Source: Candidatus Poseidoniales archaeon
GTDB taxonomy: Archaea > Thermoplasmatota > Poseidoniia > Poseidoniales > Thalassarchaeaceae
Assembly: GCA_003602515.1 (NCBI GenBank)
Contig: QQSB01000062.1
Coordinates: 927 to 61,320, forward strand
Direction of reading: 5' to 3'
Length of the DNA stretch: 60,394 nt
This document shows positions 1 to 60,394 of this stretch, piece after piece; positions within the stretch are counted from its first letter, which is position 1, and each line of letters starts with the position of its first letter. Made by a program: the position numbers and the translations under genes. Under the pieces are notes generated by a model. It made no database searches. It was not told the origin of the DNA and saw nothing but the letters and a program-made list of their open reading frames with translations.

Positions 1-312
1 TATCATTACTCTGAGGTCCCTTAGCGCCCCCCTGCCGCTGCTATTCTTCTGGTATGGGAGCATCCCTCTCACTGTCCTCTTGATTATCTTGTCAGGCATC
101 CTTGGGAAGAAAGGCCCCTTCCTTGCATGGTTGAGTTTGTACTTTGCCCTGTAGTCGCTGAGGACCTTGGTCCTGGGGCCCGAGACTATCGCGTCCTCGG
201 CGTTGATGATGATGACCCTCTGCTGCTTTCCCGACTTCCTGGCTGAGATCATCTCTTTGGCGACCTTGCTGGCTAGGCGACCTAGTATCTTGTCAGTGGC
301 ATCGAAGACCAT
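1..312 (-). CDS. rpl13: 50S ribosomal protein uL13 (3' end cut by window edge)
   Basis: Manual translation from ATG at 312: MVFDATDKILGRLASKVAK...VIIINAEDAIVSG...GPFFPRMPDKIIKRTVRGMLPY. Directly follows rpl18e. An alternative TTG start lies at 327. Confidence 0.95.
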   Translation of the reverse strand, partial: MVFDATDKILGRLASKVAKEMISARKSGKQQRVIIINAEDAIVSGPRTKVLSDYRAKYKLNHARKGPFFPRMPDKIIKRTVRGMLPYQKNSSGRGALRDLRVMI

Positions 313-319
313 AGTTGAC

Positions 320-685
320 TCAGACAAGGATTCTAACCCCCTTTCCGTTGGGGTTTTCTTCCATGAGTTCCCTGATGCTGAGCGTTCTTCCGCCAGATGC
401 CTCGATCTTGGTTTTGGCACCATCGCTGAAGCTGAATGCCGCGACCGTCTGACCACCGCTGATCTCCCCGCTTCCCAGGACCTTTCCTGGCACGAGGACG
501 GTCTCCTTCTTTGCGGAGTGTCGGGAGATGTGGCTTAGGTTGGGTTGAGCCCAGTTTTTCCTGCTGGACTCCAGCCTTGATGCGGTGTCTCTCCAGATAG
601 GGGAGCCCGTTGAACGGCCTTGGTCCTTCAATTCGCCGATGAGGGAAACCAGAGTGGTATTGGTCTTCCTGTCTGGCTTACTCAT
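320..685 (-). CDS. rpl18e: 50S ribosomal protein eL18
   Basis: KTN..L..LI..L, NLSHISR, VLVPGKVLGSG, AAFSFS..AKTKI, NP.GKGVRIL motifs; rpl18e-rpl13 order is typical of archaea. Confidence 0.95.
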   Translation of the reverse strand: MSKPDRKTNTTLVSLIGELKDQGRSTGSPIWRDTASRLESSRKNWAQPNLSHISRHSAKKETVLVPGKVLGSGEISGGQTVAAFSFSDGAKTKIEASGGRTLSIRELMEENPNGKGVRILV

Positions 686-786
686 AGCATCCCCTCATGG
701 TTAGGTAGCGCGGCCACCCAAGTCGGTGTTATGAATCCTGCGGGAGCCCCATGGGGCGGCAAAGCAGCACCACTATCGCGCCTGTG

Positions 787-3700
787 TCATATCCGGAACC
801 CATCGTCTTCCTCGGCATCGTCGATGCCAGCGAACCTGACATTGCCCTCTGCATCGACAAATTGGCCGGCCTTGACAGATGGGCCATATAGAGAAGACTC
901 GGCTACTGATGCTCTGTTTAGCAAGCTGTCTCCGAGTGAGCTGTTCATCCTTCCAATCATCGACTGGAAAATTTGGATGGCCCGGTCCCTCTCCTCGGAG
1001 CCGATCTGATGATCCGAGTATCGGGCCTCCTCGAAGATGGAGAAGAACATGTCTAGCTCCTCGGGTGGGACTATCCCCCCCAGCATGTTGTTGATGACGT
1101 CCTCGAACTCTCTCGTGGTCTCGAAGACCTTCTTCATCGCACCCCTCATTCTGAAGTACTTGATTAGGTCCTTGTAGCAGGAGAATATGGCCTCGATATA
1201 GTTGTTAGAAGCCTTGAGTGACATCAGGGCGTCAGTCAGTATTCCCCGGAGGACCTCTACCTTTCGTCGCTCTCTATAGTTGTTGTACATCATCGCGCCA
1301 ACTAGTGTCGCAGTGGAAAGGGAGATCCCGGCGAGAACTAGGACTTGAGTCGTCCAGAGTCCTCCGCTGCTAGCGGACGGTGGCTCTCCGAGTTTTATCT
1401 CGGGAGTGCTGTTCAGCCACTGCTCGACGAAGTATGGCTTGTTCGCATCTGCCGATTCGAAGTGCACCAGTACCCTCCATTTCCCTCCTGGAGCAGACCA
1501 TTCTGGGTGCCCTGGGATGAGTTCGCCCGTGTATGGGAATGAGAAGTTCGCAGAACCCCTCTCATTGGTGATGAATATCTCGACTCGCTCTGTCTGCCAT
1601 CCAGACCCGTTCCAGAACTGCCTGTGGAACTCGACCCTCTGGCCCTCCACTGTGAGGTCCAATCGGTCCCTGAGAATCGCGACCTCTCCGGCGATGATTT
1701 CTCCCTCCTGGTATCCAGTCGGGCTCGACCAGTGTTCCTTGAGCAGGATGTCCACCTTGCTTCTGACGAGGACCTCGATATCCGCGATGGAGCTGTTTAG
1801 CACCGGGTTCGGCTCCAGTGCCTCGTAGTCGCACCCACCGGGCACGTACTTCTCTGGTTCGTATGCGACTCTTACCGTCCTGAACCCTTCGAGATTATTG
1901 CCGCTTGGCTCGACGCCCCTCCTGCTTGGATTGTCTTCAGGGTCGGCTGAGTACCAAACGAACTCCCCCGTCCCATCGCTGGTGAAGGCCGTCGCAATTG
2001 GCCTGGTGTTTACCTGGGGGTCGAGATAGATGTTGACGCACTTGCCACCGACTGGCTTTCCGTTTGACTGCGATAGCTTGGCATTGATGTGGAACGCCTC
2101 TTTGAGGTACAGGACGTCGAAGGTTGATCCATTGGGGAAGGTGTAGGTCAGGTAGTCGGACCTGAAGGGACCGATTTCGGAGACGTCTATTGTGGAGTTC
2201 GAGAATACCGGGAAGAACATCGTCTGTGTCTTGTTCTTGTACCTGTAGCGATCGTTATTCAATGGGTCCCACGAGTTGTACTCTACCTTCACCTTGGCCA
2301 TTCCCGCATCCACTCCTGCCAGGGGGCAGTTGATGTCGAAGAAGCCGTTCTCATCTGTTGCCCCGGGTATGCACGCCTCTATGCCGGTGTCTCCTGCTCT
2401 GAATTTCATTCTGTTTTCAATCGGGTCGAATATCATCGATCCCATCTCGAAGGTAACTCTGATTTGCCTGTTGGACAGGTTTCCTCCTAGCTCATCGGTT
2501 AGCTGACCGGTGACGAGCATTGGCTTCTCGAGAATCTGGCCGGTTTCAGGATCAATCTCCGATGTGTAGACTATCTGCTGATCGACATCCAGTTCGGTAT
2601 TGCCGATCAGGCTGAAGCCGTCTACCTGGAACTGGAGGACCTTCCTGTAGTGATCGCTATTCATTACGGTCACGCAGGGATCCCATGCCCCCGATGTGGA
2701 TAGCATCCCTGAATCAAGGGGTTCGCAGCCCTCGTGAGGGAGGTTCTGCTCGAACCTCAGAATCACGTTAACAGGACCGAAGCCATCCGGGAGGAAAGAG
2801 AAGGGGTCATCCTTCAGCAGCTGAGGGTCTAGGTATTGGCCGTATCCAATTGAGCCCGAGGCAGGGCACTCTACGGAGACAATCTGCCTGTGTGTCCTAT
2901 CTTCGAAGTCGATTCCTTCGAAGATGACCGTTACGTTGCCTCCCAAGTCGTTGCCACCCGGGCTCTGCATCTCTCCTGCACAGCTATTCAGCACCTGTCC
3001 TCCGTCTTTTTCGAATGGGGTCCTGTTGTCATCAGTTACAACAGCGGTGAATTCCCATAAATCACCATTCGATCTGATGTTTGGACTCGTGCTTTGGACG
3101 TTGATATATGTCCTAGAGACGACCCATAGGTTGACCTCTGCATGGCTTCCTTGACGACGTTCGTCGCCGAGGTATGTGAATCCGAGGGTGTAGTTCCCGA
3201 GATTCTCAATATCCGTCAGATTTACCCTGAAGCGGCCATTGTTGTCTGTGATTGAAATCCCGCTGGACTGGTCTTCCGACCATGTCCAGTTCACGGGTAC
3301 CTCACGCACGGGTTGGTATGCGTTGTCTACGAGACGGACCTGGACTGAAGTGTTCTGCCCTCTGTACAACTGGGGAAGGGAGTTGAGTTCGGAGAATCCA
3401 GTTGTGCCGATCACTGAGACGTTTCCATACGCCCCTGTTGCTGCGAGAACCTGATCCTGATCCCCCGTGAAGAAGTAGTCAGATTGGCTGAAGTCTGCCC
3501 TCACCCCGTATGTGCCCGCTTGGTATTGTGACGCCCAAGCAAAGTCGTAGTCGAAGGTCGCTAGACCCTCTTCAGGCTCGGGTGGCCTATTGAATTGGGT
3601 CTCAATGGAGCCGACGAACGCTCCGTTCTGATCGAAGTCGAACTGAAGTGCAACGGTAATCGGTCGCCCGTTAACAGAGTAGGCGGGTTCGATGGTTCTG

Positions 3701-6700
3701 TTCCAAACGTGTCCTCTTACCCTAATTTCCTCTCCGGTGAAGACCTCGGGGACAATCTCGCATCGGACCTCGCTGGATGCTACCAGTGGATCGACCGGCC
3801 CGCATGGAGGAGAGTCGAAATCTGCTCCATTCTGCAGTGTAATGGTCCAATGGGTCCCATTGGCGGTCAGGAAGGGGGAAAGCGCCCCCGCAGCAATTCC
3901 CGAAAGCGCTTCCGGGGTCCCGTCCCAGAGGATTGGGTATGACTTCCCCAGGCTTGCATCCTCGAACGCGATTCCTGCGCTTGCTAGAGAGGGGGCATGG
4001 AAAAGCGCGCGCCAAGCGCCGAAGGACGAGCCGGTGAACTGGGTCGCATCCCAGAAGTATACGGGTCTGAACGAGGGTGCGAACATGTCTGCCTCGATGT
4101 ACATCCTATGCATTGCGCGAATGAAGAATGTGTCAGTCTTGGATTCCTCCAGATGAGCCCATGGCCACTCGTAGGAGCCATCAGAACAACTACCGAGATC
4201 TGGTCTGGCGTATCCTATGAAGCTGTAGTCTCCTACTGGGAGAGTGGTGTTCTTGTACTCATATGGAGATAGGACGGAATGGGATCCAACAGGGTTCAGA
4301 GGTGTGCATGGGTTCCAAACAATCTCCTCGTACCCACCTGTAGGTATTCCATCCCCGTTGTCAAGAAGGGAGTTCCACTGAACTTGCTCCCAAACATCCA
4401 ATGACTGGTTGTATGCAAGAGAAACCCAACCTCCTGAGTCAGCCCTGTACCCATTTCCATATCCATCGTACACTGTCGGTTCTGTGATGTTCCCGAACTG
4501 AGTTCCAGAGTCGCTGATGGTGAAGGAGACAGGCGCGAACGCTAGTCTGTTGTCGAAAATTCCCCTATTATAGTCCGCTGTGTAGTGGACCTTGAAGTCG
4601 AGTTTCAGAGGCTGCTCGTCAGCTCTGAATCTTTGTCCGGCGACGAACCCTATGGTGGTGTTAGCCCTGACTTCCACTGGGAATCCGGCGTCGCCGATTC
4701 CATCTCCGTCGGTATCCGACAGAGTCGAGCTGTAATCGTGGATGAACATCTCTGTGACTTCTGAGTATACCTCATAGGTCGAGTTCGGCCCTACGTCGAT
4801 GTCCTCTGGGAACAGGAATTGTCCTACGATGTACTCTCCATTGGCATTGGTCAGTACGTCTATCGTCTCGATTACCGAGGTCCCGTTCTCAGAGTATCTG
4901 ATGTGTACCTGCACTGGAAGGTCTGGAGCGGGGACGAATCCAGTATCGTCAAGCCAGAAAACCGAGCCGTTGAATATCGCCGGTGTTGTCTCGTCCAACC
5001 ACAGAACTGGTTGAGTGTTCAGAGTGATCCTAGTGGGTATCTTGTCATCATTATCAAGGACGCCATCGTTATCGGAATCCCAATCGGAACTCAATCCAGA
5101 GGCCTCCTCGATCTTGTTTGCCGGAGTTGGCCAATCTCCTGAGGAGGGGTTGTTCCAATCGGCGTCTTCCCTGCCGTCATTGTCGTCATCTACATCGAAG
5201 TAGTCTGGTCCTGTTGAGTTGTTCGTTGGATTGGCTAGGCCGACCCCTCCTCCGAAATCGTCGTGATCCCATGGGTTCGTAGATTGCACTCCGAACCTCG
5301 AGGGCCAAAGCATCACTTCGTCTTCGTCCTTCATGCCGTCGTAGTCGTCGTCGTCATCCAAGTCATCCCTAATGCCATCGTTGTCGTGATCCCATGGTGC
5401 TATCGGGAAGTTCAGGCAGCAGGTGTCATCAATTGGATCGGCCGTACCATTCGTGTCGTTTAGGTTCTGGAGCTCTAGTGAGTTGGGGATTCCATCTCCA
5501 TCCCAATCGTCGTCAGCCCAATTCAAAATCCCGTCGTTGTCGTGGTCCCAAGGACTCTGCTCCTCACCCGTGAAGCATCCTGGGAAAGCCTCCTGGGTTT
5601 CATCCAGCAAACCATTGTTGTCATCGTCTGGATCCTCTCCATCGGGTACTCCATCGTTATCGTTATCCACGTCATAGTACTGGGGGAATAGGAGTGATTG
5701 GCCTAGGACCCCGCGATCCCATACAGCCTGGTAAATCCCATCATCATCCGGGTCGGTGTCTAGCCCGTCGTCGTCGTTATCCTCGCAGTTGCTACCAGTG
5801 AAGTAGTATGGCTCCTCCACGGTAGCGTCGTCATCGAGATCGTCGTTGCTGTCTACTTCGAAATAGTCCCAAATTCCATCATTGTCGTCGTCCACGTCAA
5901 AGTGATCGTAGACTATGTCCCAGTCATCATCGAGATCGTTTGTGTTGTTGTACATACAATTCGGAGTCCAAGAAACCTCGGGCATAGGTTGACCACAGTC
6001 GATGTCTGGGTCGACATCATCGTTCAACTCATCAGCAATCTCGTCTGGAAAGAAGTTGCCATTGTTATCGGAAGTCCATTGGAAGAATTGGAATTGAGTG
6101 ACGCCGAGGTATGCTATCCAGAGGTCTCTGTTGTGCTTCATGTCTACATAAGTGTAGGCGACTGATGGTGAAGGGTTACTGGTTGGGTCGAAAGTGAACC
6201 AGAAGCAGTTCATGTCACAGCTTCCCAACCCAGTTGGATGATTGGTGCCGTCATACGCTCCGTCATCCCAGTCGACATCTGGCCTTGAGCTATATGGGAC
6301 TGTGAAGGATTGGCCCCCTGACTGTGTTGGAGTCAGGAGGGGCGCCTTGAACGCGTATGCGTATATGTGTCCGCAGAATCTTTCTTGGGTGGCTGAGAGG
6401 ATTACTGTACCACAGGAGTTCCCGTCAAGCGTCCCCCCCATCTTGACGTCATCGACGTCCAGGATCCCGTCGTTCCCCTCGTCCTGGTCCCACCAGTCGG
6501 GCATTCCATCGCCATCTTGGTCCACATCGATTCCATTGACCAACGAGTCTCCATCGTCATCGATGTCGAAGAAGTTGCCACCGTTGTAAGGGCTCCACTT
6601 CATCATCAGGAACCAGTACATCTCGGGGATGATGCCACTGATTGTGTCTAGTGAGGTCGGGTCATACCCGTTGTAGTCCAGCATGAAGCTGTTATCCTCA

Positions 6701-8697
6701 TTGAACGGGTTGAACCCCCATGTGAGATTCCAGTAGTAATTGGGGACTGCCGCATATGCACCGCTGTCCTCGGAGCCGTCGATAGCGTCCCCGTCGCTCT
6801 GTGGCCAGCTATTACCATAGAAGTTGTCTGTGTTGTCGGTGTCGACCACCCCGCAGTTTCCATCATCGGGATCGTAGTAGTCATTGATTCCGTCATTGTC
6901 GTCATCCCAGTCTTCATCATTCGCCAGTCCATCTCCATCCACGTCGGTATCGATGTCGTTTGTTCCGTCGTCTCTGTACTTCGATCCGTTTAGTTCGTGG
7001 AGGTCGGCATCGTTGTCCAAGTCGCAGTCGGGGTCGATGTCGAGCCAGTCGAGGATCCCGTCCCCGTCGTCGTCCATGTCCACCCAATTGTTCAGCCCGT
7101 CTCCATCCCAGTCATTGAATCCGGTGTAGGAGGTTCGCCATAGCACGCATTTGTCGCTGGGGTTCTGTGGGTTCGGGTTGGAGACGCTAGCGCAGTCCCA
7201 AGTGGCAACCTCTGCCGATGAGTTGAGTGGGTAAGGGTCGTATTCGTTTTCCAGGCCGTCGTCATCTAGGTCCCATGGTTGCGAACCGCCCATCAAATTG
7301 TCAGGGTTATCGGATCCACCCATGTCGGTATCTAGCCAGTCCCACACCATGTCGTAGTCGGCATCAATGGACCTGAACCTGTCATCGTCTAGGTCCCCGT
7401 CATAGTCTATTTCGCAATCGATCCCAGGGGTCTGGATATCGACAACAGAGCCGTTGAAGACTTCGGTTGGGTAATCTCTCTGTCCGTCCCCGTTGGTGTC
7501 CAGTTGTATGCATGAGTCTGGGATTCCGTCATTGTCGTCATCGACGTCGTACATGTCTGCAAGGCCGTCATTGTCATCATCAGTATCTGACGAGTCAGGG
7601 GAGCCATCATTGTCGTTGTCTGGATCGAGGAAGTTTGGAATTCCGTCTCCGTCGAGGTCACCATCGACGATTTCTGTGAATGCCTGCTGTCTCGGGTGCT
7701 CGAGGGCGTGGAGAGCTACGTAGTCGAGGCCGTCCACGTATTCGGCGTAGTCCTCCGGGTCCCATCTCTCCCAGTCGTCCCAGAGAATGTCTGAGTCAGA
7801 GGTGATGAGCGCTGTCTGAGTAGAATCCCAAGGATGGATATCGTCTATGTCCAACACCTCATCGTTGTCATCATCCAGATCGAAGTAGTCCTGAATGCCA
7901 TCTGAGTCGAAGTCGCATGGCCAGACGAACTGGTCGATTCTACCGTCGTTGTCATCGTCCTCGTCGTATGATCCTCTTCCGGAGCCATCGATGTCTTCGT
8001 CGGTAATGCCATCGTTGTCGTGGTCCATTGGGTTCTGATCTACCAGGTAGTTGAATCCAACAGCCTGACCGGTCCAGGGATGAATAGTGGTGGGGTCCAC
8101 GTGACGATCCGAGGAGACGTTCCATGGGTCGTTTCCTTGGGAGTAGTCCACTGGTCCCTCAAGGATGCCGTCGTTGTCATCGTCCCAGTCGAACTCGTCT
8201 CGGATTCCATCGTTGTCGTGATCCAGTGGGTCTGTTCCGTAGCAACCATCGAATCGCTCTATCAGATCGTTGATCCCGTCGTTGTCATCATCCAGATCGT
8301 TCAAATCGTCAATGCCATCGTTGTCGTGATCCTCTGTGTTGGTCTCCTCTAAGAAGAAGCCATAGCTCGGATCGAGGGTCAACGCTGAGGTATCCGAGAC
8401 CTTCCCGTAAATAGCGGCTGGGTCATTATAGAATGGATCGTGGAATGCTGCCGCTTGGAACGGATTTGTGGCTGCGGGTTGACTTTGGCTTTCTCCCTGC
8501 ACTGGACCTCCAAGCTGCTCAAGTTGCTGGTAGGCCGTTCTCTTTGGTGTGTCATCGCTTCTCGTCCTCTCGGGAGAATCGTCCGAACTGGGCATGATCG
8601 AAAGCTGGGTACTAAGGAGCATCAGTGCGATAATCGAAATCGCTGGTATTATTCTCTTGTTTGTGTCTCTCTCTTTCTTGCTAGTCATGCAAATCAC
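787..8697 (-). CDS. Giant membrane-anchored surface protein: thrombospondin type-3-like Ca-binding repeats, Ig-like stalk, TM helix, C-terminal DUF4129-like domain
   Basis: N-terminal hydrophobic signal; dozens of DxDxDGxxD motifs in the first ~1230 aa; beta-rich repeats (LVDN..QPV..VPV, TDENGFF); TM helix VLVLAGISLSTATLVGAMMY; tail ETTREF...FFSIFEEARYS. Confidence 0.8.
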   Translation of the reverse strand: MICMTSKKERDTNKRIIPAISIIALMLLSTQLSIMPSSDDSPERTRSDDTPKRTAYQQLEQLGGPVQGESQSQPAATNPFQAAAFHDPFYNDPAAIYGKVSDTSALTLDPSYGFFLEETNTEDHDNDGIDDLNDLDDDNDGINDLIERFDGCYGTDPLDHDNDGIRDEFDWDDDNDGILEGPVDYSQGNDPWNVSSDRHVDPTTIHPWTGQAVGFNYLVDQNPMDHDNDGITDEDIDGSGRGSYDEDDDNDGRIDQFVWPCDFDSDGIQDYFDLDDDNDEVLDIDDIHPWDSTQTALITSDSDILWDDWERWDPEDYAEYVDGLDYVALHALEHPRQQAFTEIVDGDLDGDGIPNFLDPDNDNDGSPDSSDTDDDNDGLADMYDVDDDNDGIPDSCIQLDTNGDGQRDYPTEVFNGSVVDIQTPGIDCEIDYDGDLDDDRFRSIDADYDMVWDWLDTDMGGSDNPDNLMGGSQPWDLDDDGLENEYDPYPLNSSAEVATWDCASVSNPNPQNPSDKCVLWRTSYTGFNDWDGDGLNNWVDMDDDGDGILDWLDIDPDCDLDNDADLHELNGSKYRDDGTNDIDTDVDGDGLANDEDWDDDNDGINDYYDPDDGNCGVVDTDNTDNFYGNSWPQSDGDAIDGSEDSGAYAAVPNYYWNLTWGFNPFNEDNSFMLDYNGYDPTSLDTISGIIPEMYWFLMMKWSPYNGGNFFDIDDDGDSLVNGIDVDQDGDGMPDWWDQDEGNDGILDVDDVKMGGTLDGNSCGTVILSATQERFCGHIYAYAFKAPLLTPTQSGGQSFTVPYSSRPDVDWDDGAYDGTNHPTGLGSCDMNCFWFTFDPTSNPSPSVAYTYVDMKHNRDLWIAYLGVTQFQFFQWTSDNNGNFFPDEIADELNDDVDPDIDCGQPMPEVSWTPNCMYNNTNDLDDDWDIVYDHFDVDDDNDGIWDYFEVDSNDDLDDDATVEEPYYFTGSNCEDNDDDGLDTDPDDDGIYQAVWDRGVLGQSLLFPQYYDVDNDNDGVPDGEDPDDDNNGLLDETQEAFPGCFTGEEQSPWDHDNDGILNWADDDWDGDGIPNSLELQNLNDTNGTADPIDDTCCLNFPIAPWDHDNDGIRDDLDDDDDYDGMKDEDEVMLWPSRFGVQSTNPWDHDDFGGGVGLANPTNNSTGPDYFDVDDDNDGREDADWNNPSSGDWPTPANKIEEASGLSSDWDSDNDGVLDNDDKIPTRITLNTQPVLWLDETTPAIFNGSVFWLDDTGFVPAPDLPVQVHIRYSENGTSVIETIDVLTNANGEYIVGQFLFPEDIDVGPNSTYEVYSEVTEMFIHDYSSTLSDTDGDGIGDAGFPVEVRANTTIGFVAGQRFRADEQPLKLDFKVHYTADYNRGIFDNRLAFAPVSFTISDSGTQFGNITEPTVYDGYGNGYRADSGGWVSLAYNQSLDVWEQVQWNSLLDNGDGIPTGGYEEIVWNPCTPLNPVGSHSVLSPYEYKNTTLPVGDYSFIGYARPDLGSCSDGSYEWPWAHLEESKTDTFFIRAMHRMYIEADMFAPSFRPVYFWDATQFTGSSFGAWRALFHAPSLASAGIAFEDASLGKSYPILWDGTPEALSGIAAGALSPFLTANGTHWTITLQNGADFDSPPCGPVDPLVASSEVRCEIVPEVFTGEEIRVRGHVWNRTIEPAYSVNGRPITVALQFDFDQNGAFVGSIETQFNRPPEPEEGLATFDYDFAWASQYQAGTYGVRADFSQSDYFFTGDQDQVLAATGAYGNVSVIGTTGFSELNSLPQLYRGQNTSVQVRLVDNAYQPVREVPVNWTWSEDQSSGISITDNNGRFRVNLTDIENLGNYTLGFTYLGDERRQGSHAEVNLWVVSRTYINVQSTSPNIRSNGDLWEFTAVVTDDNRTPFEKDGGQVLNSCAGEMQSPGGNDLGGNVTVIFEGIDFEDRTHRQIVSVECPASGSIGYGQYLDPQLLKDDPFSFLPDGFGPVNVILRFEQNLPHEGCEPLDSGMLSTSGAWDPCVTVMNSDHYRKVLQFQVDGFSLIGNTELDVDQQIVYTSEIDPETGQILEKPMLVTGQLTDELGGNLSNRQIRVTFEMGSMIFDPIENRMKFRAGDTGIEACIPGATDENGFFDINCPLAGVDAGMAKVKVEYNSWDPLNNDRYRYKNKTQTMFFPVFSNSTIDVSEIGPFRSDYLTYTFPNGSTFDVLYLKEAFHINAKLSQSNGKPVGGKCVNIYLDPQVNTRPIATAFTSDGTGEFVWYSADPEDNPSRRGVEPSGNNLEGFRTVRVAYEPEKYVPGGCDYEALEPNPVLNSSIADIEVLVRSKVDILLKEHWSSPTGYQEGEIIAGEVAILRDRLDLTVEGQRVEFHRQFWNGSGWQTERVEIFITNERGSANFSFPYTGELIPGHPEWSAPGGKWRVLVHFESADANKPYFVEQWLNSTPEIKLGEPPSASSGGLWTTQVLVLAGISLSTATLVGAMMYNNYRERRKVEVLRGILTDALMSLKASNNYIEAIFSCYKDLIKYFRMRGAMKKVFETTREFEDVINNMLGGIVPPEELDMFFSIFEEARYSDHQIGSEERDRAIQIFQSMIGRMNSSLGDSLLNRASVAESSLYGPSVKAGQFVDAEGNVRFAGIDDAEEDDGFRI

Positions 8698-8805
8698 TGC
8701 TTACCCTCGGGTAGGTTCATGGCCCGATTCTACGTGCTTATGAATGGGTTGCATCCTACGGATAGTTCCGTATCACAGCGACGTCAATGTATCATCTCGA
8801 GACTG

Positions 8806-9237
8806 TCAATCTCTGTGATATGATGAGCCCCTGTTGATTTCGGTGGCCCTGTAGAGTTGCTCCATCAGCAAAGCAGCAGCCATTTCATGGGTGAAGGTGA
8901 GTTGTGAGAGGGAAATGGTTTGGCGGGCTGACCTTTTCAGTTCCTTGCTGAAACCAGCATGAGGGCCCACTGCTAGATTTGTTGTCTGGCCCTCCAGAAT
9001 AGCAGTTTTGAGCCAATTTGCCATTTCCTCACTGCTCATTTTAGTTCCTCCCTGATCTAGAAGGACTAGGCGACCAGATAGGTTTGAGAGTTCTGATTCG
9101 TATTTGTTGCTGTCTGTTGCTTCAGAAAATTGGACTGATATCCCCCTTGATCTGACTCTTTTCTGATACCCACTGACGATGGCAGCGATGTCCCTATCTT
9201 TCGGCATGCTGTCAAGGTGGACAATGACTCTTCCCAT
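8806..9237 (-). CDS. rlmH: 23S rRNA (pseudouridine-1915-N3)-methyltransferase RlmH-like (SPOUT)
   Basis: LLD..G...SSEEMA, VGPHAGFS, SLSQLTFTHEMA..LLMEQLYRA..I..G.SYHR signature. Confidence 0.85.
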   Translation of the reverse strand: MGRVIVHLDSMPKDRDIAAIVSGYQKRVRSRGISVQFSEATDSNKYESELSNLSGRLVLLDQGGTKMSSEEMANWLKTAILEGQTTNLAVGPHAGFSKELKRSARQTISLSQLTFTHEMAAALLMEQLYRATEINRGSSYHRD

Positions 9238-9310
9238 GTGGTCTCGTATGGATAGTGGCACTTAGGGCTTCACAAAGCATCAAGTCATTGGGCACAGGCG
9301 TCCACTCAAT

Positions 9311-9628
9311 ATGGCATGGTGGCCTTTCCGGAGAAAGAGGGTTTTCCATAGCGAACCACATATCAAGAGTTCAAAAATGTGGATCCAGGACCTCAGAGAG
9401 TGCTGTGAGGCCAATTTCGATCATAGGGAGAAGGGGCAGGTGGAAGTGGAGGAAATCCGAAACAAATGGATGAACGCGCATACTGATGGGGAGGTTGACG
9501 AGTCTCTACTCGATGGTCTTGAGAGACGGTACGAGTTGCTAATTTGTGCAGAGGATTCTGAATGGTCCAAAATACTAGATAACGAAGATTTTTGGAAGGC
9601 TGGCTGGGGTAGCAAGGTGGAGGAGTAA
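9311..9628 (+). CDS. Hypothetical protein
   Basis: 105-aa ORF, 1 nt upstream of the next gene. Confidence 0.6.
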   Translation: MAWWPFRRKRVFHSEPHIKSSKMWIQDLRECCEANFDHREKGQVEVEEIRNKWMNAHTDGEVDESLLDGLERRYELLICAEDSEWSKILDNEDFWKAGWGSKVEE

Positions 9629-9629
9629 G

Positions 9630-10331
9630 ATGTTGCTCTGGATAGTTCTACTATGCGGACTTGGTGGTTATTGCTACTATCTCAGCAGACTGCAACCCTT
9701 TCCAGAAAAGGGCAATAGATTTGCGATGGCCCTCTTTACTGGGGCTCTGATTCTCTGGATTTCAAGTACCAGCCCAGAAGAATCTGGGAGTGATCTACCG
9801 GCAGCGATTTCGGTTTTTCTTGGGGGTGTTTTCGTTGTCACTGGTATCAGGGATATGAGCATCATGAAGACAGATGTAATCGTGGCCCCACTTGCCGGGA
9901 TACTGTTCTGTGTAGGTGGGATTAGCCTACTTTCCTCCAGGTGGGGGGTGGCTACTCAAGTGGAGCAAATCGGTTCTTTCCTTCTAGCCAGTACGATGGT
10001 GACTGTTGAGTTGTATCTTTCCTTCAGGGGCCTGGTAATAGGCGTTCCTGGCATAGCCTGGTCGAAGTCAGGATTGAGGCAGATCCACAGAGGCCTAATT
10101 CTGGGACCTAATGGTGCAATCGCTCACTTTGAGAGGTCTTGGGACGTAGAGGATCAATGGATAAATTCAATGAGTTACGCTGCACTTGTTCTAATCCATA
10201 GGCATCTTGGAAATCTCGAGGACGAGGAGCAGAGTCTTGCGGAGTTAGAGGAGTTAGGGGGCTGGGAGTCGGTTGATTCTTCCTGGACTCAAGCGGTAGA
10301 AGAGGGGTTATTGGCCTCGGTTCCGATCTGA
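9630..10331 (+). CDS. Hypothetical membrane protein (about 5 TM helices plus helical C-terminal domain)
   Basis: Hydrophobic N-terminal segments; GGTGGAGG SD-like motif upstream. Confidence 0.7.
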   Translation: MLLWIVLLCGLGGYCYYLSRLQPFPEKGNRFAMALFTGALILWISSTSPEESGSDLPAAISVFLGGVFVVTGIRDMSIMKTDVIVAPLAGILFCVGGISLLSSRWGVATQVEQIGSFLLASTMVTVELYLSFRGLVIGVPGIAWSKSGLRQIHRGLILGPNGAIAHFERSWDVEDQWINSMSYAALVLIHRHLGNLEDEEQSLAELEELGGWESVDSSWTQAVEEGLLASVPI

Positions 10332-10365
10332 GTACGATTGAAAAGATGTAACTCCTCGGACGTAC

Positions 10366-10983
10366 ATGGTCCGAATTAACAGAGTTCACACCGGGTCCGG
10401 GGACGGGGGTGAAACTTTCCTTCTAGACGGAAAGAAAGTTGGGAAGGAAAGCCTTCGAGTTGGACTGTTCGGAACGATTGATGAGTTGAATTCACAGGTG
10501 GGCGTGGTAAGGATGGAGTTCGGAAGAATGCCGGGGGTTACCAGATTCCATCGTCCCGATGAGGCCGACGAGGCGTTGATGAGGGTGCAACAGGAGCTCT
10601 TTGATCTGGGTGGTGAGTGTGCATGCACCCCAGGTAAACTTCCCGAACAAATGGCTCTAGTTGGAATGGAGCAGTGCGATCGATTGGTGCAGGAGATGGA
10701 TGATTGGATCGAAGATCTGGCCCCACTGGAGTCATTCATACTGCCAATGGGGTCCGCACCGGTAGCCTTCCTTCATGTGGCTAGAACTGTAGCTAGAAGG
10801 GCGGAAAGAGAGGCTTGTGGACTTAGGGAAGCGGAAGGAGATGGCTCTGTCAGAGATGAGGTGATATGCTATCTGAATAGAATCTCAGACTGGCTTTTTG
10901 TTATGGGACGATGGATAGCAAAGAACACGGGAGAAATTGAGGTCCTGTGGACACCACTTGGGAAGAGAGAGTCCAAATCATAG
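10366..10983 (+). CDS. pduO: ATP:cob(I)alamin adenosyltransferase, PduO type
   Basis: VHTGSGDGGET, GTIDELNS, QQELFDLG, FILP.G, LHVARTVARRAER, YLNRISDWLF. Confidence 0.92.
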   Translation: MVRINRVHTGSGDGGETFLLDGKKVGKESLRVGLFGTIDELNSQVGVVRMEFGRMPGVTRFHRPDEADEALMRVQQELFDLGGECACTPGKLPEQMALVGMEQCDRLVQEMDDWIEDLAPLESFILPMGSAPVAFLHVARTVARRAEREACGLREAEGDGSVRDEVICYLNRISDWLFVMGRWIAKNTGEIEVLWTPLGKRESKS

Positions 10984-11412
10984 GTTTCGACCTATTGAGC
11001 GGAGATGTTCCCGTGCCGAGCGGAGAAGTTCCTTCTCTTGCTCAAAGGTGATCAGATCCTCTGCATCGTCCAGCTGAAGCCAGAGGTAATTGGTGTGTTC
11101 GTGTGAGAGATGGACATCAATTTCATCTGTTTCTGCTAGGTACCAGAAAACCTGCTTAGGAGTCTCTCTACCCCTCCTAGCATATGTGTACTCGGTCTTT
11201 TCACACCATGAGTCATCTATGCTGACTTCCGAGATTCCGGTCTCCTCTGTGAGTTCGCGAAGTGCGGTTGAATGATGATCTGAGTCCGCCTTCTCGACAT
11301 GCCCCTTAGGGAAGCTCCAGTGCCCTTGTGGGTACTGCAGTAGCAAAATGCTGTCGAAGTTTAGCAGGATGAAACCGCAAGAGGTCTCGAGTGAACCGGG
11401 TCTGCTCTGCAT
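10978..11412 (-). CDS. NUDIX hydrolase, bis(5'-nucleosyl)-tetraphosphatase-like
   Basis: SCG, GHWSFPKGHVE, ALRELTEETGI Nudix box, LSHEH..Y.W. Confidence 0.85.
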   Translation of the reverse strand: MQSRPGSLETSCGFILLNFDSILLLQYPQGHWSFPKGHVEKADSDHHSTALRELTEETGISEVSIDDSWCEKTEYTYARRGRETPKQVFWYLAETDEIDVHLSHEHTNYLWLQLDDAEDLITFEQEKELLRSAREHLRSIGRNL

Positions 11413-11492
11413 TATCGAGCATGTTGTGGTTGAGGATGAAAACCTTCCGTGGATATGTTTCTTAATTCCGAAACCACCATTGGTGTAGCCAT

Positions 11493-12482
11493 TTGCCCAT
11501 GGACGTGGCGGAGGGCGTCTTCGATCTGGAAATTAGGCGAATTGTCACTGATAGCGACCTTGATGGTGTTGTTACCGGTGCCATTCTTCGTCGATGGTGG
11601 ACGGATGCAGAGGTCATCTTCGGTCACCCAGGGGAGTTGAGAGCAGGAGTTTTCGACGATATGATTGATCGCTGGACCGCTATTTGCGATCTTCCGATGC
11701 ATCGTAATTGTGGCCTGAGTATCGACCACCATCAATCGAATAAACCAGAGGAGGATGTTGGAGGTCCAATGGTAATCTGGAGAGAGAGCCCGTCTGCAGC
11801 TAGGATTGCGCACGACGTCTTCTCAAAACGAGTTGCCCTCGATGATTTACAGAGTCTGCTAGAATGGGTGGACAAGCTCGATAGTGGTGCGATTTCGCAC
11901 GAGGAATATCTATCCGACAACCCGGTCCTATGGCTCAGCAGAGTCATCGACGCTGGAGATGGGGTTGCGATGAAGGTGCTCGAATTTCTTCAAGTTGGGG
12001 TCACTGTCGACCAGATTCTGTCTGATCCGGAAATTTCGGATATCATTATCCATAAAAAAAGAGAGATGGATGAGCTCATTGCGGCCATTCGAGATGGCAT
12101 GCTAATTGAGGATAGGATGGCAATCGTAAGACTGGATGGAACTGGGATCCGGTCAAATGGGTACCAAGTTACTGCTATGGCAGGCGACAAGTGTGATGCT
12201 TGCATGGTGATTCACGGGGAATTGGGTGCAACGTTTGGCGAAGGGAGTAATTATCCCGTCTCGGCATCATTCTACACCAATTCGTTCCTTCACCGAAGTG
12301 GTGGAATATACGACTTGACAGCGTTAGCAACTCGTTTCGATCCAGACGGAGGAGGGCATGCAAATGCGTGCGGATGCCGCATAAAGCCAATCGAGGACCA
12401 AGAGATTGAAGATAGAGAGGTTTCGAAAGAAGATGTATCAAGAAACATTGCAGCCTGGCTTCAGATGTGGTCTGAGCGTTAG
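11493..12482 (+). CDS. DHH/DHHA1 family phosphoesterase (nanoRNase/exopolyphosphatase-related)
   Basis: TDSDLDG, CDLP, IDHH, SAARI, GGGHANACG motifs. Confidence 0.85.
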   Translation: MPMDVAEGVFDLEIRRIVTDSDLDGVVTGAILRRWWTDAEVIFGHPGELRAGVFDDMIDRWTAICDLPMHRNCGLSIDHHQSNKPEEDVGGPMVIWRESPSAARIAHDVFSKRVALDDLQSLLEWVDKLDSGAISHEEYLSDNPVLWLSRVIDAGDGVAMKVLEFLQVGVTVDQILSDPEISDIIIHKKREMDELIAAIRDGMLIEDRMAIVRLDGTGIRSNGYQVTAMAGDKCDACMVIHGELGATFGEGSNYPVSASFYTNSFLHRSGGIYDLTALATRFDPDGGGHANACGCRIKPIEDQEIEDREVSKEDVSRNIAAWLQMWSER

Positions 12483-12498
12483 TAGGTATGCGAGTTTG

Positions 12499-13149
12499 TC
12501 ATGCCTTTTTCCATACTGCTCGGTATCGTTTTCCTTCCGTCTCAGGGATGAACGCAGAGTGTTTCTCGATCTCTTCCAGACCCTCACCTATCTGATTGAG
12601 GAAATCCCAAGTCAGTGGCCAAGGAGGTCCGCTAACCTCTATGTCAGATTCTTCCACTAGCCTCCCTATGCAGACCAGAGACCCTCCACTTGCTAGCAAG
12701 GGTGCTAGATTTGGGGATGCTCTTTTCCTGATCTCCTCAGGGATTGCCTGCAGAATGTGCACTTCCACCACTAAGTCGAACATGCCGAGCCAGTCTTGTT
12801 TGGGATTCAGCAAGTCGCCGACAGCCCAATCAATATCAGTATCTTGATGCAAATGTCGAGACCACTCTACAGCTTCCTCGGAGATATCGAAAGCGGTTAC
12901 TGACCATCCATTTTTCCATAGAAAGGAGGCATCCTCGCCCAATCCCGAACCGACGACTAGAGCTCTGCCTGATGCTTCATTCTCGTTTGACCACTCTACC
13001 AAGAATGGGTGCGGTTCCTTCCAATCCCAAGGAATCTGCTCCCTATCTCTTTTTGAGTGCCGATAAAGGTCCTCGAACCAGGATAGGGGTTGCTCTAAGG
13101 ACTCAGCTTTTCTTACCATTTCAAGCATTCTTTCTCGGACTTCGTCCAT
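12499..13149 (-). CDS. Class I SAM-dependent methyltransferase (thiopurine S-methyltransferase-like)
   Basis: IPW, ALVVGSGLGEDA, VTAFDIS, FDLVVE, GPPWPL. Confidence 0.8.
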   Translation of the reverse strand: MDEVRERMLEMVRKAESLEQPLSWFEDLYRHSKRDREQIPWDWKEPHPFLVEWSNENEASGRALVVGSGLGEDASFLWKNGWSVTAFDISEEAVEWSRHLHQDTDIDWAVGDLLNPKQDWLGMFDLVVEVHILQAIPEEIRKRASPNLAPLLASGGSLVCIGRLVEESDIEVSGPPWPLTWDFLNQIGEGLEEIEKHSAFIPETEGKRYRAVWKKA

Positions 13150-13159
13150 TTTACCAAGC

Positions 13160-14401
13160 CTACATGTGGGAGACTACTGCGTTTCCGAAATCTGAGCATG
13201 AAAGGAGAGTCGCGTCATCCATCAGTCTCTCGAAGTCATAAGTTACCGTCTTTGAGGAAATCGCCCCCTCCATTCCCTGGACAATAAGATCTGCCGCTTC
13301 GGCCCACCCCATGTGCCTAAGCATCATCTCTGCTGATAGGATTAGGCTTCCTGGATTGACCTTGTCCTGGCCTGTGTACTTGGGTGCAGTTCCATGGGTT
13401 GCCTCGAAGATTGCGATTCCTGTATCGTAGTTGATATTGGCACCTGGGGCGATTCCAATTCCTCCGACTTGAGCCGCTAGTGCATCTGAGATATAGTCGC
13501 CATTGAGGTTCATGGTAGCAAGTACGCCATATTCCCTTGGCCGAGTTAGAACCTGCTGAAGCATTGCGTCTGCTATCACATCCTTCACAGTAATCGTGGT
13601 TCCAGTATTGGGGTTGTCGAATGTGCACCATGGCCCGCCATCGATCTCTGTGGCTCCGAACTCATCCTTTGCTAGCAGGTATCCCCAGTCTCGGAAACCT
13701 CCTTCTGTAAATTTCATTATGTTGCCTTTGTGGACCAGGGTAACCGAGTCCTGGTCGTTATCTACAGCGTATTTTATCGCCGCCCTAACAATTCTATCTG
13801 TCCCCTCTTTGCTGATGGGCTTGATTCCTAGTCCTGCAGTGTCCGGGAATCTGATTTTGTCTACTCCCATTTCCTTCTGAAGGAAATCTATCACCTTTCG
13901 AACTTCTTCGCTACCTGCCTCCCACTCTATTCCGGCATAGACGTCTTCGCTGTTCTCTCTGAAAATTATCATATCCACGGCACCCGGATCCCTGACTGGG
14001 CTGGGAGTCCCCTGGAACCATCGAACAGGCCTAACACATGCAAATAGATCCAATTGCTGTCTTAGAGCAACGTTGAGACTTCTAATTCCACCGCCCACCG
14101 GAGTAGTGAGTGGCCCTTTGATTGAGATGAGCCCGTCCCTCATTGCTTGCTTGGTTTCTTCCGGCAACCACTCTCCTGTCGCATCAAATGCCTTCTGTCC
14201 AGCTAGCACTTCCGACCAACTAATTCTCCTCTCGCTCGCATAGGACTTTTGGACTGCACTGTCGACCACATTTATCATCACCGGAGTTATATCAATACCA
14301 ATACCATCTCCTTCTATGTAGTGAATTTCGGGGTTGTTTGGGACTGTCAATTGCCCGTTCGAAATTGAAATTCGTTCGCTATCAGACATGTCTCTCGCCA
14401 C
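13160..14401 (-). CDS. icd: NADP-dependent isocitrate dehydrogenase
   Basis: [59 protein letters not shown]. Confidence 0.97.
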
Positions 14402-14462
14402 TCCGACCCGAGAGGCATAGATGAAGCCAACCCTTCAAGGGGATGGGTTGTGTCGAGAGGGT

Positions 14463-14855
14463 ATGAACGGCGAAGTGGTTTGGACTGAAGAGGAAGGATA
14501 TGTCGGAACCACAGGCAGAGGGAAGAGGTTCGGAATTTATGGAACTGATACTCCTAGTCCCATGGAAATGGTTCTGCATGGCCATGCTGCCTGTTCTCTG
14601 ATTGACGTAATCGACGGGTTGAAGCATAGAAAGGAAAATGTTGATTTCATCAAGGTGGAGATTGAAGCTGATAGGGCAGACGAGACCCCCAAGGTTTTCA
14701 CATCGGTAAGAATGCAATACATAGTCAAGGGTGATGTTCCGGAAACCCTCGTAAAGCGGCTTATCGAAAGCAGCCATGAAAGACACTGTAGTGTCGGCAT
14801 CATGATTACTCGTTCGGGTGCCAGCCTAGAGTGGGATCTGGAAATGCAATCATAG
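14463..14855 (+). CDS. OsmC-like family protein
   Basis: SPMEMVL..AAC...DV and HCSV (two conserved Cys); SD GAGAGGG before ATG 14463. Confidence 0.85.
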   Translation: MNGEVVWTEEEGYVGTTGRGKRFGIYGTDTPSPMEMVLHGHAACSLIDVIDGLKHRKENVDFIKVEIEADRADETPKVFTSVRMQYIVKGDVPETLVKRLIESSHERHCSVGIMITRSGASLEWDLEMQS

Positions 14856-14974
14856 AAGAACAGGCAAGATTTTTCACGGTTTCAAAAAATGGAACTGTCA
14901 TTTTTTTCATCAAAATAGCCATCTCTATGGTGACTTCGATACTAAGCATTAAACACCCCCCATTCGGAAGCGCA

Positions 14975-15023
14975 ACTCCCTTGTACATACGGGACCATTC
15001 CCGACTGGTACAATATGGGAGGT
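14975..15023 (+). promoter_or_regulatory. Putative nrdJ 5'-UTR hairpin sequestering the Shine-Dalgarno
   Basis: CTCCC-TTGTAC...CGGGA-ccat-TCCCG...GTACAA-tat-GGGAG nested inverted repeats; ATTAAA TATA-like element at ~14948. Confidence 0.5.
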
Positions 15024-15031
15024 AATGAAGA

Positions 15032-18000
15032 ATGCAGACGAAAATTAAGTCCTCAGGAGATGGCTCTGACGTAGAGAAGGGGTTAGTCGTTGAGCGTAGA
15101 TTCACGTCTGCAGACCAAGATCCATTCGAGTCATTCGACTGGATTGACATGGACGTCGAGATCAGGAATCCTGACGGTTCCATGGCTGACTCGATAGAGG
15201 GGGTGAAGTTGCCCTCGGGGTTCTCAGGAATCCCTGGGAAGGTTTGCGCTCAGAAGTATCTGCGCAAGGCAGGTGTTCCGAAGCACCTTCGAAACGTTCC
15301 TGAAGATGGAATTCCCATCTGGCTACAGCGAAGTGAGCCAGATCACGAGCGGTTGCAGTCAATCGATGCTGCTGAAAGAATGGGTGGTGAGACTGATGGA
15401 AGGCAACTCTTCCGTCGACTCGCAGGGACCTGGACCTACTGGGGCTGGAAGTACGGCTACTTCGCAAGCGAGGCAGATGCCCGTGCGTACTTCGATGAGA
15501 TGTGCTATCTGATTGCTAGTCAGAGATCAGCACCAAACAGCCCCCAGTGGTTCAACACAGGCCTACACTGGGCCTATGGAATTGAAGGTCCGCCACAGGG
15601 TCACAGTTTTGTCGATCCGGAGACGGGTGAAGTCGGGCTATCCACTAGCGCATACGAGCATCCCCAACCCCATGCTTGCTTCATTCAGTCCGTCTCAGAT
15701 TCTCTCGTCGGCGGTACTGATTCAATAATGGGACTTTGGAATCGTGAGGCACTTCTTTTCAAGTATGGTTCTGGGACCGGTTCTAACTTCTCCAACATCA
15801 GGGGGGCAGGTGAACCACTCTCCGGCGGCGGTACCTCGAGTGGTTTGCTGTCATTCCTAAAGATAGGGGACAGGGCTGCAGGCGCGATAAAATCGGGTGG
15901 AACTACAAGAAGAGCTGCGAAGATGGTTACCTTGGACCTAGATCATCCCGACATCGAAGAGTACATCGATTGGAAGCCAACGGAGGAGGAGAAGGTTTCC
16001 GCCCTGGTAATCGGTAGTGCAATTCTGCAAAAGCATGCAGATTCGATAATGGAGTCAATTTGGTCATTTGGGGATGACGAAGGCAGATTCAGCCAAAAAA
16101 CAAACCCTGGACTGAAGAAGGCGATGGTCCGTGCCATAAACGATAGTGTTCCACAGGCTCATATTCAGAGAATACTAGACCTAGCCGAGCAGGGCTGGAA
16201 GGGTTTGGAGTTTGATTCCCTAGACACGGACTGGCAGGGAGAGGCCTATGCCACTGTTTCAGGGCAGAACAGCAACAACTCAGTTAGGGTCCCCAACTCA
16301 TTCATGGATGCGGTAAAGTCTGGTGGAGAATGGAGCCTCTACTTCAGAACAGAGAGAGAGGCTGCAGCAGATGAGGATAGGGACCCAATGCCCTACAAGA
16401 CTCTGGATGCGGGAGCATTGTGGGATAAGGTCGCATACACAGCCTGGGCGTGTGCCGATCCTGGCGTCCAATTCGACACTACGATCAACGAATGGCACAC
16501 GTGTCCAGAGGCTGGGAAAATCAACGGATCAAATCCCTGTTCGGAATACATGTTCTTGGATGACACTGCGTGCAATCTGGCCAGCATCAACCTTCTTCAC
16601 TACTACGATCTAGACACTCACAAGTTTCAGATCGAGGACTTCAAGCACAGCGTCAGACTCTGGACCACTACGCTGGAGATTAGCGTCCTCATGGCACAGT
16701 TCCCATCTGAGTCGATTGCAAAGGGGTCATATGACTACAGGACGCTTGGTCTTGGATACTGCAATATCGGATCGCTACTGATGCACATGGGGATCCCCTA
16801 TGATGATGAGCGGGCTTACGCCATTTGTGGAGCGTTGACCTCGATAATGTGTGGCGAGAGCTACGCCACTAGCGCGGAGATGGCATCCGTACTCGGGCCA
16901 TTCCCCGACTACGAGAGGAATGCGGAGCACATGCTCAAGGTAATGCGCAACCACAGGAGGGCCGCATACGATGCACCCGAGTCTGAGTACGAGGGCCTGA
17001 CGGTCCCACCAATGGGGATCAATTCGAAGAAGTGTCCCAAGGATCTCTTAGACGCAGCCAGGAGCTGCTGGGACCGGGCCCTGATGGATGGCGAGGAGTA
17101 TGGGTTCAGGAACGCCCAGACCACTGTGATAGCTCCGACTGGGACAATAGGACTGGTGATGGGTGCAGACACCACAGGTGTAGAGCCCCAGTTCTCGCTC
17201 GTACAGTACAAGACGCTCGCCGGTGGAGGATCTCTGAGAATCATCAACCACGGAGTCCCCAATGCCCTTAGCAGGCTAGGTTATTCTGAGAGCGATGCTC
17301 TCGCTATTGAGGAGTATATCATGGGAACCAAGAGGCTTGGTGACTGTCCTAGTATGCCTATTCAGAGATTGAAGGAAGCCGGATTCGATGACGCTCTTCT
17401 CACATCGATCGAAGGGAAGCTAGGGGACGTCTTCGACTTGAGGTCTGCCTTCGCCCCATCCATCCTTGGCGAGGAGTTCTGCGTAGGAAAGCTCGGAATG
17501 ACGAAGGCCCAATTTGGAGACTCGTTCTTCGATACCCTAGGATTCATCGGACTCAGCGGACAGGAGATTGACTCTGCGAATGACCACATCTTCGGATACA
17601 ACACGATAGAGGGGGCACCGGGTCTGAAGGACGAGCACCTCGCTGTTTTCGACTGTGCGACCCCCTGCGGTAAGTACGGTAAGAGATCGATCGCCTGGGA
17701 TGCGCATGTCAAGATGATGGCAGCGGCCCAGCCCTTCATCTCCGGAGCGATCTCGAAGACCATCAACATGCCTTCTGATGCTTCGATAGAGGACGTTAGG
17801 GAAGCCTACAACCTCAGTCACGCCACTATGAACAAGGCCTGTGCTGTTTACAGAGACGGTAGCAAGCTGTCACAGCCGCTGATGAGCCAACTAGTTGACT
17901 CAATGGATCTTGAGGAAGGGGAAGGGGAAGAGTCAGTCGTTGAGAAGATGGTGCAGGAGGCCGCCAGTGCCCTACCTCTACCGGAGCCAGTGGCCATGCC

Positions 18001-18667
18001 AGTCGCAAAGGCGCTTGTCGAGAACTATATCGCCTCCAAGAGGCCTCTCCCACACAGGAAGAGGGGAGCGAACTTCAAGGCTAGAGTAGGTGGTCACAGC
18101 GTACGTCTTATCACCGGGGAATACGAAGACGGGAAGCTCGGTGAGATCTTCCTGCTGACCTCAAAGGAAGGCGCCGCTTGGAGGGCGCTCCTGTCTCAGT
18201 TCGCGATCGCGGTGTCAATCGGGTTGCAGCACGGGGTACCCATAGATGCCTTCGTGAAGTCATTCACCTTCACTAAGTTCGAGCCCAGCGGGATGATAGA
18301 GGGTGGCAGCGGACGAGTGAAGATGTCCTCGAGCATCATCGACTGGGTCTTCCGCGAGCTAGCGATCGAGTATGCTGGCAGGAACGATCTTGCTCATGTC
18401 CCTCTGGAGGAAGAAGATCTGGACCCGTTCTCAATCAGCAGGCCCGAGGTGACCGAGCAGGGACTGGCCCGCAGCCAGGGCGAGAGACGAGAGGTCCAGA
18501 TGACCTTAGAGGCCGCTGTTGGTGATGTGGATTCGAGGACGAGGCAGGCTGCGAAGGAGAGGGGCTTCACTGGGGACATCTGTGACGATTGTGGCGGTAG
18601 TCAGATGGTCAGGAACGGGACTTGCCTCAAGTGCAACGAATGTGGCTCCACCACTGGCTGCTCTTGA
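15032..18667 (+). CDS. nrdJ: Adenosylcobalamin-dependent (class II) ribonucleotide reductase
   Basis: PNSPQWFN, HACFIQSV, SNPCSEY thiyl Cys, IAPTGTI, GAISKTIN, C-terminal zinc ribbon and TTGCS. Confidence 0.96.
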   Translation: MQTKIKSSGDGSDVEKGLVVERRFTSADQDPFESFDWIDMDVEIRNPDGSMADSIEGVKLPSGFSGIPGKVCAQKYLRKAGVPKHLRNVPEDGIPIWLQRSEPDHERLQSIDAAERMGGETDGRQLFRRLAGTWTYWGWKYGYFASEADARAYFDEMCYLIASQRSAPNSPQWFNTGLHWAYGIEGPPQGHSFVDPETGEVGLSTSAYEHPQPHACFIQSVSDSLVGGTDSIMGLWNREALLFKYGSGTGSNFSNIRGAGEPLSGGGTSSGLLSFLKIGDRAAGAIKSGGTTRRAAKMVTLDLDHPDIEEYIDWKPTEEEKVSALVIGSAILQKHADSIMESIWSFGDDEGRFSQKTNPGLKKAMVRAINDSVPQAHIQRILDLAEQGWKGLEFDSLDTDWQGEAYATVSGQNSNNSVRVPNSFMDAVKSGGEWSLYFRTEREAAADEDRDPMPYKTLDAGALWDKVAYTAWACADPGVQFDTTINEWHTCPEAGKINGSNPCSEYMFLDDTACNLASINLLHYYDLDTHKFQIEDFKHSVRLWTTTLEISVLMAQFPSESIAKGSYDYRTLGLGYCNIGSLLMHMGIPYDDERAYAICGALTSIMCGESYATSAEMASVLGPFPDYERNAEHMLKVMRNHRRAAYDAPESEYEGLTVPPMGINSKKCPKDLLDAARSCWDRALMDGEEYGFRNAQTTVIAPTGTIGLVMGADTTGVEPQFSLVQYKTLAGGGSLRIINHGVPNALSRLGYSESDALAIEEYIMGTKRLGDCPSMPIQRLKEAGFDDALLTSIEGKLGDVFDLRSAFAPSILGEEFCVGKLGMTKAQFGDSFFDTLGFIGLSGQEIDSANDHIFGYNTIEGAPGLKDEHLAVFDCATPCGKYGKRSIAWDAHVKMMAAAQPFISGAISKTINMPSDASIEDVREAYNLSHATMNKACAVYRDGSKLSQPLMSQLVDSMDLEEGEGEESVVEKMVQEAASALPLPEPVAMPVAKALVENYIASKRPLPHRKRGANFKARVGGHSVRLITGEYEDGKLGEIFLLTSKEGAAWRALLSQFAIAVSIGLQHGVPIDAFVKSFTFTKFEPSGMIEGGSGRVKMSSSIIDWVFRELAIEYAGRNDLAHVPLEEEDLDPFSISRPEVTEQGLARSQGERREVQMTLEAAVGDVDSRTRQAAKERGFTGDICDDCGGSQMVRNGTCLKCNECGSTTGCS

Positions 18668-18730
18668 TTTGTTACCCTATCTACCCTGGTGAGTCAGGAG
18701 TGATCACTGATTGTCTCTCAGCCAATGATT

Positions 18731-19657
18731 TCAGATCTCAAGTTCGATGTTGAGGTTCTGGATTAGCTCCTTGTACCTGTTCCTGATTGTTACCTCGGTC
18801 ACGCCAGCCACCTCGGCAACCTCTCTTTGGGTCCTTCTCTTTCCACAAAGCACGCTTGCGATGTAGATAATCGATGCGGCAATTCCGGTTGGACCGCGCC
18901 CACTGGTCAATTCCTTCTCCTGTGCAGCAGCTATTAGCTCGTAGGCCTTAGCCTGAACCTCTGCATCTAGATCTAGGCCAGAGCAGAACCTCGGGATGTA
19001 ATCCTCCGGCTTGGTTGGAGGTATCTTCATCCTGAGTTCACGGACCATGAAACGGTAGGTCCGGCCGATCTCCTTGCGACCGGTTCTGCTTGCCTCACCT
19101 ATCTCGTCTAGAGTTCTTGGATTCTCGCATATCCTGCATGCAGCGTAGAGGCTAGCAGCAGCTACGCCCTCTATTGAACGACCGCGGATCAGGCGTGCGT
19201 CGACTGCCTTTCCATAGGTGACTGCGGCGGTTTCTCTAATCGTCTTGGGGAGTTCCAATCGGCTAGCCATTCTGTCGAGCTCTGCTAGGGCCATGGCCTT
19301 ATTTCGCTCTGTTGCGTTGCTGACTCGGGATCTCTTCTGCCACTTCCTCATCCTGTAGAACTGGCTCCTGTATCTGCTAGAAATCGACTTTCCAGAGTAG
19401 TCCTTGTTCTGCCAGTCGATGTCTGTGGAAAGCCCCTTATCATGCAGCATAACAGTCATCGGTGCGCCGGTTCTTGCGCGCTGATCGCCTTGCTCGGGAC
19501 TGAAGACACGCCACTCAGCGCCCTGATCAATCACCTTGTCCTCAAGAACGAGCCCGCAGTCTTCACAGACAACTTCTCCCCTGGATTCATCTTTCTTCAG
19601 ATTTCGGCTTCCACATTCATCGCACTTCACGGTATCTTCAACAAGGTAATTTGACAT
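18731..19657 (-). CDS. tfb: Transcription initiation factor IIB
   Basis: CxxC...CxxCG zinc ribbon, [44 protein letters not shown]. Confidence 0.98.
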
Positions 19658-19659
19658 TC

Positions 19660-19720
19660 ATCCTCACCCCCCTTTTAGCAAAAAGGTATTAAATTCGCGA
19701 AAGACATCTTATTTAAGGTT
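19660..19720 (-). promoter_or_regulatory. tfb promoter / ribosome-binding region
   Basis: AT-rich intergenic region; on the minus strand TATA-like TTAAATA/TTTAATA elements and a GGGGGTGAGG SD immediately before the ATG. Confidence 0.5.
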
Positions 19721-19818
19721 ATTATTTTGTTAAACTAGCACAAGATGAGCAGAAAGAAATTGAAACTCATTGAGAATCGTGAAATAAGAATCTGCTTTGG
19801 GGGCAAGTGAGGGGTAGA

Positions 19819-21813
19819 ATGTCGGAAGGATTGTGGCCGCCAAAGGATATCAGTCTGAGTCCTGGAAAGAGGGTTCTATTCCTGACAAAGGACCTTGATT
19901 TGATTCGGAAGCAACTCTACGATGGATTGGATCTCAGGATGGAAAACTTATCTGTTGACGATCTTCTAGACGACATCAACACCGATGTGATGACCCCGGC
20001 ATGGGTCTGTTTTGATCATGAGCCAGCAATGATTGCTGAGAATGCATATGCTGGATTGATGCATGAAGGGAGCAGAGTCTTCCAGCCTCGTGCTTTGATT
20101 GATGGCGGGTTCGAAGTAATTGTATCAGGACACAGGAAGGGGACCGGGTCCAGTAGAGAAACCGCGCCACAATGTGAGAGATGGTCAGGAATCAGAATTG
20201 TGATCGCTGCTTCTTTTGCTCCCATTCACGAGAGGAACAATCTGAATCTAGGTCAGTTAATGGGCGATCATTCGATGCTAATCAGGCTCCAGAACGACGA
20301 GAGCATCCCCCTGTCCGAGTTCACTGAGAAGTACGATCCGGTAAGTAGTCTGATACTCGAGAATGGGGGGATACTTCCCTTTGCTAAGAGGTTAAAGGAG
20401 GGTGTAGTGGAATTACCTGAATTCAGTACACAAGAGCGCCCCATGACTATGATCGAGAAGTTGGTCTCTAACAAGCTCCTAGGAACGAATGGAAAGAAGA
20501 GGTTCGTCAAGCCTGGAGACGCAGTACTAGCTCAAGTCGATGGGGGATACTCCCATGAGTTCACAACAGCTCAGGTCCACACGTTCCTGTCAGACGAGTA
20601 TGGCGAGGATTACGAAATTCCTAGTCCCTCCAAATTTGCCGTTTTTGAGGACCATCTGCTATATGCTACCGGTGTACCTAGATTCGGAAAATTCACTGAC
20701 AAGATCCAGACTCTGAGAGATATGCAGAACTCTTTCCAAGAGCATACTGGAGTGCGGGACTACTCAGCGAAAGATGGGGTTAGTCCGGGTATATGTCATC
20801 AAGTAGCTCGTGAGGAATTCATAGATGTAGGCGATTTCATCCAGGCCACAGATTCGCATACTTGTATGGGAGGAGCATCAAATTCGCTAGCATATGGGGT
20901 AGGTTCGACTGAGTATGCTAATCTGATTCATAATCAATTTGCATTTGTCAATGTCCCCGAGAGTATTCGCTTCGAATTAATCGGGGAGCTTGATCCAGGT
21001 TGCACTGCAAAGGATGTGATTCTGCATATACTGTGGCGATTTGCTGCGGAATCAGAGACCTTGGACATGAGTATGGAATTCGGTGGGGAGGGTTTAGCGA
21101 GCCTTTCCATGGATGAGAGGGCAACTCTTTGCAATATGGCTACCGAATGTAGCGCTAAGACTGGGATTTGTGAAGCTGACGAAATTACCGTAGACTGGTT
21201 GATTTCTCGTAGAGAAGATCTCGATGCTGCATCAATTAGACGAGATTTTGTTTTACCAGATTTCGGAGCTGTGTATGGAGGGGGGGTTCACGAAATTGAT
21301 CTATCTCAGATTAGGCCAATGGTTGCTCATCCGGGTAGCCCCGACGAGGGAGTTCCCTCAGATCCAACAAATGGTGCCTACATTGACGATATCGGGGATG
21401 TTGCAATCGATATTGCCTATGCTGGTTCGTGCACAGCAGGCAAGGATGACGATTTCTCGTACTACGCTATGGTTTGCGAAGCTGCACTAGATTCGGGACT
21501 CGTTGTTTCGGATAGTGTAGATTGCTATATCCAGTTCGGATCAAAGTCTGTGAAGGAGCTGTCAATGACCATGGGGTGGACTGAAACTTTCGAGAGAGCG
21601 GGTGTGAAACTAATAGATCCAGGATGTGGAGCTTGCATAGGAGCAGGGCCAGGGGTGAGTGATGATCCCGAACAGGTTACTGTCTCGGCGATAAATAGGA
21701 ATTTCCAGGGCCGTTCAGGCCCGGGAAAGCTGTACCTCGCAAGTCCTCTGACAGTAATGACCAGTGCCTTCACTGGGAAAATAACTGCATGGCATCCTGA
21801 GGTTTTCCTCTGA
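19819..21813 (+). CDS. Aconitase-family [4Fe-4S] hydratase, fused with LeuD-like swivel domain N-terminal and LeuC-like domain C-terminal
   Basis: N-half DDINTD, GTGSSRE, AASFA.IH..N..N.G; C-half GICHQ, DSHTC, GSCT, PGCGACIG, NRNFQGR, YLASP. Confidence 0.9.
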   Translation: MSEGLWPPKDISLSPGKRVLFLTKDLDLIRKQLYDGLDLRMENLSVDDLLDDINTDVMTPAWVCFDHEPAMIAENAYAGLMHEGSRVFQPRALIDGGFEVIVSGHRKGTGSSRETAPQCERWSGIRIVIAASFAPIHERNNLNLGQLMGDHSMLIRLQNDESIPLSEFTEKYDPVSSLILENGGILPFAKRLKEGVVELPEFSTQERPMTMIEKLVSNKLLGTNGKKRFVKPGDAVLAQVDGGYSHEFTTAQVHTFLSDEYGEDYEIPSPSKFAVFEDHLLYATGVPRFGKFTDKIQTLRDMQNSFQEHTGVRDYSAKDGVSPGICHQVAREEFIDVGDFIQATDSHTCMGGASNSLAYGVGSTEYANLIHNQFAFVNVPESIRFELIGELDPGCTAKDVILHILWRFAAESETLDMSMEFGGEGLASLSMDERATLCNMATECSAKTGICEADEITVDWLISRREDLDAASIRRDFVLPDFGAVYGGGVHEIDLSQIRPMVAHPGSPDEGVPSDPTNGAYIDDIGDVAIDIAYAGSCTAGKDDDFSYYAMVCEAALDSGLVVSDSVDCYIQFGSKSVKELSMTMGWTETFERAGVKLIDPGCGACIGAGPGVSDDPEQVTVSAINRNFQGRSGPGKLYLASPLTVMTSAFTGKITAWHPEVFL

Positions 21814-21931
21814 AACGAGTGACTACGCCTAGAGCTTGGGGCATTGTTCAATAGCGGTCTCGTGGCGGCCATAGGCTACCTTGCAAGCCCCTAGTCATTC
21901 GGACAAGGGAGGACTTGGTGGTGGTGGATGA

Positions 21932-24016
21932 ATGGACCCTGCAGAAAGACTCTCTAGCAAACAAAAGCAGATTTCAATTAGCGAGTTCTTCGAGAAGAAC
22001 AAACATTTCCTGGGATTCGATACCCTTCAGAGATCTATCATCACAGCAGTAAAGGAATCAGTGGATAACTCTCTAGATGCTTGTGAGGAGGCAAGGATAC
22101 TCCCTGAGATAAATGTGGAAATAAACAGAATGAAGGGAGACCGCCTGAGGCTGATTACGCAAGATAATGGTCCAGGAATACCCAGGGAGGACATCGAGAA
22201 TGTATTTGGAAAGTTTCTACTTGGATCGAGGTTCCATGCAATCAGACAAACCAGAGGTCAGCAAGGAATTGGTATCACTGGAGTCGTGATGTATAGTCAA
22301 TTGACTGCGGGTTCGAAGACAAAGGTGGTGTCCAAGATTGCCAAGGACTCATCTGCGGTTTTCGTTGAATTAGGTATTGACACAAGGAGGAATCGAGCAA
22401 TAAAATCAGGCGAAACCAGGGATACATGGTTGGATGAGAAAACAAAGGAGAGCATTTCTCATGGATTAAGGGTAGAGTGCGAAATGAGAGCAAAGTACCA
22501 GAGAGGGAGGCAGTCTGTTCACCAGTACCTTCGGATGACTTCAATTGTAAATCCTCATGCAAGTATCTCTCTGGTGGTCCGAGATAGAGATGGGAGTATT
22601 ATCGAAGAGGGCGCCTGGCAAAGGACTACTGAGAGGTTGCCACGTGAAGTTAGCGAGATACGCCCCCATCCACATGGAATACAGCTGGGATCTCTTCAGA
22701 GGATGTTGAAAGAGTCTGAAGAGAGGAAAATGACTTCTTTTCTCAGACACAATTTCTCTGGAGTGAGTATGAGGGCAGCGCGGGAAATCCTTGCAGCAGC
22801 GGGATTGGACGAAGGAAGGAGTCCAAAGCGGATATCGTCAGACGATGCACAGGGAATGGTATCGGCCTTCAGGAAAGTCAAACTACTATCCCCACCAACT
22901 GATTGTCTTTCTCCAATAGAGGACTTGCTGATCAAAAAGGGACTGTCGAAAGCCATAGACTCTCGTTTCGCATCGACCATCACTAGGGGTCCCAAGGTTA
23001 CCCAAGGGAACCCATTTCAAATTGAAGTTGGGTTAGTGTTTGGAGGGAATCTTAGTGCAGACGGGCCAATAGAAGTTCTACGGTTCGCAAATAGAGTCCC
23101 CTTGATGTATCAACAGGGAGGTTGTCTCCTAACAAAGGGCCTCGAGGCCGTCGATTGGAAGAGGTACGGGTTGGATCATCCTGGGGGGAAGGGCATTCCC
23201 AAGGGTCCTGCGGCGGTCCTAATCCACCTTGCATCAACAAATGTGCAATTCACTAGCGAGGCAAAGGAGGCTGTTTCAGATAATGAAGAGGTTTTCGAGG
23301 AGATTAGACTAGCCATGCTAGAGGTTGGCAGAGGTCTGAAAGGTCATCTGAAGAAGAGTTCGCAGAGGAAGAAGGCCAGAGAGAAGTTCGAGCTCATTAA
23401 CATAATTCTCCCGGAAATTTCGAAGAAGTCTTCGGAATTACTATCGAGAGAGGAGCCGGATTTAGCCCCAATAATTACGAAGATAATGGATGCTGTATTC
23501 TGTGAGGAGGAGTTAGGTTGGGATGCTGAGAGGAAGATTGCCACTTGCTCAATTACAATTTACAACTATACGGCCAGAGCAAGGGCGTATACGATACTAG
23601 CCAAATGGCCTGAAAGTGAGGAGACGTCGATAGTAGAAAACGCCCTTGGAGGAAAAAAACAGGCGAATGGTCTCTGGGCTTGGAGGCTGGACACACTAAA
23701 TCCTGGCTCTGCTACGACAATTCACTTCGGTGTCTCAGGCCTTAGAAAGGGAGAATGGAGTGATGCGGAGATTTTCTACAGAGGCAACGGGGAAGTTATC
23801 GGAGCGACCAAGATCGACGAGAAGCTGCTTGAGGAATTAAGGAAATCAGAGGCACTAGAGGCTGCAGAATCAGAGTTCCAGAATCCTGTAGAGCCGATTT
23901 CTCAACTTAAGGAAAGAGCGGAACAGAGTGAGGTTTCGCAACCCTTGTCTCTGGAGGGCGGGCAGACAAGCCTGTTTGGTAACTTCTCAACTAATGATGC
24001 GGAGGAAGTTGAATGA
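21932..24016 (+). CDS. top6B: DNA topoisomerase VI subunit B
   Basis: EFFEKNKHFLGF, KESVDNSLDACE, DNGPGI, RGQQGIGI, RFANRVPL, FTSEAKE. Confidence 0.97.
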   Translation: MDPAERLSSKQKQISISEFFEKNKHFLGFDTLQRSIITAVKESVDNSLDACEEARILPEINVEINRMKGDRLRLITQDNGPGIPREDIENVFGKFLLGSRFHAIRQTRGQQGIGITGVVMYSQLTAGSKTKVVSKIAKDSSAVFVELGIDTRRNRAIKSGETRDTWLDEKTKESISHGLRVECEMRAKYQRGRQSVHQYLRMTSIVNPHASISLVVRDRDGSIIEEGAWQRTTERLPREVSEIRPHPHGIQLGSLQRMLKESEERKMTSFLRHNFSGVSMRAAREILAAAGLDEGRSPKRISSDDAQGMVSAFRKVKLLSPPTDCLSPIEDLLIKKGLSKAIDSRFASTITRGPKVTQGNPFQIEVGLVFGGNLSADGPIEVLRFANRVPLMYQQGGCLLTKGLEAVDWKRYGLDHPGGKGIPKGPAAVLIHLASTNVQFTSEAKEAVSDNEEVFEEIRLAMLEVGRGLKGHLKKSSQRKKAREKFELINIILPEISKKSSELLSREEPDLAPIITKIMDAVFCEEELGWDAERKIATCSITIYNYTARARAYTILAKWPESEETSIVENALGGKKQANGLWAWRLDTLNPGSATTIHFGVSGLRKGEWSDAEIFYRGNGEVIGATKIDEKLLEELRKSEALEAAESEFQNPVEPISQLKERAEQSEVSQPLSLEGGQTSLFGNFSTNDAEEVE

Positions 24017-25119
24017 CGATTGATAGACAGAAGACGAAGGAGGAGGTGGTCGATGCATTGCATGGGGTCGCCTCAGAGATGCATGACAAGATGTTGAAGG
24101 GGAACCCCCCGACAATGACCCTTCCTGTGAGATCGAAGTCGAACATCGGATTCGACAAGAATCTGGGAGTGTACAAGTATGGCAAGAAGAAGACGATTAG
24201 GGATGCAACCTCCCTAGGTTCGGCCCGACAACTGCTGAGGGCCCTACACATCACAGAATTCGTGGAAGGTATGATTTCCGATGGAAAGACGTCCACACTT
24301 AGGGAGATGTACTACATCTCTGAGGGATGGGGGCACGGAAAGTTCTCGAGTCAGAATGAGAGCAATGGCGTCTCAGAAGACTTGGAAATTGTTACTAAAT
24401 GCCTGAGAGAGGACTTCGGGCTTAGACCCGAAGAGGACGGAGCTCGAATAATTGGCAACGTGACCTTCGAAGAGAGGAATCGCAAAGGTGACTGGATGAG
24501 GATTAACTGTCGTGACGATGTTGGCGATTCCGGTTACGGAGTGCCATACAACGTGGAGTCTGAGAAGTTACGTATGATCGACGAGGACATAGACTTCGTC
24601 ATGGCAATTGAGACGGGCGGGATGTTCGACAGGCTCGTGGAGAATGGTTTCGATGAGGAGGCAAGATGCGCGTTAGTTCATCTGAAGGGACAACCAGCTA
24701 GATCGACTAGGAGGATAATGAGGAGGATGAGCGATCAGTGGAACAAGCCGATTATGGTATTCGCAGATTGCGATCCATGGTCATTTAGGATTTATGCAAG
24801 CATAGCTTATGGGGCGATAAAAACGGCCCATATCTCTGAGTACTTGGCGACGAAGGAAGCGACCTATCTGGGAATCACCGCAGATGATATCCTGGCCTAT
24901 GACCTCCCAAGCGACGATTTGACTAAGCAAGATCTGAATGCTTTGAATGCAGAGCTCAGTGATCCCAGGTTTGCAACAGGTTGGTGGCAGGAGCAGATCC
25001 AGTTGATGCAGGAGATTGGTAAGAAGGCAGAGCAGCAGTCTCTTGCCAAGTACGGTCTAGACTTCGTTACTGACACCTACTTGCCGGAAAAGCTAGGGGC
25101 ACTGGGCTTCACATACTGA
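24013..25119 (+). CDS. top6A: DNA topoisomerase VI subunit A
   Basis: TLREMYY catalytic Tyr, IETGGMF, KGQPARSTR, D.DPW TOPRIM, KKAEQQ; ATGA overlap with top6B. Confidence 0.97.
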   Translation: MTIDRQKTKEEVVDALHGVASEMHDKMLKGNPPTMTLPVRSKSNIGFDKNLGVYKYGKKKTIRDATSLGSARQLLRALHITEFVEGMISDGKTSTLREMYYISEGWGHGKFSSQNESNGVSEDLEIVTKCLREDFGLRPEEDGARIIGNVTFEERNRKGDWMRINCRDDVGDSGYGVPYNVESEKLRMIDEDIDFVMAIETGGMFDRLVENGFDEEARCALVHLKGQPARSTRRIMRRMSDQWNKPIMVFADCDPWSFRIYASIAYGAIKTAHISEYLATKEATYLGITADDILAYDLPSDDLTKQDLNALNAELSDPRFATGWWQEQIQLMQEIGKKAEQQSLAKYGLDFVTDTYLPEKLGALGFTY

Positions 25120-25137
25120 AACAACCCTGATAGATGA

Positions 25138-25884
25138 ATGGCTGGAGGCGGGGTTGTGTCTGCAGCAAGGAGGAGATGGGCGCGTATTACAACCGCGTCA
25201 TCTGCGTTCCTCCTCCTGATAGCGGCAGTTTCTCTATGGCAGGTATCACCTGAATTACTCGATTCATACGATCCTGAGTCAAACAATCTTGTAAAATTGG
25301 GACCAGGGGAGTCGGTCACTTTCAGGATAGAGGAGTCAGCGATGGTTTCCGCTCTGAGGGTATCTGATGGTGGTACTCCAGATTCCGATCTCACTCTATT
25401 GGACGATCAGGGTTCCGAAGTGGAAGGAAGGGGGCCGGGCTTGAGGGATACTAACCGACTGGGTTCGAACGAGAGCACGGTCTACTCCCCGGTAAGGGTT
25501 TTCGAGAGCCTGGATGGCAACTACACACTGCAGAACCACGGTGATAGTGACCTTTGGCTAGTCGATGACGAGGGCTCTGCAAACAAATTACTTGGAAACA
25601 TCTGGATGTATCTTTTCTACATTGGGTGCTGCATCGGTTCTCCCATCGGACTGGTTGGGGTGGTTCTAGCCATCATGGTGTGGACGGACAAAAGAAAGAT
25701 GCCTGATCAATTCGTGATTATCGACAATGGAAGCGTGATTTTGGACGATATCCAGAATGAGGGTTCGATTATTGGGGACTCTGGAGTGGCTCCAAATCCA
25801 TTCACAGTGACTGAGGTTCAGACCTCAGAAATGCCCAAAGAGGAATCCGGCGATGAAACTTGGAAGCGGTGGGATGAAGGTTGA
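25138..25884 (+). CDS. Hypothetical membrane protein (2 TM helices flanking an extracellular domain)
   Basis: Hydrophobic segments at N-terminus and about aa 155-182 (FYIGCCIG...). Confidence 0.7.
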   Translation: MAGGGVVSAARRRWARITTASSAFLLLIAAVSLWQVSPELLDSYDPESNNLVKLGPGESVTFRIEESAMVSALRVSDGGTPDSDLTLLDDQGSEVEGRGPGLRDTNRLGSNESTVYSPVRVFESLDGNYTLQNHGDSDLWLVDDEGSANKLLGNIWMYLFYIGCCIGSPIGLVGVVLAIMVWTDKRKMPDQFVIIDNGSVILDDIQNEGSIIGDSGVAPNPFTVTEVQTSEMPKEESGDETWKRWDEG

Positions 25885-25961
25885 ATGGAATGCAAGCTTT
25901 CGTCATTAGCATCTAGATTGGGTTTTTAGAGGATGTTGACTACCCAACCTTGAGTTGGTAA

Positions 25962-26696
25962 GTGGTGGTAGGATTCGATGAGTCCCTCAGTATCTTAGAA
26001 AATCCAACAAGGAGGTCCATCCTAAGGCACTTGGTCAAAGAGCCCCACTACCCGCTTCAACTCTCTGAATTACTCGATGTAAGCCAACAGGCGGTAGTCA
26101 AACATCTGAAAGTCCTGGAGGAGGCTGGGTTCGTAGATTCTGAAATGAAGAAATCGGACAAAGGGGGGCCTCCGAAGAAGGTTTACCGAGTTAATCAGTC
26201 ATTTTCAATTCGATTGGACTTGGGGCCAGATTTGTTTAGGGCAGAGCATAGAAAGATGCCCAAGGGTATGCGATTATCGGGAAGCCTTCCAAGTGATCTA
26301 GAGAACGTGGTTGGGAGGATAGGAACAAGGAAGAACATCCCACTGGTAGACGCAATGGGTATTCTGTCAGAGTTGGATGCAGCTTTGGAGAGCGTGGACA
26401 GGCAGAGGGACTCCATAATTGCGCTACATCAGCAGGTAATGCACAAAGTATCCTCCAGTGTTGATGAGAGTTTCGAGTCATACGAGGAGAGACAGCTCGC
26501 ACACGCGATGATGAGGCATCCACGGCGCCCCTTGGACCTAGACGCATTCTCACAGGGAATGCGTATCCAGTCAATGCACGCTGAGAAGATGATGGATACC
26601 CTTAGAGATCGTCTTATGAGGGATTTCGCTACTAGTTCGGGAACCTTCGTTGCTGGAAGTGAGTCGATGCCTCTGCCTTGGTGGATGGCCAAGTAA
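25962..26696 (+). CDS. ArsR-family HTH transcriptional regulator with coiled-coil C-terminus
   Basis: LENPTRRSIL..L, LS..L.VSQQAVVKHLKVLE..G.V, GPPKKVY. Confidence 0.85.
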   Translation: MVVGFDESLSILENPTRRSILRHLVKEPHYPLQLSELLDVSQQAVVKHLKVLEEAGFVDSEMKKSDKGGPPKKVYRVNQSFSIRLDLGPDLFRAEHRKMPKGMRLSGSLPSDLENVVGRIGTRKNIPLVDAMGILSELDAALESVDRQRDSIIALHQQVMHKVSSSVDESFESYEERQLAHAMMRHPRRPLDLDAFSQGMRIQSMHAEKMMDTLRDRLMRDFATSSGTFVAGSESMPLPWWMAK

Positions 26697-26697
26697 A

Positions 26698-29600
26698 TCA
26701 GAAGACGATGTCGTCGTCGTCAGACCCGGGGAGAAGGCTGCTCAGTTCAGAGAACCTTGCTAGGGCCTCCACTCTTCTGCCCCAAATGACGTAGCCTGCA
26801 ACTCCGAAGAGGGAGAAGGTTGCTCCGATGATTATTGTTGGGACTGCATACCTGACGACTAGTTCCCTTCCGACATCGAGTGATCCCAAAGGCGATTTCA
26901 TGTTCCCAATCCTCTCGATGTTGTTGTTCTCATCGGTCTCTACGATGTTGTTATCCGGGTCCACTACCACCACAATGTCGTGATTCCCTGGCTCGACCAT
27001 GTACAGCAGGGTAATTGGATCAGACAAGTCGGTATCCGACTGGCCGATGGGCATGATGGCATTGACAATCTGCCTGTACACGATATTCTCTTCTTTGCAT
27101 CCGTTCCTCTTGATGTCCGACTCTGACTGGTCCTTGCACAGGATTATGTTAACATCGGTGGCATGGGCGTTACCCCTGTTTGTGATGAAAACGTTGATCG
27201 AGAGCATTTCCCCGATAGCGGCCTCCTTTACTGGAGCAACTACGCTCTCAAGGACTAGGTCTGGGGCTCTAAGTCTCATCTCGAGAATCTGTTCGTTGGT
27301 ATCGCAATCCGGAGGGAGGTTGTCTGGGATACCATCTGAATTGCTATCCATAGTACAGGAGTCAGTCCAAACTTCTGTCTCATCGAAGTCCCCGCCTTGG
27401 TCGGAGGACCCATGCATAGATAGCGTCTTGATTCCCAAGTTTCTATCAGTCAGTGAAGCGTCAGGGGCGACTGTGACGATTACCACCAGCTGCAGCGTAG
27501 TGTACGGTTGCATCATTGGGAGAGTTACTGTGTTAGCAGCAGTAACATAGCAGTAATCCGGACCTTCCCCCTGTGACAACTGTTGAGTTATTTGGTTCTC
27601 TTCTTCCACGGTAAGTTCCACACATGGCTTCTCCAATGGAAATTCGGTACCGAATCCTTCCAGTAGGGCGTAATCGATTTCCCAGGTACTCAGGGAACCA
27701 AGGCCTGGTCTTACTGACCAGGCAGTTGTTACATCGTCATAGGTGTGGTTGTGTATCGTCGGTTGGTCCTCGACATTACCGAAATTGGATACGTTCAGTG
27801 TGTATCTGACGATTCTACTTGGAGCAGTTGTCTTAATCTTGCTCTCAACCGTTGGATCCAGCGAGATTTGCATATCATGGAATTCTATTATAGTGGCTCT
27901 AATTACTATCTGGTCTTGGACCTTAGTTCCCTCACACGGGTCCTCGGTGCATGGGAATGGCTCCTCGCTCAGTACGTTGAACGTGATTGTGTACTCTCCT
28001 GCTAGAGTCTGCACAGGGACATTGATGAAAATTGGGACCGTCTGAGCCTCATCCCTATTCAATTCCTCGAACAGTATCCTGGGGATATCCATATCCCATA
28101 CATGTGCCCCGCCTTGGCTATCTACAATTGACTCAATGGTGATATCGTACCTGTCCTGACCATTCCCCAGATTGGAAACTGTTGTGTTCATCTGATATGA
28201 TTGTCCTGGGTAAAGGTCGACGATAGTGTCTGGGACACTCGACTCGAGTTCGTACCTCTGGACCACATTCGTCAGAATCAGGACGGAGTCTCGTACCTTT
28301 GGAGTGCCGTCCAGATGAGCTCGTACGGTGATTGATTCCCCTATCCCTGCGGTTGCATTGAATGGGGAGCACATCTCTGCACTGACGGTGTAGGTGGTTC
28401 CGACCTGGGCCCAGTAAATGTCCTGATCTGATGAGGATGGGCTGCCTGGCCACTCAGAGAAGTCCAGGTCTACTGTCCAATGATCGAATCTCCAGGAGTT
28501 GAGGTCAGCATCTGCAGGCCTTTCCATCGGGGCGCCCGGAGTTGTGAACACGATGTGCCCAGGAGTGAAGTATTTGTTCACTTGAATTGGGAAACTAGCG
28601 CATTCTCCCGGTAGAACGTACAACTTCGTATCGCCGATATCGAAGACAATGTTCCCTGTGGTCCTGATTGAGACATTTATCCACAGTTCTAGAACGTCAA
28701 ACGTCCCTCTATCGACAGATAAGACCGGTTCACCTGTGGACCAGCCCTTCAGATAGATTGCGAATGTTCCTGGGTCCTGGGTCTCGGGGACACTGACCTT
28801 GAGATTTCTAGTCACGGACTGTCCGGGATCAAGGGAAATACGGAGCGGGAAGTCTATTCCCCATCCGAATGGCAATGCCCACTCATTCTGACCCTCCAAA
28901 GTAGCTGGGTCGTAGAATGCGAATGTGTCATACACGTTTCCGGTGTTCTTGATTGAGATCGAGAATACAGCTGACTTGCCTTGCTCGACGTCTACTTGGA
29001 AGTGGCTAGTATCTAGTTCGATTCCATGAACTACATCCATCAAAGTCAGAAGGGTGAGTTTGTTTCGAATTGCAGGATCCTTTGCAGAAGTCGCAATTAT
29101 GCTTATTTGAGCCAATTCGTCGTCCTTAGCTTGGTAAATCGTCGGAGTTCTGACTCGCAGATATAGTGGATCGATGGCTCCGCCATCTAGGAAAACAGGA
29201 GTGGAGTCAAATATCGGGGTATTATTGGTCATGTAGAAAAGAGTGGCTGTCCAATTATTTGGAATCCCCTCCATGGTTACAGTGAACGTGTCCCTAACCA
29301 GCTCGGCCGGCCCAGGAGTCGGGTTCGCGATTGTGATGTTGAAGGTTGTAAGTTCGCCGGGTTGGATAGTGTGGTAGAACGTCTCAGCGTCTGTGGGACA
29401 TTCGTATGGGTACCCCTCTATGTTTGCATTTGTTTTGATTTTGTCATCACAGGCTAGCGACAGATCGACCAGCCCGGTGAGTACGTGAACATAGCATAGA
29501 GTCCACTTGTTTGCATTGGAGCCCTCCCAGTCGCATCTCTTGTCGGACCAGCCAATGTGCGCACCGCTACCGAGATCATTTGCAAACGCAGGAGGCATGC

Positions 29601-31968
29601 CCCTGTCGAGATTGAAATCTGGGAATAGGTGGTGTCCGTCAGCAGTATTGCATTCTGGCTGACACATCGCTGGACCGAGTTTGTCAGAGGTCCAATTTGT
29701 GACTTCCCTGACCTCCCATGGATCAAGAATTGCCGATGCTGCTGAGTTTAACGGGAATCCTTGCGGATACTTTTCGTTAGTATGGTTCAGTCGGGCATAC
29801 ATGATTGTCTCCTGCCACTCTGTAAAACTATAGTCGATCCAAGAAAGATGGACGTTGTCGAATGAATCTGTCAGGATTTGCGGGGCTACCGAGCTAGGTG
29901 CAAATGGGTATTCCTCGGACGCACCCTCGCATTGCTCGGGGGTCGAAATTGCACTCGAAGCAATCTGTTTTATTCCATAGGCAGGAAGTCCTTCTGGGAC
30001 CCCGTCCCACTCTGCTGCCCCTCTTAATCGGAGTCTGGTATAGTATATCTCGTAGGCTCCCTCGATGTCGATTCCCCCTGTGGCACCTTCGCAACCTGGG
30101 TACAGTCTACCGTCCTGCCAAGCTAGGTGCGTGTTGCCCGAGTTATCGAGTGCAATGGAGGGGTGGAGGCTATATGCTGGGTTGTTGGTAATCTGGGTGT
30201 CATTCACGACTACCAAATGCCCGTATCCCTGCTCGTCTTCCGAGGGTCCTAGATCTTCGACGTAGTACCCATTCTGGTTTGCCTCGGTCCCGGGGTCTCC
30301 TCTGCTCCAGCCAGGCCACGGGTTCTCCAGCAGGGAGTGAGGGTCTAGGATTGACATGTAGATCTCACGTGAGTTGTTCGTAGCTAGGTAAACCATGGCC
30401 TCGACCATGATCTCTAGTTCTGAAGAAGAGCCGGCGGTGGTTGGGAACTGATACATCTGCCCCTCAGCAGTGGTGGTTCGAGTAGTTGCACCGTTGCATG
30501 TTCTGGTATTGAGTCCCGAACCCACAGGGCACTGTGCCATATCCAGCATGTAGCTACCAACAGCCGTATCAGAACCAGCCCAGAGCGGGTAAGGCTTGGT
30601 CTGGGCCAAAACACATGCGTCATGTGCCTGATTGATGCTCGATGTGTCGTCGTTGTCCATTGGGGTTCCACCATATGGGCCCTCGTCGGAAATCGGTATT
30701 ACCACTCGAGTGGCATTGTCATTCCAACGATGGTCAAGGGTGGTAGGGGGGTTTGCTGCTAGTCCTTGTCTGCCCTGAATGTCTCTGTATGAGAGGCATG
30801 CCCAGGTAGCCGCTGGGCCCCAGAACTCGCTGTAGTAACCTCCATCGGCTGGGAGGTTAGTAGCCTGATTGTTGTAGACGACCTCTGTCAGCTCCCTGAT
30901 TCCACCCGAGGAGTCTCCCGGGCCTAGTGGGGTGTTTCTGGGGCCTTGGCTTCCAGAGCCCCCTGTCTGATAGGCATCTGCACAGTTTCCGCTTGTTGCA
31001 GCAGCCGGCCAATTGCCACTCAGCGCATAGAGTGTCTCATACACGCTCATGTTCGCGCTGACAAGCATTGGTTTCAGACCTATGAAATACCCTCCACTGG
31101 CGAAGTTTCCTCCGTAGAATACTGCACACATGTCTGCCCATTCTGCGTTCATCGAACCCGAGGTGTCTATTGGGACGACCATCTCAACTTGTCCGCCTCT
31201 GGTGTCGTCCCAGACAATCTGTACGAAGTCGTTGATGTCGACAGCTATGTCTGGATGGCCCTTCTGGCCAAGAATAGGAGTCAGCAGCGTACTGTCAATC
31301 TCAACAATAACCACTCGAGCTACTTGGTCTACTGATAGCATCTTGTAGTAGATCTGTGACTGCTGGTAGTACAGCTCCAGCGGCTCGAATGAGTCCTCCC
31401 ATACGATATGGGGATTATTCTCTGAGTCTACGTCAATGGCTGGCCAATCCCGATTCTGTGGATTATTTGCTACTTCGAAGTCGTTTGGTACTACGGACAG
31501 AGTTGAATCTAGTGATGCGTCTCCGTTCTGATCGTCCAGCGATGGGTCGAGAAGGGTGTACATGATCTTGTACTGCCCTGCCCTATCAGTCCAAACAACG
31601 TGAACCATGTCATCACTGTCAACAGTGACGTCTGGATGCCAAGCCCGGTGTGCTCCCGGGTCAGAAATTTGGGTCTCAGAGATCAGAGTTTCTCCTCTTG
31701 GGTCTAGCATCTTGTAATACAGGTGGTTTGTGTTCCGGCTCCAGACAACATGCACGTTTCCTTCTGAGTCGGCATCCATGGCCATCATCCTGTCGTTGTG
31801 AACGCCGCTCTGAACAACTTCTATTGGATCTGTGACGACAATGTCACTGGCACTGGCAGGAGCCGAGAATGAGGCTAGGAGGCTGAGCAGCATCAGCATG
31901 ACAATGGTCGCGCCACTCCTCTTGCTCGAAATTCCTTCCTTTTCGAAGGAACGGACGTACTGCATCAT
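26698..31968 (-). CDS. Large surface protein: 7 propeller-type repeats, inserted vWA/MIDAS domain, COG1470/CARDB Ig-like stalk, C-terminal TM helix
   Basis: Signal peptide; seven PxIxxDxxxxHxxW repeats; DTSGSM and ISDEG MIDAS residues; repeated I.N.GN..D domains; CARDB end (PDLV...VVVDPDNNIVETDENNN); TM anchor. Confidence 0.8.
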   Translation of the reverse strand: MMQYVRSFEKEGISSKRSGATIVMLMLLSLLASFSAPASASDIVVTDPIEVVQSGVHNDRMMAMDADSEGNVHVVWSRNTNHLYYKMLDPRGETLISETQISDPGAHRAWHPDVTVDSDDMVHVVWTDRAGQYKIMYTLLDPSLDDQNGDASLDSTLSVVPNDFEVANNPQNRDWPAIDVDSENNPHIVWEDSFEPLELYYQQSQIYYKMLSVDQVARVVIVEIDSTLLTPILGQKGHPDIAVDINDFVQIVWDDTRGGQVEMVVPIDTSGSMNAEWADMCAVFYGGNFASGGYFIGLKPMLVSANMSVYETLYALSGNWPAAATSGNCADAYQTGGSGSQGPRNTPLGPGDSSGGIRELTEVVYNNQATNLPADGGYYSEFWGPAATWACLSYRDIQGRQGLAANPPTTLDHRWNDNATRVVIPISDEGPYGGTPMDNDDTSSINQAHDACVLAQTKPYPLWAGSDTAVGSYMLDMAQCPVGSGLNTRTCNGATTRTTTAEGQMYQFPTTAGSSSELEIMVEAMVYLATNNSREIYMSILDPHSLLENPWPGWSRGDPGTEANQNGYYVEDLGPSEDEQGYGHLVVVNDTQITNNPAYSLHPSIALDNSGNTHLAWQDGRLYPGCEGATGGIDIEGAYEIYYTRLRLRGAAEWDGVPEGLPAYGIKQIASSAISTPEQCEGASEEYPFAPSSVAPQILTDSFDNVHLSWIDYSFTEWQETIMYARLNHTNEKYPQGFPLNSAASAILDPWEVREVTNWTSDKLGPAMCQPECNTADGHHLFPDFNLDRGMPPAFANDLGSGAHIGWSDKRCDWEGSNANKWTLCYVHVLTGLVDLSLACDDKIKTNANIEGYPYECPTDAETFYHTIQPGELTTFNITIANPTPGPAELVRDTFTVTMEGIPNNWTATLFYMTNNTPIFDSTPVFLDGGAIDPLYLRVRTPTIYQAKDDELAQISIIATSAKDPAIRNKLTLLTLMDVVHGIELDTSHFQVDVEQGKSAVFSISIKNTGNVYDTFAFYDPATLEGQNEWALPFGWGIDFPLRISLDPGQSVTRNLKVSVPETQDPGTFAIYLKGWSTGEPVLSVDRGTFDVLELWINVSIRTTGNIVFDIGDTKLYVLPGECASFPIQVNKYFTPGHIVFTTPGAPMERPADADLNSWRFDHWTVDLDFSEWPGSPSSSDQDIYWAQVGTTYTVSAEMCSPFNATAGIGESITVRAHLDGTPKVRDSVLILTNVVQRYELESSVPDTIVDLYPGQSYQMNTTVSNLGNGQDRYDITIESIVDSQGGAHVWDMDIPRILFEELNRDEAQTVPIFINVPVQTLAGEYTITFNVLSEEPFPCTEDPCEGTKVQDQIVIRATIIEFHDMQISLDPTVESKIKTTAPSRIVRYTLNVSNFGNVEDQPTIHNHTYDDVTTAWSVRPGLGSLSTWEIDYALLEGFGTEFPLEKPCVELTVEEENQITQQLSQGEGPDYCYVTAANTVTLPMMQPYTTLQLVVIVTVAPDASLTDRNLGIKTLSMHGSSDQGGDFDETEVWTDSCTMDSNSDGIPDNLPPDCDTNEQILEMRLRAPDLVLESVVAPVKEAAIGEMLSINVFITNRGNAHATDVNIILCKDQSESDIKRNGCKEENIVYRQIVNAIMPIGQSDTDLSDPITLLYMVEPGNHDIVVVVDPDNNIVETDENNNIERIGNMKSPLGSLDVGRELVVRYAVPTIIIGATFSLFGVAGYVIWGRRVEALARFSELSSLLPGSDDDDIVF

Positions 31969-32043
31969 TTTCTTTCGAATTTCTCGAATACTTAATCTAA
32001 ACCCCTTATGGTCACTTTTACGTCTTCCCGGGTGTCTCGAGGA

Positions 32044-32670
32044 TTACGCCCATTCCAGAGGGTCGAAGTCCTTTCCAAAGCCGCCAGTCTCGTCTGTATC
32101 GATTTCAGATTGCCTGGTTTGGGACTGTCTCGATGCTCGACCGGATTTCTTCCCTTCCCAATCGTCAACTGGTCCTGGCTTGCCCTTTCCGTTTCCGAAC
32201 CCGTACTTGATTTGGTGGATCAATGAGAGCTTCGTCAACCAGACCTTTCTCATGCTTTGCATGAATTCATTCTGTGTAAGTCCGTCTAGCCAAACTGGCC
32301 TTGAAAGATTGAATGCCTGCAGAGGCCCGGCCACTCCATCTTTGCTTTTACCAACATGGAGAACCCAATCAAGATCTGAAGAAGTCATTCTGATTCTGGT
32401 TTCATGGAGCCATTCCTCCCAATCCTCTGAGACCTCGTTTGCCATTTCTCGCATTGATTCCTGCTGTCCTTCGTCTACTCTTGTGATAGAATAGACCAAT
32501 ACCAGATTCCTGTTCTTTGGGATTACGATATTGAAAAGATGGCCCTGTTTTGTGGGGGGGTATCGAACGTGGAGGTGGATTATCGCTTGGGGATCTTTGA
32601 CCTCTCTGGCTTCTAGCCTCTCTCCTTCCAACCATGATCGGATTGAGTCGGCCGCCTCGCTGTGGTTCAC
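32044..32670 (-). CDS. DUF2299-like family protein
   Basis: IRSWL..E, FNIVIPK, W.DGLTQNEFM..MRKV pattern. Confidence 0.6.
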   Translation of the reverse strand: MNHSEAADSIRSWLEGERLEAREVKDPQAIIHLHVRYPPTKQGHLFNIVIPKNRNLVLVYSITRVDEGQQESMREMANEVSEDWEEWLHETRIRMTSSDLDWVLHVGKSKDGVAGPLQAFNLSRPVWLDGLTQNEFMQSMRKVWLTKLSLIHQIKYGFGNGKGKPGPVDDWEGKKSGRASRQSQTRQSEIDTDETGGFGKDFDPLEWA

Positions 32671-32694
32671 GAATGTTGCAAGAAGCGGTCCTAT

Positions 32695-34182
32695 TTAGAG
32701 CAAGTTGAGATTGGTACTCACATCGTCAATCAATCGGATTAGTCTATTTCCCTGTTCAGATGCCGCCAGTCTTGCGCTTTTGACAGAGTTGGAGAAATCG
32801 TTCCAGTAATCATAACCAAGCAGGAAGACTAAGTTTGAAGCATGGATAAGGATGAGGATGGACGATGCTAGTACTAGATTGATTGGAAATGAATCCACAG
32901 TTGGGGATACTAGAACCATGGAAGTTACAATTGCAATGGGAATCCAGAATATTACTGGCGAAAACATCCCAGCTAGGAAGTGGTAAGTGGTCCTAGCATC
33001 TATTCCCTCGTCTGTCCTATCCCCCATGTACCATGCGAAGAACGCCTGAACACCGGTCGATGGGATCGTGACTGGGGCTGAGAGTACCATCAGAAGAATC
33101 CCCGCTAAGCCCCTGAGCCACATTCTGCTGGTCTTCAGACTAGTCCCTTCCATCGAGCGCCCGTCCAGACCGTGGTCGTGTAGTATCTTTGCAGCCTCTA
33201 TGGAAGGGTCCAGCAAGCTCTCAGGCGGTACTGTATCTGCAAGCGAGTCTCGAACGGCCCTTGCTGCTAGGACTTCTTCCTTGAATGACTCGAGTGGTTT
33301 GTTGGCCAGATTCGCTTTGATGTGCCCAATCAGGTGCCAAGCACGGTATGTTTCCCAATCCGGAGCGTCTGGAGTGACCTCAGAAAGCGAGGAGAATAGC
33401 CTATCACGTAGTTCGTGTACCTGTTCTGATGGGGGTTCGACCCATTCTCCCGATGACAGGCGCTCTGCTGCGTCGGGAACTTCTGGGGCATCGACCGGGA
33501 TAGGTTCCTGGAACTCAACAAAGGCATCGGTCCTGAACCAATAGTGACATCTGAAGTGAAGTCCTATGGGCTGAAGAGCTGGGGGGGAAAGGCCTCTGTG
33601 TTGTGCTATGGAAGCTGCGTTTAATGCGAATCTCATAGGTCCAGTCTTGAATCTGTGGAGTCTGGAGTCCTGATGGGACTTGCCCTCCGGCATTACTAGG
33701 GCATTGTGTCCTGATGCGATGCAATTAGTCATTGTCAAAAGCGTCCTATCATTGATTTTTCTCGCATACTCCTCATCCGAGACCCCGTTATCTATCTCTG
33801 ACTTCCTGATCACAGGCTGAGAGCCCATCCTCCTTGAGAACCAGCCTATAAGTGGCATTGTCATCAAGTCATGTCTGCCCATTGAGATGACTCTGCGATC
33901 CTGGGAATGCACCATTGTCGAGGGGTCGACCAAGCCGTTCAGATGGATGGCTGACAGAACCCTGCCACCCTCGAATTCGGGAAGTTTGTCGTAGTGACTA
34001 CTTCTGAAGATGTACCTCAAGCCAATACCAATCATCAGGAGAATGATCCTCCAGAAGATTGGGTTCCCAGGGTGCCTTCCCGTATGGTCCCAAGGTAGTC
34101 GGTCGAGTTTTTTTGTTCTGAGTTTCATTGCTGCACTGGACAGTTCAGGTTCGATGTTGGGTGCGCCCTGCATATCCGACAC
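32695..34182 (-). CDS. plsC: Glycerolipid acyltransferase (PlsC/LPLAT superfamily) with C-terminal TM helices
   Basis: HLNGLVD (HxxxxD), PVIR, MPEGKSH, FKTG blocks. Confidence 0.8.
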   Translation of the reverse strand: MSDMQGAPNIEPELSSAAMKLRTKKLDRLPWDHTGRHPGNPIFWRIILLMIGIGLRYIFRSSHYDKLPEFEGGRVLSAIHLNGLVDPSTMVHSQDRRVISMGRHDLMTMPLIGWFSRRMGSQPVIRKSEIDNGVSDEEYARKINDRTLLTMTNCIASGHNALVMPEGKSHQDSRLHRFKTGPMRFALNAASIAQHRGLSPPALQPIGLHFRCHYWFRTDAFVEFQEPIPVDAPEVPDAAERLSSGEWVEPPSEQVHELRDRLFSSLSEVTPDAPDWETYRAWHLIGHIKANLANKPLESFKEEVLAARAVRDSLADTVPPESLLDPSIEAAKILHDHGLDGRSMEGTSLKTSRMWLRGLAGILLMVLSAPVTIPSTGVQAFFAWYMGDRTDEGIDARTTYHFLAGMFSPVIFWIPIAIVTSMVLVSPTVDSFPINLVLASSILILIHASNLVFLLGYDYWNDFSNSVKSARLAASEQGNRLIRLIDDVSTNLNLL

Positions 34183-34224
34183 GAGATTCCGAGTAGGTTT
34201 GAGGTCTTGATTATTGAGAGTGAT

Positions 34225-34647
34225 TCAATCCAATAATTCTTTGATAGAAGTAGCTAATCTTTCTGCTTCCTCGTGGTCCAAAGGTGAAGACTTGAAGGGG
34301 AATGTTAGGCCACTGCCATCGTTCATTTTGGGGATGATGTGGAAATGCACATGGAAAACGCTCTGGAATGCATTTGGTCCGTTGTTCTGAATAATGTTGA
34401 ATTCTTCTGCCCCGGTGGCCCTCAATATCGCTCTTGAGATCCTAGGGAGCACTCTCCCCAATGCCTCTGATGACTCATCACTCAACTTGTCAAGCGTCCT
34501 AGTCTCTTCCTTCGGAACTACTAGAGTGTGACCCGGACTGAATGGGTTGATATCTAGAAAGGCGAAAACCAAATCGTCCTCGTATACCTTGTGACAGGGG
34601 ATCTCTCCGGCGATAATCATTGAGAATATGCTTTTGTCGCCACCCAT
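34225..34647 (-). CDS. HIT family nucleotide hydrolase (HINT-like)
   Basis: SIF..II.GEIP, AFLDINP..PGHTLVVPK, HVHFHIIP. Confidence 0.95.
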   Translation of the reverse strand: MGGDKSIFSMIIAGEIPCHKVYEDDLVFAFLDINPFSPGHTLVVPKEETRTLDKLSDESSEALGRVLPRISRAILRATGAEEFNIIQNNGPNAFQSVFHVHFHIIPKMNDGSGLTFPFKSSPLDHEEAERLATSIKELLD

Positions 34648-34651
34648 CTAA

Positions 34652-36091
34652 TCACCCAGAGATGACGATGGATTCCGCTACCGAGGCCAATCCATGCAAT
34701 CTGAGGGCCTCAACCATCTCGGTGTTCATGACTTTCGAAGTATCAGTAAGTCGGATTCCAGAATCCTTGATGTTGTTGATTTCAGCTAGCGCTGCGTCCT
34801 TAGAGGACGATCCTATCGAGATTGCAGAAGATAGTTTGGAGGCGAAATTAGCTACTGTCATCCCTTCTCCTTCCCTGATTGAGGTGATTATGTTTGATAC
34901 ATCCTGTACGGCCTGGTCTATTTGGTCCGAACCCCCGAAGTGATTTGCTGGGGCCCATGAAGCGGCGTGCACTCCTGCCGCTTTTCCAGACACTAAGTCG
35001 TCCAGCAGGATGTTTCCAGGTAGTGGGTATTCACCATGCATTCCAGTGTTGGCACTCCTTCCAGCAGCATACAGGCCTGTATGCCAAAGACTGGTGGATG
35101 AATCTCCTGTATTTTGTTCCTGGAAGATGACCCTGCCCTCGTTATCGCACGGAGCACCGCCCGTAGTGTATGCCACACCGGGAGACAGAGGGACTACGTC
35201 TCTTGTGATGTCCAGTCCGAGTCTGTCCCTGATTCGCGATGATGTTTGAGAGAACCAGGACTTTGCTTCTGGGTCCATTCCTCTCAAATCGAGTACGCAG
35301 GTCTCCCCTTCTAGAGCCTCCTCTGGTCCGATGTCGTCCCCATTTTCTCTCCTTATCCTGCCCCCTGAACCCAGTACGTCTATTGGGATATGGATTCCGC
35401 AGTCTCTGATTGTTAGTGGGTGCCTAGGAGTTTTTCCCATCCCCCTAAGTTCGATACCAGCAGATAATGCAAGGGCTGATCCGGTTCCCGAACCCTCGCT
35501 CGGGTTTGACCACAGTCCTTGGTGCCCCTCGGTTGCGAGTATGACGGCCTTTGTCTGAAATGGTTCGATTTCTCCTGTAGAGATGTTCAGGGTGACTAGT
35601 CCTCTGACTTGATTATTGTCAGAAACAATAGAGAGAGGTAAATAGTCCGAATTCCGCTGAATACCTCGCTTGATAGCCTGTTCCTCTAGAATCCTAGTAA
35701 CCTCTCTTGAGGTTGAGTCTCCACAGCCCGTAAGACGTGGCACTTGGTGCCCGGGAGCAGGGGCTGCATGAGGTAGGCCTCCCTCCCTGCGCCTGAGGGC
35801 AAGCCCCCATCTTTCCAACTCAGCAAGCGTTGAGACTCCTTCATTACAAGTCCTAGAAACTACGGATTCGTTACAAAATTCACCACCCGCAGCGAGCGTG
35901 TCGTCCATGTGGGATTGTGAGTTTAATTCGTCAATCGAAGCAGCGAGACCGGCTACTGGAGGGGAGCCGGATCCTGATCCGACTCCGAGTTCGTCTATCA
36001 TCAATGGGACCACCCCCGCGTCTGAGCAGGCTATCGCTGCGCGAAGCGCCGCTGGGCCCGAACCGATAACCACAACTTCTCTGGACTCCAT
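34652..36091 (-). CDS. FAD-binding protein, divergent SdhA/FrdA/NadB flavoprotein family
   Basis: VIGSGPAALRAA, VILATEG, G.G.ALA..AG, YTTGG, GLYAAG, GMHG...L.GN.L. Confidence 0.75.
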   Translation of the reverse strand: MESREVVVIGSGPAALRAAIACSDAGVVPLMIDELGVGSGSGSPPVAGLAASIDELNSQSHMDDTLAAGGEFCNESVVSRTCNEGVSTLAELERWGLALRRREGGLPHAAPAPGHQVPRLTGCGDSTSREVTRILEEQAIKRGIQRNSDYLPLSIVSDNNQVRGLVTLNISTGEIEPFQTKAVILATEGHQGLWSNPSEGSGTGSALALSAGIELRGMGKTPRHPLTIRDCGIHIPIDVLGSGGRIRRENGDDIGPEEALEGETCVLDLRGMDPEAKSWFSQTSSRIRDRLGLDITRDVVPLSPGVAYTTGGAPCDNEGRVIFQEQNTGDSSTSLWHTGLYAAGRSANTGMHGEYPLPGNILLDDLVSGKAAGVHAASWAPANHFGGSDQIDQAVQDVSNIITSIREGEGMTVANFASKLSSAISIGSSSKDAALAEINNIKDSGIRLTDTSKVMNTEMVEALRLHGLASVAESIVISG

Positions 36092-36155
36092 CTTTCAATC
36101 TCGCCAGAGGTCCCAATCACAAGAACGTGACGCTTTATCGACGTCCTACGTGACG

Positions 36156-37622
36156 TCAATCCACTACGGAAATTGCGATTCTTCTAACGGCGACTGCTGC
36201 ATCCAACATCTTTTCAGTTGCTCCTTCTGGATTGAATCCTGATGAAAGAGTGGTCTGAACCACGAATGATGAGACCGTCTCTCCGTTTGGTCCTCTTAGA
36301 TTGACTTGTATCGGTTTAGAACCCGTTGCTCCCTGTGGCCATGCTAGGCCTATCCACAATACCAGAGAGTTGTCTATTAGCCTTCCCAGTACATCGACGA
36401 TGTCGTTGCCTTCTTCTCCAATCTTAGCTGGTTTCTTGGGCTGTCTCGAGACTGGAGGGTTCAGCCTGAGGGTCTGGTGATGGGGTTCCCCATCGGCTGC
36501 GATGATGTCGACTTCAACCTGGCAAGATTTTCGCGAATGGTTGTGAATCATTACGAACAAATCGCCCTGTCCTTGCGAGCACCTTGGGGGAATGTCCAGA
36601 TCTAGCCTCCATGGGTTCTCGATTAGTGAAGAGTGCCCTCTTAGTGCTGCATCCTCGAGTCGGTCGATCAGCCTGAACAGGCCTGGTTGCCATGCTCTTG
36701 TATGTGCCATTAGTCTTCGAAGAGTACGGTAGCAGAACTTCGATTGATCGTCATTCAAGTCGTCTATTGCAGCCACTCGAAAAACTCGCTTGGATTCGGA
36801 AACCAATCTATCGTTGTCCAGTAGACCGAGGTGGTTTAGATGGAGGACGCGCAGAAGGTGTTCAACCGCTGATTCCGGAGTCTGGTTAGAGCGTACTTTA
36901 TTCTCTAGTTCGATTAGCCAATCATCCCATGCTCCAGCGGTCTCAGGATCCAAATGAGCCACTACCAAATCTGAGAGGACTCTATTCAATGTGCTCTGGT
37001 GGAGTGTTGGGGCATGCATGGAAAGAAGTGGGAAATCCTCGTCAGTCATAGGTATCCTGCGCTCCAGTTGAAGAGTATTGATGATAGAAATGGAACCCAG
37101 GAAAATAGCCAGCCCGTAGAGTATCGATGCCAATATGTTCCCCGTCTCGAAGTTATCAACCGAATTGAGTGCCCCCATGGCAAGAGCCGCGCAAAGAATC
37201 CGTGTCCTTTCCCTCAGAGTTCTCTCGTGCAGAGTATTCAGGATCCGCTCTACTCCGGGGTATGCCTCCATTGAACGGTTACTGCCTATTTTCAACTGAA
37301 GTCTGTCTCTCGCAGACATCTGCGCAAAGGAAGCTGCTAACAGGGTCGGAAAGAAGAGGGTCGCTTGGATTGCGAAGAGTGCGACTCCGGCCAATAGGTA
37401 TTCTTCACTCCAACCAGAGGCAAATATAATTGTAGCAAGTATGGCAAGCACTGAGACAAGTGTCCTTGCTCGTCTGCTCCCCCTGATTGTGGAGATTCTG
37501 GTCCACAGTACTCGTTGAGAGTCTCTAATCCGGACTCTTCGATTCAACGCATTTTCTGATGTCTGGCCAAAGGTGGTATCTTCGCCATACGGGTTGGGGA
37601 GGTCCGAGGAGTTGCTCGCCAC
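36156..37622 (-). CDS. Hypothetical membrane protein
   Basis: Long ORF with about 4 TM segments and a soluble C-terminal part; start probably GTG 37622 (track start 37694). Confidence 0.7.
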   Translation of the reverse strand: MASNSSDLPNPYGEDTTFGQTSENALNRRVRIRDSQRVLWTRISTIRGSRRARTLVSVLAILATIIFASGWSEEYLLAGVALFAIQATLFFPTLLAASFAQMSARDRLQLKIGSNRSMEAYPGVERILNTLHERTLRERTRILCAALAMGALNSVDNFETGNILASILYGLAIFLGSISIINTLQLERRIPMTDEDFPLLSMHAPTLHQSTLNRVLSDLVVAHLDPETAGAWDDWLIELENKVRSNQTPESAVEHLLRVLHLNHLGLLDNDRLVSESKRVFRVAAIDDLNDDQSKFCYRTLRRLMAHTRAWQPGLFRLIDRLEDAALRGHSSLIENPWRLDLDIPPRCSQGQGDLFVMIHNHSRKSCQVEVDIIAADGEPHHQTLRLNPPVSRQPKKPAKIGEEGNDIVDVLGRLIDNSLVLWIGLAWPQGATGSKPIQVNLRGPNGETVSSFVVQTTLSSGFNPEGATEKMLDAAVAVRRIAISVVD

Positions 37623-37724
37623 GGTCTCTCGAGGGGCTTTCTCTGCTTGATGGCATCGGATAACAGAATGGAAAAACAAGTTTTTCCGGGGCACATTTCT
37701 TCAAGAGGTCGTGCTCGCGGGAGC

Positions 37725-37802
37725 GGGCGTGTAGCATAGCCTGGATAATGCACCGGCCTCCTAAGCCGGGGACCGCGGGTTCGAATCCTGCCGCGCCCGC
37801 CA
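37725..37802 (+). tRNA. tRNA-Arg(CCT)
   Basis: Acceptor GGGCGTG/CGCGCCC, anticodon arm CCGGC-CT-CCT-AA-GCCGG, T loop GTTCGAATC, encoded CCA. Confidence 0.97.
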
Positions 37803-38939
37803 TCACGAAATCGACAAACCATGATGCTTGCCTGCACTTGCCGTTCGATGCAGGAACCTCTCGAAATGAATCCTCGGGTATGTGGAGCGCTGCAACCCCA
37901 CATCGCACTCAGATAGCGCGTCTAGCATCTCCTCTCTGAGTGTTTGTGGTACGCTTAGCCTCCTGCCGACGATGACGTCGTGGATCTGTGATATCAGATC
38001 GGTCGCATCAAGACCGTGGTTGTTCATGAGGTCATCCACCTCTGCCATCGCTCCAGAGAGGGTTTTCCTATTCCTGCCTCCACGATTTTCCCACTTCCAC
38101 TCTACTACCTTGCCCCTGATTGCCAACTCCACGAGTCTCCTACCTGCTTGGAGAGTTGATGCCTGTACCATCTTGTGAACCGAAGACCTATCCGAAACGA
38201 GGTCTCTGATGTCAAGCATCTCGAGAGTGAAGATTGCCTTCTTCAGATTGCCGTCCGAGATATATGCGATATCTGCCAACACTCCATCAGCGGGTTCGCA
38301 GCCGTTCCTCTCTGCAATCTCAGAAAGTGTTGTTGTGATAATTTCTCTTCCAGTAGAGGGGATACGGATCATCTGGCTTCGAGAGCGGAGTGCATCTATT
38401 ATCCTCGATGGGGCTCGAGCAATCAGTACAAACCTTGAGGCGGCTCCCACCGTTTCCATCATCCTTCTGAGGTATGCCTGGCGAATATGGCCCAAGTAGT
38501 CCGCATCCTCAATAACGATTAATCGGCTAATTGGGATAGTGCCGATCTTGACCTCGCCCTCCGAGCCGGCCGGAGCAACCTCTTCGGAATCGGAAATAGA
38601 AATGCCCCTATCGAATGCGTCTAGGCTGGTCCTACCTGCAAGTGTATCCTTCTCGGAACCGCTTGGCCTTAGGAACTCCTCGAACGTAGCCATGGCTCCT
38701 CTCTGCCTAGCGAGGTCGCGCGCTTGCAAGATGTGTGTCGTAGACTTCCACCCCGGACCGAGGATCTGCCTCGCGAAGAGTCGCCAACATGCCGTCTTTC
38801 CGACCCCGGCCGGACCGGTAATCAGCAGGTGGGGCGGATCGACAGAGGTGCTCGTGGACAGTAAAGTCTGTTTCACAGCCTCAGGCACCGCTAGCTCTTC
38901 GAACCTTGATGGTGCCTCTGTCACGAGCCAACTCGCCAT
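37803..38939 (-). CDS. Replication factor C small subunit-like clamp-loader AAA+ protein (divergent)
   Basis: W.....PSRFEEL, PPHLLITGPAGVGKT, IEDADYL, QAYLRRMME, IIDALRSR, GNLKKAI..L. Confidence 0.85.
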   Translation of the reverse strand: MASWLVTEAPSRFEELAVPEAVKQTLLSTSTSVDPPHLLITGPAGVGKTACWRLFARQILGPGWKSTTHILQARDLARQRGAMATFEEFLRPSGSEKDTLAGRTSLDAFDRGISISDSEEVAPAGSEGEVKIGTIPISRLIVIEDADYLGHIRQAYLRRMMETVGAASRFVLIARAPSRIIDALRSRSQMIRIPSTGREIITTTLSEIAERNGCEPADGVLADIAYISDGNLKKAIFTLEMLDIRDLVSDRSSVHKMVQASTLQAGRRLVELAIRGKVVEWKWENRGGRNRKTLSGAMAEVDDLMNNHGLDATDLISQIHDVIVGRRLSVPQTLREEMLDALSECDVGLQRSTYPRIHFERFLHRTASAGKHHGLSIS

Positions 38940-38978
38940 GGACGTATGGGAGAGAGGGAGGACTTGAACTCAACGATG

Positions 38979-39242
38979 CTACTCTGCCTTGAGAACCTTG
39001 ACCATGCCGTCCTTTCGAGGCTTGACGAAAATTCGATATCCACACTTATGGCAGGACTTTCCGGTCGAGCCGGCCTCGGCCCATGCCATGAATCCGCAGT
39101 TAACGCACTTGTAGCGAATCTCCAGGGGGTCCATGGGGGCGTTGCAATGGCTGCATTGCTGCTCTGAAGTAGGGTTATACTCCCTCTTATCGGTCCTGTT
39201 GCAGTTCCTGCACTTGTATAGGATCTTCTTATCGGCCTTCAT
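38979..39242 (-). CDS. rpoP: DNA-directed RNA polymerase subunit P (Rpo12) with extra N-terminal zinc ribbon
   Basis: C-half YKCVNCG...CHKCGYRIFVKPR...VKVLKAE is the Rpo12 signature. Confidence 0.75.
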   Translation of the reverse strand: MKADKKILYKCRNCNRTDKREYNPTSEQQCSHCNAPMDPLEIRYKCVNCGFMAWAEAGSTGKSCHKCGYRIFVKPRKDGMVKVLKAE

Positions 39243-39284
39243 TGCTATCGAACCGGCGACCTACCGGGCCTTCTTCAACCTGTC

Positions 39285-39875
39285 CTATGCTGATTTGGCA
39301 GATTTGCATATCCTAACGAAGTTCTCAAAGATGTTCGAGCCGAACTCTGTATCATTGACCTCTGGATGGAACTGGAGGCCGAATCTGTCCAGATCCTCGT
39401 TCTGCATTGCTTGTACCTGGCATGACTCGCTGTGTGCGATTTCCACAAACCCCGGTGGGGTAATGGTAACCTCGTCGTTATGGCTCTCCCACACCGTCTG
39501 TTCTGATGGAGTCCCCCTGAATAGGGGGCCACCATCGCCCACTAGGGAAATGATTGCAGCGCCGAATTCAGGTTTGGGGGCTTCGCCTGCATCGCCACCA
39601 TAGTGGCGTGCCATGAACTGATGACCTGCGCAGATTCCCAGAATGGGGATGTCCAGTGAGAGATAATCAGCGCAATTCCCGAGTTCCCCCGTAAGCCCGA
39701 CACGGGCAGCCCCCCCTGACAATATCAGACCGTCTAATTCCCTGAGTTCCTCTAATGGTGTGTTGTTTGGAAGAATCTGTGTTTCTACGCCCAGGTACCG
39801 TAGCATTCTCCACTCTCTGTGTGTCCATTGGCCTCCGTTATCGATCACATCGATGACTGCCTGGTCGGCTCCCAT
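39285..39875 (-). CDS. guaAA: GMP synthase, glutamine amidotransferase subunit A
   Basis: DNGGQWTHREWR, PILGICAGHQ, SHNDEV, QFHPEV. Confidence 0.95.
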   Translation of the reverse strand: MGADQAVIDVIDNGGQWTHREWRMLRYLGVETQILPNNTPLEELRELDGLILSGGAARVGLTGELGNCADYLSLDIPILGICAGHQFMARHYGGDAGEAPKPEFGAAIISLVGDGGPLFRGTPSEQTVWESHNDEVTITPPGFVEIAHSESCQVQAMQNEDLDRFGLQFHPEVNDTEFGSNIFENFVRICKSAKSA

Positions 39876-39954
39876 GCAGGGCCTGGGTGCGGCTGGGCCA
39901 TCAATAATGCCCCCTCAAACCTTGAAAAAGGAAGGCTATCTCGGTGGAGAGCCG

Positions 39955-40030
39955 GCCCCGATGGTGTAGTGGCCTATCATGCAGCCCTGTCGAGGCTGCG
40001 ACCCGGGTTCAAATCCCGGTCGGGGCGCCA
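39955..40030 (+). tRNA. tRNA-Asp(GTC)
   Basis: Acceptor GCCCCGA/TCGGGGC, anticodon arm CAGCC-CT-GTC-GA-GGCTG, GTTCAAATC, encoded CCA. Confidence 0.97.
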
Positions 40031-40031
40031 A

Positions 40032-41210
40032 CTATTCATCGATAGGTGTAATCCAAGAGTGGAATGAGCATAGCCTTAGTTTGCTGCTATAGTCACTCTT
40101 GATGCGAAGAGTTGTGGCCGGGAATCCCTCCGGGGGGTCAGGTAGAATCGTTCGAATGGAGTGGTTGGCCTCCTCTATTCCATTTTCAGGAGCAATCACC
40201 CTCCCCCTGATCATCGATACATTCTTTCGATTGAGCAGGGGTACCAGGGAGGATAGCATCTCTATTGTCCTATGAGGGAGATTAACGATCAGCAGATCCC
40301 ATCGGCCAGTCAGCTCTGGGTTTTCGCAAAGCTTGGTTGCATCGGCGACTCCGATAATTCGATCATCGAAGACCCTGGATATTGGACTTGGTTCCTTTGG
40401 GTAACTCCGACCATCCCATCTACGGAGATTATCCATGAGCAGTTCCACGGCGTCAGTATTCAAGTCGGAAGCTAGTATTTCTCCAACGAGGCCTGGCTCT
40501 GAGAGAAGTGTGGAAAGAGCGGGTCCGACACCGCAGAACGGATCGCATACCCTAAGTGGCCTCCCGAGTGATTGGCGCAAATCCTTAGCTAGGGACAGGG
40601 TTTCTAGCCTCTCAGCCTGAAGCTTCGTAGAGAAGTATGCCCTGTTGGGGTCGCAAGCGATCGATCGGCCTGACTCCCGAACCAGAACACGAGTTCTACA
40701 GAGCGAATCAGGGATTTCATCAGTGATTATCTCGCCATCAAGCCTAGCACCAATTGGAGTAAGCTTACGAATTCTCAATTCACCCTGCACACCTTCGTCT
40801 TTTAGAATCAGGCGAATGTGAGGGTGCGACAGGAGTTTTGCCTCTGCGATATGGCGTGTGAAAGTCTCCAATTCATCCTCAATCCTAACAACCATCATGT
40901 CTGAAATGAATTCATGAGATGAGGGCCAAGCATCTCCATACTCCTTAATCTCCTCTCTGTCAACGAGTGAAGAGAGATGGTTCCACCAGTCGGAGTCTAT
41001 CTTGGAGTCGGGCAATCCATCGACGAGAGTCACCTCGTAAACATCCAGGGGGGCTGGGATTTCGATTGGCGCTCCCGGATCTAATGGAATCAGCCTGTGA
41101 TCATCTTCTTGAGAGAAAACCCTCATTCCCCCGGCTAACCAATCCCTTTCTCGGAGAATCGCTAGAGAGTCCTCCACATCGCGATTTGGGACCCTTAGGT
41201 GGCGCATCAC
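40032..41210 (-). CDS. tRNA G37 methyltransferase Trm5/Taw2 (Met-10+) family
   Basis: V.GELRIR, RESG, AYFSTKLQAER, DPFCGVGP, DLN..A..L..N, LIVNLP. Confidence 0.8.
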   Translation of the reverse strand: MMRHLRVPNRDVEDSLAILRERDWLAGGMRVFSQEDDHRLIPLDPGAPIEIPAPLDVYEVTLVDGLPDSKIDSDWWNHLSSLVDREEIKEYGDAWPSSHEFISDMMVVRIEDELETFTRHIAEAKLLSHPHIRLILKDEGVQGELRIRKLTPIGARLDGEIITDEIPDSLCRTRVLVRESGRSIACDPNRAYFSTKLQAERLETLSLAKDLRQSLGRPLRVCDPFCGVGPALSTLLSEPGLVGEILASDLNTDAVELLMDNLRRWDGRSYPKEPSPISRVFDDRIIGVADATKLCENPELTGRWDLLIVNLPHRTIEMLSSLVPLLNRKNVSMIRGRVIAPENGIEEANHSIRTILPDPPEGFPATTLRIKSDYSSKLRLCSFHSWITPIDE

Positions 41211-41261
41211 GTTGATGGGCCGGAGGCATCATCGCTTCACAATGACGGAGGCTGATGATCA

Positions 41262-41780
41262 GTGATTCGGAGCATTCTGATATCCCCTATCGGACGGTAC
41301 CTTCGAACAAGGAGGCTATTCAGAGCGGCGAAAGAGATGTCCCAGGTGAAGTCCAAGAGGCTGATGGTGATCGGTGACCCATGCAGCGGGAACTACTTCC
41401 AGTTCATGTCCAGCATGTTTCCAAACTGTGAGCATGGTGACGTGACGGTGGACCTATACGGATGCGATTCCTGCAACAGAATGGACATTAACGACATGTC
41501 TGCCTGGGAGGAATACGAGGATGACTCCTTCGTAGTAATGGAAACAGGGGTTCTCGGGTTCTCCAAGGATGTGGAAGCGGTTATACAACAGATCAAGAGG
41601 ATCTCTGGAGGAGACTTCCTCTCTGCAGGAGGCAACCGAGGTTTCCTGTGGGTGAAGTACCTGTACAAGACTTACAGCAAGGATCTGATTCACTCCATGG
41701 ACCCATTCGACTCGAGAAAGGACGAGTACTTCTCAGGCATCAAGTTGGGGCGAAAGGGGTCGTTTAGGCTGAAGTTCTGA
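41262..41780 (+). CDS. Hypothetical protein, possibly a degenerate methyltransferase-like fold
   Basis: 172-aa ORF; VIGDP, GDVTVDL.GC, EDDSFVV...VL, IKRISGG. Confidence 0.55.
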   Translation: MIRSILISPIGRYLRTRRLFRAAKEMSQVKSKRLMVIGDPCSGNYFQFMSSMFPNCEHGDVTVDLYGCDSCNRMDINDMSAWEEYEDDSFVVMETGVLGFSKDVEAVIQQIKRISGGDFLSAGGNRGFLWVKYLYKTYSKDLIHSMDPFDSRKDEYFSGIKLGRKGSFRLKF

Positions 41781-41822
41781 ACGTAATCAGATTGATGAGC
41801 GTCGGTGGATGAGGGGAGGAGG

Positions 41823-42641
41823 ATGGCAACCGAGGACATTTCCCCCGGGCTGTGGCTGATTGGAATCGGGCCGGGCGATTTGGGGCATATGACAGAGAGA
41901 GCAAAGAGCATTGCAAAGGGATGTAGCAAGAGGTATCTCGAGGGTTACACCGCTGTTCTTCCAAAGGATCAGGAGGATCTATTGGAGGCAGAGGTGGGTA
42001 CTTGGGAGAGGCTGATGAGACCGTCCGTCGAGGACCCGGGGGGCCTACTGGACGAGGCTCGGGATAAGCCGGTGGCACTGATGGTCGTGGGCGATCCGAT
42101 GCAGGCGACCACTCACATCGATCTAGAGGCTAGATGCATGGAGCAAGGCGTCAGTTTCGAAGTAGTTCCGGGTATGTCCGCGACGTCGCTGGCAGTATCG
42201 CTATCAGGTTTGCAATCCTACAAATTCGGAAGACAGGTGACCATTCCTTACCCATATGGCCAGTATCTAGCAACCTCGCCGCTGGAGATGATTAATGCGA
42301 ATCGCAATAGTGGTCTGCATACCCTGGTTCTACTCGATCTGGATCCTACTGGAATGGGCTTCGATCTGCCTACTCCGATGAGTCCGGAACAGGCGGTATC
42401 GGTTCTCGAAAGGATGTCGAAAAGGTCACAGGAGAGCGAGGCTAGGGAAGGGATCGATGCAGATGTAAGAGAATGGGAGGGGATTCTTCTGAGCGATATT
42501 GGCACGAGCAGCCAGCGAGTTTCTTCTGGTTCCCTGGACGAGCTCTCTGCAATAGAGGGTGGTTATGTGCACACATTTGTGATCCCCTCGAATATGAGTG
42601 ACAACGAGAAGGAAGCATTCTGCAGAAGGAAAGAGTCCTAG
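41823..42641 (+). CDS. dph5: Diphthine synthase
   Basis: LIGIG, YLEGYT, VVGDPMQATTH.DL, SGLQSYKFGRQVTIP, GLHTLVLLD. Confidence 0.93.
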   Translation: MATEDISPGLWLIGIGPGDLGHMTERAKSIAKGCSKRYLEGYTAVLPKDQEDLLEAEVGTWERLMRPSVEDPGGLLDEARDKPVALMVVGDPMQATTHIDLEARCMEQGVSFEVVPGMSATSLAVSLSGLQSYKFGRQVTIPYPYGQYLATSPLEMINANRNSGLHTLVLLDLDPTGMGFDLPTPMSPEQAVSVLERMSKRSQESEAREGIDADVREWEGILLSDIGTSSQRVSSGSLDELSAIEGGYVHTFVIPSNMSDNEKEAFCRRKES

Positions 42642-42690
42642 GTGGCCCGACGAACTCAAGGCTTAGCCTCGTGTCCGAAGGCTCGATAGC

Positions 42691-44397
42691 ATGGCCAAGC
42701 CACCTGCAGAAGTTCGTTTCCCGGGTGACAAGAATCGCAGGAAGAGACTGAGGGTAAGAGGGATAAAACAGGCATCAAAGGAAATCCAGAAAAGGCTTGA
42801 GAAGAACCTGGATGCGCTGCTCGACAACCCAGAGGGTTTCCTGCCTGAGATAGTGGGGGAGTTGGGCAAGGTCTCGCTCTTCGGTTCGAAGGACCCAATG
42901 GCACTCACCCTGAGGGAGTTGGAGGGAGTCTCATCGAAGAGGAACGATGTCAGATGGCTCAAGAAGCGGATGGGGAAGAGGAGCGGGGGCGACGTCGCTC
43001 GCTCTCTAGCTGGAAGCCTAGTGGCCGCTTCTGAGGAGGACTTGAGCACCGTTTCAGTGTTCAAGAGCGATGTCTATGGGAATGCCAGTTACCTGAAGAG
43101 GGGAAGCGGTAGACCCGGGCACCTCGTTGGAATTCAGAACTTCAATCACCCCAGGCTTAGGCTTCTGGTGTGGGATGACCATGCCAAGGCAGGGCAATAC
43201 TTCTTCTCCTGGGACGGTGGCTTCGTCTTCACCGGCTTCGAAGCGAGTCCTCCTCCGGAATGGGTGAGTTGGACTCTCGAAAATACCTCAGTGGATCTCC
43301 AAGGAGATATGTGCAAGTGGTCCGTTGGCCTTAGCGAAGAGATCGTAGACTCCTGCACTAACACTCCCGAGGGATGGCTCAAGTTAGACTTCTCGGACGG
43401 TACGACGGTTGGCCTTTCCCAGTCTGCCCTCGCTAAGACGGACGAGCCTCTGGCTCGAAGCATAGCGGTCTCGATGATGCCGCCAAACAAGCTGGGAGAT
43501 GTCTGTGAGGCCTCTTGGATGTGGAGCCCGGAGGGCTGGCCGGATGACAGGCCTCTCCCCGAACAAGGAATGGAGAGGGTAGGGGAGGTCCTCGGCACAT
43601 GGCTAAAGATGTCCTTGGAAGACAATGTCGTTTCTCGCGCATGTAGGGCAAGTATACTGAACTCAATTTCAGATGGTTTCGTCGTCGGAAACAACTGGTT
43701 CGCAGAGGAGGACAGGCCCGGATTCCTCGAGCACATGGGAGGGACCGAGGACGAGCGTAGGGCATTGTCCTACGTACTCGACGCCGTCGATGGCGGTCTG
43801 CATGTGAGGTCAGACGGGGTGGTCCTCGACCTAGAGGACCGGGTGATTAGGTTCGAGGAGTCGTCCTGCCACCCAGTACTGGTCTCGCTCTGGGATGACT
43901 ATGGAATGTCCATCCTGAGTGAGATGTACAGCTTGGCTGGAGAAGAGGCCGAGAAGGTCCACTCCCGACAGCTGAAGAGGAAGCAGGGGTTCGGTGCATT
44001 CCTACGCGAACTGAACGATTCGCTTAGCACGGCGATGAGACTCGACAGGCTGCCGTGGGATAGCGATGACCTGCCTGATCCGCTTTCATTCGCAGACCGT
44101 CTAGTCAGGAAGGCTGCGGATGATGGCGTGGCCTCGACCGTTTCGATGGCCAGGAAAGGCAGGGGGTTGGAGTCGGCGATGGGTTGGGCGTGGCTGGTGG
44201 TGCATGAAAGGACAGAGTCCGATGCATGGAGGTTCGATGAGGAGAGTCGCGACAAGGGCGGCGACTGGGTGCCCGCTCTGACAGCTGTCTGGGATGCGGC
44301 CAAAGCGCTACTCCTAGAGGACGACATGGAGTCGAAAGCCGACTATCGCTCGTCTATGGAGTGGCTGGCGGAGGCCAGTGGTTCTGGACCCATCTGA
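42691..44397 (+). CDS. Hypothetical protein (568 aa)
   Basis: Long ORF with genome-typical codon use; no motif recognised. Confidence 0.75.
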   Translation: MAKPPAEVRFPGDKNRRKRLRVRGIKQASKEIQKRLEKNLDALLDNPEGFLPEIVGELGKVSLFGSKDPMALTLRELEGVSSKRNDVRWLKKRMGKRSGGDVARSLAGSLVAASEEDLSTVSVFKSDVYGNASYLKRGSGRPGHLVGIQNFNHPRLRLLVWDDHAKAGQYFFSWDGGFVFTGFEASPPPEWVSWTLENTSVDLQGDMCKWSVGLSEEIVDSCTNTPEGWLKLDFSDGTTVGLSQSALAKTDEPLARSIAVSMMPPNKLGDVCEASWMWSPEGWPDDRPLPEQGMERVGEVLGTWLKMSLEDNVVSRACRASILNSISDGFVVGNNWFAEEDRPGFLEHMGGTEDERRALSYVLDAVDGGLHVRSDGVVLDLEDRVIRFEESSCHPVLVSLWDDYGMSILSEMYSLAGEEAEKVHSRQLKRKQGFGAFLRELNDSLSTAMRLDRLPWDSDDLPDPLSFADRLVRKAADDGVASTVSMARKGRGLESAMGWAWLVVHERTESDAWRFDEESRDKGGDWVPALTAVWDAAKALLLEDDMESKADYRSSMEWLAEASGSGPI

Positions 44398-44463
44398 TAG
44401 AGCGAGGCATCGGATTGACTGATAGCATGAAGGTTCATTTTCCGCCGAGTGCGGCATTCAGCC

Positions 44464-44832
44464 ATGGAAGACCCGTACGAATGGATGATGGAACCGAAGA
44501 AGTGGCTTATTCTTACGCTGCTAGCCCACACTGGGCTTGGCATCATAGCCAATGCAAACGCGCATGAAGGTGACCTAGACGAGATTCTAGCCACCCTCGG
44601 CTTCATGTCGCTGATCTCTGTTTTCCTAGCTTATGCTGCGTTCATGACCGAGGGTCGTGAGCAGGCGAGGCTGGCGGCTGTGATTTGCGGACCGGTGTTT
44701 GTCTGGTTCATCGTCTGCATGGCTCTAGGGCTTGAGTTCATGTCCAGCACGTTCACCATCCAGGAGATTGCCCCGGCCCTGATGATCTGGGGCGTACCGG
44801 CTTTGGTAGGCATATTGAACTGGAATAATTGA
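44464..44832 (+). CDS. Hypothetical membrane protein (4 TM helices)
   Basis: Four hydrophobic segments. Confidence 0.65.
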   Translation: MEDPYEWMMEPKKWLILTLLAHTGLGIIANANAHEGDLDEILATLGFMSLISVFLAYAAFMTEGREQARLAAVICGPVFVWFIVCMALGLEFMSSTFTIQEIAPALMIWGVPALVGILNWNN

Positions 44833-44836
44833 TTCC

Positions 44837-45265
44837 ATGGCACTAGAGGTTCCTCCTGCATCCTCGCACGCCGTTCACAATGTGATGGTCGCTAACAAGT
44901 CTACCAATACTAAGCCCGAATTAATCGTTCGAAGGCTCCTACGAGATGCAGGTTTTCCGGGTTACCGTCTCCATTGGAGGATTGATGGAGACGGGGGCAG
45001 GTACATCTGCAGGCCCGACATATCGTTCCCTGGGAGGAAGCTGGCAATCTTCGTCCACGGCTGCTTCTGGCATAGGTGTCCGAAGTGTGACCTTGATCTT
45101 CCCAAATCGAACGTCGACTATTGGAGCCAGAAGTTCGAGAATAACGTCGAAAGGGACAGGAAAAAGGAGGCTTCTCTGCAGGAGATGGGATGGAGGGTCC
45201 ATACGATTTGGGAGTGTGAGTTGGACGATGGTGCTTCCCAGGTTGTAGAGATACTGAACAATTAG
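44837..45265 (+). CDS. vsr: Very short patch repair endonuclease
   Basis: M.ANKS.NTKPEL..R..L...G..GYRLH, RPDI, FVHGCFWH, YW..K...NVERD, GWRV..IWEC. Confidence 0.93.
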   Translation: MALEVPPASSHAVHNVMVANKSTNTKPELIVRRLLRDAGFPGYRLHWRIDGDGGRYICRPDISFPGRKLAIFVHGCFWHRCPKCDLDLPKSNVDYWSQKFENNVERDRKKEASLQEMGWRVHTIWECELDDGASQVVEILNN

Positions 45266-45280
45266 GAAACAGGATTTGAA

Positions 45281-46525
45281 ATGGGTGACGGTCCGGCTCA
45301 ACACGTGAGAGCCCTAACATTCCTCAAATTTCTGCGTGAAATAAGGAAGGACGGGCCAGCTGATCTCGATTGGATTCAGAAACAGGGCTTGCTAGCTGTA
45401 AAGTTGACTCAGATATTCGCCCTTAGGCCAGATATGCTCAGTATCGAAAAGTGCATGCAGCTTCAGAAGATGTACAGGAATGCCGCTACAATCCCCAGCG
45501 AGGACGTACTCGAGATACTCAAACAGAAGGCTCCTGAGTCTTTTCATGCGTCCATCTCATGGTTTGATGAGGAGCCACTAGCAGCCGCTTCGGTTGGCCA
45601 GGTTCACAGAGCCAGGTTGACCGGTGGGGAGGAGGTTGTGGTCAAGGTGGTCAAGTCTGATCACAAAAAGAGGTTCCAAAAAGATGTGAGCAGGATGGTG
45701 AGGATGATGAGAGTAGCTATCGCACTCTCTCCCAAGCTGCGTAGGGTTGGCAATCCAATCGCTCTTTTGAGACACGTAGAGGACTACACAACTCGGGAGC
45801 TGGATTTGCGCAACGAAATCAGTGGCGGGAGGGAGCTGATGGAAATCAGAGATGGTCTCGTGGATGATTTCCCCATGCCTCGGCTAAAGTTCCCGAAGTA
45901 CTTTCCCGAGTTGTCAAACGAGCACGTGCTCGTTTCTGAATTCGTTACTGGAAAGACCCTGGAAGAGCGAATATTGGACGAAGACCTGCCTTGGGAATAT
46001 CTAATCGAGTTATTCAGAATCCACGGAGCATACATGTTTGGGATTGGGACTTTCCATGGCGATCTCCATCCCGGTAACTGCTTGATTGATGATGACGGAG
46101 ATTACGTTTTCATAGACAATGGTGCCATTTGCCAGGCCCCTCGTGGGGTTAGCCTCCCCCTGTTTGAGTTCTTTGAGGGGCTCTCAAAAAATCAGTTGGA
46201 TGAAGCATTCGAGGCTCTGCTAGGATTGGCCGAAGAGAGGCCGTCTGAGGACAGAGTAGTCCGATTCAAAACACGCATGTCGGAGATCTATCAGGGATTT
46301 GGGGAGAAGAGCGTTGGTGAGCAGAGTCTTACTGACCTGATGATGAAGACGGTAAGGACGGCCGTCGAAGATGCTGGTGCTGACTTCGGAGAGGAGGCCT
46401 TTCCCATCATTCGATCCCTGATGTACATGGATGGGTTGGTAATCAGGACTCATCCAGAAGTCAAGTTGATTGCTGAGATGGGCCCGTCCCTGGTTGAGTT
46501 CAGGGAAGGCCTGAGCATGGAGTGA
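45281..46525 (+). CDS. ABC1/UbiB/AarF atypical kinase
   Basis: KL.Q....RPD, PLAAASVGQVHRARL, VVVKV, ELDL..E, FHGDLHPGN, ID.G. Confidence 0.92.
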   Translation: MGDGPAQHVRALTFLKFLREIRKDGPADLDWIQKQGLLAVKLTQIFALRPDMLSIEKCMQLQKMYRNAATIPSEDVLEILKQKAPESFHASISWFDEEPLAAASVGQVHRARLTGGEEVVVKVVKSDHKKRFQKDVSRMVRMMRVAIALSPKLRRVGNPIALLRHVEDYTTRELDLRNEISGGRELMEIRDGLVDDFPMPRLKFPKYFPELSNEHVLVSEFVTGKTLEERILDEDLPWEYLIELFRIHGAYMFGIGTFHGDLHPGNCLIDDDGDYVFIDNGAICQAPRGVSLPLFEFFEGLSKNQLDEAFEALLGLAEERPSEDRVVRFKTRMSEIYQGFGEKSVGEQSLTDLMMKTVRTAVEDAGADFGEEAFPIIRSLMYMDGLVIRTHPEVKLIAEMGPSLVEFREGLSME

Positions 46526-48087
46526 GTATGATGGAAAACCATAGTGACGTCCTAATTGTTGGTGCGGGACCAGGTGGTCTTGCTTGTGCAATGCTCCTTG
46601 CGAAGGCAGGAGTCAAGGTTACGATCCTGGAGAAGTCGGACGGAGTAGGGGGCAGGACTAGGGTCTTCGAGAAGGATGGCTACAAGTACGACAATGGGCC
46701 TACTTTCTTCCATTACCCCGAGATCGCCGAGGAGATATTCCAGGCAATAGGCAAGGATGCCCACGAGGAGCTAGGTCTTATTCCACTAAACCCGAACTAT
46801 CGACTAGTTTTCGGAGCGGGTGGGAGTCTGAATGCGACTACAGATTTGGAGGATATGGTTGCCCAGATCACAGATCTCTGCGGAGTAAAGAACGCAGACG
46901 GTTTCAGGAGGTACGTCGAGGACAATAGAACCAAGATGGAACTATCAAAAAATTGTCTGAATGCTCCTTGGAAGAGCCCTCTGGACTTGGTTAGCAAGAG
47001 GGCTCTGAGGGTAGCTAGAGTACTGAGGCCATGGAGATCAGTGGCCTCGGACCTAGCGAGGATGTTTCCTGACGAGCGGATGCAGTTGGCGATGTCTTTC
47101 CAGACGAAGTATCTGGGGATGAGTCCGTTCCATGCACCAAGCCTGTTCACCATACTAGCATATCTGGAGTACGAGCACGGAGTATTCCATGCCGAGGGGG
47201 GGCTGGGTACAATCACGAACAGGATGGGCGAGATTGCTAGAGAGATGGGTGTTGAGATTCGCCTGAACGAGCCGGTGAGCGAGTTCATTTTCGAAGGTAA
47301 GACCGTAGTGGGCGCCAAGACAGAACAAGGAGAATACTCAGCAGATCGGTACGTGATGAACGTTGACTTCGCCACGGGAATGAAGGGGCTAGTTCCAGAC
47401 GAGCTGCGTAGGAAGTGGTCGGACAAGAAGCTAGACCAGAAATCATACTCGTGCTCGACCTACATGCTTTACCTAGGGATCGACAAGCTGTACGATACCC
47501 CTCATCATCAGATTTACGCTGCCAAGGACTACCAGAAGAACCTGAGAGAGGTCACCCAGAACAAGGTCACTTGGGACGACCCCTCTGTTTACGTCCAGAA
47601 CGCTTGCGTGACAGATAGCACAATGGCACCTGAGGGGCATTCCACTATCTACGTCCTAGTCCCTGTTAGCAACAGCCACGATGGTATCGACTGGGAGGAA
47701 ATCAAGCATGATTACATGGATGTAATTCTGAGACAGATGGAGAACCTGGGATTCACGGACCTGAAGAGGCACATCGTCTCCCAGACGATAGTTACGCCAG
47801 ACGACTGGGCATCACGGGACATATACAAGGGAGCCGTTTTCAATCTGGCTCATGGCCTTGATCAGATGCTCTGGAGAAGGCCCCAGAACAAGTTCGAGGA
47901 GTTGGAGAAACTGTATCTCGTTGGTGGTGGGACTCATCCCGGAAGCGGTCTTCCAACCATCTTGGAAAGCGGGAGGATCTCCGCCAAGATGATTTGTGCC
48001 GACTTGGGGATAGATCCGGACTGGAACGGCGAAGATACGTGGTTCGAGGACATCAGAAGGCCAAAACTAAATTTGACTACGAATTAA
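46522..48087 (+). CDS. crtI: Phytoene desaturase family (CrtI/CrtN/CrtQa-like) FAD oxidoreductase
   Basis: IVGAGPGGLA, GGR, DNGPTFF, FQTKYLGMSPF, APEGHS..YVLVPV, LYLVGGGTHPGSGLPTILESGRI. Confidence 0.9.
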   Translation: MSMMENHSDVLIVGAGPGGLACAMLLAKAGVKVTILEKSDGVGGRTRVFEKDGYKYDNGPTFFHYPEIAEEIFQAIGKDAHEELGLIPLNPNYRLVFGAGGSLNATTDLEDMVAQITDLCGVKNADGFRRYVEDNRTKMELSKNCLNAPWKSPLDLVSKRALRVARVLRPWRSVASDLARMFPDERMQLAMSFQTKYLGMSPFHAPSLFTILAYLEYEHGVFHAEGGLGTITNRMGEIAREMGVEIRLNEPVSEFIFEGKTVVGAKTEQGEYSADRYVMNVDFATGMKGLVPDELRRKWSDKKLDQKSYSCSTYMLYLGIDKLYDTPHHQIYAAKDYQKNLREVTQNKVTWDDPSVYVQNACVTDSTMAPEGHSTIYVLVPVSNSHDGIDWEEIKHDYMDVILRQMENLGFTDLKRHIVSQTIVTPDDWASRDIYKGAVFNLAHGLDQMLWRRPQNKFEELEKLYLVGGGTHPGSGLPTILESGRISAKMICADLGIDPDWNGEDTWFEDIRRPKLNLTTN

Positions 48088-48096
48088 GGTGGAAAT

Positions 48097-48534
48097 ATGG
48101 ATTTGTACGACCTGGCTTTCTTCCTATCGACGATGTGGGTTGGCCCCTTCTGGTTCGCAATGCTATTCTACCCTGATCACGAGAAGACCCACAGCGCCCT
48201 GAGTGGCCCGTGGTTCTTCTTGGGCCCAATCATCATCTGGTGGGTGCTGATGGCATCGAACCCGCAGGCTCTGATCGACTTCGGCATGGACTCCATGGAC
48301 CCAAGCAGTATGCTTGCCGGTCTCGCAGACTTGCTGGCAACGAGGGGCGGGGCTGCAGCAGCATGGGCCCACTTCGTAGCAGGTGACATTGTTGTAACTA
48401 GATGGATGTGGAAGAGATGCTTGGAAAGGGAGACCGAACGATGGGTTTCTGCGGTGTCAGTTTTCTTCGGCGTCATGCTTATGCCGGTCGGAGTAGCGGT
48501 CCACTTGGCCCTTGTTCGTGAAAATGCGGACTGA
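48097..48534 (+). CDS. ABA4-like (DUF4281) membrane protein
   Basis: PFW..M...P....T, L..LL......AAAWAHF.A.D....RW, M..P.G pattern. Confidence 0.75.
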   Translation: MDLYDLAFFLSTMWVGPFWFAMLFYPDHEKTHSALSGPWFFLGPIIIWWVLMASNPQALIDFGMDSMDPSSMLAGLADLLATRGGAAAAWAHFVAGDIVVTRWMWKRCLERETERWVSAVSVFFGVMLMPVGVAVHLALVRENAD

Positions 48535-48538
48535 TCTG

Positions 48539-48955
48539 ATGGAGGGGTGGCTAGAGAATCTAGTGGCCATCCCATATGGTATCTGGATAGCCTGGGTGGG
48601 GGTGCAACACTTCCGAGATCCCGCGTGGTTCGAGCCGATAGTCCCAGGAATACTCGGGAATGCTAGGTTCTGGGTACTTGCCAGCGGGGCGTTCGAAATT
48701 TTACTCGGCCTCGGCGTCGCTTTGCCATGGTTCAGAAGGGAGGCTGCCTTCGGGATCACCCTGATGCTTCTTGTTCTGTACTGGGCAAACCTGAACATGT
48801 GGATTAACGATATCCCCCTGAGCGGGAAAACGTACGAGTCTCACTGGCACGCACTGAGAGGAGTGGGTCAGGTGGCTCTGATTCTCATCTCGCTCTGGTT
48901 GGGTGGTTGGGAGAGCAGCCAGAGAATGGTAGAGTGGTTTCGAGCGAGGGGCTAG
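48539..48955 (+). CDS. DoxX-like membrane protein (COG4270 type)
   Basis: GV.HF..P..F..IVP, SG.FEILLGLG, ANLNM, H..R...Q. Confidence 0.8.
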   Translation: MEGWLENLVAIPYGIWIAWVGVQHFRDPAWFEPIVPGILGNARFWVLASGAFEILLGLGVALPWFRREAAFGITLMLLVLYWANLNMWINDIPLSGKTYESHWHALRGVGQVALILISLWLGGWESSQRMVEWFRARG

Positions 48956-48958
48956 GTT

Positions 48959-49315
48959 ATGGAATGGAAGAATGCTATAGCGATCAAGAAGATGAAGTCC
49001 GGGAAGACCAAGATGGTCAATTTTGGACTGAAGTCGGTTATGGTGGCCCGCGTTGGAGACGACTTCTTCGCCACGGAGGGGCTTTGCAGACACATGCGAT
49101 GGCCTCTAGCCTGGGGAGGGAAGATTTCTGACGGCTGTGTTCGATGCCCGCTGCATCAGACGACACACAAACTGGACGATGGCAGTCTGGTTGAATGGGC
49201 GCCATTCCCGCTTTTCCCGCCATATGGCAAGTTAGTGGGCAAGATGTCCAAGAAGAAGGACCTGCCAGTTTACGAAACCAGGGTTGTAGGCGAGTACCTT
49301 CAGGTCAGGATTTGA
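48959..49315 (+). CDS. Rieske [2Fe-2S] ferredoxin
   Basis: CRH...CPLH ligands; 118-aa standalone domain. Confidence 0.9.
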   Translation: MEWKNAIAIKKMKSGKTKMVNFGLKSVMVARVGDDFFATEGLCRHMRWPLAWGGKISDGCVRCPLHQTTHKLDDGSLVEWAPFPLFPPYGKLVGKMSKKKDLPVYETRVVGEYLQVRI

Positions 49316-50076
49316 TTGATCCTCTCCACTTCTTCGACCCTGCCAGTCTGGAGGTCGTATGCTGAGATCCTTGGTCTATGGAACGGGTCCTTGAGGACTA
49401 TCCCAGTATCAAGAAGGACTGCCGAGGGGCGGTCGTCTTCCAACAGGACCGGGTGCCTCCAAATCCCCTCTTCGGGTGGATCCACATCGAAGTTTGAGAG
49501 CATCTGCACAGGGGTGTGTCCTGCAATAATCTGTCTTTTTGGGTCCAAGGGGACAGTGGCTAGGAATATCTCTCTGGATTTTAGTCTGTCTTCGTCCGTT
49601 TGCTCGTCGAGGGGTGTGTCTGCCCTGTATCCCGAATGAGATATCCGGAACCTGTCCAGTATGACTTCCGTCGGAAGGTCGTCGGTGTAATTCAGCCAGA
49701 GCCTTGCGTTCTCCCACTTCTCCTGTTCCCTGCTTCCCATGGAATCAAGAGTGGCCCTGCCTCCTACTCTTTCGATCCAGAAATCCTCACGGTGGGGATT
49801 CTCTCCAAGGGCGATGGACATCAGAAGCTCATGGTTGCCCTTTATTGAGAAGACGCGATCACTCTCTCTGACTATAGTGAGGACTCCGTGGCTATCCGGT
49901 CCCCTGTCGATCAAATCGCCGACACAAATCACCATGTCTCGCCCCGTCAGGTCGAGTTTGTTCAGAAGAATCTCAAACTCTTCCCTGTAACCATGGACAT
50001 CACCGACCGCCCATACCGAGGACCCGTCGTCCAGTGCCTCTTGGAGAGCCTTCTCTAGGGCTGGATCCCTGTGCAT
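49300..50076 (-). CDS. Metallophosphoesterase (PrpA/ApaH-like, calcineurin-like)
   Basis: GDVHG, GDLIDRGPDS, GNHE, SHSG, GHTP, DTG. Confidence 0.92.
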   Translation of the reverse strand: MHRDPALEKALQEALDDGSSVWAVGDVHGYREEFEILLNKLDLTGRDMVICVGDLIDRGPDSHGVLTIVRESDRVFSIKGNHELLMSIALGENPHREDFWIERVGGRATLDSMGSREQEKWENARLWLNYTDDLPTEVILDRFRISHSGYRADTPLDEQTDEDRLKSREIFLATVPLDPKRQIIAGHTPVQMLSNFDVDPPEEGIWRHPVLLEDDRPSAVLLDTGIVLKDPFHRPRISAYDLQTGRVEEVERINQILT

Positions 50077-50085
50077 GAGGTTATC

Positions 50086-50505
50086 CTACTCCTCTTCGTT
50101 CGACCCGCTCGGAGTCATTGGCACCAGCATGGCAGCGATTAGCAGCACCGGGATGAGGATGAATATGGCTCCGATGAAGTCTCCCGGGGAGGCTCCCGGC
50201 CTGGGAATTGAAGGCTCTATCAGCATCCCTACGATGAACATCGATGCCATCAGCGCAGCTATTCGCATATTGCTCGTAGTGAATAGCCCGGTTCCGCTTC
50301 GTACCTGAGTCAACGTGAGAATGATTAGTGCTACTATCAAAAACATCAGCGAGAGTGTTGTGAATGGGTTTCCTCCCTGTGGGCCTCTTCCCTCCTCAAG
50401 AGAGGCCTCCATTGACATCAGGACGTGCAGAGAGATTGCTAGGATCGCTACTGCTAGGAAGGCAATCATAGTCATTCTTGCATCGCTAGTTTTTCCCTGA
50501 GACAT
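50086..50505 (-). CDS. Hypothetical membrane protein (4 TM helices)
   Basis: Four hydrophobic helices; TGATG overlap with the upstream gene. Confidence 0.65.
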   Translation of the reverse strand: MSQGKTSDARMTMIAFLAVAILAISLHVLMSMEASLEEGRGPQGGNPFTTLSLMFLIVALIILTLTQVRSGTGLFTTSNMRIAALMASMFIVGMLIEPSIPRPGASPGDFIGAIFILIPVLLIAAMLVPMTPSGSNEEE

Positions 50506-50975
50506 CAGATTCCCTCCTCGGCTAGTTCTACTCGCTTACCCATTCCGTCCCTAATCCTCCTAATGTGGCCTTCTGCCTCCATCCGTGACAGGAGCCTGCT
50601 TGCCTTGGAATCGGTGAATCCGGTCTCTCTGACTAGTTCGGCCTGCCACATCGAACCATTGCTTGACGATAGTATGCCGACCACCTTTTGCTGGTCTGCC
50701 GAAAGCATCCTAGGTGTGCTCTGGGTATCCCTGCTTTCAGTGGCCGGTTGTCTGCGCGGGTCGTTCAGCCACATCAGCGATACACCGATGATTACGCCGA
50801 CACTGGTGAGGAAGAGCGAGTAAATCACGTAGGAAGCGAAGTATCCGGATGAGTTGGATTCGAAGGTGAACGGAACCGCGATTAGAAGGATCAGCATGAA
50901 CCCGCCTAGTGCAAGAGTGATCCTAGCCACTCTGTCCATCGCGGGTTCCTGGCCCTCCGCGGACGTCCCATCCAT
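50505..50975 (-). CDS. Membrane-anchored winged-HTH protein (COG2512-like)
   Basis: 2 TM helices followed by LS.DQQKVV.IL...G..WQAELVRETGF..SKASRLL.RME..G.I.R...G. Confidence 0.8.
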   Translation of the reverse strand: MDGTSAEGQEPAMDRVARITLALGGFMLILLIAVPFTFESNSSGYFASYVIYSLFLTSVGVIIGVSLMWLNDPRRQPATESRDTQSTPRMLSADQQKVVGILSSSNGSMWQAELVRETGFTDSKASRLLSRMEAEGHIRRIRDGMGKRVELAEEGI

Positions 50976-51056
50976 GTATTGTCCGCTACTGACGTAGATG
51001 TGAATGTTGGGCGGCTCGGTGTGTTAGGTCCACCAAGCCGCTGTTTTTTTCGGTGA

Positions 51057-52166
51057 TTACTCGGAATGACAGTACTGCCTATCCTCGTACCATGTTCCGC
51101 CGCTAGCCTCGCACTCCTCTTGGTTATCGGGGGACTCCTCTTCGTCGCCCCTGTCTTCATCCGATGAGTCATCATCTCTTTCTCGATCCTCATCCGGTTC
51201 GCTCCACTCGCAATAGAATACGCCTTCGCCACGGTCTGTGGCCTCTGTCCAGACGCCCATCCTAGACTCGCACATCTCTTGGGTGATTTCCATTGGAGGG
51301 GGTGCGTCGTGCTTTTCACGATCCTCGCACCTGTCAACCATCTTGCAGAATGCGTTACCCATTCTTCCTCGGAATCCCTTCCTCATGTCATGGTCTCTGT
51401 CGCATCTACTTTCGTCTGCGCAATCCCTGTGGTGCTCTGCTCGAGAGATCATGTGCCTTAGAGCAGCCCGTATTGTCTCTGAGTCGGCTGAGCAATCCTC
51501 GCTATCGATGCAGAAGACGATTGCCTCCTGTGCGGCAATGAGCTGAGTGGTCTTCTCCTCTGCGAACTCCATCCTCTCTGTCTCTTCCCAGTCCTTCCTC
51601 TCGTCCCAGTCCTTGTATTTCTCATCGCCACAGTCGTAGTGGTAGACTCCATTTTCTTCCCTTATGCAGATCTGCTCGTCATCGGTCTTGTCGGCCTTGA
51701 CAGCATCGTCCACGGAGTCTGTTCCGTCTACCTTGGCCTGCATCCCGTCAACGGCCCATGTTAGCTTCTCGATCATCTCGGATAGCGAGTCGGCGTCTGC
51801 CGTGCAGTCAGTGCTGTCTAGGCAGAACTGGAAGGCTGCGATTAGGTTGGAGTCGATGTCGATCCTCTGCTCAAGATGCTCGGTCCTGTCCTCCATCCTA
51901 TCGTTCATCCGACTCTTCATTGCCTTCCTGATGTGCTTACCGAGCGGCTTGCCATCGGTTTCCTTGGCCTCCCATGTGTCCTCTCCGGTCACATCGTCGA
52001 CAGCTCCCTCGAAGGGGTCCACCTCAGCGTACACCGGTGCAGCGTAGTCCTCTAGGGTCGCTGCCACGGATGCCCCGGCTAGCAGTGACACCACTGCGAG
52101 TGCGACGATGCCCATCGTGACTTTCTGCCTATTCTGCTCTGTCCTCTTGCTCTTTCCTGGCTCCAT
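51057..52166 (-). CDS. Secreted or N-anchored Cys-rich acidic hypothetical protein with internal repeats
   Basis: N-terminal hydrophobic helix; FCLDSTDC/FCIDSEDC and CE..GxW repeats. Confidence 0.7.
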   Translation of the reverse strand: MEPGKSKRTEQNRQKVTMGIVALAVVSLLAGASVAATLEDYAAPVYAEVDPFEGAVDDVTGEDTWEAKETDGKPLGKHIRKAMKSRMNDRMEDRTEHLEQRIDIDSNLIAAFQFCLDSTDCTADADSLSEMIEKLTWAVDGMQAKVDGTDSVDDAVKADKTDDEQICIREENGVYHYDCGDEKYKDWDERKDWEETERMEFAEEKTTQLIAAQEAIVFCIDSEDCSADSETIRAALRHMISRAEHHRDCADESRCDRDHDMRKGFRGRMGNAFCKMVDRCEDREKHDAPPPMEITQEMCESRMGVWTEATDRGEGVFYCEWSEPDEDRERDDDSSDEDRGDEEESPDNQEECEASGGTWYEDRQYCHSE

Positions 52167-52273
52167 TTCCTGTTCACCTTAGAGTTCCAGTAGATGCAAA
52201 ACCATATCATAATCTGGCCCAAATGCTCGGTATTCCGCGCAAAAAGTCACAAAAGGTGTCCAATGGGTTCTGA

Positions 52274-52744
52274 CTATTCCATCGTGTTAGTGGGTACTGG
52301 GCCATACGCGTTGTCGTGGGCCTGTCCGTCCTCGACCATCCAGACAATCCAAAGAATAAATCCGATGCATGGGATAATCAAGATGAGGAGCATCCAGCCA
52401 CTCTTCCCGGTGTCGTGCATTCTCCTGACCGAGACGGCGATGGTGGGGATAATCATTGCAACAATACCAACTAAGGCGATTAGGGAAGGCAAGAGTGCGA
52501 GTTCTCCGGCGTCAATTAGGATAATCCCGCCAATAATTGCAAAGATCTGTAAGACGGTTGCAATGACGAAATATCCCAGGTATGACCACCAGTATTCTGA
52601 TCTTGATGCCCTTCCAGAGAAGGTTGCGTACTTGTTCCTGAACACTGTCGTTAGTGCGTCCATGAAACCCATCATCTGCTGTGGTCTTGGGCTGAATGCT
52701 GGTGCTCCGAATTGTTGTGCCTGTGGCTGTCCCTCTTGTTCCAT
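52274..52744 (-). CDS. DUF805 (YhaH-like) membrane protein
   Basis: YATFSGRASRSEYWW, IAVSVRRMHDTGKSGW, N.YGP.P. Confidence 0.92.
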   Translation of the reverse strand: MEQEGQPQAQQFGAPAFSPRPQQMMGFMDALTTVFRNKYATFSGRASRSEYWWSYLGYFVIATVLQIFAIIGGIILIDAGELALLPSLIALVGIVAMIIPTIAVSVRRMHDTGKSGWMLLILIIPCIGFILWIVWMVEDGQAHDNAYGPVPTNTME

Positions 52745-52783
52745 GACAAACCTTGAGTCACAGTATGCATAAGTGTTGTTACG

Positions 52784-54040
52784 TCAATTCTCTGAAAGAC
52801 ACAATTCAATCTTGGAGAGGGTCTCATCGACGTCCTCTTCGTTCAGAACCATCGGGGGCTTGATCTTGATTACGTTGTGGAATGGACCGTCCGTGCTCAG
52901 AAGAACGCCCTTCTCCCTCATTGAATCGACGATCGCTGATGCCTCCTTCCGTGCGGGTTCAAGAGTAGCTCGGTCTCTGACCATCTCGATCCCTAGAAAG
53001 AGGCCTCTTCCTCGTATGTCTCCAATCAGTTCGTGGGACTCCCCGAGGGACTCCAGTCCGAATCTGAATCGGTCCCCCAGCTCGCTCGCCCTCTCCATTA
53101 GCCGATCTCCCTCGATGACGTCCATGACGGCCATGCCAATCGCACATGAGACCGGGTTCCCTCCGAACGTGCTGAAGAACTCCATATCGCCGAACGAAGA
53201 GGCTATCTCGGGAGTGGTGAAGACCGCTGCCATCGGGTGACCATTACCGATTGGCTTCCCCATTACCACGATGTCGGGGGTGACGCCGCTCTCCTCGAAG
53301 GCCCACATGTGAGAGCCGACCCTCCCGAAACCGACTTGCACCTCGTCGGCAATCAGCAGCCCGCCAACTCCCCTGATGGAGGAGGCAGCTTCCCCGAGGT
53401 AACCGTCTGGGAGGGGGACCTGCCCTGCGCACGAAAGCATCGACTCGATCAAGAGTCCAGCTACCGGGCCGGCTTCTGAGATGCCCGCCCTGACTTCCTC
53501 GTTGAACTCCGAATCGGGTCTGCGGTAGGAGTCAGGGATGGGCAGGACATGGACCCATGGCTCTGGCTCGCCCTTTCCCCCGGGACCTCTGAACTTGTAG
53601 GGGCTCAAGTCGATCAGCATCCCGGTGTGCCCGTGGTATGCCCCCTCGATTACGGCCATGTCGTGGTTCCCAGTATGGGCCCTCGCGAGGCGAACTGCAA
53701 GCTCGTTGGCCTCTGAGCCAGAGTTTACCATGAAGCCGATGCTGAGAGCGTCGGGGAGCGTGCTCGCGAGCCTCGAAAGGTACTCCGTCAGGCCAGGGTA
53801 CACGTATCGGCTGTTCGTGTTCAGCACAGCCATCTGCCTCTGGCCGGCCTCGACCACGTGAGGATTGCAGTGACCGACATGAGAGACGTTGTTCACCAGG
53901 TCGAGGTACCTGGTGCCATCCGAAGCGTGGAGGTACTGCATCTGACCCCTCACTATGTGCAGCGGCGTACCGTGTGCAATGGACAGTGCGTGGCTAATAT
54001 GCCTGTTTCTTGCTTCCAGGAGTGCTTCTAGATTTTGCAT
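52784..54040 (-). CDS. Class III PLP-dependent aminotransferase family, ETNPPL/PHYKPL (AGXT2L) phospho-lyase-like
   Basis: YLDLVNNVSHVGH, LNTNSRY, NSGSEANELA, AYHGH..LIDLSPYKF, DEVQVGFGR, MGKPIGNG, FSTFGGNP, VIKIKPP. Confidence 0.88.
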   Translation of the reverse strand: MQNLEALLEARNRHISHALSIAHGTPLHIVRGQMQYLHASDGTRYLDLVNNVSHVGHCNPHVVEAGQRQMAVLNTNSRYVYPGLTEYLSRLASTLPDALSIGFMVNSGSEANELAVRLARAHTGNHDMAVIEGAYHGHTGMLIDLSPYKFRGPGGKGEPEPWVHVLPIPDSYRRPDSEFNEEVRAGISEAGPVAGLLIESMLSCAGQVPLPDGYLGEAASSIRGVGGLLIADEVQVGFGRVGSHMWAFEESGVTPDIVVMGKPIGNGHPMAAVFTTPEIASSFGDMEFFSTFGGNPVSCAIGMAVMDVIEGDRLMERASELGDRFRFGLESLGESHELIGDIRGRGLFLGIEMVRDRATLEPARKEASAIVDSMREKGVLLSTDGPFHNVIKIKPPMVLNEEDVDETLSKIELCLSEN

Positions 54041-54160
54041 CGAACGCTCCCTTGCGATTTTCTACAAGCATGGACCGTCCATAATGGATGGGTCAGTGAT
54101 TACCGGATTCAGGAAAACTGCTTCCGGTCTCCTAATCGTTATGAACGGATATGCCGGGGG

Positions 54161-54958
54161 ATGTTCGTGCCGGGAACCTTCGATCGAGCAAGAGGGCGGG
54201 CTCTGACCCGCGAGGTGCCTCCTAATTACGCAGATGCGGTTTCCAACTACTTCACCACTAGAGAGCCTAATTACGAGGCCGCCAAGGGAGCCCAAGAGGC
54301 GTATTTCGCAGCCCTCAGGGCCCATGGATCAGAGGTCGTCGTCCTACCTCCTCTGGAAGGTTTCCCAGACTGCAGCTTCACAGAAGACACGGCTGTGATT
54401 CTCGATGACTGTGCGGTGATCCCCAATCTCGGTCATCCCAGCAGAGATGGCGAGCAAGACTCCATCGCCGAGTTCCTCGCAGATGATTTCGAGATTCACA
54501 GGATGCCTGCCGGCGCGACTCTGGATGGTGGTGATGTCGTCTTCTACGATGACCGGTTCCTAGTAGGTGTCTCGACCAGGACGAACCGGAAGGGGGCCGA
54601 TTTCCTGTCTGAGCACGCTAGGAAAGTTGGCATGGACGTACAGCTATTCGACGTACCGGAGAGCACGCTTCACCTGACCACAGTTTGCTCTAGCCCGAGG
54701 ACTGGGACGATGGTGGCAGCAGAGGGGCATCTGACAGAAAAAGAGTTGGCGTTCGCGGAGGAGGTGATTTGGCTCCCCAAGGAAGAGAGCTATGCAGCAA
54801 ACACCATTGCATACGGAGACCGTATCATCATGGCTGATGGTTACAAGAAGTCAAGACAGCTGATGATGGATGCTGGCTTCTCGATAACGAATATCGACAT
54901 GACCGAGTTCAGGGAGGTCGATGCGAGTCTGACCTGCCTCTCGGTATTCATAGGTTAA
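54161..54958 (+). CDS. Dimethylarginine dimethylaminohydrolase (amidinotransferase/pentein family)
   Basis: FPDCSFTEDTAV, SR.GE, LDGGDV, LHL, YAAN, E...VD.SLTCLS (Asp/His/Cys triad); start ATG 54161. Confidence 0.88.
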   Translation: MFVPGTFDRARGRALTREVPPNYADAVSNYFTTREPNYEAAKGAQEAYFAALRAHGSEVVVLPPLEGFPDCSFTEDTAVILDDCAVIPNLGHPSRDGEQDSIAEFLADDFEIHRMPAGATLDGGDVVFYDDRFLVGVSTRTNRKGADFLSEHARKVGMDVQLFDVPESTLHLTTVCSSPRTGTMVAAEGHLTEKELAFAEEVIWLPKEESYAANTIAYGDRIIMADGYKKSRQLMMDAGFSITNIDMTEFREVDASLTCLSVFIG

Positions 54959-54986
54959 TTTGAAACCCGGGGCGATATGCAAAGCC

Positions 54987-55739
54987 ATGCACACACTTGC
55001 GAAGGTAATGCTTGCCCTCGGTGGAGTCGTTTTCTTGCTGGGGGTCGTCATGGTTTTTATTGCGGGCACAGCAATAGATGCCGCAGGGTCAGAATGGGCC
55101 GCAGAGAATTCGCAGGGAACCTCTTTAGTAATTAATGACGATGACAGCAAGGGAGACCTCGGATTCTCGTTCTGGGTGAAGGGAGACTACAGGGATGCCG
55201 ATGGAGATGGGTCCTGGGACCACTGCGATGGTATCGAGATTACAATCACTGAGAAGCCAGATACCAGTTCGTGGGATGAGGGACTAGATGGCGATTTCTA
55301 CTTCCAAGCTAGTACCGATGGCAGTGCGACATGCAATGTTGAAGATGGCGCCGAGGACGGGAGAGCTGGTTTCGCCAAAGTTGGCCGGGCCTGCTTGGCA
55401 TGTTACAGAGGAGAAATGGAGTTCGAGTCCAACCAACCGGTGTGGGTGACAGATGACGACAATGTCCTTGAGGACGTGTTTGGCGGCATCTTCGCAGGCT
55501 TAGGAGGAGGATCTTGTTTATGCTGTGGAGGCTTTACCCTGTTTCTCGGTTTGATACTCGCCCTGACCATGAAAGAAGAGGTGCCCACTACTTACCAGGT
55601 CGATGCTGAAGGGCGTGTGATACAGATCCAAGGCGGCCATGCGACCCCCAGTCCTGATTCCATCGCAGCTGGAAGCGAGGGCTCTGAGGAGGAGTCTTCG
55701 ACAGTAACTGAAGAGTGGTACAAGCAGACCGAGAAATGA
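54987..55739 (+). CDS. Hypothetical membrane protein (2 TM helices, Cys-containing extracellular domain)
   Basis: N-terminal TM, DADGDG motif, second TM starting CLCC. Confidence 0.7.
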   Translation: MHTLAKVMLALGGVVFLLGVVMVFIAGTAIDAAGSEWAAENSQGTSLVINDDDSKGDLGFSFWVKGDYRDADGDGSWDHCDGIEITITEKPDTSSWDEGLDGDFYFQASTDGSATCNVEDGAEDGRAGFAKVGRACLACYRGEMEFESNQPVWVTDDDNVLEDVFGGIFAGLGGGSCLCCGGFTLFLGLILALTMKEEVPTTYQVDAEGRVIQIQGGHATPSPDSIAAGSEGSEEESSTVTEEWYKQTEK

Positions 55740-55808
55740 GTCGGTTCGTATCTGTTTCTGACACCCCTCACCGAATCCATTAACAATGACTCTCAGAGTC
55801 ATTGCGCT

Positions 55809-58800
55809 ATGGCTGAGCGGCACGCTAAGACTCACTCACGGTACGAGTGGCCGGTCTCGGCGATTATCCTATCCGTCCTGTTCATGGTTCAGGCATTCGC
55901 GCCGGTAGCGGTTTCCGATGCCGGGTTCGATGAAATGACGATCTGCCAAGACTCCCCCTCGACCCTCGGTGGCATTTGTGACGATAGGACCGATGGCAAT
56001 GACGGAACGACTGACGTCACCGACTGGGTCGAAGGCATGTTCCACTTCAACATGACAAGTCCCACTGAGATACAATTCCAAGCATCATGGGCAATCAGGG
56101 AGTGGGACAAGTCAGGAATGGGCCTTTTCAACTCGGCCTCCATGGCCAATGCCCTTCAGTCTGACAACATAATGGCGAACGATGGTCTGCCAGCGGATGT
56201 CCTGAGATCAGCCTTCGACGAAAACACCGACCCTAGTGACGTGAGTTCCCCTACCATTCAGGAGTCGCTGCTATCAGAGATAGACGGTTCGATCTCAAGT
56301 TTCTTGTCGAACTGGGGCGGTTCTTCGACCCCTGATACCACTTGGTCGGACAGGATCTTCATCCCCGATGACTCGGGGTCGATATCTGGAGTGGACTGTG
56401 AGCTAGACCCCTTGCTTGATAGCGATGGGAACGCATTCGAACCGCCGATTTGTATCTCGACCAACGTTAACATCACGCTCCCGATTTCCAGCACCTACGG
56501 ACTCAACGGAGTGAGTGCATCGAATCTTGATACAGCGCTGGAGGGCCTGCTGGTGATGGGTTCTCAGATCACAACTAATTTCGATGTGAGGGTTAATCCG
56601 GGTCACAAGGGGACTTATTCAATCCAACCGCCGTCTTACGCCACGGTCGTTGATGCCGGTGGTTGGGTCGGAGAGGAGATTGATGAGGTCGCAGATGATG
56701 GTTCGACCTACAAATCCGGATTTTGGAGCGTGGATAATCGCGTAAATCCCAGTGGGGTTCTACAAGCCGATTTGGATATGAAGATGGGATACAGGGATAC
56801 CGATGGAACGGATGTCGTGGAGGTAAGCCCATTGGACAAGAGCCTGGATCTCAGAGTCTCGGTGGATCTTTCTGATGAGAGTAACTCGTTCATCGAGGTC
56901 GTCGCAGGAATTTACCAAATCCAGTCCAGCTCCCTGAATAGTTGGGGCGTTCCCCCGCTGATGCCAGCCAATAAGGCCACCATCCCCGTAATCACTTCAG
57001 ATGGAATCCGCATGGCATATCACACGGGTCTGATGGATCTGGAGGACTTGTCAAGCAATATTCCGGTCTCGGGTATCGGGCAGGCCCTTGCTAGCTCCAA
57101 AGAGGGTTTGAACGTAGCAATGGGAGACTTCACCTGGACTTCGGTGACTCAGGCTCCGTTAGATCCTGGTGGGCTAAACCACACCCATGGATTCGGTTGC
57201 TCTAGAGGAGTGTATTACTGCATGGAAGGAGCTGTGGCCATGGATGATAGTTACCCAGTATACATGCGCTCAGTCAGCCACACCTTCCCCCTAAGCCTCG
57301 CAGATCTCCTTGGTGGCAATCTAGGAGACTCAGGCTTCATGAACTCAGTTTCTGGGGATGACCTTGGTAAGCTTCTGAACTCCGGTTTGCAGTTCTCAAC
57401 TGTGCTTAGTGACGATGCGATGGAGTCTTTCGTCGGGGACCTCCTCCCCAATGGCGTAAGTGCGGACCTGACGATGACGATTGTACTCCCCACATGGGCT
57501 ACTACGATGTCGGGAGGGGATTCCATCGTCCTGACATACAGGTCGTCTGGGAACCATGACGGGAGCATAGGAATAACAGGATCCGAGTCCTTCTCATGGG
57601 ATCATGCAATTTGCAAAAATACGGCGAACGAGTTTTGCTTTGACAACACTCCTGACGTGGTTTGCCCTTCGACTTCGAAAAGTTGCGGCTATGTCGAAGT
57701 AGATCTGGACCTAGCAGATGTGTCCTTCGCAAGTCTCCCGGTTACCAAAGGCGTGTCAGTGGAGTTCGCTCTATCCGTTGATCTCACCATCCACAGAATC
57801 GCTGTTCCGGACTCCCTATTCGATTCTCTGAACTCAGGATCTACCAACTTGAATCTTGATGTGCTGCCATCCGATCTCTTGCGGGCCTTGCTCGAAATCG
57901 GGTCAAGGGGCGATCCTCTAGAACTGGAGTTCGCCCTTTGCGACAACGGGAAGAGTTACTGCGAGCAAAGGATGCCCTTTTCTTCTCACAACTCCACAGG
58001 TCTCCCGGCCTATGCAAATAGTCTTGAGAGGGATATCGAGTATCTGATCAGGGATGCTTCGAAGGAGTTGATGGATGAAGAGGGCAACGGAGTCGGGAAT
58101 GTGGATATGTCTGGTCTTTCGGTCGATATCCAATTCCCTTACAGTATGCTCACTGACAGTGATGATTCTATCGATGATGAGAGGGGAATCGTTCTCAGTG
58201 TGGATATCCCGAGTGTCAGGATTACAGCTGGGATGGCCAACTCCTGGTTGGAGATGATCGACATCCTAAGGGGTGGTGAAGGTGATTTGGAGCTCGCAAT
58301 CGAGGCAACGGAACCCGGGAGTGCCCTTGTTGCTCCCTTCCTCTCTCCCATGGTTTCAGCAATGAGTGGCCTTACTGATGCCCTATCCAACAGCATGGTG
58401 AGTGCAGAGGGGGTCAGGACCCCGGATGCTATCTCTATCGATGCCCCGACATCTAAGCTATCGAATATAGGATCCAGCGAGTTGGGACTCAGTTTGTACG
58501 GGTTTGTCACAGTGACGATGCCACTTGGCGTAATGTTGGAGGATCTGTCGTCCAGCAAGGGTAGGTTGACTTCAGACATCGACAATGTTTCGAAGCGGCA
58601 GGTCATCACCTACGAAATAGCACCGGGCATAAATGATGACCGCATGGAGTTCACCGCCCTCCTTTCACCGATGTGGATAATTTCGCAGATTCAGTTTTAC
58701 CTGATTGGGCTGCTTCTTCTCTCACTCTGGAGAGTCAGGAGGAGGATGACGCGAAGGAAGCGGAAGAGGAGAGCCGCGGCACTCGAGGCACTCGAGGAGT

Positions 58801-58904
58801 CAGTCGCATCTCCGATGGGTTATGTGCCCCCTCAACCGACCGTTGAGGTTTTGCAAGTGACTGACAACGGCATCGTGATCAAGAGAAGGCTGGTAGCCAC
58901 TTAG
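55809..58904 (+). CDS. Large secreted, C-terminally anchored protein with three internal repeats
   Basis: Signal peptide; TM helix followed by RRRMTRRKRKRR; repeated xxxDxxR motif. Confidence 0.75.
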   Translation: MAERHAKTHSRYEWPVSAIILSVLFMVQAFAPVAVSDAGFDEMTICQDSPSTLGGICDDRTDGNDGTTDVTDWVEGMFHFNMTSPTEIQFQASWAIREWDKSGMGLFNSASMANALQSDNIMANDGLPADVLRSAFDENTDPSDVSSPTIQESLLSEIDGSISSFLSNWGGSSTPDTTWSDRIFIPDDSGSISGVDCELDPLLDSDGNAFEPPICISTNVNITLPISSTYGLNGVSASNLDTALEGLLVMGSQITTNFDVRVNPGHKGTYSIQPPSYATVVDAGGWVGEEIDEVADDGSTYKSGFWSVDNRVNPSGVLQADLDMKMGYRDTDGTDVVEVSPLDKSLDLRVSVDLSDESNSFIEVVAGIYQIQSSSLNSWGVPPLMPANKATIPVITSDGIRMAYHTGLMDLEDLSSNIPVSGIGQALASSKEGLNVAMGDFTWTSVTQAPLDPGGLNHTHGFGCSRGVYYCMEGAVAMDDSYPVYMRSVSHTFPLSLADLLGGNLGDSGFMNSVSGDDLGKLLNSGLQFSTVLSDDAMESFVGDLLPNGVSADLTMTIVLPTWATTMSGGDSIVLTYRSSGNHDGSIGITGSESFSWDHAICKNTANEFCFDNTPDVVCPSTSKSCGYVEVDLDLADVSFASLPVTKGVSVEFALSVDLTIHRIAVPDSLFDSLNSGSTNLNLDVLPSDLLRALLEIGSRGDPLELEFALCDNGKSYCEQRMPFSSHNSTGLPAYANSLERDIEYLIRDASKELMDEEGNGVGNVDMSGLSVDIQFPYSMLTDSDDSIDDERGIVLSVDIPSVRITAGMANSWLEMIDILRGGEGDLELAIEATEPGSALVAPFLSPMVSAMSGLTDALSNSMVSAEGVRTPDAISIDAPTSKLSNIGSSELGLSLYGFVTVTMPLGVMLEDLSSSKGRLTSDIDNVSKRQVITYEIAPGINDDRMEFTALLSPMWIISQIQFYLIGLLLLSLWRVRRRMTRRKRKRRAAALEALEESVASPMGYVPPQPTVEVLQVTDNGIVIKRRLVAT

Positions 58905-58913
58905 TGAGGTCGC

Positions 58914-60394
58914 ATGAGAGCCTTGCTGATGGTTTTCGTCATGCTCTCCGCGCCTCTAAGCGGATGCTTGGGGAGTAGTGATTCCGAACTGACATCTGAT
59001 GATCTGGAGGTTTTCCCAGGAACGTTAGTCTCGGGTGTTTTCCAGGATGTGACGTTGGAGGCTGGTCAAAGAATGTCTGTCTTCGTCCCCTACCTGGTTA
59101 GGGACCCAATTACTGGTTTCGTTCAGAACTCAACCGTAGTGGACATCGACAAGGGGGATTCCTTCACCCTCGACTTGCTGGCCCCACCTAGGAATTCCCT
59201 GGTCGTGATGCTCTTAGGAGAGCAGGGCAGGGTAAATTGGCCCGTCAGAGCCGCTAACGAATCTTGGGGTTCCTGGTTGGAGAGGGGAGGTCAAGATGGA
59301 GGTGGAAGACTCGCAGTAAGCAGAGCGAGTGCCAATACAACACTGGATGCCCTAAACTCCAGCTACGAGACCGGTGGTCCCGTCTTTGTCAAGACCTTGC
59401 TCTCGGAGAGGGCGTCTTCAGTCCCTGTGGGTGAAGGGGGCGCGCACTCCTCAGGACTAGTCCATGGGAGAGATGTCTACGAGACGCTGTTCGAAATGAC
59501 CGATCCCGCTAACTCGCTTGATCCGGTCGATGGAAAGGCCGGTTACTGGGACAGATGGGCCGGCCAGGGCAATGCCGCATACGAGGATGCGGCTCAGTAC
59601 CTCATTTCCGAGCTTTCATCCTTCGGTCTCGAGGTGATAGCTCATCGTTTCGAGTTCACTGACATCCTAGGCAACCAGAACCCCGAGTCGTACAACGTAT
59701 GCGCCTACAAGCGGGGTAGCGTCTTCACGGACGAATGGCTTGTCTTCGGAGCCCACTTCGACGTAGCGCCACCTGTCAACATGGTCTTGCTCGACCCGCA
59801 TGTGACAGGTCAGAGGACCTATGGCACTCGTGTAGGCGCATATGACAACTCCGCGGGAACTTCCATGGTACTGGAAACCGCTCGAGCTCTCGCCGACTTC
59901 GAGACCAGGAGGACGATGGTTTTCTGCCTCTGGTCCGGTGAAGAGGGGGGGAAGAGAGGATCGGATTACTGGACCGACTACTACGTCAAGGAGGATAACC
60001 CAGATGTCACGGTTACCAACTACATCAATCTCGATATGGCTGGGGTGAACTGGCCCGGTGGAGGGGGTGCGCCCCATGGGGACCCGGACCCCCAGATTGA
60101 CGAGGACGGTTATCCCAAGGACTCCGAGGTGTGGCCCATGCGAGTCTACATCGGACCTGGGCCGAACCACGACAGTCTCGACCAGCCGGGAATGGTGGGG
60201 CTATCCAATTGGATTGGCTCGGATGCATTGGGCCTAGAGGAGCAAATGGGTACACTGGTGGGGGATGGTTACTCGGCAGATACGTGGAAGACGGACGTGT
60301 GGTTAGACATGGACAGGCCCGAGATAATAGTCTACGAGGACACCACTGCGCGAAGCGACCATGCTAGCTTCCAAGACAACCTCGGCACGGTCAC
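58914..60394 (+). CDS. M28 family metallopeptidase lipoprotein (3' end cut by window edge)
   Basis: Manual translation from ATG 58914: MRALLMVFVMLSAPLSGC lipobox, then GAHFD, GAYDNSAG, WSGEEGG..GS, YINLDM, RSDHASF. Confidence 0.9.
   Translation, partial: MRALLMVFVMLSAPLSGCLGSSDSELTSDDLEVFPGTLVSGVFQDVTLEAGQRMSVFVPYLVRDPITGFVQNSTVVDIDKGDSFTLDLLAPPRNSLVVMLLGEQGRVNWPVRAANESWGSWLERGGQDGGGRLAVSRASANTTLDALNSSYETGGPVFVKTLLSERASSVPVGEGGAHSSGLVHGRDVYETLFEMTDPANSLDPVDGKAGYWDRWAGQGNAAYEDAAQYLISELSSFGLEVIAHRFEFTDILGNQNPESYNVCAYKRGSVFTDEWLVFGAHFDVAPPVNMVLLDPHVTGQRTYGTRVGAYDNSAGTSMVLETARALADFETRRTMVFCLWSGEEGGKRGSDYWTDYYVKEDNPDVTVTNYINLDMAGVNWPGGGGAPHGDPDPQIDEDGYPKDSEVWPMRVYIGPGPNHDSLDQPGMVGLSNWIGSDALGLEEQMGTLVGDGYSADTWKTDVWLDMDRPEIIVYEDTTARSDHASFQDNLGTV

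Follow-up and report, generated by a model that had tools for sequence, protein, structure and literature searches.

The alpha chains of integrins consist of a seven-bladed beta-propeller, an inserted I (vWA) domain, Ig-like legs, a transmembrane (TM) helix and a short tail, and a vWA domain is also combined with a propeller in PilY1, where the two stand in tandem. Integrin alpha blades carry FG-GAP/Cage repeats, and the I domain sits between blades 2 and 3 (PMC3192720). According to PMC12422189, the I domains were derived from collagen vWFA domains in chordates, and an internal ligand after helix alpha-7, I/LEGT, engages the beta subunit. A stalked seven-bladed propeller with a nested vWA domain is regarded as a chordate integrin invention (PMC3192720, PMC12422189).

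Among the planktonic archaea of the surface ocean, Poseidoniales (Marine Group II) are the most abundant, and they are uncultured (PMC6461757). Adhesion is treated in that paper via flagella, thrombospondin and flotillin, and the words "integrin" and "propeller" are absent from its main text. In the open-access literature searched, we found no published description of the propeller-vWA protein reported here.

The window analysed, a stretch of 60,394 nucleotides from a Candidatus Poseidoniales archaeon to which all positions refer, contains a gene that the initial annotation had likened to integrin alpha: a vWA domain inserted into a propeller of seven repeats, an Ig-like stalk and a single TM helix. 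As in I-domain integrin alpha chains, a propeller head with a looped-out vWA domain bearing DxSxS would be followed by Ig-like legs, one TM helix and a short tail. Judging from sequence and structural models combined, we consider this architecture of propeller, nested vWA, Ig-like stalk, TM helix and tail very likely to be correct.

Gene, membrane topology and stalk

The gene is a single ORF of 1756 aa on the reverse strand (26698–31968, stop codon 26698–26700), taken from the ORF list and its translation. By sequence prediction the product is a type I membrane-anchored cell-surface protein. A hydropathy scan located a signal peptide region at aa 1–40 (31849–31968; hydrophobic core aa 18–41), ending ...SAPASA/SD, and a single TM helix at aa 1703–1730 (26779–26862) that is aligned in the homologues. 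The C-terminal alignment and the A1 consensus place the remaining 26 residues, aa 1731–1756 (26701–26778), in a cytoplasmic tail with an acidic end (DDDDIVF), so that the single helix and short acidic tail proposed earlier were both recovered. The tail motif RRxEAxxRxxExSS[LMI] is found order-wide in this alignment, which was read at every third row (14 of 41 aligned homologues).

The stalk spans ~860 residues (aa 841–1700; 26869–29448) and is predicted, from Pfam, hhalign and language-model features of the sequence only, to be built of beta-sandwich (Ig-like) modules. A CARDB-type stalk had been proposed, and the membrane-proximal module is indeed matched by CARDB (PF07705; aa 1569–1684; 26917–27264; E 7e-15, 55.5 bits against a cut-off of 22.7); NPCBM_assoc is likewise above its cut-off at aa 1031–1071 (27.5 vs 24.4 bits), and choice_anch_T at aa 1183–1336 stays below its own. 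The best-conserved stalk module, aa 960–1100, resembles aa 1221–1360 (hhalign 94.8%), and the language-model features of aa 945–1125 point to NPCBM_assoc/FixG_C/Ig_VWA7 clusters (0.95–0.97).

Several further observations concern the locus. Rfam matches are limited to two tRNAs, and a neighbouring DUF2299 gene resembles the uncharacterised PDB entry 3cxj_A (E 1.7e-7). A scan with a bacterial promoter and terminator consensus, which is inapplicable to archaea, gave 10 promoter-like sites where 5.7 +/- 1.9 were expected. RNA contigs from four libraries of four studies partly cover the gene and its neighbours at similar low depth, and such contigs cannot rank genes. In codon usage, the first principal component correlates with GC3 (r -0.95), and the gene is placed at the 40th percentile of PC1 and the 87th of PC2, values that are uninformative without a highly expressed reference set.

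A predicted seven-bladed propeller head

All seven xxHxxW cores on which the propeller had been proposed were found at the positions claimed: NVHVVW (aa 71–76), MVHVVW (121–126), NPHIVW (185–190), FVQIVW (248–253), NTHLAW (612–617), NVHLSW (705–710) and GAHIGW (802–807). An HMM of the blade, built from relatives, agrees with them and matches this protein at blade 1 (aa 57–91, E 3.2e-15), blade 2 (aa 106–145, E 1.1e-22), blade 3 (aa 170–207, E 5.2e-16), blade 5 (aa 600–646, E 3.5e-12), blade 6 (aa 693–728, E 1.5e-7) and, weakly, blade 7 (aa 793–815, E 0.006). The match to blade 4 is split at aa 258/531 into a first half (aa 238–258, HMM positions 6–26, E 3.5e-9) and a second half (aa 531–543, HMM positions 25–37, E 0.02). 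With an earlier three-seed HMM, blade 4 scored 11.1 bits against a best domain score of 4.3 bits in 50 shuffles.

The repeat consensus, PxIAxDxxGNxH[IV]xW ... EIYYxxLD ... LIxDTxLT, is widespread in prokaryotes. Single-propeller relatives (328–620 aa) have seven blade matches in 16 proteins, six in 14, five in 6 and three in 1, and more than seven in none. BNR_4 (PF15892) reaches 17.9–21.5 bits on this protein, under its cut-off of 27.3, and PDIAV_lipo 42.3 against 90; BNR_4 is passed by four of the 18 relatives scanned (P0168, 50.6 bits; P0180, 35.8; P0187, 32.4; P0179, 29.0). The Asp-box has the motif S-x-D-x-G-x-T-W, and on reading the sequence it was rejected as the identity of the repeat because the D-to-G and G-to-W spacings do not fit. 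A "RIVW" repeat exists in archaeal surface proteins (PMC2447325).

The head was modelled with AlphaFold2 over aa 40–880 (model residue + 39 = protein residue; pLDDT 73.7, pTM 0.76). The model has seven four-strand sets, and every one of the seven cores forms the second strand of its set. An N-terminal strand (aa 44–50), blades 1–3 and strands A and B of blade 4 occupy aa 41–259 (31192–31848) according to the blade HMM and the model strands. In model numbering, the strands are 20–27/33–39/43–49/55–61 for blade 1, 70–77/83–89/95–101/125–129 for blade 2, 135–141/147–153/166–175/180–190 for blade 3 and 195–204/210–218 for strands A and B of blade 4, with pLDDT mostly 82–96 over this part. Strands C and D of blade 4 and blades 5–7 follow at aa 531–840 (29449–30378; hhalign and model strands), with strands at model residues 495–502, 547–553, 560–568 and so on to 784–791, and with long loops of low confidence in blades 5–7 (pLDDT <50 at 584–597, 611–626, 692–708 and 721–750).

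An open propeller, a vWA domain outside it and a DTSGS region of another fold had been named in advance as outcomes that would refute the proposal, and none of the three came about. VIA-align of the head model against 48,161 chains aligned it to complete seven-bladed chains with Z up to 32.0 (7ron_A, rmsd 2.7, 349 aligned), covering for example 316 of 334 residues of 6tbl_E (Z 29.9), 305 of 321 of 3vgz_A (Z 29.7) and 293 of 293 of 2z2n_A (Z 28.5); the aligned range runs from model residues 1–7 to ~794 and spans the insert. On the evidence of the model, the head is predicted to be a closed seven-bladed beta-propeller. The whole propeller superposes on the CylK C-terminal domain (7ron), the WD40 proteins 6tbl_E and 3ow8_A, YncE (3vgz_A), PLL lectins and BT3686 (5muk) with Z 24–32 and rmsd 2.3–3.6. 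These propellers share 6–13% identity with the head and have no domain nested in blade 4, and the likeness is one of fold only.

A divergent vWA domain nested in blade 4

The vWA-like region had been placed at ~31190–30380, entered after the fourth core and left at EIYMSILDP. This corresponds to aa 260–530 (30379–31191), the excursion seen in the head model, and EIYMSILDP (aa 535–543) matches HLYYKMLDP (aa 82–90) and KIMYTLLDP (aa 134–142). When the insert columns are dropped, the head is colinear with the propeller-only family across the junction (hhalign 100%, E 3.3e-56, 348 columns), and removal of the insert raises the hhalign score against that family from 313 to 416, with the junction in the H[IV]xW / EIYY loop. 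The chain leaves blade 4 for the insert after strand B and rejoins it at strand C; hhalign, the blade HMM and the head model agree that the insert is nested in the propeller and not beside it.

The insert comprises ~270 residues, ~100 of them in extra loops, with six near-invariant Cys (281, 329, 391, 452, 480, 491), and is a disulfide-rich domain. Its separate model (aa 250–545; pLDDT 88.7, pTM 0.87) reaches Z >= 8 with 84 of the 48,161 chains. The best 50 VIA-align entries are all vWA folds (Z 9.4–12.0) and cover model residues ~9–283, which bears out the vWA fold expected for the DTSGS region; as modelled, the insert is a vWA fold. Among stand-alone vWA domains the best matches are BatB (3ibs_A, Z 12.0, rmsd 3.3, 161 aligned, the best match overall), VWF A1 (7eow_A, 11.9), CMG2 (9doc_A, 11.8) and collagen VI/VII A domains (10.9–11.3), with rmsd 3.3–4.1 over 161–173 residues. 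Foldseek is led by integrin beta-I domains, PTMP1, collagen VII vWFA2 and VWF A3. The insert also matches the vWA domains of pilus-tip adhesins (the PilB minor pilin 7b7p_A, Z 11.1; Mfa5 6tnj_A, 10.6; SpaC 6m48_A, 10.4), which display a MIDAS vWA on pili, whereas the archaeal domain is nested in a propeller on a membrane-anchored stalk.

Stand-alone vWA domains share with the insert DxSxS and an Asp after the central strand. They have ~180–200 residues and pass Pfam VWA, which the longer archaeal insert fails: Pfam and NCBIfam give no VWA call on the whole protein, the isolated insert and 10 orthologous inserts have no VWA-clan match in Pfam at E <= 10, and PDB sequence and profile searches gave no match. 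The profile relation can be followed in steps. The closest sequence relatives of the insert outside the order are compact vWA domains in Ig-rich surface proteins (L044, 760 aa, and L045) of archaea that belong to a different family in the phylum; two of eight genomes of that family have them. These domains share DTSGSM..EW..C, ESWG and IPISDEcpYxG..DD..I.EA..C with the insert; they have ~190 residues without the extra loops, are not nested in a propeller and lie near the Pfam VWA cut-off (23.2 vs 23.8 bits). The insert aligns with the compact relative (hhalign 99.7%, E 2.6e-26), which aligns over its full length with canonical VWA (97.4%, E 1.4e-11, 162 columns). Directly against the VWA profile the insert reaches 84% (E 7.4e-6), and the propeller halves, as a control, 0.2%. 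Language-model features of aa 255–535 fall with VWA clusters at only 0.82–0.88 and serve as a lead, not as evidence. A 360-aa protein, P0213, was rejected as a stand-alone version of the insert domain; its sequence, with Arg-rich ends, looks like a fragment broken by frameshifts.

A putative metal site

The insert carries the DxSxS motif D268-T-S270-G-S272 (31153–31167; DTSGSM aa 268–273, nt 31167–31150), aligned to DxSGS of canonical archaeal VWA. The second element is S427-D428-E429 (30682–30690), with which the central strand ends (VVIPISDEG; PISDEG aa 425–430, nt 30696–30679); this strand corresponds to strand 171–174 of the insert model; the D428 region is aligned to LTDG of VWA profiles, so that D428 is equivalent to the Asp of that motif. 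The canonical MIDAS Thr is not identifiable in the insert. Its column apparently holds E381 (in SEFWGP; 30826–30828), a candidate fourth metal-site residue; the assignment is tentative because the hhalign stretch there is of low confidence, and it draws as well on the co-loss of E381 with the other residues in four paralogues. A Glu takes part in the MIDAS of integrin beta-I domains, and E381 may parallel it.

Among 140 aligned insert sequences, D268 is kept in 133, S270 in 131, S272 in 134, E381 in 136 and D428 in 134, and the near-invariance of the metal-site residues holds in the orthologue group of this protein. D268, E381 and D428 are jointly lost in the paralogues P0132, P0134, P0138 and P0140, which retain the six Cys and W383, and the erosion arose in at least two separate well-supported clades. 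From these sequence data we infer that D268, S270, S272, D428 and probably E381 form a divalent-cation site.

Distribution and conservation

The survey of homologues suggested by the initial annotation found the insert in 80 of the 81 Poseidoniales genomes searched, including 52 of the 53 high-quality ones and all 19 genera, mostly in open frames of ~1700 aa. The gene is present in one copy in its own genome, and its synteny, with housekeeping genes as neighbours, is kept in five of six loci compared. Identity peaks at 0.72–0.81 over aa 241–360, the blade-4/vWA junction and metal site; the signal peptide is poorly conserved (0.24 vs 0.5–0.8 elsewhere).

Proposed function

Taken as a whole, we lean towards a stalked propeller-vWA surface protein that acts as a metal-dependent binding module, with metal-dependent adhesion or reception as its probable function. 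The vWA domain would hold a divalent cation (Mg2+ or Ca2+) at the MIDAS-type site, and the cation would keep one coordination position open for an acidic group supplied by an external ligand. In this way the head would serve as a metal-dependent binding module at a distance from the membrane. Both Mg2+ and Ca2+ are abundant in seawater. The ligand would likely be conserved, for instance a protein or acidic polymer carried by particles or phytoplankton, or a surface partner belonging to the same cell. The near-invariance of the metal site and its joint loss in paralogues were counted toward this adhesin or receptor. A protein that adheres to a variety of particles should show more variation; the high conservation, single copy and housekeeping synteny of this one fit a structural or self-recognition role too.

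A structural protein of the envelope, forming an S-layer-like canopy or serving cell–cell or self-association, with a cation at the vWA metal site bridging neighbouring copies, or a copy and another envelope component, in place of an outside ligand, has a modest chance of being the right reading. Archaeal S-layer proteins build a two-dimensional surface lattice and rank among the most abundant proteins. An envelope role would suit an order-wide, highly conserved single-copy protein in a stable neighbourhood, and euryarchaeal S-layer proteins typically have Ig-like arrays with a C-terminal membrane anchor. We know of no S-layer protein with a propeller-plus-vWA head, however, and N-glycosylation sequons are not enriched (14 present vs ~14 expected from composition). 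Universality was rejected as a pointer to an S-layer because other giant secreted or membrane proteins of the same genome are equally universal: a 2870-aa propeller, a 2986-aa TSP3-repeat and a 3309-aa STT3-containing protein each occur in 41 of 41 genomes searched in the order, and a fourth in 35 of 41. In the literature searched, including PMC11706807, we found no published account of the Poseidoniales/MGII envelope.

That function resides in the propeller, as a glycan-binding lectin or an enzyme acting on polysaccharides, with the vWA domain as an accessory or regulator, appears rather improbable. The structural neighbours of the propeller do include the fucose-binding PLL/PHL lectins (Z 25–26), the glycoside hydrolase BT3686 (5muk, Z 24.0), a putative neuraminidase (4irt, Z 22.5) and rhamnose-glucuronate lyase (7esk_A, Z 22.2), Foldseek lists ulvan lyase 5uas_A, some relatives of the repeat pass BNR_4, and one relative has a GH43 match. 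However, propellers of the unrelated WD40 and CylK types give an equal or better fit (Z 27–32), so that nothing about function follows from the fold match. The protein reaches the threshold of no catalytic family, conservation is highest at the metal site and the junction of blade 4 with the vWA domain, and it is specifically the metal site that paralogues erode.

An archaeal analogue of integrin signalling, independent of eukaryotes, in which the protein is an outside-in or inside-out adhesion receptor, goes further, and we give it little credence. Ligand capture at the metal site would shift the last vWA helix, which joins strand C of blade 4 via an invariant short linker, and the change would be passed along the stalk to the cytoplasmic RRxEAxxRxxExSS[LMI].

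Relation to integrins

The likeness to I-domain integrin alpha chains had been suspected to be convergent, and our data support this over homology because the blades are not of the FG-GAP type and the insertion site differs. FG-GAP/Cage (PF01839) has no match at E <= 1 in this protein; the single FG-GAP match of its genome is in a different gene on contig C37. The archaeal vWA domain lies inside blade 4, between strands B and C, and not at the boundary of blades 2 and 3 as in integrins (PMC3192720). I-domain integrins lead the Foldseek search with the whole head (5e6s_E, E 1.1e-7, followed by 9p97_A, 5e6u_A and 5e6s_A; 7p2d_A at rank 15), but TM-scores are 0.18–0.22 and rmsd 18–22. In rigid-body superposition integrin aligns by the propeller only (5e6s_A, Z 23.9, 345 aligned) and fits no better than CylK, WD40 proteins and lectins (Z 25–32).

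Integrin I domains match the insert with Z 10.7 (7p2d_A) and 9.8 (5e6r_A and 8zjf_A). The archaeal domain differs from them in ~100 extra residues and six Cys, and its last helix is followed by LATNNSREIY, without I/LEGT, the Glu there belonging to the generic EIYY blade motif. The legs, of CARDB/NPCBM_assoc type, are also unlike those of integrins. Integrin beta-I domains are the best Foldseek matches of the isolated insert (7y1t_B, 9p95_B, 6djp_B and 9lt3_B; E 4.5e-4 to 9e-4, probability 0.96–0.99), with TM-scores of only 0.33–0.40 and 10–12% identity, and 9lt3_B reaches Z 10.5 in VIA-align. Loop insertions have enlarged the vWA fold in the insert as in beta-I domains, and the insert is without the hybrid-domain context of integrin beta. 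Integrin alpha chains form heterodimers with a beta subunit; Integrin_beta (PF00362) has no match in the genome of this protein (76% complete), and control genomes are equally without one.

True common ancestry with the integrin propeller-plus-I-domain head, for which the first rank in the whole-head Foldseek search and the identical order of propeller, vWA, Ig-like legs, TM helix and short tail would speak, is already contradicted by the low whole-head TM-scores, the propeller-only superposition with Z below that of unrelated propellers, the absence of FG-GAP from this protein, the insertion within blade 4, the chordate origin of I domains from collagen vWFA (PMC12422189) and the closer vWA relatives of the insert in archaeal surface proteins, and we regard it as almost certainly wrong.

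A vWA domain nested in a propeller, reached here independently with unrelated blades and at another insertion point, is a clean case of convergent evolution. For Poseidoniales, the metal-dependent binding module proposed here is an order-wide candidate for contact with particles, phytoplankton or each other, with a defined site at D268, S270, S272, E381 and D428.

Organization of the surface protein

The surface protein is encoded by a single ORF of 1756 codons (window 26698–31968, minus strand). The seven repeat cores on which the initial annotation based its propeller lie at aa 71–76, 121–126, 185–190, 248–253, 612–617, 705–710, and 802–807, and its motifs DTSGSM (aa 268–273), PISDEG (425–430), and EIYMSILDP (535–543) were all recovered where they had been placed. 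Hydropathy indicates a signal peptide (hydrophobic stretch at aa 18–41), and the proposed single TM helix corresponds to a hydrophobic stretch at aa 1703–1730, followed by the short acidic tail of 26 residues with DDDDIVF at its end. The motif RRxEAxxRxxExSS[LMI] in this cytoplasmic tail is retained order-wide. Identity to the query is highest at aa 241–360 (0.72–0.81), with a second peak at aa 961–1120 in the stalk. The protein is secreted and membrane-anchored, has a propeller/vWA/stalk architecture and is under order-wide purifying selection.

A propeller with a split fourth blade

An HMM of the blade, built from relatives, recovers the seven repeats: it matches blades 1–3 (E 1e-15 to 1e-22), 5 (3.5e-12), 6 (1.5e-7), and, weakly, 7 (0.006), while blade 4 is found in two pieces, with HMM positions 6–26 on aa 238–258 (E 3.5e-9) and positions 25–37 on aa 531–543 (E 0.02). 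The head family alignment was also compared with a profile that represents 32 propeller-only relatives. The best alignments reach scores of 313 and 270 when the insert (aa 260–530) is retained; once its columns are removed, a single colinear alignment of 348 columns is obtained (score 416, probability 100%, E 3.3e-56). The junction sits precisely where ...QIVWDDTRGG gives way to NNSREIYM..., and the H[IV]xW and EIYY strands on its two sides belong to a single repeat. Single-propeller relatives of 328–620 aa have seven blades in 16 proteins, six in 14, five in 6, and three in 1, and none has more than seven. The mature N-terminus, VVxTDAIQVV (V44 and T46 invariant), resembles the fourth strand of a blade. 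Counted in this way, the seven A-B-C sets would each have a D strand, as in a ring that is closed by the N-terminal strand (aa 44–50).

A model of the head (aa 40–880, 41-row alignment; mean pLDDT 73.7, pTM 0.76) agrees with the split of blade 4. Blades 1–4 and the vWA domain mostly reach confidences of 80–95, and the strands of blades 5–7 are well predicted, with long loops below 50. DSSP assigns seven four-strand sets, and each of the seven cores forms the second strand of one set. Within blade 4, strand B (aa 249–257) leads into the vWA domain (first strand 260–267, last helix 512–530), from which the chain returns to strand C (534–541). In a structural alignment against 48,161 PDB representatives, independent of Foldseek, the head superposes over a range spanning the insert on complete seven-bladed propellers: CylK (7ron_A; Z 32.0, rmsd 2.7, 349 aligned), CIAO1 (6tbl_E; Z 29.9, 316/334 residues), YncE (3vgz_A; Z 29.7, 305/321 residues), and virginiamycin B lyase (2z2n_A; Z 28.5, 293/293 residues).

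The insert is a divergent vWA domain

A model of the insert with short flanks (aa 250–545, 56-row alignment) has a mean pLDDT of 88.7 and a pTM of 0.87. In the same structural alignment its best 50 entries are all vWA folds, and 84 of the 48,161 chains reach Z >= 8. These include BatB (3ibs_A; Z 12.0, rmsd 3.3, 161 aligned), VWF A1 (7eow_A; Z 11.9), CMG2 (9doc_A; Z 11.8), the minor pilin PilB (7b7p_A; Z 11.1), the integrin alpha-M I domain (7p2d_A; Z 10.7), and integrin beta-3 (9lt3_B; Z 10.5). The top Foldseek matches are integrin beta-I domains (7y1t_B at E 4.5e-4, with a probability of 0.96 and a TM-score of 0.33), and there are five matches at E <= 0.001; the low TM-scores are due to the extra loops of the insert. 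A closed propeller, a vWA domain inside it, and a vWA fold of the DTSGS region are all seen in the models, so neither an open ring, nor a vWA domain outside it, nor another fold for that region was found, and the layout in the initial annotation is upheld.

Direct sequence searches do not recover the domain. Neither the insert nor any of 10 orthologous inserts gave a VWA-clan Pfam match at E <= 10, and PDB sequence and profile searches returned no match; PF00092 itself is found in 0/21 related genomes and in 68/121 genomes of the phylum. A canonical VWA profile was built from 18 of the 24 canonical archaeal VWA loci that this phylum search gave (17 chosen from L011–L032, plus L025), near-identical loci being omitted. 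Against this profile, the profile of the 140 insert sequences reaches 84% (E 7.4e-6) with the elements in correct order, VPIDTSGSM on fVlDxSGSM and VVIPISDEG on iiVlLTDG; both propeller halves reach 0.2%.

Of 151 genomes of the phylum, 27 contain a match to the insert profile: all sampled Poseidoniales (9/9 and 15/15 in two large families, and the window's own genome) and, as partial matches, 2/8 genomes of one other family, with none in the other 117 genomes sampled. In that other family, both matches correspond to a compact domain of ~190 residues in Ig-rich archaeal surface proteins (L044, 21–2303, plus strand; L045, a minus-strand ORF), which carries the insert's private motifs DTSGSM..EW..C, ESWG, and IPISDEcpYxG. 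One compact domain scores 23.2 bits with Pfam VWA against a cut-off of 23.8, the other weakly matches VWA, VWA_2, and VWA_4, and a relative at 82% identity has a precomputed PF00092 label. Profile comparison links the insert to the compact domain (99.7%, E 2.6e-26, 170 columns) and the compact domain to canonical VWA over its full length (97.4%, E 1.4e-11, 162 columns), which closes the chain from the insert to canonical VWA. The N-terminus of one compact-vWA protein is hydrophobic and DUF7311-like (weak match, E 0.064).

Comparison with integrins

With the whole head as query, Foldseek ranks I-domain integrin alpha chains first (5e6s_E, E 1.1e-7, then 9p97_A, 5e6u_A, and 5e6s_A; 7p2d_A at rank 15), with TM-scores of only 0.18–0.22 and rmsd of 18–22. 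In a rigid-body fit the propeller alone superposes (5e6s_A, Z 23.9, 345 aligned; 4nen_A, Z 23.0), and CylK, WD40 proteins, and PLL lectins all fit the head better than the integrin propeller does. Passages of PMC3192720 describe an integrin propeller of FG-GAP/Cage type whose I domain, which binds ligand via its MIDAS, lies after blade 2 and before blade 3, whereas the vWA domain described here lies inside blade 4 and no FG-GAP match was found in the blades with Pfam. (The sole FG-GAP match of the window's genome, 24.9 bits at G000:C37:35353–35415, lies outside the window in a different giant protein of 1881 aa.) According to parts of PMC12422189, the I domain derived from collagen vWFA domains in chordates, and an internal ligand, I/LEGT, follows its helix 7 and engages the beta subunit through its Glu; the surface protein, in contrast, has LATNNSREIY after its last vWA helix and no known beta subunit. 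A search for Integrin_beta (PF00362) gave no match in the window's own genome or in the control genomes. Since blade repeat, insertion site, post-helix sequence, and rigid-body fit all differ, the likeness to integrins is one of layout, reached independently, as the initial annotation had thought probable.

Conservation of the putative metal site

The insert has a conserved DxSxS...E...D constellation: among 140 aligned inserts, D268 is retained in 133, S270 in 131, S272 in 134, E381 in 136, and D428 in 134, alongside the fold markers W383 (140) and six Cys (138–140), the Cys being probably paired. E381 aligns with the Thr of a canonical MIDAS, but this stretch of the alignment is of low confidence. 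All site residues are intact in 10/16 divergent cluster representatives. D268, E381, and D428 are lost jointly in P0132, P0134, P0138, and P0140, homologues that keep every Cys and W383; their joint loss argues that the residues of the site function together. The DxSxS motif is missing from P0124, and P0147 lacks S270, S272, and D428. A 35-row tree groups P0134, P0138, and P0140 in a single supported clade (100/99) and places P0124 as sister to P0122, whose site is intact (98/96); as these are placed apart, the metal site has eroded at least twice. The six accessory paralogues with eroded sites (P0147, P0132, P0134, P0138, P0140, P0124) retain the fold markers, and the cytoplasmic tail of P0147 exceeds 100 residues.

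Distribution and gene neighbourhood

The insert is present in 80/81 Poseidoniales genomes (52/53 of high quality) and 19/19 genera, and homologues bearing a source name are Poseidoniales or Thalassarchaeaceae. Within the window's family, some genomes give 2–4 insert matches and may hold further copies; in the window's genome (76% complete) the surface protein gene is the sole match to the propeller, insert, or compact-vWA profiles. Its neighbours are archaeal, including TFIIB, topoisomerase VI A and B, and an RFC-like ATPase. A block of ~20 kb (window 17000–42000) has the order RFC-like, 512-aa membrane protein, FAD enzyme, HIT, acyltransferase, DUF2299, and surface protein, then a convergent ArsR-type regulator, topoisomerase VI A/B, and aconitase, and this order is retained in 5/6 loci from both large families (L035, L036, L038, L039, L040) and differs in a third family. 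The DUF2299 gene (window 32044–32670, minus strand) is the next gene upstream, in the same orientation and separated by a 75-nt gap; by its hydropathy the product is cytoplasmic, and it is similar to 3cxj_A, an uncharacterised PDB entry (E 1.7e-7).

Another giant ORF of the window, of 2636 aa (787–8697, minus strand), has an N-terminal hydrophobic segment and a sub-threshold Big_1 match, with no other match. A class II ribonucleotide reductase of 1211 aa (15032–18667, plus strand), with its barrel domain matched in two stretches and a TSCPD domain, is long enough that it may contain an insertion such as an intein. At least 15 ORFs of the 1.36-Mb genome exceed 1600 aa, mostly with signal-peptide-like starts.

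Function

A structural or self-association role of the surface protein is less likely than ligand binding, and its order-wide universality is no argument for such a role, because other giant secreted proteins are just as universal. Three, encoded outside the window, occur in 41/41 genomes: a 3309-aa protein with an STT3/AglB-like domain (C45:76020–85946), a 2870-aa PorZ/Reg_prop-type propeller protein (C61:1200–9809), and a 2986-aa TSP3-repeat protein (C45:95948–104905) that keeps 56–60% identity even in the other family. Two more, among them a 2435-aa DUF7151 protein (C37:14977–22281, also outside the window; 35/41), occur in 35/41 and 25/41. The structural neighbours of the propeller include lectins and polysaccharide-acting enzymes, and unrelated propellers fit better; no catalytic family scored above its threshold in Pfam or NCBIfam. 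Cation-mediated binding to an acidic ligand group is established for vWA domains (PMC3192720, PMC12422189). By analogy with other MIDAS domains, a cation held at the DxSxS...E...D site of the surface protein would bind an acidic group of its ligand.
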